Below are positions 1 through 64,000 of a stretch of 64,000 nucleotides of DNA, piece after piece. Position 1 is the first letter of the stretch. Every line of letters begins with the position of its first letter. Position numbers and translations under genes: made by a program. The notes under the pieces were generated by a model that saw nothing but the letters and a program-made list of their open reading frames with translations, did not search any database and had not been told where the DNA came from. The DNA comes from Bugula neritina. Its lineage: Eukaryota > Animalia > Bryozoa. The stretch lies in assembly GCA_964035545.1 (NCBI GenBank), contig OZ037772.1:8611150-8675149 (forward strand), written 5' to 3'.

Positions 1-302
1 ATGTAAAACTCTTCCATAAACAATAAATACATCACCGAAAAGTGAAAGGCAATTTTTAGAACATCGTCTTCTTACTTTATGAAAATGAATGTTCCTGAAA
101 TTTGCTAAACCAAGAGGAAAATATTAAAATGCCTTTAATAACATTAAATCCCAGACTTTAAAACAGAATAAAGATTATTGCCAGATGAAATCAACAAATG
201 TTGCATGAAACTAAATTACTCTCCCATAAACTGATTCTAGCCCTCTGTTGAACTGATTCTAGAATGTTCTCTGTTGGCAAGTAGCCATCCAGCTGTATCT
301 AC

Positions 303-3300
303 CTGATTGTATCTCCTTCCACTGTAGATCTCTCTGTTCCATTAGCCTCAGTTCCTCCTCAATTTTCCTCTTCTGCTCCTGGAACTGCATGTACAAGTCC
401 TGCGACGCTGCAACTGATGATGTGTCTAGAGGGGCTTGACTCGAGCCCGCTATAAACACAAGAACACAGGCTAAGATGAGCAGCATATAGGCTAAACACA
501 TAAAAAACTCACAAAAGTTTATAGAAACCCCTAATGGAGGGAGTTTTTGTTAAATCGGGCTAAGGACTTATTAAGATGAGGCACAGGAGTAAGGCTAAAC
601 ACACAATACTGACCATAAAACTGTAAACCTGAAATCTACTGGATACACTGCAAACCAGCTAAGATGTTGAGGCACTAGTGAAAAGAATAATTGACATAAT
701 TTTTTTCTTTTTTAATCAGATAACTAAAGTTCAATTTCCTTTTAAATAGTAAATCAGCTCCAATTTTCGAATCTTTGAGACACAATAAATAGCAAGAGAG
801 AACACTCATATGAAATCACTGCTTGAAAAGTTAGTTGACAGGCGACCGGCTCTGAATATTTACCAGCGACTGCAGCTTTGGGAGGAGTCAAAGGTTCGGT
901 TTTCACACTTTGCTGAAAGCTAGCTTGAGCTCTTGCACTGTGTTGAAGCAGGTCGGGCTTCTGAGGGCCCCCGTGGAAAGGTTGACTAGCTGGAGAAGTT
1001 TCCACATCACCTTTGGAGTTGCTGCTTCTTTGGCTTGAATGACTAGTTTGGCTTTTGAGTTGAGTTGAAGACTGAAAAGGGGCGTGGCTAGCGCTGAATG
1101 AAGGCTTCGGATTGGTTGGAGTGAGAGGAGTAACTTCCTGGAAAGGTTAACACAATTCCTTATTTAGTTGGAAGACATTACTTTAATAGCTAAATTAAAT
1201 TTAAAGTAATTAAATGCCAGCAGTCATAGCCAACTGATCAGGTAGAGTTCTCAAAGGTAGAGGATTTGGTAACATTTATTAGATTTTAAATGGGAAGGGT
1301 AAAAATGTTGTAAACTAATAATTTTATTTTCTATTTTTGGAGTTATCCCTCGAATTTAATGGTAGATTACTTGGAAAATTGGAAAAGTCACCAACACCCT
1401 GACAGACCACTAAACCCTAGTATTAAAAACAACAGGAAATAAGCTCTTACAGTGGCAGGTGGAGGAGGGGAGATAACTTCGGGTCTGGAGTTCTTTTTAG
1501 CCTCTTCCTTCAACAGTGGACTCGTGTTTAGAGGTCGGGGCGTGGAACGACCAGACCCACTGAACAGTCTTTCCACAGATTGGTTCATCGGGTTAGACTT
1601 CCTCTCAGACCTGTCAATATAGCGGTCAAGTGACCAATAGAAACGTCACGTTTTCAAATCTGCACTCCATACTTCATTCCACTAGAAGCAGCACCAAGTA
1701 GGTGGTCACTGAGTGCAGTGGTTGGAGTTTAGAGACAACAATGTCTATACAGACACAGCACTCAGTGACCCTCAACTTTGAGCTGCTTCTAGCGAATCCC
1801 TCTTAGTTAATTTCACACACATTTCACAACTACCATCACCAGTTTTACTGCCTTGTTACATCAATTATAACTGTTATCACACACAATACAGGAAGTAGCA
1901 GATAGTGTAACAAACCTTAGAGAGTTGGTAAGTAGAAACTTAGTGGTGGGAGAGTGAGCATAAGATCTCGACAGCAGAGGTGTGCCCGACATGTACCGAG
2001 TGCGGGGGTCTGATATACTGCCCCGCAAACTCTACAAACAAGAAGATTCAATGAATACTCTGATACTAGAAGCTCCTAAGATATGCTAGTCATGATCAAC
2101 ATAATACAGCCTGTGATCCATACAAAAGAAGGGCAGTTCCTTACGTGTGGCATGTGAAGGTTAGAACTGAGGCCGTCGTACATCGCCATCATACTCTGGG
2201 ATATCAGCTGCGAGGAGCGAGTGCGGGCGGGTATAGACGTGTGGGGGAACTGCTTGGGCTTTATGGGAGTGGATAGAAGTTGCTCCCCCCACACGGCTTC
2301 TAGACTCGGTTTCTCCAGTCTACAAATAGCCTGAGAGTTGCTAAAGGCAGCCAATGAAAATCAGCCAACTAACGGCACATATAAAGGCGCTAACATTAAC
2401 ATGTTTATGAGGAACAAATTGGACTGAGTATCAACTAAATAGGCAGAGAGAGAGAACTCCTTGGGTGTGCATTGTATTTGAAACTGTAATTCCACCTCTT
2501 ATTCTCATGAAGCCAGTTACAAGTTTAGACTATTTCATATTTTTTGTGCTTAATATTGAAAACAACATTTGTGAGCTCAAAACTTTTGAACCATAGTAGT
2601 AATATTACAAAGCAGAAGTTTATTATATTACAGTAGCAACATCACATAATAGTCGTATATAGTCGTATTATTATATAGTAATAATATTATATATTAGTAA
2701 TATTATATATATTAGTAATGTGATATAGTAGTAATGTTATATAGTGGTGATATTGTACAATAGTATTAGCATATATATAATAGCAATATTATAAGACAGT
2801 AGTAATATTACCCAACAATAGCTTATTATATCACAGTAACAATATTACTGTTAGTAACTAGTAATATAAACTAATACTGATATAATTAGGATTAGTTTAT
2901 ATTAGTGATATTATACGACCCTAATATTATATTTTGGTAATATTATAGAATGGTAATATTATATTTTGGTAATATTATAGAATGGCAATATTATGTAACA
3001 GCAATCTATAAACAGCTCAGATAAGTGAATATTAGACTCGCTCACCGGTCAACCTTGAGTTTCAGAGATTTCTTTTCGAAGGGGCAGGCAAACGTCCCGG
3101 CCGGCACCTTCTGTAGCCAGGAAACTAGACTAAGATCTGCATCTGAACACGGACTACCACCGAGCATATGGTTAGCTGTGACGGTGTCCGCAGAACCACA
3201 GGCTCTCGAAGTGCACAACTGTACACACATTTCATAGAGTATTCCTAGATAGTACGATATACAAGTATAGTAACTGTACACACATTTCATAGAGGATTCC

Positions 3301-6300
3301 TAGATAGTACGATATAGAAGTATAGTAACTGTACACACATTTCATAGAGTATTACTAGATATTATGATATACAAGTATAGTAGCCTAACTATTGACATAT
3401 TTTATAGATGGTTTTTAGATAAAACAGTAGAAAATCTATCAGATATGACAATAAACCTCAACGTGGATCACAAATAGCTAATGACAAAGTGGTTCGAAGG
3501 CTAACTGTACCTTTAGTCACTAGATTTAGCAGTCGGTCATGTTTGGCAAAGGAATGCGGGGGAGGTCTCTTCTCCAGCCCGACAAACTTCTTTACAAGAG
3601 GATACAACTACAGTAGAATAGTACAGGTGGCAATAGCTTGAGGCAGCACCGAGTTGGTGGTCACTGAGTGGGGGCTTAGAGATTGGACAGCTACATGTAT
3701 ACCCACACTGTACTCAGTCACCTTCAACTCGGTGCTGCTTCTAGCAACTCCCAATACAAACATTGTCAGATAGTACAGCCTGTTATATGACATGATACAA
3801 TGCTGTGTGAATATAATACATGGCATAAAACGCCCGAGAACCATAATGTTTGACACCTGCTATGCCATATGTTGTGTGACAAGTAATATTCTAGAGTTTG
3901 ACACCTTGTATAGCAAAGTGTGACACCTGTTATGACAAAGTGGGTATACACAGTATGACACCTGGTATTACAGTGTTTGACAGCTTGTATGCCAGAGTGG
4001 GTATATAATAAAGAGAGATATTCAGTATGAAACCTCATATTACAGAATGTGACACCTGGTATGACAGAGTATGACACCTGGTATTACAGAATATGACACC
4101 TGGTATGACACCTGATATTACAGAGTATGACACTTGGTATCATACCTCATTAAAGCAGTTGAGACGAGCACTGGAAGGGTTCCAGTCTTTATATTCCTTG
4201 TCAGCCGTGATTGTCGGCAAAGTCAAGAGGAAGCACAGATTGTCGTACTCCTTCCTGTCTTCACACAGCGCCTCCAGCTCCGTCAGACAGGATATTACCT
4301 CATCAAGGGTAAACTCGTGATTCTACAGAACACCAAAGCTATTAGAGATAAACTTTGAGATCAATATTTGACTGACTGAGTAGATATGCTGGTGAAGAGC
4401 ACTTATCATCCTATAGCTTGAAATCTATTAATTCTAACCAGCATAATGCTTAGTACACAGTCTTAGTGTATTTCAAAACAAAATTTCTAAAAAACTTATT
4501 GTAACTTCCAACAATTTAAAACTTACATATTCAAATAGCATATAAATGTTTTCTTTTAACATGAAATTTAAGTTTTTAATGCACATACGTTTATGGGAAG
4601 TTAATTCAGCAGTTATTCCACCATTAAATACTAAAATGAATTTAATACAAAATGGTACAAGTTAGCTATGATGAAAGCATACATGATGGTTCGACTGACA
4701 ACCTGTGCAAATCACAGTCTAAGACGAGCCTGTGTACCCACCTGAAGTGGCCCAGGATCATGTTTTATACAGAGCAGTTCTAAGTACTTGTGTTTGTACA
4801 CCAAGTAATGACATTTCTTTTTGTTATAGCCTTCAATTCCTTCCAGTGGCTGCATGAACTCAAGGGTGTCATCCCAGTGCCCGTCTAGAATCAGTTGTCT
4901 TAGAAATAGTCCATCATCAGAGTACACACCTATAAAATCAGATTGCTGGACTCATTACTTGCGTTCTCATCACAAAAATAAAATCTTCAAGATTATATTA
5001 TATTATATAAGTTGGTAACTTATTGAGTGAGTGAGTGAGTGAGTGAAGTACATATTGTGTGAGTGAATGATTTATTGCATGAGTAAGTAAGTGAGTGAGT
5101 GAGTTAGTGGGTAGGTGAGTTACTGAGTGACAGATTAAGTGGGTGAGTGAGTGAGTGTGTAAGTGAGTGTTGGTGTGAGTGTAAGTGTGAGTGTAAGTGT
5201 GGGTGTGAGTGAGTGAGTGAGTGAGTGAGTGAGTGAGTGAGTGAGTGAGTGAGGGACTAAGTGAGTGAGTGAACTAAACTAAGAAATAAATGACATATAA
5301 TTATTGAAGATCTTAATCTCAGCTATATTCTATGCCCAAAGGTAAAAGTATAAACTAAGAAAAACAAACACATGATGTGAAGATAGTGAATAAACTCAGC
5401 TGTTTGTAGACAGCGTACAGCTGTGGCAGCTGCAGCAGCTGATAATATACAAGTCAGAGTAAATAACACAGAGATAACAGCATGAGTTGTAGACAAAAGA
5501 GAAGAGTTTGAGGTGCCGAATTTCAGTTTTTTAAATAGAGCTATTAAAGAAAACAATCACATTCTGTATCCTAATGTCAAATTAAAATTCATAAACCCAA
5601 ACCAAACAAAATCCTACATCTTTACACATGCCTTTAGCACAGTAATGGAGAAATTTCAATACATAGTAAGATTGATTGGCTTTAATAATATTGGATTGGC
5701 ATCAGGGTCGAAAATATTGCAAGAACATAACTTCTTTTGCTAGATCTTTCAATAACAGCAAATTTTCGCAAAGTCTTCATTACAGAACAGTGGCAATGTC
5801 TAGTGGCTGTGCATTATTCAGATTGGTAAACATTACACATAAAAAAAATCATTATTTATGAGGCTTTTGGGTTTTGACTATCAAAGATCTGAGGCCAAAG
5901 ATTATTGAATACATGAACACCTTAAGAAAACATTTGAAAAGCAAGGCGCTATTTGTCAAAATTCAACAAGTACCGACTACATTTTCTACATCTAAATAAA
6001 AAACCTAAGCAGGTTTATAGTCACCATCCCAGTGAGAACCTCTGATGGAAAGTTCATTTGTTAAAGCAGGCTAAGGACTTATTTAAATGTGACACAGGAG
6101 CAATTATGACTGGATTCTCTTCCTAAAATCACTAATGGCATTTACTGAGGTTCGAACCCATGACTTTATTAAGCAAACGCTCTAACCCTTAGACTACGGC
6201 TTCTCCTTCATCTTTTACCTTTAACTGTAGAGAGTTAATTACAGTTTACTGATTGTAGGCTACAATATTTAGAATATACTTAGGAGGGACAACTCCTTGT

Positions 6301-7874
6301 GTCCAACTGTGAGATGCCCAGGTGTTGATGTTGATTGGCAAGTGATGAAGAAAGATATTTCAATGAGTCAATCAACTATTTACGGTCGATGAACTACTTC
6401 ACCCACTGCATTAATTAATTAAGTTATGCCAGTAATTATGCAATAGGCTGGAATATCTGTCAGATATAATCAGCATATCAAACACATATGCTATGTATAA
6501 AATAATGTAATAAGATAATAGTTAAGCAGCAAGAAAACTACTGCTACTAACATGTAAGCAAGGCTAGTAATACAGGAGTAGTATAATACTCAGAAAGACT
6601 ATTGGCAATCTCATGTATCAGCTTTGATTCTAACAAAGTACACTACTGTACCACATCTTCTCCAGTATAGGGAGATACATTACTGTGTGTAAAATGCACC
6701 ATTTGGTATTTCACAATAAACACTTTTGCTCTCCCATATTTTTTGTAATGCCTGTTAGATTAATCAAACCCCCAGAAATTCAAAAACATACCAGCTGTTG
6801 GTGGAATTTTACAAGATGAGCATTTAATTTCACTTTTTTAAAACCATTTATATATATTTTGTTGGATGATTTTTTTCCTCAATCCTTTAGGTTGACTTCC
6901 CCACAAGGTTTAACGCTTATATTTAAATAAGTTATATACCATCATGACCCTTCAACTTGGTGGAGAGTTGGTCAGACTATTGTTTTTAAACAAACAGCAG
7001 TTTTCAGATAATGCCCAGTGGCAGGAGAGTGGGGTTAAACACCCAGCAGTAAAGGCTAAACACAGGTGGAGTTGAATATTCCATTGGATGTAAAGAGTCA
7101 ATGACAATAAAACAACTTTAATTGTGATAAAAGAGGTGCCAACAATAAAGGTAAAACTTAGTCATAAATGCTTCTACAGTCGAGCAACCCTAGCTCCTCA
7201 AATATTAAAAACATTTTAGAATTTGTTTGATTCAGAAAGAGTAAAAATCTAGCTGGTGCTTTAATCTTTGCTTACAATATGAGAATATGATAAACATAAG
7301 CCCATTTATAAGTGTGTGCTGTAGGCATGATCAAGGGAGGTAACTCCAAACTATCCTAAACTGTGATGCAGATTGAGAAACATAGTTCTTAACCAATTTA
7401 AAAACCAGACGTTCTCTGAGAGATTTGAAAGAGACATGGAGAAAGTCTATAGGGAGAAGCCGTGGTCTAGGGGTTAGAGCGTTTGCCTATAAGTAAACAC
7501 AAAGTCATGGGTTCCAACCTGACAAAAGTCATCGGTGATGCTAGGAAGAGCATCCAGTCATAATTACTCCTGTGCCCCTTCTGAATAAGTCCTTAGTTTA
7601 CCTGAGTTTTTTATGAGAGAAGTTCACAGAAGTAGGGAAACCCATCAATAGGATACCATTGCTATCGAAATGGTAGAAATTACTCTAAATTCCAAAACAA
7701 TATAAATGTCGGCAGCATAAAATGTCCAACTCTGACCACAGACCTACCATTAATGATGCCGGTTTCTCTCTCCAGACACATGAGAGAGATATCCAGATGT
7801 CTGTTAGCTAAGTACTCTTCAATCATCTTTATGATATCTCTGTCAGCAATGTCTAACGACATCGACAGAGTCAT
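303..7874 (-). CDS. WDR47: WD repeat-containing protein 47 (LisH-CTLH N-terminus plus low-complexity linker); 5' portion, gene continues beyond position 1
   Basis: Phase-consistent GT/AG exons: 7874-7748, 4929-4742, 4322-4146, 3607-3511, 3244-3046, 2319-2145, 2031-1916, 1610-1451, 1137-864, 449-303. The translation ([60 protein letters not shown]..., YKDWNPSSARLNCF, DLSLVSWLQ) matches the WDR47 LisH/CTLH region as I recall it. Confidence 0.93.
502..592 (-). mobile_element. tRNA-derived SINE family A, 5'-truncated copy
   Basis: Matches the 3' half of the copies at 41986 and 48361 (CTCCTGTGCCTCATCT...AAGTCCTTAGCC...TTTAACAAAAACTC). Confidence 0.7.
1682..1791. mobile_element. MITE family B (palindromic; TIR CTAGAAGCAGC...GCTGCTTCTAG)
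   Basis: Terminal inverted repeats; related copies at 3637, 30511 and 56213. Confidence 0.7.
3217..3382. repeat. 3 x 55-bp tandem repeat spanning a WDR47 splice acceptor
   Basis: Unit CTGTACACACATTTCATAGAGTATTCCTAGATAGTACGATATACAAGTATAGTAA at 3219, 3274 and 3329. Confidence 0.9.
3637..3743. mobile_element. MITE family B
   Basis: GCAGCACCGAGTTG-GTGGTCACTGAGT ... ACTCAGTCACCTTCAACTCGGTGCTGC inverted arms. Confidence 0.7.
3845..4145. repeat. Degenerate minisatellite (GTATGACACCTGGTATTACAGA-like) in WDR47 intron
   Basis: Repeated TGACACCTG(G)TAT units running up to the splice donor at 4145. Confidence 0.7.
5024..5272. repeat. (GAGT)n microsatellite
   Basis: Seen directly. Confidence 0.9.
5998..6206 (-). 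mobile_element. tRNA-derived SINE family A, full copy
   Basis: The reverse strand has the GGAGAAGCCGTAGTCTAAGGGTTAGAGCG A-box head, the GGTTCGAACC B-box and the shared body ..GCATCCAGTCATAATTGCTCCTGTG (degenerate). Confidence 0.8.
7452..7612 (+). mobile_element. tRNA-derived SINE family A
   Basis: GGAGAAGCCGTGGTCTAGGGGTTAGAGCG...GGGTTCCAACC...AGGAAGAGCATCCAGTCATAATTACTCCTGTG. Confidence 0.8.
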
Positions 7875-10800
7875 GGTGACAGGCAGTTTTAACCAATCCT
7901 TAAATGTTTAATTCAACTCATCAGTATCTAAAGGAAAATATATATTTTTAAACTTTGGTCAATTTATTGATAATTAAATGCAAAAATTGAAAGTCTTTTA
8001 GACAGTGAAACAAATTAGAGTAATTAAACAAAATTCCTATTTTGTTGCTGTTATAAATTGTTATAGAAATAAAAATTAGATGAAATAAGAATAAGAATAA
8101 AATGAGGTCTTAACTTCTATATGGCTATGCTTATAAAACTATCATATTCTGTTGTTCTAGCCCACAATTACACTTTTAAGTAGTCTTTTCTAAATTCAAT
8201 AGTCACTCTACAAGTACATGCCTTGAGAAAAACATTGGGTAACTGGGATAGGTTCAAACCTCAGAAAAGTCATATTGTCATTAGGTATTTGAGTTGATCG
8301 ATACCTATTTGATTAACAACACATCACCTAAGAAAGAATGGGTACACTAAAACATAATGAACAAAAAGTGGTTACAGATTGCTAGCAGTCAATACATGAG
8401 TGCCCATAGAGCCGGCCTGCAAGTGCCCTACCAACCTAATCTAATTATACTAAAACATATGTCTTTACCAGCTGAATGGTTTATGTATAAAACAGAAAAG
8501 AAGGCTGTAACAACCAAACTCAAAACACTATACTTAAATCTGTATTGATATCCAATGGCTAGTTTAACCAAGTACAACTTGGAAATTGCCATTAACTGAC
8601 TAAGCTATGGGTTAAAAGGTTGAAGTAATATCAGTAAGCAGTATATATAGCAATTGACCAAGTGAATTAGTATCATAGTTATATTTTATAGTTACAATGA
8701 CACTTACACACTAAACAGGCCGAGCAATCCTTTAGAATAATGCTTGAACCTAAATTTTATAGTTGGTGCTAATATTATTCATAGAGGCTTTTTATTAATT
8801 TTGCTTTAGCAGTTACTTTAGGCAAGATATAATTTATTTAGGGTTGTATGATCTATTTTATATTATTAGTATTACATTACACTGGATCACACTGAAACTG
8901 TGTCTAATTCGAAACTAAGAATGAGACTATCATCATACTCATAGTAATACTGATAGATTTAAAGATTTTTTTCCTCCTCAGCTACGTCTACAGCCATTAT
9001 CAGTATTCAACAATAAAAAAACTATTAGTATAAGTATTACTACTCATTTAAATTTGTGACTACAACTTGAATCATACTCATACTGATACTCATAGTCATA
9101 CTCATACTGTGGGTATAAATATAATTTGCTATTGTCAATTATGCTTGCTACTACTACTACTAGTACTACTAGTAGTAGTATTCTCAGTTCAGCGGGTTCA
9201 AAGCAGTTACACCAATCAGACTAATGACTAACAGTGACACTAGACCTAGTGCACGTGACTAACTAAGTAAGACTACGTCTAAGTCGAAGTGTAATACTAA
9301 TAATAGTGTTACTAACACTAACCTAGTCCAACTCTTACTCTAGGCCTACGGACTAACAGTAACAGTTATACTTACACTTTACAGTAAGGAGAAGAAAACT
9401 GAAACATAAAAAGCTTACAAAAATAGGAACACTTGCCTTTTAAAAAAAAATTAAAAAAAAACTATGTTTTCACATGAGTTGAGTAGAACAGTGTAAGTTT
9501 TGACATTGCCACACTGATACTATTACTAGTTAATTGCATGCACTTTAGTTTATTTCAAATCAATATCAGTATGCTATAATTTGTTACCGCGAGTCGGCTA
9601 TAGGTAGCTCAAAAGCATGAGAAGGTCATTTATGAAAAACGGTGGTCAACGGCAGCCACCCGAATAAAAAATCTATAAGATTTATTTTTAAACGTCGTAA
9701 TAAATTGCTTTCAAGAGCAGACAACTTGTAGTTATTGCCTGGTGAAGAATTTCATGTAGAGTGAGACATTCAAAACATGGATTGCAGCTAACAGAAAATG
9801 ATGTTTGAGGCAACGAAATTTATTTTACAGTTTTTTTTTAAAATACAAATCTAATATTGGCAGGTATCATCATATTCTTTTCAATAATTTTTACGAATTG
9901 AATCCAATGTTAAGACAAAAAAGCAGGTGCCATAACAATTATTTCATTATAAATGACTTAGACACCTTAAACATAGAAAATAACAATAAAAGGATATAAT
10001 AAAATAGTGGTAAACATTGTGCAATAAAATGCAAACTAAAGCATAAAAGTCTATGTTAGCTTTTTGGCAATAAATAAAAAAAGCATAAAATTATTATGAA
10101 TCTTCAAAATTATGACATTAAGATAAAAAATATTTGCAATAAAAATAGTTTTTAGTCAAATTAAAAGATAAAAACCTTATTAAAAGCAATCATAATGTTT
10201 AAGTGCAAATTATAAAGTTTCCACAACACTTAGAGTGAAACGTTTAAGTGTTGTAAGCATTTCAATTCAGAAAAAACATTTCTGCTTGTAGCGGGAGCAC
10301 ACAACACCAACTGAGCATGCCTTCTCTTATATGAATTGTGGAATGAAAAAAATGAAAGAATTGTTTTTAAAATATTACACAAAAGTAACAAATACATTTG
10401 AATGAGAAATAAATTGTTGCAAAAATAATAGAAAAAAAAGAAGAAATATTTGACTCGCCAGCAGGACTTAAAGGATGGAGGAAACTTTCTACTACAAACA
10501 TTAATAGCCTGAGGCTATACTTCCTGCATATAGGCACCACAGACAACGTCTATTGTATAACACATTACTAGTTTTTTTTAGTGTGAGGTAAAAAAACTCT
10601 TGGGCTGGAGACCTAATTATTAGTCTTATGTTCAGTCGTTTCAGTATTATCAAGAAAATGCAAACATCAAAAACATGGCTGATTGAACCCCAACACCTTC
10701 AAATCCTAAACAAACTATACAAAATTTCTGAGAAAATAGAATTATTATAATAAAATAGACATGGTCTATGCTCTATAGACAGCCATACACGACCTAGCAT

Positions 10801-11072
10801 AAACATTGCCTTGTAACACGCAGTGTAACTATAGCAACTAAAATAGATACAGTACACACAGTATACTACACTGCATGTACTGTAATACTATATAGCAATA
10901 GTAATACATATATAGCGATATATAGCAAGAGTAATACATAATAATTACACTGTGCTGTATATAGTAATAGTAACATATAGCAATTATATATAACAAGAGT
11001 AATACACAGTACTACACTGTACTGTACATAGTAACACATTGTGATGTGTATAGCATTAGGTCCATAACACTG

Positions 11073-14000
11073 TTACTCGGCGGGTTGTTGGGCAGCCTGT
11101 ACGCCCCTCATATGCATGGTGTTGGCGACTTCAAACACATACTTGATATCTGGTCTCTTGTCGGGGTTTGAGTTGATGCATTCGGCAATGAGATTCCTTA
11201 ACTGAAAGCGAGTAAAATTAAAAATATACCAACATGTGCTTTTCAGACTTTCCAAAGCAAAATCCATGTTCATGGTTTAAGAAATGCTCGATTAATAAAC
11301 TAAAAAATAGTATAACTGATTATATAATTTTCTTGTAAATAGTATTCAATATAGATAATTATAACTAAAAAAAAGATAAATTTAAAATAATTTAAATCAA
11401 AACAGTCCAAAGTATATAAACCATGCAAAAGTGGTTCTACAATTTGCATAGAGTAATTTTAACAAATTCATCTAAACAATTAATATCTTAATACAATGTT
11501 GCATTCTATTTGCGGAGCATTGAATAGTGAAAAATTTTTTTTTAAAAATAGTATGACGTAGCATAGGTACCTCATGTTTGTAGTGATCAGATGGTAAGGG
11601 TGGGTAATCACACTGTTCAATCTTTTGACACAGAGAGTAGAGGTTCATTTTATCTCCATAGAATGGTGATTGCAGGGCAGCCATCTGTGTATGATAAGAG
11701 TATGTATATATAATAAATAGCAGAAAGCAGATGTGGAGTAGAGGTCGAGTAAAATCAAATATATAATGGGGGAACACAACCCCCATTTTATTTCACAACA
11801 ATAGAAAAAATGGTTTATTAGGTGTAAGGGAAAGTTTAAAGTATGAAATAGTACAGAAAATCACTTTATTTTCACAACTTATTCATATTACTTGAATGCC
11901 TAATAAATTTGATAAATAATGCAATATTATTTATTATCGCTAATTATTTGCTAACAATTCAATATGCTCCATCCATGTTCTGATTTAAACTAATTGTTTA
12001 TATGTACTTCCAACTACAAGGACATGTAAGTTAAGAATTTCGAATGTTACAAAACTATTACACCTGCAACATTTGTTTTAAGCAGAGTAAACTATACACA
12101 ACCTTCGAATATACAATTTACCATAAAAAACACAAAAATAAAAATATCGTTGGTGAAAAACATCTTTTAAGAAGGGATTACTGCAACTGTCACGATTGAA
12201 CATGGAGAGCATTTTTATATTTGGACATAATGAAGACATAAACTACATTTTATCACATAAGAATTTAGCTTTTCGTAACTGTTCAATTACAGATGATAAT
12301 TTGATATGAATCTTTATCTATACCTCTAAAACCAGGTGTTTAAACACTTTCTAGCTATCACTTTACTCTGTTATCTAATGCTTCAAGTTTTGCAAACAAA
12401 AATTATAAATAAACCCAAGAATGACTATGCTGACTATTTTTTTAATTTTTTATTATGAAAATACTAACTTAAACAGAACATGTTTGTAGAGAAAACATTA
12501 AGCTGATGTCTCATACAAGGAATGATAACTCCATACATTACCTCATAAAGAAGACAACCCAGAGACCAAATGTCTGACTTGAAGTCGTATCCTTTCTCGT
12601 GAATCCTTTCTGGTGACATGTAGTATGGTGTACCGACTAGAGGAAATAGTAACGCATCACAATAAATCTCACGATAAATGTAAACATTACCTTTAAAATA
12701 TACTACTCAATATCAAAAAAGTTAGTTTTGTTGTTCACACAAACACCTGGAAATGTCTTATTTTTGAAGTCTGTATAATGTATATTATTAAAAGATCTGC
12801 CATATGATGGGAAGCTTAGGATTTACTGAATTTGTTTGGTACACCAAGGAACTCAACTCCAAAAAAATTAAAAGTGTAATATTGAAATGTATTATATATT
12901 TGAAAATTCAGGTTTAGCCTTTTAGCAGGATATTCATCTCTGTGCATTAAACATATCATGGTCATAGTGTACTATGCTAAAGAAATACATCAGGCCATAA
13001 AATTATAGCCAATAGCTTTACTTAGCAGAAAAACCTTGGAAATTCACAAATGATTTAACCAATAGTAACACGACTTGCATTCACAGTTGATAGCCAATAG
13101 CAGCAGGAGTAACAAACAGGCAAAATCACTAACCAATAGCCATTGGAGTTAGTAAATCTGATAACAAATAGGAATAATGAGTAACATCAACCTACCCAAG
13201 GAGACTGCTCTTGTGGTTTTAGAACTGAAATATCGTCCCAGCCCTAAATCACCAAGCTTCACAATGCCTTGTGCAGTTATAAAAACATTGGCCGGCTTTA
13301 TATCTGTAAATTATAGAAAAAGTTATTATTAAAAAATACCTAATCTCTTTTTCAAATATGAAGAAACACAAAAATATGGATATTCATGTTTGATTAATTA
13401 CTTTTGTGTGCTTATCTTGCGCCTAAGTATGAAAGATTTAATCAGCAATTGAACATTCTAGAAAAATAAAATTACCAGTTTTTTTAAAAATAATATTCTT
13501 TAGCTAAATACCGATACTAAATTTACCATCAACTATCCCAATATAAACCATACTTATTATGAACTGCTACCAAAATATTACTTAAAGTAAATTCTTATGA
13601 AAAAACTCTTAAAGATAGTATTAAAAGTAATAAAACGAAAAATAATGGATCCATGACCTCTCCATATTACACTGACCTCTATGCATGATTCGTCTATCAT
13701 GCATGTGACTCAGAGCGCCGCAGATCTGAATGAAGTACTTCCATACAGTCCTCTCTGGAATGAGTCTGTTCTGTTTCTTGAAATGTTTGATCATTCTAGA
13801 AAGATCTCCGGCGTCTGCTAGCTCCAGGACGATGTTCAAGTCGTTGTCCTCAATGAAGGAGGCTAAGTATTTGATAATGTTGGGGTGATTTAATTGCTGC
13901 AAAATATATCCATTCATCATGCACATTAGGAGGTACAAGAGTTGTTTGTAAAATGTGTTTTAAATATTTATTTATCCCATATTCATTAGATAGTTGAATT

Positions 14001-15271
14001 TGCTGTAAAATTTGTATTGATTGTTTTTTCTTTGAAAATATAAATACAAAGGTTATTGATCATATTTCTCATTAGAAGAATCCCAGTTTTAATCACATCG
14101 GACAAGGTAAAATTTATTAGATTGTCAACAAACCACTTTATCAAAAAACTCACATTTTATGTTTAAAACTTCGATTAATACAAAAAATGTAAAGGAATAT
14201 ATTTGTATTTAATCGAGTCTATGTGGTTAAAAATGTACTTTAATGAGAACACAATTACTGAATGATTGAGTCAATCAAATTACAACAGCTTCCCAATGTG
14301 TCACAAAATTAAATACGCGAGTTAAATATCAATTGGAACAGTTCAAACAAGTCATCTAGAAACTAAAAATCTAATATCATTTACCTGTTACCATGACACT
14401 CAATATAGATCAGTTATAGAAAGTGAAACACATTTATACATGAAACATTTCTTGTCAGACTTCTGCTGATAGAATCAAAACTAAAATTAGCCTCAGGCCT
14501 ACAGTATCCTGAACCTTACCTTGAGCAGGTCTATCTCTTTAATACAATCTTGCCTAGCCTTGGCATCCATCATCTCAAAAATCTAAAATGTTCATAATGA
14601 AAAGTAGAAAAAGCAGCTGCTGTTTAATTTAATAAAAAAAATTTTTTTATTAGAGTTGAGCTTTCACTTATAATATATAGATCAAGGGGCACTTGCATAG
14701 AATGAGTTCTTAGTATACTATCAGCCTTTAAGTTTCAGAGTAGATATGAGAATACGATGAACAAGGGCTTGCTGTTCACTACTAAATGAGTTGATATTGG
14801 AAGGACTTTACTTTACTTAATTTATTAAAGGCACACAACTACGGAACCTTTTTTCTAATATAATTCCTGTGAGTGAGAAATATTTATTGATTTATTACAA
14901 CAGGGCCAACTTTTCTGGAGTGACATAAAGCTATATTTGACCAGGGTCAAAAATTATATATGTTCTATAGTCTATGCTCTATTACAGAACTACATAAAGA
15001 TTGCATAAACAAAAACAAAGAAAAAACATTCAATTGACTAACAAGGATTAACAAACTGATGATTAAAATTATTCCTTATATTAATTATTTTATATACCTG
15101 AACTTTCTTCAAGGCTACAATAGTATTATCCACGACGCATCTGGCCCGATATACTTCCGAGAATTGCCCCTTTCCGATCTTCTTGTCAATCTCAAAATTC
15201 TTCATAGCATTGTACTTGTCTCCACTCGTGCCGTTTGAATCAGAATGTGAAATATCCATCTCTGCAGCCAT
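11073..15271 (-). CDS. NEK7: NIMA-related serine/threonine kinase, NEK6/NEK7 orthologue (complete)
   Basis: Exons 15271-15098, 14582-14520, 13896-13677, 13303-13196, 12636-12542, 11684-11571, 11201-11073. Kinase motifs [77 protein letters not shown] and [19 protein letters not shown] are diagnostic for NEK6/7. Confidence 0.95.
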
Positions 15272-15309
15272 TGTTTTACTACTAAGCAGTTTTGAATGAA
15301 TGTAAACTC

Positions 15310-15344
15310 TATATAAATAAATATATATAAATAAATATATATAA

Positions 15345-15397
<53 letters not shown>
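15310..15397. repeat. (TA)n microsatellite next to a probable NEK7 splice acceptor
   Basis: Seen directly. Confidence 0.9.
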
Positions 15398-15398
<1 letters not shown>

Positions 15399-16849
15399 GT
15401 GGAACTCGGTTACTTCTAGAGAGTCAAAAGTTGAGCATCTCAACAACAATAATCAGAAAAAACGAAACCAACAATAGCTGGAGTTGATTTCAGTTTCAGA
15501 TGGCTTGTTGAAATGAAATTTAACAAACTCAGTGTCTTTTTCAAAGGAATTTTTGCCCAGCTTGTAAATTTCTTGTGACTTGTGGTTACAGATATTATAT
15601 CAAACCAACATCTTGTGATAAGCTATTGATTACACAAGTATATATATGTATTGAAGTTGCTACTACAAATGTCACCTAAAACATACACACATTCTCTCTG
15701 ATATTAAAAAAAACCTTTAATTTGCAGCACTGCGCACAGCACCTTCACTCTGAATAAGCTATAACACTTAAAACTTGTAACATGCTTATAGAAACTGAGT
15801 ATAGTTAAAATTGGTTTTAACTAATTTTACTTGTTTGACTTTTAATCACTAGGCTAATGTACTATTCTTTCAATATCTTTATTCCTATAAAAAAAACTCA
15901 TAAACAATGCCGGAAAATTCCACCAACAATTGCACTGATTACAATATTTAGGGTTAATTCAGCAAATATAAACTGTTTAGGTCTGGACTAATAGTTAGAA
16001 TAATTAATCTAAGGGAAGCACAATTTTCAGGTCTGTCTGACATTTAAGTCATTAAAATTGAGTTTGACTATTACTTCAAGTAAAGTATTAGTAATCTAAC
16101 TTAGCGTTAATGTGAACAGAAATAATTTGCAAACCTGAAAACTATTGTGACTTGTAAAGCAGAAATAGAAGAAATAAAATAAAATGGTTCATTTTTATTA
16201 CACTAATTTGAAGTATTAATTCAAATATAACAATAACATAACTATTGCTAATAGAACTATAACTAACACTATAACAATAAGTTAATGTATAAGTATAACA
16301 ATTGGTTAAAGTATGAATAACACTAACTGCAAGTATCAGTATGGCTATTGTAATTAGTAGTACTAATCAGCACTAGAGTCACAATCACTATCAGTATCTC
16401 TATCACAGTTCTTACAATATGATAATGATATGCGTTTGAGATTAGTATGACTATGATTATCACCATCAGCCTCAATATCAATATGAATATGAGCATGCTA
16501 TAAATATGTGAATGCAGATCAAGCTTAATGTTATTATTATTAATTATATAATTTGAAGCTACGCACATTCACGTTGAATTTCATTTTGAGTCACTCACAT
16601 GGACAGTTCAGTGACACTCACCAGTCTAAGTCTCAGTCTGAGTCACACTCTGACTTACTCACACTCACACTGACACTCACACTGTCTGTTACATAAAATT
16701 AAATGACAATGATAAGCATTATTGCAAACAAAATTTATAGGTATTATAATGCAATAAAACTAATCTAATTATTACTGTGTGAAAACGCAATAAATGTAAA
16801 ATAAAGAGCTTAATTTTTTATAAAAATCAGGTAAAATGATCGTCAGTTT

Positions 16850-17260
16850 GAGTACAGCTTAAAATTTTTTGAGTAGTGACTCCTTGTGTGGTTTCGTTGC
16901 CGATGACGCCAGAGAGCATCCGTATCCGTATTGTAACCTGAGCTATACTCGCTAGAATAGGCTTGACCCGAAGTAGAAAACCCTAGTTTGTAATATAACA
17001 TTCAGCAATGAGCTCAATAATTATTAACTATTCCAGCTCAGTGACATTCAGATGCTACACCCGTTCTACATATTCAGTATTTTATGGAGCCGTGGGCTAT
17101 TTACAAAAATAATAATTTCAGTATGAGCCTGATTTAGTTTTTAAAAAGTTGATAGTAGTTTTTTTACCTATTACGGGTATTACCAATAAATAATTTACTC
17201 ACCCATTACAATTGAAAGGATATACCACTGGTGTTTACAACGGGACTACATAAGCTTTGA
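16850..17260. promoter_or_regulatory. Probable bidirectional promoter region between NEK7 and EVI5
   Basis: CpG-containing island (GTTTCGTTGCCGATGACGCC, GGGACTACA) between head-to-head genes, flanked by low-complexity first-intron-like DNA on both sides. Position is inferred. Confidence 0.4.
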
Positions 17261-20200
17261 AATATCTACTCACTGTTAGTACCACTAGTTATAATTAAAC
17301 TTTTAAAGTGTTTGATTACAAGTTCAAGTTGAAGTTTACAATCAAATTTGATATTCGAATTCGATCGCAAGCAGTCACAATCAGTGGGTCACTAGCAATA
17401 TCATTATGATTATGACAATCACAGTGACAATGATCAGAAGTCGATGAGCGAATAACAATCACAATTTGAACGCCAAGTTCGAAAGCAAAGGTACGAGTAT
17501 GACTATGACTATGAGGTTTAAATTGATTTCGCAACATCAGTTTAATCTAATACTAAAAGTAAAAGTAATACTAATACTAATACATTAGCAATAGTAATAG
17601 CAATACAATAGTAATAGTATTAGTAATGCTAATTTTAATATTAATACTGTTACAATACTATTAGTATTAGTATTAGCCAAAATAAAAGGGAGAATCAGCT
17701 CCAAAAAAATATTTATATATTAAGAATAACATAACTTTAAGTTTATTATTAAATTTATTGTTATATAAATTTAAAGTTGTAATAAATAAAATAAGGTTTG
17801 AGTAAAATAATTATTTGAATTTAGTTCAATTATATTCATTGTATCTAAACTGAAGATCAATGAATATCATGGTGATAATGATGATGAGCTGATAGTAATG
17901 GACTAATAGTAAAGTAGTAGTAATAGTAATACTAATAGTACTACTCATAATGAGATGATGACACTATGATCATAATCATAATGATACGTTGATTGTCCAT
18001 GTTTTACTTGTAGTTGTAATTTTTTTGACTTGAGTTTAAGTTATACTTATTATCACCAGTTATTGTTTTACTTACTGCTATTATAATTGTTAATGGTGAT
18101 TGCATTTTTATATTGTGTCATATTGTATCAATTTCTTCAATGTTACTGGTTATGGCTTATAATTCGAACTATCAACATCACCATTTGATACTTCGGTGAC
18201 TGTAAGTGTACTTGGTTTTAATGCTTTTTATTCTATTGTGATTATGACAAAGTAATTATGATTAGCAATAAATATAACAGTCATGTCTATGGTAAATATT
18301 ATATTGTTAGTAGAATTATTAGTATGAAAATCATAATGAATATACTGCTGAAACTTGCCTTTACTGATTTCTAATCTGAGTTTTAAGCTCAATAATTGAG
18401 CAATAGTGTGAATCTGCTTTTTAGTATAAAACTATTATCTATTTACTATTATCTATTATCTATTAGCTCTTATCTATTACCTATTATCTATCAATCTTAT
18501 TTAGTGTTACTGTAGCATACTGGAAAATCTTTATTGAATAAACTATCATATCAAGTCAATAAGAATATTGACAATAGGATTGCTAATATGTTGATACTAA
18601 GTTTGTAATTCATACTACTACATTCAGTAATTACTCTTACTGATAATGATAATAACTGAGGGTTTAGGTTGCAAAGTCCACCACTTGTAGCAATCCTAGT
18701 TATTATGAACCATCTATGCTAGTCATCTAATCTTTAATTTAGATGTTTGTTGCTCCCAGTAATATGATTTCTTATCTGTAACTACTAGCAGCACTGAGCT
18801 CTGTAATCCTAATCACTTTCCAGATTTTCACAGTGACTAACTTTGCTCATGTTCATATTAAGCAACACACTCACAATTTTGATTTTAAATACTAACTTTA
18901 ATTTTTGCCATTTTCACAAAACAATAGTTATTCAGTTATAATTGAGTTTCTTTAGGCATAATTTAGGCTAGTACCTACTCTGGTACTTATCCTTTCTACA
19001 GTGTAATTATTCTCATACTAGCATATTTTCAGTTTCAACACCGAGCAACAAAAGGTGTTTAATGTTCAAAGGTTGATAAATTTTCATGAGCACAGTCTAA
19101 ACTTTAGAGTCTAAAGTATCACCGAGTCCAGTGTCATTGAACCATCACAGTTTGGGTGAAAAATTCCAGCATTTGGAAGGGTTTCTATTCACTTTGTACT
19201 GTCTCTCAGTAGTAGAAACTTAATTACTTTCTCTTCAGCAGTAGCAGTAGATGGGATATCCACATTCTCATGTCCATGTAAAACTACACATACTGAAGGA
19301 TTTATTGTTCATTGAAGCATGACTGTGTGAAGGTTGCGTAAATTTCTTTCTCATCAATAGTTGAGTTCATTAGAATATAGCAAGTGTGCACTGTTATGTA
19401 TCTTCCTGGCAGATGAATTAACCTTGCAAGGGTCTGTTTGGCTGTTGTGTAATTCTAATGTGAATTCTTACTGGGTGGACAAAAGCTCTTGTGATTGCAT
19501 TTTCTGTTTCGCAAGTTGGAGGGTTTTTCTAAATCTGCCGACAATTTACAGTTCACTAGACTTCCTTGCTTTGATTTTCACAAAAAAGAATTTTATCAAA
19601 ATGATATTATAATATGAAATTTTGTCCTTTTATTTTGTTTTGTTATCAGCACAAGTAGCTAGTTTATTGTTCAAAACAGTTTCCTGTGACTAACAAAATG
19701 ATAGACATACTTTATCTGCATGTACTCTTAATCTGGATGTGATAAAACAACCAATTTTCAAGCTAAGTTTGAGTCATTTTTCATCTAATGCCTTGTTGCC
19801 TTGTACACGGAGTATTGTTACTTAAGTGGTTGGAGAGTGGTTTGAATCAACTGATATAGGCTATTAGTCATGTTTAGAGATAATAGGAAATTAGGTGTCA
19901 ATCACTGAATGCCAATTGGGACCTTTTCTCTCTCATAACTAGTGTATGCAGGTGAAACTGCCTAATAACTTTGTGTTAGAATCTACTTTGTTCTGATTTC
20001 TAATTAACAAATTCATTTCTCCACAGTACCACTTGCCATTTCATTTCTGGTTCAGACCTTGTTGCAGTTATATGCAGACTGTTGGTGTTAGTTGGACGTT
20101 ATAAAATGGTATTACATTGTTATATGATATATGGTTATGTTCAGTGAATGTAATCCCTTAGTTGTAAAGATTTATGTTGGAGAAGGGAGGAGTTATTTTC

Positions 20201-20914
20201 TATAGTAATTAGGTTTAAGGGACCCTTGTTTTTAGTAAAGTTATACTTTCACAAGTTAGAAGTACTAGCTTGTTGAACTCATTTCTAACGTTGATGTCTA
20301 ATAGCAGTTTGAGTTCTGGCTATAGTTTGTTTAGCCTGTGTATCTTCTGTGTGGCAAATAGATGTGATCAAAACAAGACGTCGTTTACCAGGGAACTAAG
20401 GTTTCAAACCCCAAAGCTAAACAAAAAATCTGGAGGTCAGAGTTTAGTAAACTAAACCTTTATAGATACTTTGATTTAGTTCTGTCTGACTTAGTTTATC
20501 TCATTGTACAGCCATAAGAAAAAGGAAGTGGTTTGAACTTCCCTGTTCAGTTAATCAAGGGTAGACCTTAGGATAAGTAAATCCTAGACATTGAGAAAGT
20601 AAATCATAGATCATATAATTCTGTTCTATTCTCAACTCCTGCAATTCTGTTTGGTGATAAGAATTGCTGGCACCATTCTGGTGGAAACTATAAATATATC
20701 CAGGAAGGGCTGATCTTGAGTGCATTTGCTTGTTGGCATGCATCTGAATTTAAATTTAAATTTAAATTTGACATCTGAATTTAAACAGCATATTTGTTAC
20801 AAATGCTCTGGTCATACAAGTACAGCCTAGTGAACATGGAAATATCATTGCACTTGATTGTGTCAGCATTGGCCAGACCTATGGGTGAACTAGGCACCAG
20901 GTTTTGAGGTTAAT

Positions 20915-21040
20915 GCCTGTGTTCTATATTGAAAATGTAGCAAAGGAAGTAATGTTCTTGTGAGAATTTCAACCCATGTTCCAAACTAAAATCTGTAAAG
21001 AAAGTCAAAGAACTCAGGCTGTTAAAAATTATCTGTCTCT
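20915..21040. mobile_element. MITE family C, partial
   Basis: GCCTGTGTTCTATATTGAAAATGTAGCAAAGGAAGT...GAGAATTTCAACCC. Confidence 0.55.
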
Positions 21041-23040
21041 TCATTCAAATTATAACTGGTGCACTTTTGACATTCACCTTCAGTTTCAGTTAAATACTTG
21101 TGAAGCATTGCAATGCCTTGTATATTGTATATTGTATACAAATGTGAAACTTAAGATTTCATGATTCCTACTTGTTAACTAGGTGCTAGAGATGTTGTAG
21201 ATATTTCTAGTAACTAATCAGTAGTTTTCGAGCTGGTTACATGCTATCTTCACAGGCATCCTTCCCAGTCTATTAAAACTCCCTATATATGAATTGTGAC
21301 TCTATTTTTTTATTCTCACAGTATCTAAAAAAATTTATCTTCGTCACAATGACTCTATTTTCTTTTTCATTTTCGTGTAACAGTTATTGTTGTGCATCAT
21401 GAAAGGGTAATTGAGCTGTTAACTGGACTTCAGACTTCACTTAGGGGATTTTATGGTCTTTCAAGGTTTATGTATTCTCATACTGTAGTCTCTGCAATGA
21501 CACTTTATCTCCCTCTTTCTGTAGTTTTATAGTGGTGAGAGTATTCCCTAATCCTATACTAGTTTCTCCAACTCAGCTGTTTGAATTCTTACATTTGCAA
21601 TATTCTTCCAATAATAAGTATATTTTTTGCACCAGCCATTTTGTGCCACCATTTTTACTTTCCACCATATTGCTTTCCAACATTTTCACTTGCAGCCATT
21701 TTTTTTCGGGCATTAACATGAAACCTGGTTCTTACTAATTGCATTAAAATAATCCTTTTGAATAGTATTGAAATTTAATTTGAAAACAAAAAGCATGAGA
21801 AAGAATATATAATCTAGCTACATAATTAATACAGTTTGAATCAATTAGCTGAAAGAAATTGTTATTGCCTCTATATCAGTGTCATGATACTTTTTGAAAC
21901 AATAATAACAGCATTGCCAGTTGTAGAATCACTACATTTTGATAACAACATGATAATTGAACTTTAGTAGATAAGATATTATTGCTACTTCGTGTTATTA
22001 TATCTAATGGAGTAGATAAGGTCACTTGAGTGCTACTGTAAAGCCAGGGCACTGGTGGCAATGTTCAAACACCCTGCACTATCAACTGGGGTGAATTTTT
22101 AATTGAATTCGTTTGTATTGCTTTTCATCAATGATCATTTGATATTGAAAGAAACAAATATTGATGCTTGTATAAAGGTTACACCCACATATCGAATTCT
22201 AGTTTCTACTCTGTGATTCAGCCATTCACTGATATGATAGACTTGTAAGCTGCATATGCAATCGATCTAATCAATGCAATGGATGTTTATATGGATGGAT
22301 TTGGGGTTGCAGTTTGCATGAACTTATGGTTGTAGTTTCATTCTATGCAACTGTTTCCAAACATCTAATGAAGAATCTAATAATGCAAGCTTGGTAACAG
22401 TGATTGAGTCTTAGCAAAACTGTTTCATATCACTCCAGTTACAGATTTGAAGCTTTTTGCTTGGCTGCTGTAGTTTTGTAACCCAACTACTTGGCATAGC
22501 TAATTGTTTATGCTCCTTTGTGTTCAGCTTGAACTAATAGTTATTAATTGATTTCTCTTCAAGCAGTTATCCCTGTAAAAGTTGACATTTCAGTGTTGAT
22601 TTGTTATTATTTATGATTTCTCTCCATTCAGCAGAATATTGAGTATCGGGTGAATATAATGCTGCCGGTTTTGTAGTGCTGACTTATTATCAACTCATTT
22701 CCAACATTGCAGAGTTTCAATGTTTTACTATTTCCTGTTTTATTACAAAATCATGCATGTGAATATTAGGGTTTGATTAGGTTTAAGGTAAAAGTAGTAG
22801 CTAATAGTCTGTAGTAATAACTGCTTAGCTGTTAGAGTAATAGTTGACTTGGAGTTGTCCTCTATCTAGATCAAGAGGTTCTTTTCTCACCCTGCATAGA
22901 ACATTGTGATTTGGAAGTGTTATTGGGATTTTCTGCCGAATTCTGGCTTGGTATTTTAGGTTGGTGAGGTACAACTTTGGAGTTGTAATCTCAGTCAAAT
23001 GCCCTTAAAACAAGTTATCCCGGTGTATTTTTGCACTTTC

Positions 23041-23129
23041 ACACACACCACACACCACACACACACCACACCACACACACACACACCACACACACACACA
23101 CCACACCACACACACACACACCACACACA

Positions 23130-23197
<68 letters not shown>

Positions 23198-23304
23198 ACA
23201 CACACACACACACACCACGCACCACACACACACACACACACCACACACACACCACACACACACACACCACACACTCACACACACACACACACAACGCACA
23301 CACG
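23041..23304. repeat. Interrupted (CA)n / CACAC microsatellite
   Basis: Seen directly; explains the spurious HT/CV ORFs. Confidence 0.95.
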
Positions 23305-25104
23305 CAGTATTTTAGAGTTAAGCTATTTCCAGTCAATACATGTTCAAGGTTATTCAAGTGTGAGTAATGAACACACAAGTATAGTATATCTCTTGTCTAC
23401 ATGAATTCATGCATGTATAGATAGGAATCTTTCTTTCACCTTCAAAGAGCTTCAACTTCCCTGATTCCCTGATTTGATCTGAGAAGATGCACATTAGTAG
23501 AAATCTTCCTAATATTTTTCAGCTTTTGCAACATATATCTGTGTATGTCTGAGTTTTTTGTGAGGTGTTTTGTTGTCCTGCTTTGGTGTTTATTCTACTC
23601 AACTTAGGGAATTGCCTCCCTTTATTCTCGGCCGATTACTCTGTGTCGTACAGTATTGTCTAGGACTTAGGCTATGTGAGAACTAGTTATATATGTTCAT
23701 ATCAAGTTACTGCATACGGTTATGTTTTCAAAGTTTTTGTTGGAGCTTCAATTTACTTGAATTTTTCTGCCCACTGGATGTTGTTTAGGATAGATTTTAC
23801 ATGATTACGTGTGGCAATAGTTCATATGGTTCTTTAAAGAAACTTCTGGTTTGCAATGTTTTTGCTGTTGTCATGGCAACATACACGAAAATAAAGCTGT
23901 TGATACGCTTACTTACTAATTTGTTCATTACAACACTAGCCATGCGTCATACTTTGCGTAGGCTTCTATTAGGACTACCCATTGGCTACCCGGTCAACCC
24001 TACAGGAAGTTCAATCTATTAAACACCAGATGTGAGCCTTAAGCACCTATTCTCTAGTGGTAGTCCTTGGCTAAAAAAGGGAATCAGTTTACTGGGCTTA
24101 TCTTATTTGGTATTCTGAAAATATATTCAAGTAAATTACCATATATACTATTTTTGGAGAAATTAAAAGTTTAAAGCGGCTCCTCCAAAGATTTTATGCT
24201 AACTTGTTAGTGAATCACGGTGTTATCCTTTCAACATAATGCTGTACTGTTATTTAGAGAACTTTCTTGAACTAATTGCGAAGTCCAGCTGATTTCTCTC
24301 TTTTATTAATCTGAGGAGATATAGAAAGCTTTTTTCTCTTTAGCTCATTCCCGTCCAAGTTGATATTAACAATGAACTTTAGGAGATAGAAAGCCTTTAC
24401 TGTCAATTGCTCAACCGCCTAGCTATTAGAATACCACATATCTTAAGTTTAGTATTAATAATAATTACATAGATTGTGGAAACAAGATCTACATGCAACC
24501 CTCAACCCACTTGCATTGTCATCTTTCTTAAAAACTTTGCATCTGGTTCTGCAGTTTACTTTGATTATAAGAAGTAGACGTGAAATGTTTAAGTATAGTG
24601 TAAAGTTCCTCTTCTCTAACAACTTTCAAGCTAGATTCTTGAAAAGTCCTCGTGTTTCGGGAAATTTTCCATCCTTATGAGACCCCAAGATTTTAAAGGA
24701 AAGCTAAGGACTTGTTTACAATGGCATGGAAGCCATTTTTATTTTATGTTCTTTCCAGGATCACTACTGGCCATGTCTGTACTTCAACCCATCACTTAAG
24801 CCATTGCTTTCTATTAAATTTTAATTTAACTTTTAATTGTTTTTCAGAAGATTCAAAAACTTTCATTGTGTAAGCTCTATACAGTTGTGTCAATTTGTAC
24901 ACAGAGACACTCCAAAGATATTATTTCAACAAAATTATTTGTCTCTACCAGTTTACCAGATTTTTTAACTCCACAAAAGTGCTTATAACATAAACTCTAT
25001 ATTTTTAGACTTTAGACTTCCTGTAACGCAATGTATTCTGGGATATACAAGCTAGTCAACACACCAACTTTATAGCCAGCATATTCTCAGTCTCACTTAT
25101 CAAT

Positions 25105-28100
25105 ATGAGAAACACTGACTCACAGTTACCTTGTCCCTCTACAGACACCTTATCTTGTGAAGACAACTCCGAAAATGATGGTGCTAGCAAAATAACTGCA
25201 GGTAATTTTTTTATTCTAGCAGCTATTAGTAGTGATAGCTGCATTAGCCAGTTTGTTGGCAGTAAGCAGTTTTTGTTTTGTATTTATCGATGATTATTAT
25301 GGAAATAATAACCATTCATAAACACAGTATGCTAATATGTGTCAGTCTATTTATATACATTTATACATATTAATGTTAGACGATTGCTAAATTGGCTAAA
25401 AACTTTACACTATTATTTTTGTATTAAGCATATCTGCCATCCACATGGGTGTGCAGATGATGAACCTACTGAAAATAAGTAGAAAATCTTTCTACGCAAA
25501 ATAGAGAAAATATAAATAAAACAAAATTCTAGACGAAATAGCAATATCATTCTATTTTGAGAAGACAACTTTTAAATACTTTACTCCATCCTATTCCCAG
25601 ATAGCAAAGGTTGTGAAGAATGCAATGGTGCTACCAAGATACAGTGTAAATGTGTCACATCATCCCTACCACTTCTCAGACACAGTAACACTCAACCAAC
25701 TATCCCGATTACTCAGTTGGCGCCCCCTGGTGGTGACGGAGAGGCTGCTAGTGCTAAATGCAGGCCGTCCAGATCAATCTCAGAGCTAGACGAACAACTG
25801 TTGGCTAAGCTTCACATGCTAAACCAGTAAGTAGAGGAATTCATAGAAGTTGTTCTCTCTTTTCTATCTAGTCTGATGATCTCAGGTTAATATTTCTTTT
25901 GATTGAACTCTGACTAAACTAAACAGTGAATTTAGAAAATTATTCAGGTTTTATGCTACTTAGTACTATTTATATAATTAGAAAAAGTAATAATAACTGT
26001 TTCTGGTCTACATATGGATTCTATTTTACAATAATATATAATTAATATAGAAATGCAAAAATATCCTAAAAGCATCATTCACCCGTACCTAGCCGCTTTC
26101 CTATAAATTGAAGTCGCCGGCCCATTTGTAATGTGAACCAGGATTTCAGTTTGTATCTTCAAGATGCGGCGGCCATTTATATGAGATCTACCAACCTGAC
26201 ATCTTTTTTATAAATGCAAAGTTACAGAATCTTGTGTGTTTTTGCTGCATTTTCAGAAATTGTCTTCTCGTTAAGCAAATGAGACTATTAAATTTTTCTA
26301 TAATGTTTTTTGAGAGGAATTACGTAGTGAAGAGTGAGGCTGCATAGCCTGAGGTACCCCTTGAGGGTCACCTGGGGTATCCCTTGAGGTATGACCTGAA
26401 AGTCACCTGGGGCATCACCTACCTGTACACCGCTATGTTCAGGTCACCAATTAATTATGGAGTCAAAACTATAATTTACTTGTCAACTGGTGAACTGTAC
26501 TTTGCAGTGTGTAGTATATAATACTATATTATACATTACGATATAGTATGATATAATATGATATAATATAATAAGATATAATATAATTCTAGTCTTTTTA
26601 ATAGCAACTCTTAATACATTTCATTAGGTTCAAATAGAAAATAAATTGTTCTGTTAGTTCCCAGCTTGATTTTCAAGGAGTCAAATAATCAAAGTCAGAC
26701 TGTAGTAGCAAGTTCCTGTACACCCTGTGTACCTTTTTCTTCTTCTGAAAATATATTATAAACAGCTACTCACCCATTAGAATGTTATGTTATAGCCTCA
26801 GTTCTTCATCAAACTGATGCAATAGCGTGTGGGGGTTTCTCCATCCCCACTCAGTGAAACATGGCTTAAGTAGTTGTGCATCCAGTTGGGCATAACAGCT
26901 GTTCTCTTTTTGTTTGCATTTTGGGCTTAGATTACAGAACAGAAATAGTATACTCAGTATCTACGTGAGTTAGTGCTCCGTCATGCAGGTAATTTATAGC
27001 CTATCGGAACTGCTTGCGCAGGTAAGGTTTAAGTAAACTCTGACATTTCTAGGACTAGTCTGTTGACTTGAATAAATGTTTGCATGGCATTGTAACTAGT
27101 CGGATTTGCTCAGTGAGGCTTTTTTACAACTCAGAATTTGATCTATTAAGTTATTGGTGATCAGATATAGCTTTGTTTATATTATTTCTTAGTAACCATA
27201 GCAACACCGCGGCAGGTCGATAGCCTTTTTGGAGTCATTTGGGTACATCTGGTATTACGTAATTTAATATGTTACTGCCTGTGATGGCAGTTTAGTTGAC
27301 TAACTTACGTGTATAATCCCAAGACAATGCTCCAAGGTTCTCATTATAACTATCTGGTAACTAACTGTGGTGTTCATCTTGTCGAGTATAGAGATTACCT
27401 GTTCTTGTTCCCTCCACACGCAATCATGAGACGAATATCTGAAAGTATTTACGATTTCGTATTCGGAAGGTATGAATATCATCGTTTATATTGTAATTCT
27501 GTGTTTTCATGTTTCAGTTTTTTCTGTTGGGATATGAACTCCATTTCTATGGTTTTAATTGCTTATGGAAGTTGGATTTTTAATCGATTCTTTTGGACAC
27601 TTCTCAATATGGAAATGCATATATTTTAATTGTAGCTCTTCAGTTTTAATAATTTGCAGTGTGGATCAATATTAATTTAATGTCAGCCAATGACAGCTGC
27701 TAGTGGAGAAGTATTCATGATGTAGGTGTGAATGACCTCTGATACATAGGCATCAGGTCATCAATAATTCTACTCTGCAAGAAATTGAATTCTACTTTAG
27801 TTTATTTTGAGTCTTCAGTTTGAGACCTGGTATGTTCGGTTAAGTTTAGTTGAAAAATGTGCAGCCATAGAAATGTAAGGCTGAATGTTGGTAGAACTCC
27901 AAGCATAGATGTGAATGTATGGTTTAGTATATTGGACTCCTTCAGGTAAAAATGTATTTAATTTCTTACGTTGTTCAGACTCTCTGGTATTATTATTTGT
28001 CAGATGATACCAATTTACTCATCAAAGGTTTGGATACGTTGTTTTTATTTGGTAGTTGGTGAAAAATCTCATTGTTGATAATTTTGTCAGTGAACTGGAC

Positions 28101-31100
28101 TCATTTACTGATTGAGTTACATAATGATCAAATGATTCATTAACTTTTTCACTCACTCACTTACTCACTCACTCACCTGCTCACTTACTCACTCACTCAC
28201 CCATTCATTTATCCCATCACCTACTAGCTAACAAGTTCCCGCATGAACTACCTGTAACTAGTAACTAGCCACCACTTCTGTATTCTGCAGGGACTTGGAG
28301 AACGACTCCCGTATGATAATGAATGTATCCCCAGAGACTCATCACAGGCAAGCAGACGGCAAGGCGTTTGAAGACACTGACAGCATGAAGTCTACCGGCT
28401 CCCACTCTAGCAGCAACACCGATCATATCAACAACAACATATTAGCAAATGGTAATTTCCACCATCCTCCAAATAGCTGTTATATTCTGGTAGTTCCCGG
28501 TGATGTTGTTCTACTTTGTGTTAATTTTATCATAGCATCCGATTGAACTATCCTATTTTATTAATAAATTTCACAATTAGGAATATTCATGCATGTTACT
28601 AGACAATACTTGGTATCTCAGTTTAGTTTTTATTAGAATATCCTATTTTATCATTTAATTGCACAATTTAAAGTTGCCCACACATGTTATTTTGTATCTC
28701 GATTTAGTTTTTATTAGCATGAGTCATACATTCTGTCAGACTGAATACAAATGAAATATCCTTCTAGAAAAGTCTCCGGAGGATCAGCTGGCACACATGT
28801 GGAGTCACATGATACACGACTGGCAGAACGTCATCAAGAAGAAGCAGCAGTCCGTCAAGGTGAGTCATGACGTCATGGTGCAGACGTCACGAAGGTTTAG
28901 TCACAATGACTTGAGGTAAGCTTTTAGGCAGCCGTCAGGGAAGGGCAGAAGTAGCTTTTGACGTGACAGTGACGCTATGAACTGATGGTTTTTCTGGCAT
29001 CGCTGAAGACTTTGAGGAGGAAGGGGGTGCTCAACCATCCCAGCACAAAGTAGATCACTAGACTAAGGCTACCTGTATATTTATCTTAGTATATTTCATA
29101 TTATATTATACTCATATATGTTATATAAGTATTATATTGTAATATAAAATATACTAGAATAATACAAAATATCATATTTATTTCTGTATTATTATCGTAT
29201 ATTTCATATTACAATATATAATAGGAATATTAAATGTAGTGATTCATAATTCAGTAATGTAATATTTTATGTTTTCTTACTATGTTATGGTCTGATGTTT
29301 TATTATTTTATAATTCAACAGATTGCATTAAGTTATTAGTTTTATAGATTTCTCAATAACTTGACTATCATAATAATTATTTTATTGAAATATCTTTAAA
29401 ATTCTATAAGAGAAGCGCAATAATTAAAAATAGATAATAAAAATAGTAAGTATCTATAGAATTAATATATTAAAGAACAAAGTATTGTATAGTATGTATA
29501 GTATTACAAGTGTTAGAGTTGTGTCCCCTCTGTTCTCCAGGAGTTGGTATACAAAGGAGTTCCTCACCAACTGAGGTGTCTGGCATGGCAATACCTGTGT
29601 GGGGCTGAAAACTCAACCTTCAAACAGAAGTACAGTGCCTACCTGAAACAGGTTAGTACTTACCTTAAATATGTCAGTACTTACCTTATATATGTCAGTA
29701 TTTGCCCTAAACAGGCCAGTATTTACTTTAAATATGTCTGTACTTACTTTAAATAGGTTAGTACTTACCTTAAATTAGGTCAACAGTTACCCTGAGCAGG
29801 TCAGTATAAATTCTAAATAGGTCAGCTGTATTTTGAAAGGGTTGAAATTTTAATTTAAATCAATTAATAATAAATAACGCTGAGATTTCGTGGTACAGTT
29901 CAAAACTGTTGCATTTTTAATATTCTTAAATCTTAATAATCGATACACATCTGTCATTCCTATTTCGTTAAATTTGATGTGAGATAGTAGAGAGTTGGAA
30001 AGTTTCTTAAATTATTATACAGTTAATAGGGGAATATTGTTTTTAGTTTAGCAAAACATTATAAGCATTTTTAGCTGATATCTCTATTTGATTTTTCAGT
30101 CTCCTTTTAGATGACGAGTGCCACCTAGACGTGCCACAAATGTGTAGTAGACTAAAACCTAAAATATAATCACCAATTAAAACACTTGCAAAACAACTAT
30201 TGGCTTTTGTTTTTTAGTTTATTCCGGATGCATTTATGGTTTAGAGTGAAATTAGTCTGCGTTGTGATCAGTTTTAAGCCATGTGTGGTGAGTCATGTTA
30301 GAGAGGAAGTGATGTCATACTATCTGTATTTGCAGACGTCAGCTTGTGAGAAGGTGATACGAAGAGACATAGCTCGGACATATCCAGAACACAAGTTTTT
30401 TATGGAGAAAGACGGGCAGGGCCAAGAAAGCCTCTTCAATGTCATGAAGGTGAATAGTTGTGGAACCCACACTAATTAAATATCTCTGGAGTATTTCGAC
30501 TGAATTGTTCCTAAGCAGCTCTGAGTTGGGGGCGACTAAGCACAATAGTTTTGGTCTCTCGAGTTTGAAGTTGGTGATTTAGGTTAGAACCTAAACCCCC
30601 AACTTCAAACTCGAGAACCCTAAACTACTGCACTCAGTCACCCCCAACTCAGAGCTGCTTATAAAACCGTGCTTCCAATAGGTTCTGTCGTTTTTATAAT
30701 GTCAAGTTCTCTTTGAGCTGCCGAAGATGTACTTTGTAGCACTTTCTAGTAGGTTCTATGAGTTCAAGGTCACCTATGTCTCACATTGCAGGCGTACTCA
30801 CTGCACGACAGAGAGGTTGGCTACTGTCAAGGGAGTGGATTCATAGTGGGGTTGTTGCTGATGCTAATGCCAGAAGAGGAGACCTTCTCAGTCTTCATAC
30901 AGATCATGATGGAGTATAAGATGAGAAACCTATTTAAACCTGGCATGGCTGAGCTCGGCTCATGCATGTACCAGCTGGAATATCTCATCCAGGTGGGTGT
31001 CGGTACGCTGAGTAGTGTATGTACCAGCTGGAATATCTCATCCAGGTGGGTGTCGGTACGCTGAGTAGTGTATGTACCAGCTGGAATATCTCATCCAGGT

Positions 31101-34100
31101 GGGTGTCTGTACGCTGACTCGTGGAATACTGCTAGTAACCGCATTGTTGATGGCAAAACATTTGATGGTGCATTTATACCTTCACGATTTTCAATCAAAA
31201 ATTCAATTTGGCCGAGTTGAGAAGTAGTATTGCTTTGTAAAAGCCACTCGGCTAATTTCACAATAGTCGTAGAGAATAGTCACTTGTTATAGATATCAGC
31301 ATTCAGTTACAACTTTGTTGATTATATGACTCACTTAAAATCATTAAATAAAGTTGCGGTGAGTCAAGTAAAAACTTAATCTTTTCAGCTACACTTTCTC
31401 AGTTTTCGATTTTCTGCAATCAACTTTACAGATACGTTTTCAAAGGTCATCAAATAGTAATTAAGAGAGTTATATTTTACTATAAAAAAAGTAATTTTCC
31501 ACCTCAAAATAATTTTAACAAGTTTCAGTAAACTCAAACTCAGAACTTTTTTCAGCGAAGGTGCAAACGCAATTTGGGTGGGAAATAGCTTTTAGTTTGA
31601 CCTCCATGAAGGTTACTGTCAGTATAAGGGGATCAACCATCTAGTAAGCCCTTGTTGAGAATCTTAGTTTGAGATAGTTTGTAGCCCGTTACCTCCCACC
31701 CTACCTAAAGCAGATTATTTAGTTTATGAATGTTTGAGTTCTTATGCTAAAATTATTGACTAGATAAATGCTGGTTTCAGTATTACATTATTTATATTTT
31801 ATTTTTATTAACTAATTGATTATTAATTACAAAATGAAGATAATAATTAGGATTTTCAATAACAGTAGAATTTTATTTGTTTTTTCTTTTATGTTGCTCC
31901 ATCAAACAGTTTGTATTATGATGTTATATTAGTCCAAAAAAGAAGACAAACATAAAAATAGTCAATATTCTATTTGTTTCTGTTTCTATTTCAGTGTCAT
32001 TCTCCCCCGCTGTACCAGCACTTCCAGGCTCAGAGTTTCCACACGAGCATGTACGCTAGCAGCTGGTTCCTCACTCTCTTCACCACTCAACTGCCTCTCC
32101 ACGTCTGCTTCCGTATTATGGATATCTTCCTGTTTGAGGTACGTGTTCTCCGGGTATCATAATACAGTTCTGTAGACTTAGTTCCTTAGATTATAATACA
32201 GCTCAGTAGACTTAGTTCCATAGATTATGTAGTTCAGCTTTGTAAACTTAGTTTGGAGTTTTGACTTTTTTTTGGTTTGCTGGATTTATTTACACCTTAT
32301 AAATTATTGAAGTTGTAAATTATAAATCTTCCGCAGAAGGTCACGACCCCAACCTTGGATTGTAGCTTACAGAAATATTTGTAAATTATGATTTAAAAAA
32401 AATTAATAAACGCTGCTGTCCTATATTTCCATAACTACATGTTACCATGACTACATGTCGCCATGGCTGCTTGTTTCCGTGGCTACTTGTTGCTATGACT
32501 ACGTGTTGTTATGACTACACGTTGCCATGACTACACGTTGCCATGACTACAATGACTACATGTTTACAGGGTATGGAGATTGTGTTCAGAATAGGAGTTG
32601 CCCTCCTCCTGCAGGGAGAAGCTGATCTTCTGTGTATGGACATGGAGGGCATGTTAATGGTGAGTAGTTGGGGGGGTGTCAGCTGCCCGTATAAAATATA
32701 AGAGTAGGAACTCTACAAGCACTTTTGATTCTCCCTTGCATTATACACCTTGTAATATATTATGTAATGTGGAAAGGTGAAAAAAAATGTTATTACGTCA
32801 CAGCGTTATATTTTACACTCAAAATACACATAAATTTTCTCTTTTCTAGAGTTTATATTTGCTGGTGCATTTTCAGTTAATCTTGAGTTATTCCAACGAA
32901 TACCTTGAAATGCTTCCATATTAATGCAACACTGTTATTACTCTAGATATCAATGATTAACTAGTAACATGGTGGTAGCTTTAGATATCAATGCTAGACA
33001 TTAGACACTGTTCTAGATATCAATGCATGGAAACTGTTGTTACTATGCTTTCAGTACTTCCAAGATAAAGTCTCGGAAATGTACGACAGTGAAGAGGCGG
33101 TAAACAGTCTGATGGACACGGCTACTCACAAGGTCAAGTACAATGCCAAGAGAATGAGAAGGTGAGTTCCCTACCCCAACCTTTCTTTCTTGGCCGCAAT
33201 AGAAATCAGGCTATTTGTTTGGGAAGATAACTCCAGGCTGGCCTGTGATACTTCAACAACTTTCTGTTGACGGATAGCTTAGCTGGTGTTTCCATTCCTC
33301 TAGTAAAGGTGTTGCTTTCAAATGAGGAGACTTGCAGGTGTTATCTTCTACTGTTGAGTTTTTAGAAAGGCTTCAGCATGATTTCCAATGAGAATGGCAA
33401 ATTGAGAGTAGACAAATCCCAAACCCCTTTTCAGACTATAATTTCAACAAAAACCTAAAGAGCCACTAGATGACTGAAATACTCAATAGTAGACAACTTT
33501 TCAGCTCTCTTGCACTTCTTTACTCGTTGAACGCTTTCTTTAGCTTCAGATTTCCCTAGTTACTTGAGTTATATCACTATTAGCTAACATTTGAGTTGAG
33601 AGAGGAAAATTCCTGTGTTCATCCCTTCTTTACAAATATCCCTTTCTACTCTATAAACTCCAGCAGTGATGAGTTAGATTCAGACAATACAGTGACTACT
33701 CAAACCCTCTCCTTTTACTGCTCGCTCCTGCGAGTTACTTTGAGTACAATTAAATGTTACTATAAGCCTAGATGTGATGTGGTGATTCTCTGATATTTAA
33801 TATTCAACAGTTCAAAGAGTTTCTGTTGTTGAACTGTGTGTCGCCTTTCACACCAGGCACTGGGTGCGGTAACCAAGAAAGCTCAAGCTCTTAAATTATG
33901 AGTTTTGGTTTGGGACGCGGATTTGAATTGATGCTAAGTTTGCTAAGTTGTGTTGTTTAGACACAGGCTTTTCCCACCTCAATGTGAGGTAGGTGTAGTA
34001 ATGGAGAAATTGAGAAAAGCCTGTGCTCTAGATTAGACTTGTAGCAAAGAAGTTGTGTTCTTGTGGGAATTTCAACCCGCGCCCGAACCAAAATTTAATA

Positions 34101-37100
34101 GCAGAATTAAAGAACTGAGGTTATCTCAATTTCTCCACTACTACTGCTAAATGCCATCACTACACGACCTCATCTTCAACTTAACCTTCACTGGTTATTT
34201 ATCTCAATAGCCGCCCAACAAAGATACAGATCTGCTCCACTTTATTGTTTACAACTTAACCTTTGACCTGGCATGGATCACTGCCAGATACACTAATAAG
34301 CCTAATTCTTACAGCACGTTTTCAGCTAATTAGGGTTGGGTGTTGATGGGCGATTGTCCAATATAAATATTCCCAGGCTCAATGCATGTTACATTACTTA
34401 TTAGCCCAAATTTCCAACTACTTTTATGTATCGGGTAGTACTAGAGCCTTCGTTCTTTTATTACTCATAGATTTACAGGCTAGTCATGATTACAATATCG
34501 CATTCATTCAACACTAGAAAGGCAGCAGTGATAATAGTAGTTGTACTAGTAGTTACTGTAATATTAGTACTAGTAGTGTGTTATATACTGTAATATTAGT
34601 ATTAGTAGTTAGGCTACATTATAATATTACTAGTAGTTGTAGTTGGACTATATTATTACTATTAGTATTATAGTTATATTAGTACTAGACTACTACTACT
34701 GGTACTAGTAGAACTTTACTAATCCGACTGTACTGACTGTTACTAGTCTAGACTGTACTGTAATATTTGTATTACTACTACTAGTAGTTCATTACTATTA
34801 CTCTGTACTCTAACATTAGTGCTAGTAGTTAAGTATAGGCTGTACTATTTCTTGTAATACTAATAGTAGTACCAGTAATAATAATATACTTATAGTTATA
34901 ACTTATAGTGGACTATCACTATACTCTATAGTAATACTAATAGTGCTAGTAGTCAAGTACTCGAAATCAGTTCACTATATGCTATAATACTAGTAGTTTA
35001 GTCCTGAGTTGACTATTTCTTATACTAATAGTGTTAGTAATGGTAGTTGTAGGCTGTTGGTAGTAGTGGCAATAACTGCAAGCGAGATAGAATAGCTTTA
35101 GAGTTGTGTTCTCCTTCAAGTAACTTGGCATACTCACATATAGTTATTAGTTATACGTTATATTGGTAATTGATCAACAAACAAGTGCATTAGCTGAGCC
35201 CTGGTAATGCAATTTCTTAGTGTGTAACTACCAGTATATGAATCAGACTGATGTGTAATATTCCCTAGCCTGTGCTCCAACTGTCTCACGCTATATTGAT
35301 AACTCATAGTGTTTTTCTAAGCTATATTTAGGATCAGAAGCTATGCTGTTTAATTCCCATCAATACAACTACATTACTGTTACTACTTATTATACTACTG
35401 ATATATATGCTAGTTAGAGTTAAACTATCTTTAACTACTAGTAGTTGTACTGTTCAACTATTACTGCTAGGAGTAGTTGTACTGTTTTTAACTGTTACTG
35501 TTAGTTGAGAGAACTCATATTAGTTTCACTCTGAGAGATATTTCAAATAGTTGAGGTATATTCCAAGTATATAGTAGATATACTGTATGTGTAACTTCAA
35601 TAGGCTTCTGAATACGTTTGGTTACCCATCTGTTAATCTATTTCCCGTTTCTATGACAACAAAGGGTCAAGGGCAAATATGCTGAGTTTTTTCAAATCAT
35701 CTGGAAGGTAAGCCTACTTGCTTTAAACTAGTATTAGCGTATGTAGTTTACAACCTAGACCTGTCTCTATATAATTCTGTCTGCTGAATACAGCAACACA
35801 TTTGTTTTGTAGCTTAAGTTTTACACATTTGTTATAGTGTGTGTATAGGGAGTTGTCTTTCCTCTCTATTTAAACTGTGGTATCAGTTGCGGTCACTGTC
35901 GGCCCAAATTACAACTTCCTCTTTGCATAGTTACATCTTTGTTACCATGGTTACAATAATTCTTTTTCAAATAGTAGTAGTTCTCTAATCTATTTCCCTA
36001 GTGTTGAATTGGGTTGGGGGCTGAGAGAGAGTTCGTACTGCAAATAATTCAGACAAAATGTTCAGTAGGAACATTCCTTGATAGAAAGAACTGCACTTCA
36101 CGATTAAACAAACACAATGTTGTCTTGGATATAGATGAAGCCCAGTACACTTGTTGACAGTGGTGGATGCAGGAGTAACATCACCCTTTGTGTATTTATT
36201 CATGAACACATCTCCAATGTTAGTGACTTCACAATTAGGCTTAAAGGTCGTAGATTAAAAATTGTTGCTTCTCCACTAAAGTAAAGTAAGTGTGTTGTTT
36301 TGATGTAGGCAACCCCTTTCGTCTTGCATGACAACTTCATCCACTCCTTCCATTGAAACTAAGGCAGTATCACTTGCAACAATAGATTGCCTTCTTGTCA
36401 CTGCATCTCATTGCTTACATTTCAAACAGCTATATAATGTTGATACACTAACTGCACTGCACTGTTCCCACACTCCTGTCTCAGTGTGGAGTATATCGTA
36501 TGCAACATTTGCAAATACAACGCAATTAGCTCAACCCAGCTGCGATTTATGGATTAATATTGGATATGGTACTGCAGTCCTAAAGGAAGTGTTCGTACTG
36601 AGTGACAAGTGTTCACAACTCCAGTTCTACTCTGCCTAGGACTGAATAGTTTCGAGTTGTGAGTAATTCTCTCTTCACTGAAGTCTTTTAACTAGCGACT
36701 GACTACAGGATTAACTCGGCAAGCTTAGTGTCGGCCATCTTGTTCAGTAGTCATGGATACCGACTGCGTGAAACTGTACAAGAATAACAACAATACGAAG
36801 ATATCACCTTCAAACTTCAATTTGTCTGTTGATTCGTCTTACACCAATGATAAATCTCGGACCACTACTTTTAATGACGAATCAACCAATCAAGGTCTCT
36901 CTCTTATAATGTTCAATGGTGTTGGCTCTGATGACGAGTAAGTTTTCAGTAGCTTCTTTTTGTGGTGAATTACTTTTCATTTCAATAACTGTTGCAAAGT
37001 AAAGTTTCATTGATATATTTATAGCGTCTTGTTTATATTGATTTTGTAAGCTTTTACTTTTTGCTGTCAAAGTAACTCGTTTGGTCTGCTCCACAACCCC

Positions 37101-40100
37101 CCCCCCCCACTCTGAGAACCATATCTGGTTGAAAACAAAGCTCTGAGCCGTGTTGATATATTCTACAATTATATCTATCAATTGGTATGAAGCATAAAAG
37201 TTGGAATTTTTTCTGTGATCTAGCTGTTTTCTTTGTATTAGAAAGTTTGAAAGGTTAGTGAATCAATCTCAACCAAGAAATATATATGAACATCCCTAAA
37301 ATGTGCTAAATACTGAAATTGTAAGAAAGTGTTGGGTGGATGCATTGAATGAAGGTAAATCTTTCATTTTTAGGCTCAACTTTACAGTAACTACAAAGGG
37401 GTGGATTGAAATTTGTTATAAATACAAAGGGGTGGATTGAATTGAATTATGCAATGAAGGGCATGGTGTGTATTGAAAGAACTTTTTCAGGCCCTGGATT
37501 CTGAAACTTCTATAGAATTCTTTTCAATTCCAAAAAAACTGTGGCAGAATAATAAGTTGTGAGAATAATTACCTGCGCGCTATGCATTGTGGGAATTGCT
37601 TTATTTCTGCTCACTTCCTTTAGCCACGCCTACTACTAGTGTTTGATCTAACCTATCCTTCATATTCACAAAAATTGTACTCAAAAGTCAAATTGTATTC
37701 TGCTATCCAAGAGGCAAATTCTATTTAGAAAATAAACAATAATGTGCAATTTATTAATACCTAGTCTCACGGTTTTCACAATTGTTCTCTATTTTTTCAT
37801 TCATGGTTTCCTTTCTTTCACACGGACACAAGTCATGTGACAGAAAACTATAAGATACAGTATAGTAGCAGCTTTATTGAACAACACTCTATGCCCAGTG
37901 GAGTAGCATGTAACTGCATTTACATGTAGTGTCCTTTTTAAACACTCAGATGCGAATATAAAGTTGTATCTTTTCCAGAAAGTTCTTGCTGCAGCTTCTA
38001 GCTTGTCTGATTTGCTCTAATATTGTGGTTTGATTTTTCGCCTTTTGGAGTTATTCTCTTTATATTTATATAAATTAGCTATTTCCTTATTCTATGGTAT
38101 TGTTTCATTTTCTCTGGTGTTGTTTTTCTACTATTAGGTTGGAGTTATTTCTCTTTTAATTTTGTCAGTTTTATTAGATACAGTTCCCTTTCAATTTCCT
38201 TTTTTTATAATTTTTATTTTCTCTTCAATTCTTAAGAGAAACATACTAGGCAAAACTGGCGACATTTTAGGAAGAAATATTTTTCACTAGGTCCTAAATA
38301 TGTGTAATCTATAGAATTTCCGGCTGTTTCTTAAAATTACATTGATTTATTTATTCCTTTCATTTTGAAAAATGGTGATTCATCATGACACAGTATTGCA
38401 TTACCCAATATAAATATGCATCGTCATTATAATATACTTGGAAATTTTAGCCGAACTCTTTTTGCTAATCTCGAAAAGTTGGCATCGAAATGTTCCACTC
38501 AACTTTTGATTCACTTACTGTATTGGTAACTTATGGTGTTGACTATTTTGTGTAGTTTGCGGTCTGTGTTGAGGTTGTTTTCACCTTACATATTCACTCT
38601 CTAGCGATAAGGAGTTATCTGTTCTCCTGTGTAGAGTTGTCTTCACAATGAGGTAGACTGTCTAAAAACTTTGACAACACAGTCTAGAGTAGTGAGATTA
38701 TTGGCTATAACAACGTATCCCGTGTTGGCAGCTACATGAGCAGGTCCATCAAGTTCAAGGTCATTGTAGTACGACATTTGACCTTCGGGTGTGATTTCAG
38801 TTAGCCTGTTGTTGACAGTGTCACACACTAGTAGGTTATTGCTGGGGTTCGTGCATACTCCTCCGAAATAATCTAGAAATATGATAATTTAGGGAATATA
38901 AAGAATTCTAACACAAGGAGCGGATAACTCTTACTTAATACGCTCGAAATGTATCTTCAGTCAAAAATATGTTAGATTTTTTCTTTCTATCAAATTAATT
39001 GCATATTTTATGATTACTAGTTGTGAATTGGAACGGATATTTGCGCACAAACAAGTTTGTATTGTATTCTTTTTTACATACTGTTGGCCATGTCTTCTAT
39101 CACTCTCTGGTACTTCGGGAAGGGGCGCCCTAGCTTACGTCTCCACAGAAATGTTCCATCTAGCTGAGTGCACACGATTTGTCTTCTTTTTCGATCCGAT
39201 ATGTATAACCTGTCTGGTCCACAGGCTATTGACCACATGGATTTTAGGCTATTCTCTTCTGTCTATACAAAACATCCAATTACCTATATTATATTTTTAT
39301 TAATATTTGTGATATTGCCAAACCATTTATATTTATTAGTTTTTTAATTTCAAATATTTCAGTTCTTTTACTCCAAAACTAAACCATCAAACTAGTATAA
39401 AATATTTTACTTGATATTAAAGATCATTAACCAATCATGACGCTAGTAATTGGGTCACTCTCACCTTCCTCGCTATCATGGAGTTACCATGCTCATGTAA
39501 CTTCCACACCTGCTTCTGTTTAATGTCAGTGTATATCAGTTGTTTGTCCACAGTAGCACATAACCCCCACACCTTGGGCCCCGGTTTCCTTACACTCAGG
39601 GGCACTTGGAAGTCCTCTATGGTGTAGGTGTGTATGCTGTCGTCTGTTGAGGTGTGTATTCTGCCGTCGCTGCCGGTTGCTATCTGCCGGAAACATCGCC
39701 CTACAAGAATATTGTTAATCAATTCTTTCTTGGCGCTTTATCATATTTATTTTATCACGAATACACTCTTTTAGTTAAAAAATCTCAAGCTAGTTTATAG
39801 TCACTATTCCCGTAGAGCTCCTGACGGTAAAGTTTTTTTAAACTATTTGAGGACTTGGTTTCCATTGTGACAAAGGAGCATTTTATGACTGGATGCTCTT
39901 CCTAACATCACCAATGGCCTTTACTAGAATTCAAATCCATGATTTTGTTTTTACTAAGGTAAAGCTGTAGCCCCTAGACCACCGCTGATCCCTACACTCA
40001 TTTATTTAACATGTCCTGTAAAATTTTGTAATTTAACTCTCTCCTTTTTCTTTCACAAATATACTATTTGACTTAAGAAGGCTGGAGATACTAAAACAGT

Positions 40101-43100
40101 TCCAAATAGTTTTAACTTTTAATATATTTTATTGAGCAGGGCTTCGTTCAGTGTTGATTTGTCTATTCAAAATCTGCAGGATTTGCAAAAATCTTCTACT
40201 CATAGACTCACCTTTTTGATTGACTACCAGCTTCTCAGTTTGGATGTCTAGTGTAGCCAGCCCGCCATATGTACCAGAGCCTAAGGCTAATAATACTGTG
40301 TTATCATCAGTTATAGCTATTCCATTCACGTCTTTATTCAGTAGAATATCCTTGTCAAACATCAGCTGCATGCTATTCTCCCCGACAGCTCTCGGTGATA
40401 CAGCTCTTCCGTTCATTTCTCTGTCTGTCTGTTCGTCTGGTTGTCTGTCTGTCTGTCTCTCTGTCTGTCTGCCTGTCCGTCTCTCCGCCTGCCTACTCCA
40501 CCAGTATTTGCTAAGGCAGCAATCAACTTTCACTCCCTGCTGCCTGTGCCACTGTCATTAGCGTCTGCGCTGTTATCTGTCAGCATAGTAATTATAGCTG
40601 ACTTTCTTATCTATCGCACTTCTTAGCCTCACACCCTGTTTTACCTCATACTACTGCGGGTGGGCATGTCACGCCTTCCTTACTGATTGTTGTCACGTAT
40701 TCATGTATTGATCAGTATTTAGGTATTGATTCAGAGCTGTTAGTACAGAAATTATTATATGCGGCTGACTCTATTATGTCAGCAGCTATTGTTTCATTGG
40801 TAACAATACCTGTTATACTTGTTTCATATGAATAGTATTTGCCACGCACTTGTGCCCCTTTTCATTTCCTAGCCTGTATGAAAGCAGACAACTCTCAATG
40901 TGTTTTTATATTACTTTTATATTACTTTATTCGATGTCTTACCTTGTCATTCAATTTAAAATGATGCCTAGTATACTATAACAAAGCTTCCAATCTACAA
41001 ATACTCTCACTCACTGTGTTTCCATCGCTTTTAATTCGAATAAATTTTCTGGTTGATGTTTGGAAGCAGTTGCATGGAATAAAACGACAACCATAAGTTT
41101 ATGCAAACTCCAACCACCGATTTATCCATATCAGCCTCCATTCTGCTTAATGCGATGGATACAGCAGTATATGTAATGTTATGGGAATTCTGATTGGAAT
41201 GTTGCCAAATATTGTTACTTTGCACTGGTTAACCTTGTGGTGTTTTTTATTCTAGCCTGGAGAAAGAGTTTGTGGACTTGAAGAAGAGGGAGAACGAGGA
41301 TCAGGTGGAGCTCAGGGTATGAGGAAATGTATTTTATATTCTCTGCTTTTAAAAGTTGTCTACTCTTGTATTATAACTTTATAATGAGTAAATGATAATA
41401 AGCAAAAGATTGAAGCCATCCTCCATTCTCTTATATAGTTTAAATCCCAACGCACTAACACACATGCCAAACACATAACTACTGAAAACTTCACAGAGAC
41501 TTCAAAATAAGATTTTTGAGCAGATTTCATTATCCGATTAACAGAGTCTTTTCTAGCGACTCCATTTTTCATGTTTCTATATTTGTGTATTATTGAAAAT
41601 TTGCAAATAAGTTTTAATATAATTTCGAACTGAATAATAACAATTGGAAGTAAAACACAAATATATTTAATTTTCTCTTAGTTTCTCACATACTTTAAGT
41701 TTCACTTCATGTGAGAGTGACTAAATTTAATTGTAACTTTCTTAATATCACAAAAATATTTGCCAGTCAATCTGTAGAAAATGGAATAAAGAATTTTTTG
41801 CAAATATTTAATTTCAGCTTCTCTTTTCTAGCGGCTGAGGTCAGAGAATCGACTTCTCAGGCAGCGAATTGAAAACTTAGAAAAGGAGAATGTTAGCTTA
41901 GCTGACAGGTTGATACAAGGTAGGTGTAATATATAGGTCATGTATATATAGGTCATGTATATAGGTCATAATAGATAGGTCAATATGTGGTCTAGAGGTT
42001 AGAGTGTTTGCCTAGTATTCACAAAGTCATGGGTTCGAACCCCAGTAAAGGCCATTGGTGACGTTAGGAAGAGCATCCAGTCATAATTGCTCCTGTGCGT
42101 CATATGAATACGTATTTAGCCTGATTTAACAAAAACCTCTTCTATCAGGGGTTTCTCACAGGGATAGTGACTATAAACTTGTGTGAGTTCTTTACATAGG
42201 TCATATTTATAAGTGACAATATATAAGTCATGTATAAGCTGTTTTTAAGTCAGCTTTATGTAATGATTTTTGTCTTGCTGGATATTTTTTAACCTAGCAT
42301 ACTTTTATTACACTCCTTTTATTAAAACAATAATCAACATAGGTTTCATGTTAGAATAAACTATAATGTAACAGTATAACTATATAGGTCATACAGGATG
42401 CCGTAACTGTGTCAACTCTTTTATAGGTCAAGTGACTCGCGCACAGGAAGCGGAAGTCATGTTCTCCGTCAAGAGAGAACTCTCGCAACTCAGAGAACAG
42501 AACAAAGAGCTCCACAGGAGCCTCAGTGCCAGCGAAGAACAAATCTCGGAACTAAAAGTCAAGAAACAGGTTCGTGTGACCTAAATTTCACTATTGGCTC
42601 ATTCCTAAAGATAGAAGACAACTCCCACTATCTCGTTTATTTTGTCATGTTGAGTTGATAAGTATGTAAATGGGTCATTTTACTTTATTCAGTACACACT
42701 CGAAATTTCCATTTCTCAGCTATGTTTTTAATATTTAGCTGGTAATCTATATGGGTTTTTGCTCTAAACTAATAATAATTTAAAAAGTACAAGTAATAAT
42801 CACGGTTCTTTTTAACTTTGCCTAATTTCCCATGTCTTTTCCTGATTATTTAGTTAGTTTGGATTTGCGAACCGTCACGGTTTTTCTTGACGGTTTGCAA
42901 GTCCAAATTAACTAAATAATTAGGAACAAACATGGAAAATTAAGCGAAGTTAAATAGAACCGTGGTTGTTTAATTGTATTTGTTGATGTTTCATTAGTTT
43001 TGGACAAAAATTCATATACATTAGCAGCTAAATTGTGAAAAAAATAGCTAAAACCTGGAGATTTTGAGTATGTACTAAATGAAGTAAATGACCCAAATCT

Positions 43101-46072
43101 TTCTCCAGTCTCTCTCTGGTCACCAGCCCTGGTCGCGTAGGTTCTCTGTTCCAGCCGGCACTATCTATCCTGACGAGCTCTCGCGGCCCTCTGCTTTTAA
43201 TGGCCGTGTGCGTCATCTACATTCGGTTCTCGGTGACCTTCAGACTTCAAGGTCATCCGTAACTAGTACTATAAGTGTAAGTGGTGTGGTAGAATTGTAG
43301 GTGGTGTTGCTGAACCCTACCTTTTCCTTGTTTCTTAGTTTTATTTTGTCAACTTGAATTGAATGCAACAATTACTGGTTTCTTCTATCAATCTCGTTGT
43401 GTCACTTCAGGTGTACTCGTGCTAGCAACAATGAAGTCACACACAGTGTAAAAGTGCATTTCACAATATTAGGGAGCACCAATATTTAAAATGTCTATAG
43501 TTCATACAAATCTGTAACTATTAGACGGGTTTACTTACACGTGAGTTAAAAATATAAAATGACTTGGAACTTTCTAGAATTCAGTAACTGGAGAGTTTTG
43601 TTCTGCGTTCCTGTAGTTTGATTATTAGCCTTTGTTCTTGGAAATAAGACTAAGTTCTGACTTTCTGGAGTAGTCTGGTGAAGTTGTCGTACCCGTATTT
43701 GCTTGCCATAAAGTCTTGTATGAAGTATTTCTTCTGTTTTCTGATAACTAAATTCTACCCCCTCTCTGTTCTGTTTCTACTGATCTTATGTTGTACTCTG
43801 TATATGGTGTTGTGTTTTCATCAACTCATTTCAGTTTTATTTCTAGTATTGTGGGCATGTTTACTATCATTTGAATATAATAATATAATATTTACTTTGT
43901 TTCCATGGCATTAAAACAAATGCAATATTTTGTTAGTTACATTCAATCATGATTGTGGTATTACGTCATTACCACATATGCTAATATCTCTCCGTCCAAC
44001 ATCATTTGTAATGCTCTGTTTGTACTGTGAGGTGAAACTCAAACAGTTTTAGTGGCAATTCATTTATTATTTGAATTTGCACCTTTAAATTTAGAGTAAT
44101 TTGACATGGACACATGATGATGTTGATTGTAAATGAGTGACTGCAAAGCCACTCTTCAGAATTGTGCTCCCCTGTATCTATTTCTAATGTGTTTATCTCG
44201 GAGTTGTTTCCTCCAGGAGGACATTGAATCTGATGAGAAGTTCCAGTCTCTACAAGAAGAGCTGATAGCAGTGAAGCTGAGAGAAGCCGAGTCGAATCTG
44301 GCGTTACGAGAACTGGCCAATCACGTTACAGAGTTGGACAGGGAGTGGCAGGTGAGTCATCAGCCCTTCACTTTCAGTGTCTATTTTATAAAGAAACCTA
44401 TTGAGTCACATTGACAAGGAGCAGCCGTCGTCTAGGGATTAGAGCATTTGCCTAGTATTCACAAAGTCATGGGTTCAAACCCCAGTAAAGGCCATTGGTG
44501 ATGTCAAAAGAGCATTCAATCATAATTGCTCCTGTCCACCATTTAATTAAGTCCTTAGCCCTATTTAACAAAAATTCTTTCCATCAGGGGTTTCTCACGG
44601 GGACTATAAACTTGGGTGAGTTATTAAGTCGCATTGACCTCTGCCAATCATATTCATGCGTGCAGTTGTTATTCTGCAAAGCGTATGCGAGTGTTATAGA
44701 ACTTGGAGTTGTCTTATTTTAAGCCTTAGTTTTCTCACCCCTTTAGAAACAGTTGGAGCGTACCCCCAACGATAAGCTCAGTAAACCGCAAAGTCAGGCC
44801 CTCCACGAAGAGCTCATGTCATGCAGACTGCGGGCGGCGGAGAGCAACACCGACAATAAGCAGCTTAGACTGAGAGTCATGGAACTGGAAACCAGCGGGC
44901 AGATCATAGGAAATCAGGTTCACAGGCTAATGGATGAGAACGAGAGACTAAGAGGTGACATATCCTCCGGCAAGGAGAGGGAACAGACTTTAGGCAACGA
45001 AGTCGAGGAACTGCGCAATAAAATAGCTGATATTGAGTCTAAGGTGGGCAGTCACATGCTTCAGTCACATGATCATATCACATGCTTCAGTCACATGATC
45101 ATATCACATAAATTTAAAAGTTAGTTACAATCTTTCTCTTGGGCTCTATAATTTGTTGATAATTTTATAAGCCTTGATTTTTGCACTTCCCATCAACCTC
45201 TCTTATACTTTTCCTCGACTTCATGTGTAGTCCAAGGAAGAGGTTATCAAGTATAAAATCAATGACGCGGAACAGTCGCAGCTGGTAGCGGAGTTACGGC
45301 AGAAGATCGCGGAGCTGGAGATATCTAGAGAAGAGTGCCAAGTGACCAATGAGATCATCAACACTTCACACCAACCTCTGTACCAGGATATGAAGGGATT
45401 TACTGGAGGGGTCAGTGGCTATGTTGTATATAAGATGTGTTGTGATCTAGCTTGCTTATGTAGCCTGTTTGTTTCAAAGGTTTACGACTTTGTAAGATAT
45501 GATCTCAACTACATAAATCTATTTTTTGGAAATTTTTTTGTCCAAGAAAACAGACTGTATAACTGTTTGTTTTTTAAGAAATTGCTGAGAAAAATCTTCT
45601 TGGAAAATTCAGTGCTAAAACTAGCATTTTGTGCAAAATTTTCTGTAGTTTGTGTTGGTAGTTTTTTTTAGTAGGCATCAAGAATTTGGTGTCATTTAAC
45701 CAACAGATTTAGTTCTTTTCTAATCTGTACACTTGATTTATAATTCATCAAATTTGCCGTGTTTTAATTTTATTAATTTAACTTTATATTATTGCAATCA
45801 ATATATTATTACATTAAATCACAATTACTATACTATTATATTAAATTACGATATTTTAGCTGAATTCCCGGATGTCTTTCTCCACTCTGGACGTCTTCAA
45901 AGGGACCACAGAAACTGATTCTCTATCGGATACCGAGGAGTCAGCTAAGGTCACCGACCTTGACATTGCCATATCTTCCACGACTTCTAGTAGTAAAATG
46001 GCGGCAAGCAAGCCCAAAACAAAGCAGCTCGTTTCCATGGAGATGGACGCGGATGACGATGCATTTCTGTGA
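25105..46072 (+). CDS. EVI5: EVI5/EVI5-like TBC-domain Rab GTPase-activating protein with C-terminal coiled coil
   Basis: Exons 25105-25201 (start tentative), 25601-25826, 28291-28451, 28768-28859, 29541-29651, 30336-30449, 30792-30992, 31995-32138, 32570-32659, 33055-33161, 41256-41316, 41832-41919, 42427-42569, (43109-43258 optional), 44217-44351, 44747-45043, 45231-45410, 45860-46072. TBC motifs IRRDIARTYP, YCQGSGF and YASSWFLTLF are present, as are the EVI5 coiled-coil motifs RLRSENRLLRQRIENLEKE and LQEELIAVKLREAE. Confidence 0.93.
25720..25733 (-). promoter_or_regulatory. CTCF core motif within EVI5 coding exon
   Basis: GCGCCCCCTGGTGG is the reverse complement of CCACCAGGGGGCGC, the canonical CTCF core. 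Confidence 0.4.
27327..27469 (+). CDS. EVI5: Candidate alternative first coding exon of EVI5 (N-terminal variant)
   Basis: The frame ..MRRISESIYDFVFG ends AG|GTATGA, phase 2, compatible with the acceptor at 28291 (R-DLENDSR). In-frame ATGs lie at 27327 and 27426. Confidence 0.45.
30511..30662. mobile_element. MITE family B, long near-palindromic copy
   Basis: AAGCAGCTCTGAGTTGGGGG...CTCGAGTTTGAAGTTGG / CCAACTTCAAACTCGAG...CCCCCAACTCAGAGCTGCTT. Confidence 0.75.
30966..31117. repeat. 3 x 53-bp tandem repeat spanning an EVI5 splice donor
   Basis: Unit ATGTACCAGCTGGAATATCTCATCCAG|GTGGGTGTCGGTACGCTGAGTAGTGT at 30966, 31019 and 31072. Confidence 0.9.
33993..34146. mobile_element. MITE family C (TIR GTAGTAATGGAGAAATTGAGA...TCTCAATTTCTCCACTACTAC)
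   Basis: Inverted termini; the internal AAAAGCCTGTG(C/T)TCTAGATTAGA...GAATTTCAACCCG is shared with copies at ~20915, 49105, 60991 and 61483. An inverted partial copy abuts it at ~33880-33985. Confidence 0.7.
36753..36937 (+). CDS. EVI5: Candidate alternative first coding exon of EVI5 (internal-promoter, TBC-less isoform)
   Basis: An ATG-initiated 61-codon frame ends GA|GTAAGT (consensus donor, phase 2), matching the phase-2 acceptor at 41256 (..GSDD-D-LEKEFVDLKK). Confidence 0.55.
37573..37632. promoter_or_regulatory. ZNF143/Staf site plus ETS-like and Sp/KLF-like motifs (intronic promoter-like cluster)
   Basis: The reverse strand reads TTCCCACAATGCATAGCGCGC (Staf/ZNF143 consensus). CACTTCC and GCCACGCCT follow on the plus strand. 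Confidence 0.45.
38643..40416 (-). CDS. Nested NHL-repeat-like / six-bladed beta-propeller protein (~283 aa), antisense inside EVI5 intron
   Basis: Four phase-compatible exons 40416-40212, 39700-39465, 39262-39082, 38872-38643 (852 nt including stop). Blade-like repeats: VNGIAITDDNTVLLA, FRQIATGSDGRIHTS, VWGLCATVDKQLIYTD, MWSIACGPDRLYISD, FGGVCTNPSNNLLVCDTVNNRL, PAHVAANTGYVVIAN. The start codon is uncertain. Confidence 0.8.
39778..39991 (-). mobile_element. tRNA-derived SINE family A (in intron of nested gene)
   Basis: The reverse strand contains GCGGTGGTCTAGGGG and GGCCATTGGTGATGTTAGGAAGAGCATCCAGTCATAA. Confidence 0.75.
41986..42193 (+). mobile_element. tRNA-derived SINE family A
   Basis: GTGGTCTAGAGGTTAGAG A-box, GGGTTCGAACCCC B-box and the family body. 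Confidence 0.8.
42716..43053. repeat. Long imperfect inverted repeat (fold-back element)
   Basis: CACGGTTCT...TTTGGATTTGCGAACCGTCA / TGACGGTTTGCAAGTCCAAA...AGAACCGTG, with outer arms out to CAGCTAT/ATAGCT. Confidence 0.75.
43109..43258 (+). CDS. EVI5: Candidate 150-nt symmetric cassette exon of EVI5
   Basis: TTTCTCCAG acceptor, GC-rich open frame SLSGHQPWSRRFSVPAGTIYPDELSRPSAFNGRVRHLHSVLGDLQTSRSS, GTAACT donor, phase 0-0. Confidence 0.5.
44418..44623 (+). mobile_element. tRNA-derived SINE family A
   Basis: GGAGCAGCCGTCGTCTAGGGATTAGAG...GGGTTCAAACCCC and the family body. Confidence 0.8.
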
Positions 46073-48360
46073 AGCTTTTTCATTGGCTACTCGTCTGTGT
46101 GGAGTCAATCTCTCTTGGCTTTACGCCAAGTTTCCTCCAATACCATTATCAGAGAACTGAGTCTAATAGTCTGGGAACTCATCTGTGGCATTCGCATGAA
46201 ACAGCTAGTCCAATTTTTATCCATTTTCAACAGAAAAAGTTCATCAACTCGCAACCCGCCATGTTTTTACCGTGACATCATCAGTCCAGTAGTAGTAATG
46301 CAGACGTGTCTTCGTTACTGCTGCCAACACTTCAACTGCAATAGTTTTAGCGAGTCAAGTTGTTACTATAAATACTCTTTTCCTTTTTACAATTGTTTTC
46401 TGCATTATAGTCAAGGTGTTTATTGTTGGGTAAAACCCAATACTGTTTCAATTTATCCTTCTATAGTAAAAACTGAAAATATTTTATAATTTATATATAA
46501 ATGCTCAGTGCCCTACGCTGTGAATGTGTAGTAACCGCAGTATTTTATATATCTGTCTCACTATATTATTTTTATTTAAAGCCAATGAACATGTGGGCTG
46601 TAGTTTGGCCACCTACCTTTTCTATATAAGGAGTTGTCATTCCTATGCATGTTATGTACTGACCACCCAGTTTAGCTGCAACCACCGCGTATTCACATGC
46701 TGCTGTACGCCACTTGCTGTCACTTTCAGCTTAATTATCCAAGTTTGGGTTTTCTGTTGTCAACCACTAAAGGAAGACGTCCCTTTCAGAAAGACTACAA
46801 ACTCTTTCATATATTCTCAAGTGAAGGTCATATCATGCATAGGAGTTACTTTCTTTTTTAGATATTGATACGTATTCAAGATTTTATACTAACCTTAGGT
46901 TATAAGGTTGTCTTCCAAACTCCATCTACAAGCCATCCTTTTTAGCTGTGGCTCCATGCATTAATTTTTCTTTTGTAATATGTATAAACAGTTTTCAAAT
47001 AATTTAAATTGTAACATGCTTTAGTAACTTGCAGCAATTTATATTTACATATGTGCAGATTTGTTTATTTATGTTATTTAATATATCTTTTTAATATTTC
47101 GTTTATAAAATAAACATAATTTAATTTTTGTCCAAATTGTTTATTTTTATTGCTCATCGTTTAGATGTGAATAAAGGATTCTAATGACCAAAGGTCTAGA
47201 GATGTGCACCTTTTCAATTATGTATGTCAATGCTTGAGTTCATGTTTTTGTTTGAGTACAAAATAATCAACATTCTTTTTAAAACTTCCCAAGTTGCGCT
47301 TTATGCTGCAATGTCGAAGAAATTTTTTTTAATGAAGTTGGTATAATATTTTCTTTTAAGTTTCAAGTTTCTTGCGAGGAGTAGCAGGCAGCAGGGTTTG
47401 GCCCTATGACATCCTAATCTCTCAACTGTGGTTTGACCTACAGTCCTACACCACGCAGTTTAGTTTATGTTTCTAAAGCACTTTTGTATAGTCTGGGTCA
47501 TTCCCCCAGCCCCAATAACTTCATTTCCATTACTTTTCATGGTATAAATGGATGCTTGTATGGATGTATTTGTGGTTGCGGCTTTCATGAACTTATATTG
47601 TTGTGGTTTTATTTGCTGCAACTGTTCCCAAACATTGAATAAAAACTCCATACACATAACATGACCCTTGGAACATATAGTGAGTGTAGTAATTACAAAA
47701 AACTATCCAGGTGCGAATTTGGTCATCCAGGCCATGAAACAATGCCATCTTCACTTACCAGCTGTCATTGATATTTGGTGCTTTATCAAGACCACAGACG
47801 TGAGGCAAAGATCAAGTTGTCCAGTAAGGGTATTGAACCGCCATGCTGGATATGAAATCAGTTAGCCAAGCCTACAGTGAATATAGACAGATAGAGCTGT
47901 TTGTTTTGAGGTCTTGTGTCAACTGATACACATCTTCATCAGTGGAGTAAATGAGATTTTTAATTAGCAGTGTGTGAGAAAGTTGCAAACAGACACTGTA
48001 CTGAGATATGCTCTAATGTATCTAATGTGAGCGAGAACCGCATACGCAATTCAGGTATTGCATCAAACAAACATGCAAATAAACAATGTAGTTTATTTTT
48101 AGTATTTCCGTAGAACTGTTTGAAGATAGTTGTGAAACAAATTGAATGTTGCACATTATTTTCTGTTACCATTTTGAAACTGTTCTGATTTTACTTGTCA
48201 TTCAATTGTGCAAATTCATGGCTGGGCTTCATAGGGTTAATACCCATAGCATAAATACTTTAGAAAAAATTAAAGAGTAAATTGCCAACATAAATTACAA
48301 TAATTATCTTTAGGTGATTCTAATATACTATTTTGATTCACATGTATATTAGTCATGTAT

Positions 48361-48571
48361 GGGAGCAGCGGTGGTCTAGGAGTTAGAGCGTTTGCTTAGT
48401 GAACACGAAATCATGGGTTCGAACCCCGACAAAGGCCATTGGTGATATTAGAAAGAGCATCCAGTCATAATTACTCCTGTGCCTCATCTGAACAAGTCCT
48501 TAGCCAATTCTAACAAAAACTCTTTCTATCGAGAGTTTCTCACAGGGATTGTGACTATAAACTTGCTTGAG
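48361..48571 (+). mobile_element. tRNA-derived SINE family A
   Basis: GGGAGCAGCGGTGGTCTAGGAGTTAGAGCG...GGGTTCGAACCCC and the family body. Confidence 0.8.
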
Positions 48572-49104
48572 CAAGACACACAGCACATAAGCCTATATAA
48601 ATTCCTTTAGATGCAGTCGCACAAAAATTTTTCTAGTCTAAAATCTTCGACTCTCTATATGAATTTTGGTAAGGGACTAGGTAAAAATTCTAGTGACAAC
48701 ATAACTTCTTTTGCTATATGTTCATCTAGAACACAGGCTTTTCTAAACTAAACATGCAAACTGCTTTCAACTTCAGTTCTCACAACAAAATTAGCCATTA
48801 GATTAGCTGGTAGCTGCTCCGTGAATCATAATACCTCAACTTTCTTCCAAATCCCCATTTGTCCTCCAATTATAAAGCTTAAACTCAGGACATGTTAGGT
48901 TGAGGACAAACTGTGAATAACTTAAAGTAGTTGTCAAAGCATTGGTTCTGCCAATATTGGCAGAGGGATTTTGCTAAGTTTGAGACACAAAACCATAGCT
49001 GATCTTCAAACTAGAAATGTAAATCTTTTTATGAAATGCAAATTTAAATAAATAGCAACTGCAGAAGGGTAACTTATATTAGCCTATACAGGCTATTTAT
49101 AGGA

Positions 49105-49261
49105 GAAGTGATGGAGAAATTAAAAAATTCTGTAATAGTTCCAGCTAGATTAGAAATGTAGCAAAAAGTTATTTTATTGCCAGAATTTCAACCTGCGCCT
49201 CATACTAAAACTTACTAAGAAAACTGAAGAACTTAGGCTATATTAAATTTACTCTACTACT
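49105..49261. mobile_element. MITE family C, degenerate
   Basis: GTGATGGAGAAATT...CTAGATTAGAAATGTAGC...GAATTTCAACCTGCGCC. Confidence 0.6.
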
Positions 49262-51035
49262 GTATCTAGATCATATATATAGATACACAAGTTGCATGTA
49301 AGGGATTGTATTTACTGTATCACTCAGCAACATAATTATTATTGTTTATAGTTTACAAGTTATGAAGGTCAAAAGTTACAAAAACAAAGTTGTTAAACAA
49401 TAGTAACCAAATAACAGCAAGCAGCAAAAGCAGTAACATGCAGTCATAGCTGTTGGTTCAATATTGGGTTTGTTTATTCTACCAGAAAGTTCTTTAGATC
49501 AGAATGTTATTTCAGAAATTTCTTTTAGAAAATTTTTCCCTGACAGAGGAATAAGTTGACTAAACGATAACTTAAAGGCAGTAATTACATCTCTGCATGC
49601 TTTCAACTAGACATGGTATATTATGAATAGCTGCCAAACATGAATGTATGCTTCAAGATTCAAGCAAAAGTATTTAACATTGATTTCCAATTATTTCTTC
49701 AAATGGGCAGCTAAATGCAAGTAATTAAAATATGCTAACCCCTGTGATAGGGGTTGAATAACTTCTGATATGCCATGTCATGATGAATTTGCTCAATTCA
49801 TGTTTACTAAGGTATTTATGGCTTGCAAAAATGTTTATTATGTGTTATCTGTTAGCTTTGTAAATCAGTGATTGCATAATACAACATTGTTCTTTGTTAG
49901 GTAACTTTCTGCAAATAGCTTCAAGAATTTATATTGCTGTCCTAATTTCTCCTCTCTCTTTGGGTTTATCGGAACATAGTTGTCTTGAATTTTTGTTTGT
50001 TAATATTCATAATGATTTCCTGCTTATGCAATGATAGCTGTAGGAAGCTTTGGTCTCTTTTTATTGAATTATCATTGCTGTAAATTTAAAACCAGAGTTA
50101 GGCAGTACTATGGCTGTTATTATTGAACTTTGAACCCTTCTGAAAGCAAGCTCTATTCACTTGTAGTTATCTTGAAAATTGGTTTTGGTGGTGGGAGTTA
50201 TAAGCCCCGCCCCATATTCCTAAGTCAGCAAGTATTTTAAGGTACTTTGAAAAGCTTTCACAAAATTTTTGTTTAAGTTTTCTGTATAAACACACACATA
50301 CACACACGCACACACGCACACACGCACGCACATAATTATTACTTATAAATAATCAACCATGATATAATAATAATAGTGAAATATTGTATTATTGATGTCA
50401 CTATAATAGAACTTTCTATGTTATTATAGAATATAGAATAATACTCTTTCTACTATCACAATTCAAAACCCCATCTTTGCTCTCAAACGTCTATCCACTC
50501 CCTAAAATATACTTTGTTAAACAAAGTGAATCCACTCCTCTTCAGCATAAACATAATGACATCATTAAATAATGCCACCCAGGTATCACTTATAAAAATA
50601 ATAGGTGTAGAATGTAAACTTCTCCTGTGATTACATAAGCATGAACTCTTGCTACCCTCCACCCAATAAATTCTGAGGAAATATACTCCTGTCACAATTA
50701 ACCCCCAAGGCTTTTGTTTCATCCACCCTTAGCTCGATGACATCATCTCAGCACACCCTATACTAACAATAGTGTGATTTCTGTGTGATATTGAAACAAT
50801 ATACTCCTTAATTAATTGCCTCCAAGATGGAAGCTGTTTACTTAGTTGAGATATAAGATGAGGGAGATATACACTATATATACAGCATGTTGTCCATTTA
50901 ACTGTTCAGTTAGCTTATTGCTTAGCCAGCAACAATAGTGTATAATTCAGTTCTGCTGACTTCATTTGACATCAACAACACCAATTGAACAGGAGAGGTG
51001 AGTTTGGATTTATTTCACACAGTAGTAGAGAGCTT

Positions 51036-51038
<3 letters not shown>

Positions 51039-51121
<83 letters not shown>
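51039..51121. repeat. (TA)n microsatellite
   Basis: Seen directly. Confidence 0.95.
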
Positions 51122-51124
<3 letters not shown>

Positions 51125-51184
51125 AAATGAGTGTTTATAAAACGTTACTAGAGTGCTCTATAGAAATAAATCTAGAGCATAAAC

Positions 51185-51625
<441 letters not shown>

Positions 51626-52104
51626 CTGTGTTACAGACACCATCAAATTAAATATAGAGTTTATATAATAGATATACTTCATTATAGATCTACTGTTCAA
51701 AAACCATCAAATTAATTAAATACATATGCACATCAAACATATTTATACAGTTATGATTAAGCTATCAGGCTAAGTGCTGTCACCTGATCTATTGGTATAA
51801 TTTGTATCTACATATGCTGTGTATAGAATGTATAAATATAGGCATGTTATACAATTACTTAATAGTATTCAACAAAGTTTCCTGACATTTATCTAAAGCT
51901 GGGGGCATTTCACAGTACACAGATTAGCCTACTTACAAAAGCTTACATATTGTAAGACTGAAATATTGAAGATTCAAGCTGCATTTTGATTTATTTTAAT
52001 GTGTCTCACTTTAGACGAATACTCCGTTGAAAGCTTCAAAAGATTTCCATTTCTGCCTCCAAAGGTCTACTACAGTACAAATATATTAAAACTTCAATTT
52101 CAAA

Positions 52105-55100
52105 ATGCGAGTTGCCGTTTCCTTCCACCAGTTGACAAGAGCCTTTCCTGTCAGTCTGCTACAGGTGCTTGTGATTAGCTGGTTACATCAGAGCATTGAG
52201 GGGGCTGCAATACGGCCCTCGTCATATGGTATGTTTAGTTTCTGTAGTTTATATTTGTATGGCTAATATAACATTATATATAATATATGATAATATACGA
52301 TATAGAAACTTACGATACATATACGCAATAACTATGCTTCTATATAACTTTTGTGTGTGTGCTCGTGTGTGTTTGCTTTTTAATTATATCTCAAAACCAT
52401 TTGACCTTTGACCATTTGTGCTCCAATTTAGATCTCGCTGATAGTTTTTCAAAATGTTGAAAACAAGCATTTTATAAGAGTATGTTAAATAACATACTTC
52501 ATAACTCTTTACATAAAATCGTATATATATAGCATGCCCCTCGGTTATACTATAAAATGCTAAACGTGCATGCACAATTTTATGTGTGGGCTTAGTTTAT
52601 ATTCAGAGTTTGCAGAAAAATATCGTAGACTAACAGTTTCTACTATGACTTATAAATACAAGCATGGATATAGATTTGTAACACTAAACATACTTTTAGC
52701 ATCCCAATTCATCTAAAAGAGGTTTTTTATCTTTAAGTATTTGTTTATTGATAAGAAAATGGTTTCTTTTGCGGTTAACTGTTTAACTCATATAAGCAGA
52801 CAACATGTTTGTTAGCTGAATCCCAGCTAAGCTAAACTCTAGCATGAGCTAAAAAAAGCTTTTGTTGTTAAGCAGTTCCTGTTACAATACAGCTTTATTG
52901 GTGAATTCAGTAACCTGTAAAGTATTCTAGTACGACATATATCAAGTTAGGTGAAGGAAAATCTTTAAGCTTCTTGTAATTTGCTTAAATTCTAAATCAA
53001 ATATTTGACCAGTAACACAGCTAATTAATTAAACACATCCTCTGTAAGATATGTATGTGGGCAGACCTAAAAATATCCTTCAGAAATTAGTGTGGGGCTT
53101 ACAATAAATTATTAATCATATGAAGTTGAGCAAGTATTAGTTGTTTGCCAACATCAATAAGTAATTACACCTGCACATATTACATAATCTACTGCATATA
53201 TACCTTACATAATCTACTGCAAGTTTCACTTTCATCCAATTTGAGTTCTCATGTACCTGACTTGTACACCTACCATTTGTTCACCTGCACTAAAAGCTTC
53301 GAATAATTTTTTAGTAGCCAAGTGTGAATTTTCACAGAACAAAAAATTATTTATATGTCTTCTAATAGTCAAGTAACGTGGTGCCTTTTTTTGTAAAATA
53401 GAATATGTAGCTATAAACCGCATTAACTCATCAATATTCTATGTCAGTATAATGACAGTGCAGCGTTATGAGTACCCATGCAGTACACAGTTGGTTTAAG
53501 GTCATACTTTTCATTTTCTGGCTCTTTGCCAGGTGCTTTATGTTCTATATGAACAATGTTCCACTGATAGCTCGAACAGGTTGAATGTCACAGGAACAAA
53601 AAAAATATGAAAAGATAAAGAAACTTATGTTCTCCAATATACTTTTTTATTTTTTTCAAAAGCCAATTCATGTTTAAGTTATAGCTTGTTGAAAAACATA
53701 GTCCCCCTTCCACATTCTTTTCAATTTATACGCTCCTGACTTGTTATTGTGTCTCAATATGCCTTGTATTTGAGTGCTTGTTAGTCTCGCTTCACTAACT
53801 TTGCCTATACTTCACAAGTGCCAGTGCTGCTGGCTCAAAAGCTAAATGTTATAAACTGTCAGCTAAAACCCAATCTTGTATTCCTAGGTTGGTTGGCCTA
53901 AATAAAACAATAGTCAAATCATGATTTCATGTTTTAAAAATTTACTCTATTCTAACCTGCTGCCTAGCTAGTTCTATTTTTGATGTATAATTACAAAATT
54001 TGTGATACATTTTTTTGGCAACCATGTAATTTATAAAATGCAGTAATGGTACTTATAATATTATATTATTATCATTATAATATATTATATAGTATTATGT
54101 GTGTTTTTATTATCCTGCATAATATCTAATTTATTATTGTTGTTGTGCAAACAAGTGCAATTAACCTAGTTTTCAAAATGTACCTCTAAATTATCAGAAT
54201 ATCAGTTTAGATATTTTCATGCTTTGTAAGGTAAACCTAAAAAAAGAGGCTGTATTCCCAAAGTAAAGGGTGTTGAACTATGAACTATATTAGATTAGCC
54301 ACTCTGCTACCAAGTGCATCAGTATAATATTATATGAATAGCTCTGATGCTTTGTCTCCGGTGGCTGGCTGCGATATGATAACTTGGCCAACTTCCAAGA
54401 GTTTAAAATTGGCGCAATTATTCAAGAGGTTACATACTGCACAGAGCTAGCAGTGATAGTAACCTTGCTATTGGCAGTACGTATTACAACTGCCAGCATA
54501 TAAGCTGCATTGTAGAATGCCGTTGGGGCAGGCTAGTAAAACCAAATTCTGCTCTATAATATACCTTAGACAAAATGCAGCAACATAATTTTTAGTTTCA
54601 AATTACATTTGCCACCCTTACATGAGCTGTGGGCTTCATAAAGATTCATATGATTAGAGATTTATGCTATAGGCCCTATCTGTGCTAGTGTATGATGAAA
54701 ATAACACACCATTGTCAAAGTTAACTTCAAGTATGTTGTTTTCCAGAAACTCAGTAATGTCCATTTATCTCTCGCATACAAATACTTATGTAATACCATA
54801 CAGTTTAAGTTTTATTTTAGAGCACATCTGCAAACTCTACAATAAGAGCTTGCTTTACCAGTCTATTTCAGACCTGTTTTTGTAGCTAGTAATACGCAAG
54901 CTACTTATTTTTAAACTTTTGGGTTATTTGTTCAAAACCATTAGCTTTGCTAGTAACCCGAGACTATTGCAACAGTTGACTGCTATCAACATGAATTGAC
55001 AGCCTAATAATTATAACCCTTTTGAGGCGCGAAATATTTATGTAATGATAGTTACTCATATAGTGCGCGTTTTATTAACGGTGACTGCGTGGTCTAGAGG

Positions 55101-58100
55101 TTAGAGGCGTCAGCGAGGAGTTAGTTGGTTATGGTTCAACCCTGTTTTGTCGCAATTTTTTTTGTCAACTTATGCAAATCCTACGCATGTATAATAAATA
55201 TGGCTATAATTGTAAAGTTTTTTTTTAACTTTTGTTCAACAGTAAGACAACATACATGCATAATAATTAGATACTGAACACTGGACTAAACCTTAAATTG
55301 ATCTTATAGAATACAATGTACTTAAAATAATCATATGTGAATTAGAGAAACTGAAAGTACACCTGCTGCTCTATAGACAGACCTTTACTGACAAGACTGC
55401 AAAGTGAAGTGATTTAGCTGAAATTAACTCTGCCAAACAAACAAAGAATTATGTTGTGCTGAGGCATTTTCAATATATTATTGTAACATAGTGAGATGAT
55501 TCAGCTAAGTGCTAATGTAAAACAGGGAACATTATATTGGCAGAAATCCAATAGACTGCCAATTTGTGCGAGAGGGTACTATATGTTATTGTGATAGCGC
55601 AGAGCGGCAAACGTACTAGGAATGTTATAATTAGTCACAGGAGCGTAGCTAGAACCACCATATGAAGAATTTAGAAAATTGCAGTGAAACTTGCAAAATG
55701 GTGTATGTTTTTACCAAATTGTGAAGAGCATAAACAGAATTTCAAAAAACAAAGAAAGTATATTAGAGAAAACATATCAAGGAATGTCAAGTTTCACTTT
55801 TATACTTTATAAAATGAATCCCCTGTGCTACAGCAGTGGAACATGGAGGGTGTAAAATTTTACTTATTATGCAACAACTTTTTCAAAAAACTTTTTATTG
55901 AAAAATTAAAAAAGTATATGAAAGAGGAATGCAAGAGCTATCTTTTCATGTAAAATTTGTTAATGTGAGACAAAAACTGTTCGAGCTATCCCCTGGAAAC
56001 CGTTTATATATAACATAAAGCAGTGCCTGAATCTGGAAAGTAATGACCTTAAACCAACTGTGTAGCCCTGTAGTGTGATGGTTAACACACTGGCTCACTA
56101 GTTGGAGGTCTGTCTGCCTTGACCCTACCCTGACAAAAAATTAGTGAGAAAATTAAAAAACATGTGCTATTGAAATAACCAAGTTGTTGCGCCTAAATGA
56201 AAGAAAAGTTTTGAGTAGCACGGAGTTGGTGGTCACTGAGTGTATTGGTTGGGAGCCTAGAGTTTGAAGTTTGTACAATGATTTGTATATACAATAACTG
56301 GTACTCAGCAACCTCTATTTCAGTGCTGCTTCTAGTGATATTTCAAATAAGGACACAAGCATTGGTTCAGTAGCTACCAACATAATAAGATACAACGGAA
56401 CATAACAAGCGTGACTTTACAAATTAGCAGATAATTTGGTGTTAACTATATTATTATAATATTGTATAACACAGTACCTGGGAGTGTAACATAAACAGAT
56501 ACTTTGTGGTGGTATCAAATTTAATTAGTGATTATTGATCATGCACCCTCAAGCTGACTATCAAAGTATGCTGCCTGCTTCATCTGTGCACGTGACTGCA
56601 GAAATCATGTAGCATTTGCTCTTTGAGGATTTGCAATCTTTTCCAACAGATTTTCATACATGCGAGTTTATAGTCACCATCCCTTGAGAACTCTTGATAA
56701 ATCGGGCCAAGGACTAATTATATATATGCGACACGAGAACAATTATGACTAAATACCTTTCCTAACATCACCAATGGCCTTTTTCGGAGTTTAAACTCAT
56801 GACCTTCGTGCGAAGGGTTATGTTTGAAATACCTTTTTTATTTGTGGCCACCGTAGAATGCTGTAATTTTACTACCGCTACTCCTTGATGACACAATATG
56901 GTGTAGTTCTTAACTATGACTAACTTGATTTATTTTTTTCCACCTGCAGAGATTGCCAGTACAGAGAAGGTAGACAGTGACCTCTACTTAGAGCTGTTCT
57001 GTGCACTCCAACCATCTAGTTGTAAACCTATGCCTTCTGCACGTAGAGCTCAAGGGGACTTTCAGCAGAGCAACAGCAACGCCATGAATTATGGTGAGTT
57101 TAATCTAAACTTATGGCGAAATAAGCTATAGTTCTTAAAGAGCAGTAGACGTTTATTGTAACACTCATGTTGGTAATTAAAGATCAATATTTTATTCGTA
57201 TACAAGGGTCATGAGATTTAAGTTACAGCGTGAATTTCACTTAAGTTTGTAATGGACAATTTAATAAATAACCACTGTGAATTTGAATTTTTATATGTGA
57301 GTTTTTTTATAAATTGTACATAAACTGCTTATAAATATATGATTTATATAATAAAATATATTCATATTTAATATATATATTACAGAAGTATTCTAGGCAT
57401 CTGTTTTAATAGGACATCTTTTTGCTCTGTTTAGGCGGTGTAAGCCAAATGATATATAAACCATAATTTCAACTGATTTATAACATTTTATTCAAAACAA
57501 TAATATATATATTACTTAAACGTGATAGCATATGATGTTGTTTAGTAATAAGTATTTTATACTTCATTTTTGTTTTTATTGAAGTTATCTTCTCGTGGTT
57601 GGTTCAGAATAGTGAGTCACCTTTTCTCTTTTGCAGAAATGGTTTTGAAGAGTTTATTATCTAAAAGTAATTCGAAAGAAACAGGTCAAGGCTCTGCAGG
57701 AAATTATGTTGATTCTAGTCAGCTAGTAGGCTATCAACCGCAACCTGCCCGAAATATTTTGAATAGTCTAAAACGGTACGTCAGCCCGTATCTTGTTAAC
57801 AATATAACTGATTCTTTGTTCTTAACATATATTATGTAATATTTGTAAATAACTTTGGTCAGATACAGGTTTGAGTCTGAGGTTAATTCTTCAACTAAAA
57901 AGCATTTTTCTAACATAGCTTTTAGTTGTATATAAAGTAAAGGTAAGGGAGCAGTTGTGAATGTCTATAGGAGTTATAGAGTGAATTGGCTTAGTGAGTC
58001 ATGGGTTCAATCCACGGTAATGCCATTGGTGATGTTAGGAAAATACCCAGTCATAATTGCTCCTGTGTCACATCTGCATAAGTCCTTAGTCTGTTTAAAA

Positions 58101-58294
58101 AAAATCGTTTCCATCAGGGATTCTCACTTGCTTGAGTTTTTTTTATAAAGTAAATGATGTAATTCTGCAACTGTTTATTTTGTAGGTTTGGAGGTGTGGT
58201 CCATCATGGGCAAACTGGTGGAGCTTCCTTTGGCATTAAACGGCAGCTGAAAGGTTCCCAGCCTGGCACTTCCGGGTTTTTCCAAGACTGGTAA
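52105..58294 (+). CDS. Putative secreted neuropeptide/prohormone precursor, 171 aa
   Basis: Exons 52105-52228, 56950-57093, 57637-57775 and 58186-58294 join in phase (1,1,2) to 516 nt. The N-terminus is signal-peptide-like (MRVAVSFHQLTRAFPVSLLQVLVISWLHQSIEG/AA). It has a Cys pair, an RR site and two C-terminal KR-delimited peptides, with AATAAA at 58441. Confidence 0.75.
53486..56062. mobile_element. ~2.6-kb segment bounded by long diverged inverted repeats with flanking TA (candidate non-autonomous DNA transposon)
   Basis: Left TA|CACAGTTGGTTTAAGGTCAT.., right ..ATGACCTTAAACCAACTGTG|TA. Similarity extends about 180 bp inward (GATAGCTCGAACAG on both arms). Confidence 0.55.
56213..56334. mobile_element. 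MITE family B, degenerate
   Basis: AGCACGGAGTTGGTGGTCACTGAGTG ... GTGCTGCTTCTAG. Confidence 0.6.
56660..56810 (-). mobile_element. tRNA-derived SINE family A, degenerate
   Basis: The reverse strand has GGCCATTGGTGATGTTAGG...GTCATAATTG...GATGGTGACTATAAAC. Confidence 0.65.
57948..58144 (+). mobile_element. tRNA-derived SINE family A, degenerate
   Basis: GGGAGCAG head, GTCATGGGTTCAATCC, GCCATTGGTGATGTTAGG...CCAGTCATAATTGCTCCTGTG. Confidence 0.7.
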
Positions 58295-60990
58295 CCTACT
58301 ATAATATGTCTGAAGACTAATGGCTTCGCGTGCAAGGCTGCTTTCACTCACTGATCACGTGCATTAGAGTGGAAAAATTTGACCAAGCAATTGGGAGTTG
58401 TACACTCATTTTTAGTTTGTATTGCAAATGGTTATTTGCTAATAAAAAAGATCTATTATGTGTTTATGCATACAGTTATTACCAAGAAGCTTTTAAATAT
58501 TTACATTCATGCATTAAAAACAACAGAAGTCAAATAAATTGAATTCTTTAAGAAGCAACAGTCTTATTAAATAATAATGCTTTTACCTACTATTACTTAT
58601 AAAATGGATCTCATTTGTGATTATATCTACTAATATGAACCGAAAAATGCATTCCTGTTATATATGTTCAAAAAGTTGAGTTTATAGCAATATGTGACTG
58701 CATATATGTGTAGTTTTATTTTATTCATTACTTTGATATTCATTATTGATGACGATACTATTATTTTATTATCAAACTCTGCTTAATTGTACTTTATGTA
58801 CATGTTTTTAATTATAGCCATATATGTTGGAGCTACCACATGCATGTCAACGTGCAATATAGTGAAAATAATAATATGCTAAATAAATGATTAAATCATT
58901 AATTGTTTCTTCTCATCTTTTTATTCTAGAGTAAATTCTCATTATTCCAAATAATAAGATATAAGACACCAAAACATATGCATAATGAGTATAGTAAGCT
59001 AACTTTGGTGCTAATGGCATTGCATAACCACACTCATATACTTCGTGCATACAGCTTAGTACAGTAATTATCACGAAAAGCATTGCTTAACAGTTGATAG
59101 TAGATACAGTACATAGTTCAGCTAAGCATTTTAAAACGGAGTTGTCTTTTACCAATAAATAGAAGTGAAATAAGTCGTAAATTATATGCAGAAGAAATCA
59201 TTACAATAAGTATATGTACACAAAAGCCTGCGGACTAATACAGACTGAGTACCAGTATAGAAAAATAGTACTGAGTTTCGATACCTCGTTACTAGACTCG
59301 CAAAATATATGCAACTAAACTATTAGCCTTCGCTGTGTTTCTATAAACAACATGGCAGGAAAAGTGGGCAATTAAAATTGTTACTAATGGCGAATTTAGA
59401 GCCAAATTAAACTGAAAATAACTGCTATAAGTATTTAAAGTGTCAACCAAACATTTGAAATATTTATAAATATGATTTAAAGTAAGTCAAACAGATAAAA
59501 ACACCACAAACATTCTAGTTACTAGGCATCCGCATGTCAATTTGAAATCGAATCATCATAATCATTATCATTATGATTACGATAAATTATGACTATCATT
59601 ATGATTATGATATTTTTATATTATAATTTATAATATAAAAATAATTATTAGTTTTTTTGTAAATACACATCAGACTAGTCATATATCTAAACTCCTACAC
59701 TGTAGCTTAAACTGTCGCTAGTTTTAATTTAAGCAAGTTATTGACTTGTCTCTATAACTATAAGTATAAGTATATTGGACTTGGTGTATAAGTATTGCAA
59801 GTACAGTTGACACAAAGTCAAACGTACCAAGATTTTAATTTGAATGAACAGAAGTTGATAATAATTAGTCAATTTTAGCAATAAATTAATTGTTTTGATA
59901 ATTGAAAAGGTTATCAATCACTAGATTGTAGGACATTTTCGAATAATTGTTAATTGAATAAAATAATAAGATTAAGATAGGATTTTACTTTTAGTAAGCA
60001 TTTTATTTAGATATGCGATTTGCACGCATTGTGACCAATAATGTTTTGTGAATATTTTTATACTGTCATTTTATTAAATTTGATAACATGCATCAATAAT
60101 TACTAGTTCAAAATATTATATTATTCTTAAAGTTTCTTAAAACATTTTGTAATTTATTAGAAATAAATTTAATCAATAATTTATTTTCCTGTGACAATAA
60201 TTTACTAATTTTAAATGTACAATAACATTATGAAAAAGTGTTATACATTTCCTCTATTTATTAAAATATTTTGTAATACAGTTTATGTATGCATATGGTA
60301 GTGTTACAAGAAGTTAGCCATGTTGATAGATAGGCAATTTACATAGTATTAGGATAAGTTGTGTGAAAGATTTATCTCAAGAAAGACATAGTGTGGTATA
60401 AAGTGGCATGTAGTTTGCTATCTTGTATTAGTTTACGTAGGAAGACAAAGAAAATACCTGTGTAAACAAACGTTTCATTGCCAAACCTGATATCTTGTCT
60501 TAATTTGGTCTCGGTAACTAGACATCAATCAATTTATTTTATAGTTTTATCAATATTGCTAATGAACTTGTGAAGAACAGACGTGTTTTATATAATGCAT
60601 TCTGAGCTTCTACTAGAAACTAGAATATTGATTATTTTGAATAGCTAACAAGTTGTTACTTACAGAGGGTGAAAAGTGTTGTGCCAAAATAAATTTTTGT
60701 TTTACTGATTTTCCAGTCTCATAGTGAGTCATAAATTAATCGACTGTAGAGTGATGATAATAAATTTAGCTATCTCAGTCAATGAGGGCTAAATAAAACT
60801 CATTCAATTGGTCAATTGGATAATGAATTTACAAAAAAGCATACATTGATTGACTCTTCAATCAGCAATTTAGTAGTCGACTGTTAGTTACACTGAATAG
60901 TTGATAATTAGAAACAAATAACTCGATTGCGTATGACTCAATTACACTTTAATTGATTTAGCAATAACATTGACTGCATATGGGAGGTAG

Positions 60991-61146
60991 GTACAGTAAT
61001 GGAGAACTTTAAAAACGCCTGTGTTCTAGATTAAAAATGTAGCATAAGAAGTTGTGTTCTCGCGAGAACTTTAACTCGCACCCAAAACTAAAATTTAGTA
61101 ATAAAATTAAAGAACTTACGCTATCTCAATTTTCCACTACTGCTGC
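60991..61146. mobile_element. MITE family C
   Basis: CAGTAATGGAGAA...GCCTGTGTTCTAGATT...TCTCAATTTTCCACTACTG. Confidence 0.65.
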
Positions 61147-61225
61147 TAAGTGGCATATATTCAAAACTACATAAATTTTTAGAAATACTTACTCACCACT
61201 TTATCTACTGCACAGATCTTTAGTC

Positions 61226-64000
61226 ATGGGGATCACACACTGGCATGATAAAGATTATTTTGGATCACTGGTCTGCGGAGAAGAGCAAGCATTTTCTGCC
61301 CTGGAGTTTTTGATTGACGATCTTCACGTGAGTAAGGAGCTGACGGTTCACAGATTCCTGGGAGATGCCGGCTCAGAGGACTTTATCTGGTCTCTAGTCA
61401 AATTCCTGGGGAGTCGAGACTCAAGGTCAGGTTCTGTAAAACTTTTTGTGATTTTCAATATATTTTAGTTTGGTCAAGGTATGTACAGTAACGGAGAAAT
61501 TGAGAAAAGCCTGTGTTCTAGATTAGAAATGTAGCACAAGAACTTATGTTCTTGTGAAAATTTCTACCTGTGTCCCAAAGCAAAATTTAATAATAAAATT
61601 AAATAACTTGGGCTATGTAAATTTCTCTGCTATTGCTCCTAAATGGTTTGATTAGTGTAAGTGAGTTAAAGTGCAGGTCAGTGAAAGAGTAATTTCTTAT
61701 GTATTATTTTTCTAATTTATCTCCACCACAAAGTGTTTGCCTTACGCTATGTTGAGCTAGTGAGGAACAAAAAGTGGATGTAAGTTAGTTATGGTGTAAG
61801 TTAGTGTAAATGAAAGTATAAGTAAGAATAGTTAATAATGTAAACTTATAGTAATCAGTTCTAATTCCTCATAAGCTAAATTAGCAAACACACGTCCACA
61901 TCAACTTGATGTTACGTTCAAAGTGTTGCAGTAACTGAAATTTGTTGTTCAGTGTGACAGCAGCTTAGCCTGCTAGGTAGTCTAGCCACTATTGTTGAAC
62001 TGTAAATAAACACTTTTATGTTACTGTTATGCTTTACTATACATTACAATACCTTATTAACACATTTTCTACTTGCTTAAGTTTTCTACTTCATTTAATT
62101 TAATACTCTAAGTGAAAGCTTTCTTGCTGCTTTACTGTATTAAGTATTGATGTCTCATAGTCATTACATTTGTGGCAGTGTTTGCATGCAGTTGGTCTAT
62201 AATGAAAAAATTGTTCCCATTTAAAAGAAATAAGTTTTCATAGAAAATTATGAACGTTAGTTATTACAAATTTCTTGCTTTAAGATTATGATGTACCTAA
62301 AAATATTTACAAACTAAATCTTGAGATTTTGGCGATATTTTATTTTAAATTGTTATATCATTGTTGCTTTACACTCTTACATATCATACTTAGGTCAGTT
62401 GCAATTAAATACATGGAATTATTAGTCCATAACCATTTTAGACTGTTTTATATGATGACTTCATTTCTGTACTGTTTCAAATATATGAATTTTAGTAAAT
62501 ATAAAAACAAGTTTCAGAATTCTTTTCCAAAAGTCAAGGCTGAGACCAGCAGATAAAATTATTTGAGGTCTTATTCTCTAACAGGAAAAACAACTTGTAA
62601 AACAAGTTGAGTTTTACAAGCTATATTTCTCAATTTATATTTCAAGCGCACCTTGCTATTAGCTCAAAACTCTGAATAACTGAAAAAATTCAAGATATTC
62701 TGAATTTTCTTATTCAATACAGATCGTAGCCAAAGTTTTAAGAGTTATCATCTCCCAGAGAGACATGATATTTATATATTATAGCCTCTTTGTCACACTG
62801 TAGAGTTGCTGGAAATGCTGCGTATATTATTGGAACTATTGCTGAATCTGCAGCTGGTAGAGACAGAGTTATCTCCCTCACCGAGAGCCGCCATATTGAA
62901 AAGAAGAACATCTTGCCTGACCTCGTCAGCCTACTCAGCTCCAGTGATGACGAGAGCGTTATGAACGCTGCCGGTACTATTGGGACGTTAGCCGAATCAG
63001 ATGAAGTGAGAACATGTCTTTAACTGTACAAGTTGATGATTTAATTGTATAACAAGTAAAACTGGATAAACAAGATTCTTATAACCATATTAGGAAGTTT
63101 TCTTAGGTTAAAACTAAAGCTGCATGTATACAGGCCGATTTTTCATTAAAATCGGCCGATAAACTGTCTGACGATTTTATAAACAACTTAATGATTCAAT
63201 TGTAATAAGTATAAGGAAAATTCTTTCAACACCTTATTAGGCGGTTTTCTTAGGAACTAAGTAATATTGTTATTGCTAGGTTTTTTTGAGAAAGCAGAGA
63301 GGGAGATGACTACCATTCTTTTATTAGTTGGGAAATTATTTTTTCTAACCTGATACAATTTTATGACAATAATATATGCTTATGATGCTTTTATTTATGT
63401 TTAGTACAAGTAATTTTTTTTTGCAAAAACTGTTTCAATGTTGCGATATATTTTACTTTTTAAAGATGATAATATTTAGACTATTTGAGACTTTGTACCA
63501 GCGCTGTTACTATACAGCTAAAACAGTAGTAGCAGCAGTATTAGTGGTTTTAGCAATAACAAGAGCAGTTAAAATAGTAGTAGTAAAAGTAGCAGTCCCA
63601 ATAGCTTACTTTCTACTCATTTCCAGGGAAGAGACTGGTTACTGCAGGAGTCTTGCACTCAAAAACTGATAGAAAAAGTCACATCTTTGTTATCCAATGA
63701 GAATGATTTGACAGCCAGTAATGCGGCCTTAGTTCTTGCACGTCTCACTATATCGGAGAGGGGCTGCAAGCTGCTACTCAACAATCACTACAGTAAAACT
63801 ATTCTCTCACAGCTAATTGGCTCCCTGGGCTCTGATGAAGCTGGTTAGTGTATAAAACTATCAAAAACCTTTCAATTTGTTGGTCTTTTCTTTTTTAATT
63901 TGTAATTTGTAGTCTGAGAATTTCTATGAATTGCAGGTAAAGGGATGAATGCAGCTTTTGCTATTGGTAGACTGTGTGACATTCCTGAAGGCCGCGCTAT
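61226..64000 (+). CDS. Armadillo/ARM-repeat protein, 5' portion (continues beyond window)
   Basis: Exons 61226-61425, 62804-63005, 63627-63843 and 63937-64000+ join in phase. ARM-like repeats: VAGNAAYIIGTIAE, LPDLVSLLSSSDDESVMNAAGTIGTLAE, TASNAALVLARLT, GMNAAFAIGRLC. Confidence 0.85.
61483..61636. mobile_element. MITE family C
   Basis: CAGTAACGGAGAAATTGAGAAAAGCCTGTGTTCTAGATTAGAAATGTAGC... Confidence 0.65.

Follow-up and report, generated by a model that had tools for sequence, protein, structure and literature searches.

A conserved orphan gene of Bugula neritina as a candidate precursor of two KR-bounded C-terminal peptides

The one dedicated survey of bryozoan neuropeptide and hormone precursors that we found is a homology-based study of Bugula neritina, which lists 11 precursors, namely six insulin-like peptides, a BnFDSIG-like and a BnPep-like precursor, a vasopressin-type precursor, NPF and GPB5 (PMC4990251). 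Among the described systems with which the locus reported here can be compared, the pedal peptide/orcokinin precursors hold tandem peptide copies split by dibasic sites, and the peptides themselves carry an acidic residue and a (F/L)D(S/E/R)(I/L)G or IGxG core (cf. PMC4990251 Table 2). The nearest described sequence lies in the GenBank genome of B. neritina, an assembly of 214 Mb that was annotated by AUGUSTUS with transcriptome hints (PMC7576161). It is KAF6033758.1 (UniProt A0A7J7K807_BUGNE; GCA_010799875.2), an AUGUSTUS model of 134 aa termed hypothetical protein EB796_007940, which is uncharacterised and whose annotation does not speak of a peptide precursor.

Here we analysed a stretch of 64,000 nucleotides (hereafter the window), in which a preliminary description had proposed a hidden gene of four exons encoding a candidate novel neuropeptide precursor. 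Four exons on the + strand, with GT/AG borders and phases 1, 1 and 2, join to a 516-nt open reading frame of 171 codons plus TAA; the acceptors of exons 2-4 read cag, cag and tag, and the donors of exons 1-3 GTATGT, GTGAGT and GTACGT. The joined sequence reproduces the 171-aa protein that had been proposed, the coordinates given for its two C-terminal peptides are right, and the observation of four joinable exons is thus confirmed. The features of the locus are as follows.

52105-52228, + strand: proposed exon 1, with ATG, signal-peptide-like N-terminus and donor ATG/GTATGT, phase 1
53475-56100, no strand assigned: very high-copy repeat inside intron 1 by word depth, a window-specific insertion
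56888-56900, + strand: alternative 13-nt start mini-exon, MTQY in the window, used by the GenBank model
56950-57093, + strand: exon 2, N-terminal region with a C-x6-C pair and an RR site
57000-57002 and 57021-57023, + strand: Cys codons of the C-x6-C pair in exon 2
57042-57047, + strand: RR site in exon 2, SR in GenBank B. neritina
57637-57775, + strand: exon 3, with conserved ends and a fast-evolving centre, terminating in the first conserved KR
58186-58294, + strand: exon 4, with 17-mer, KR, 16-mer and TAA stop
58187-58237, + strand: 17-mer FGGVVHHGQTGGASFGI, in exon 4
58238-58243, + strand: KR between 17-mer and 16-mer, in exon 4
58244-58291, + strand: 16-mer QLKGSQPGTSGFFQDW, in exon 4, before TAA
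58295-58470, + strand: likely 3' UTR, in which the AATAAA at 58441-58446 is conserved

Coding potential was assessed by comparing the window with one relative, GenBank B. neritina, at a dS of ~0.3. When the ORF around exon 3 was used in a word-indexed protein search, it led to a metagenome/Logan cluster of contigs (L004-L007) that align to window positions 56064-59742 at ~79-84% overall identity and that are 96-99.9% identical to the GenBank B. neritina contig of the locus (L008); at the nucleotide level, the window is clearly diverged from the sequenced GenBank B. neritina genome. Exon 2 (92.4% nucleotide identity, 8 synonymous and 3 non-synonymous changes) and exon 4 (91.7%, 7 and 2) each give a dN/dS of 0.074 and exon 3 (87.1%, 4.5 and 13.5) a dN/dS of 0.85, with 0 gaps in any of the three, while 21 indel events fall in the 953 nt of introns 2 and 3 (88% and 82% identity). 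If exons 2-4 gained indels at this rate, a count of 0 in their 392 nt would have a P of ~2e-4, and the synonymous excess in exons 2 and 4 together is also hard to reconcile with chance (binomial, P ~5e-7); the two other frames show dN/dS >1 and 9-11 stops. GenBank B. neritina retains each of the acceptors, the donor sites of exons 2 and 3, the reading frame and the position of the stop, and upstream of exon 2 the conservation extends from the acceptor to the polypyrimidine tract and an ACTAAC branch-point-like motif. The three exons are also local GC maxima (0.39-0.49, with introns 2 and 3 at 0.19-0.30). In the window's own 216-Mb genome the locus is present as a single copy, and a search of that genome gave no paralogue of exon 2, 3 or 4 at E<=10. 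This comparison shows that exons 2-4 encode protein, are joined as they should be and evolve under purifying selection, and we regard the locus as almost certainly a real protein-coding gene. Conservation without gaps continues from 58142 to ~58590, i.e. ~300 nt beyond the stop; since the conserved AATAAA at 58441-58446 sits in a stretch of 97% identity (58412-58471), the 3' UTR is likely ~170 nt long. The next AATAAA, at 58533, is not conserved in GenBank B. neritina.

The gene was not wholly hidden, because KAF6033758.1 already models exons 2-4. Its exon 2/3/4 junctions are exactly those proposed for the window, it shares the stop and both KR sites, and over the shared 130 residues the two proteins, which are orthologues, are ~88% identical (16 differences). 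KAF6033758.1, however, begins at a mini-exon of four residues, MTKY, and has no signal peptide, and to the extent that only this truncated form had been predicted, the description of the gene as hidden holds.

The start of translation is where the best-surviving alternative has to be weighed, namely that the gene encodes a small non-secreted protein which starts at the mini-exon (MTQY/MTKY) or at another upstream exon lacking a signal, and whose KR pairs are ordinary residues. The proposed exon 1 has an A at -3 of its ATG, a basic n-region, a 15-residue hydrophobic core that includes LLQVLVISWL and, by inspection, an IEG/A-type cleavage site, and it encodes a candidate signal peptide. It is single-copy by word depth, and the DNA run also contains another haplotype, whose V5I, one synonymous change and W26C leave the ORF intact, which has little weight either way. 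Within the 10 kb upstream of exon 2 we counted about six hydrophobic ORF pieces that open with an ATG and offer a phase-1 GT, exon 1 included; two of the other five or so have a usable donor, and one of these two lies inside a repeat. Given that about five comparable pieces occur in the same 10 kb, a piece like exon 1 is expected by chance, and exon 1 is present as described and statistically unremarkable. Protein searches with the exon-1 ORF and with an overlapping ORF in an alternative frame, and a metagenome scan with the exon-1 ORF, gave no relative of exon 1, which fits a non-secreted protein, as does the dibasic count, since the three pairs found among 138 residues, 14 of them K or R, do not exceed what shuffling yields (P=0.13).

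A start at the mini-exon is what KAF6033758.1 was modelled with, and the mini-exon ATG and GT are present both in the window and in GenBank B. neritina. However, L008 starts at the equivalent of window position 52666, ~440 nt downstream of exon 1 and 1.7 kb upstream of the gene as modelled in GenBank B. neritina. Because this contig ends before the place of exon 1, AUGUSTUS could not have seen that exon, which accounts for the mini-exon start of the GenBank model; the start was probably forced on the program by the contig end. The mini-exon, which reads MTQY in the window and MTKY in GenBank B. neritina and is followed by an intron of 47-49 nt (49 nt in the window), has a weak donor that differs at +5/+6 (GTGTAG in the window vs GTGTTA), a T at -3 of its ATG and a conservation no higher than the intron background, and both the donor (GTATGT) and the ATG context are better in exon 1. 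A longer exon 2 that is read without splicing from the ATG at 56916 was also considered and rejected, as its frame is broken by 1-2-nt indels in GenBank B. neritina. The length of intron 1 is mainly due to the 2.6-kb repeat at 53475-56100 (word depth 5e4-1.4e5 vs a baseline of ~100), in place of which GenBank B. neritina has ~23 nt (L008 870/894 corresponding to window 53474/56101); otherwise it would measure ~2.1 kb. We hold exon 1 as proposed to be the probable start and the mini-exon an improbable one, the remaining likelihood lying with some other upstream exon. As the conserved lone Cys pair and the precursor-like language-model neighbours of the protein (see below) also suit a secreted product better, we consider a non-secreted protein unlikely, if still to be taken seriously.

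Within the protein, the preliminary description had placed two short peptides next to C-terminal KR sites, and sites and peptides recur in the relative: both KR sites are kept in GenBank B. neritina and border two nearly invariant segments, the 17-mer FGGVVHHGQ[T/S]GGASFGI and the 16-mer QLKGSQPG[T/N]SGFFQDW, with one conservative change each (T>S and T>N). The RR site is SR in GenBank B. neritina and so is not conserved, and in the exon 3 spacer of that relative an additional KR takes the place of a QP in the window. The spacer itself, ~22 aa in the centre of exon 3, shows nearly neutral evolution. The N-terminal 47 residues, encoded by exon 2, have a dN/dS of 0.07 and are, at this short distance, as constrained as the C-terminal KR-bounded peptides, and for this reason the anticipated pattern of conservation confined to the KR-bounded peptides is not what we found. 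The 171-aa product contains no Gly for amidation, no repeated peptide copies and no internal repeat, and its C-x6-C pair (ring residues ALQPSS) lies in the N-terminal third with no dibasic site upstream. No confident fold was predicted (Atlas pLDDT 0.39; AF2 36.6, where low confidence from a single sequence is weak support for disorder). Among the language-model neighbours of the 134-aa orthologue, neuropeptide precursors predominate (0.86-0.90), a lead by the calibration of the method that points to no single family, with clusters that include DH31, PDH, CCK, NPFF, PBAN, tachykinin-3 and galanin.

These data bear on a second alternative, in which the product is a small secreted protein that acts whole or outside signalling, for instance in matrix, adhesion or defence, and is not processed by convertases. 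Conservation of all but the ~22-aa spacer, well beyond the KR-bounded peptides, is what such a protein would show, and the lack of amidation and of repeated copies, together with the orphan status of the gene and the lack of a link to a receptor or family, is in keeping with it. On the other hand, no fold is predicted for it, the two KR sites exactly border the two nearly invariant C-terminal segments, and the language-model neighbours are peptide-hormone precursors, all of which lead us to regard a protein acting whole as doubtful.

In the searches made here, with single-exon peptides or ORFs and the 134-aa orthologue as queries, the gene is so far seen only in Bugula-type bryozoans and is an orphan. 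Pfam gave no match for the 134-aa orthologue at E<=10 or for single exons at E<=1, and a profile-free comparison of the exon-2 peptide with 1.84 billion representative proteins returned only the B. neritina cluster. No transcript-derived protein was found in the protein collections searched, and ESM Atlas gave no usable match with exon 4 alone; a metagenome scan for which the exon-4 alignment was the query was blank too, to which we attach little weight as the scan also missed the known JGI contig. No 7tm_6 odorant-receptor match came up either, and an insect source of the DNA was discarded. No paper came up in the literature for the peptide strings, and in the supplements of PMC4990251, PMC8557429 and PMC6425005 only GASFGI was found. 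The gene is not among the 11 B. neritina precursors of the homology-based survey of Wong et al. 2016 (PMC4990251).

The resemblance of the 17-mer to pedal peptide/orcokinin-type peptides, which the preliminary description had noted as loose, is limited. The peptide is of about the right length, it starts with FGG as does the BnFDSIG-like variant SFGGIGGRPASY (PMC4990251), and its end GASFGI is also present in a Daphnia pulex orcokinin precursor. However, there is a single copy of the 17-mer here instead of tandem copies split by dibasic sites, and its start FGGVVHHG has neither an acidic residue nor the (F/L)D(S/E/R)(I/L)G or IGxG motif. When the exon-4 peptide was compared with all six frames of the window's own genome (E<=10), it matched its own locus only. 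Because tandem copies, the (F/L)DxIG / IGxG core and matches in the genome are all absent, the gene should not be filed as a pedal peptide/orcokinin precursor. With convertase-processed precursors in general it shares its small size, the lack of a predicted fold, short conserved peptides beside KR sites towards the C-terminus and a language-model similarity of 0.86-0.90, but it differs from these in having no Pfam family, no amidation Gly and no similarity to one family. A calcitonin/DH31 type, a lead from the language-model neighbours, found no support, as neither the 134-aa orthologue (E<=10) nor the single exons (E<=1) matched Pfam DH2-like (PF27927) or any other peptide-hormone Pfam family. 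In the allatostatin-C/somatostatin/CCHamide group we take the ring to be C-terminal and to follow directly on a dibasic site; the C-x6-C pair is wrongly placed for this, and its ring residues are unlike what we take to be the family consensus.

The neighbours of the gene are EVI5 on one side and an ARM/HEAT-repeat gene on the other. EVI5, on the + strand, has its TBC exon at ~30.8 kb and coiled-coil exons up to 45.1 kb, with a likely terminal coding segment ending at ~46070, and the ARM/HEAT-repeat gene, likewise on the + strand, extends from ~61 kb onwards and is syntenic in GenBank B. neritina. That there is no gene here at all, the exons being chance ORF pieces with chance GT/AG borders or extra 3' exons of EVI5, is very improbable: many GT/AG pairs are on offer in AT-rich DNA, and a search for RNA runs with the locus brought up a single DNA-like run, whose reads include no splice joints, but the dN/dS of 0.07, the indel-free exons and the conserved stop and splice sites stand against chance, while EVI5, for which exons 2-4 are unlikely further exons, apparently has its own terminal coding segment and stop 6 kb upstream of a gene that is modelled separately in GenBank B. 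neritina.

A convertase-processed precursor of secreted peptides or neuropeptides is a plausible reading of the sequence and the single most likely mechanism, though held with less than even confidence. In its favour, the reading of the preliminary description retains a real spliced gene, a small product with no confident fold and KR sites kept together with their peptides; the RR site, the count of dibasic pairs, the lack of an amidation Gly and of repeated copies, and the pattern of conservation speak against it. Under this mechanism, transcription would start ~4.7 kb upstream, or ~2.1 kb if the repeat inserted in intron 1 is discounted, and exon 1 would supply a cleavable signal peptide. 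The resulting pro-protein of ~138 aa, presumably non-globular, would go into the regulated secretory pathway, where prohormone convertases would cleave it behind each conserved KR pair and the basic residues would then be trimmed by a carboxypeptidase. The predicted products are the 17-mer and the C-terminal 16-mer, the latter possibly with a pyroglutamate, and both would be non-amidated. The N-terminal part, which is no less conserved and contains the C-x6-C loop, may be a third product or may serve as a sorting or chaperone domain. The more specific proposal, of a bryozoan-restricted neuropeptide precursor that yields the non-amidated 17-mer, the pGlu-16-mer and perhaps a disulfide-looped N-terminal peptide, acting on as yet unpaired receptors, is a tentative one.

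At present, the gene is one orphan candidate, of a kind often produced by genome scans, and the locus illustrates how a contig end can yield a truncated GenBank model that conceals a possible signal peptide. If it is a conserved orphan precursor, it would be a lineage-specific candidate beyond the 11 bryozoan neuropeptide and hormone precursors found by homology (PMC4990251), and one that lends itself to testing in the settling and metamorphosing larvae of a major fouling animal. Should the proposal of a bryozoan-restricted neuropeptide precursor be true, the gene would represent a peptide signalling system particular to the lineage, perhaps descended from a pedal-peptide/orcokinin ancestor, in a phylum with an almost unknown peptidome.

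Intron 1 of the candidate precursor gene holds a block of very high-copy repeat DNA, over which the depth of contig words reaches 5e4-1.4e5, as against a baseline of about 100. This block is missing from the orthologous B. neritina site on VXIV02001245.1 (L008) and therefore stems from the recent insertion of a transposable element, or of several nested together. The window also shares with B. neritina (L008:1420-1592) a short interspersed repeat, about 160-175 nt in length, whose copies are dispersed over the window on both strands, including one within intron 1 and another within intron 3. Its loose-end consensus contains GGGATTCGAACC, which looks tRNA-like, but ARAGORN returned zero tRNA calls.

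Repeats and neighbouring features (window coordinates)
11472-15271, minus strand: NEK6/7-like protein kinase exons (Pkinase match)
22995-23378 and 50985-51700: extended microsatellite tracts of (CA)n/(TG)n and (TA)n
45860-46069, plus strand: stop-free Ser/Thr/Asp-rich segment, GC 0.49, terminated by a stop
53475-56100, inside intron 1: very high-copy repeat, about 2.6 kb, from contig word depth
56650-56850; 57997-58126 (minus strand): short repeat, copies in introns 1 and 3 of the candidate precursor gene
about 523-592, 6009-6166, 7493-7596, 39786-39959, 42020-42181, 44460-44614, 48395-48569: short repeat, further copies
60099-64000, plus strand: downstream ARM/HEAT-repeat gene (L008:4625-8455)

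The GenBank model of the orthologue, EB796_007940 (L008:1681-3092), starts with a 13-nt mini-exon followed by a 47-nt intron, the contig end lying just 1.7 kb away, and is probably truncated as a result of the fragmented assembly. The ARM/HEAT-repeat gene is syntenic in B. neritina at 79-88% nucleotide identity, and the 80-aa GenBank model at that locus (L008:5695-7273) seems too small to account for the whole conserved stretch. Upstream, EVI5 likely has its terminal coding exon in the Ser/Thr/Asp-rich segment. The kinase assignment includes a Pkinase match of E=1.7e-15 for ORF 13624-13938. The microsatellite tracts give rise to spurious long ORFs in several frames.

The DNA sequencing run X1 contains a second haplotype, covered to about half the depth and differing at about 3% of positions, both around exon 1 (5 differences in about 145 nt, 52069-52213) and at many places across 52.8-56.4 kb. 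This agrees with the high heterozygosity that B. neritina is reported to have.
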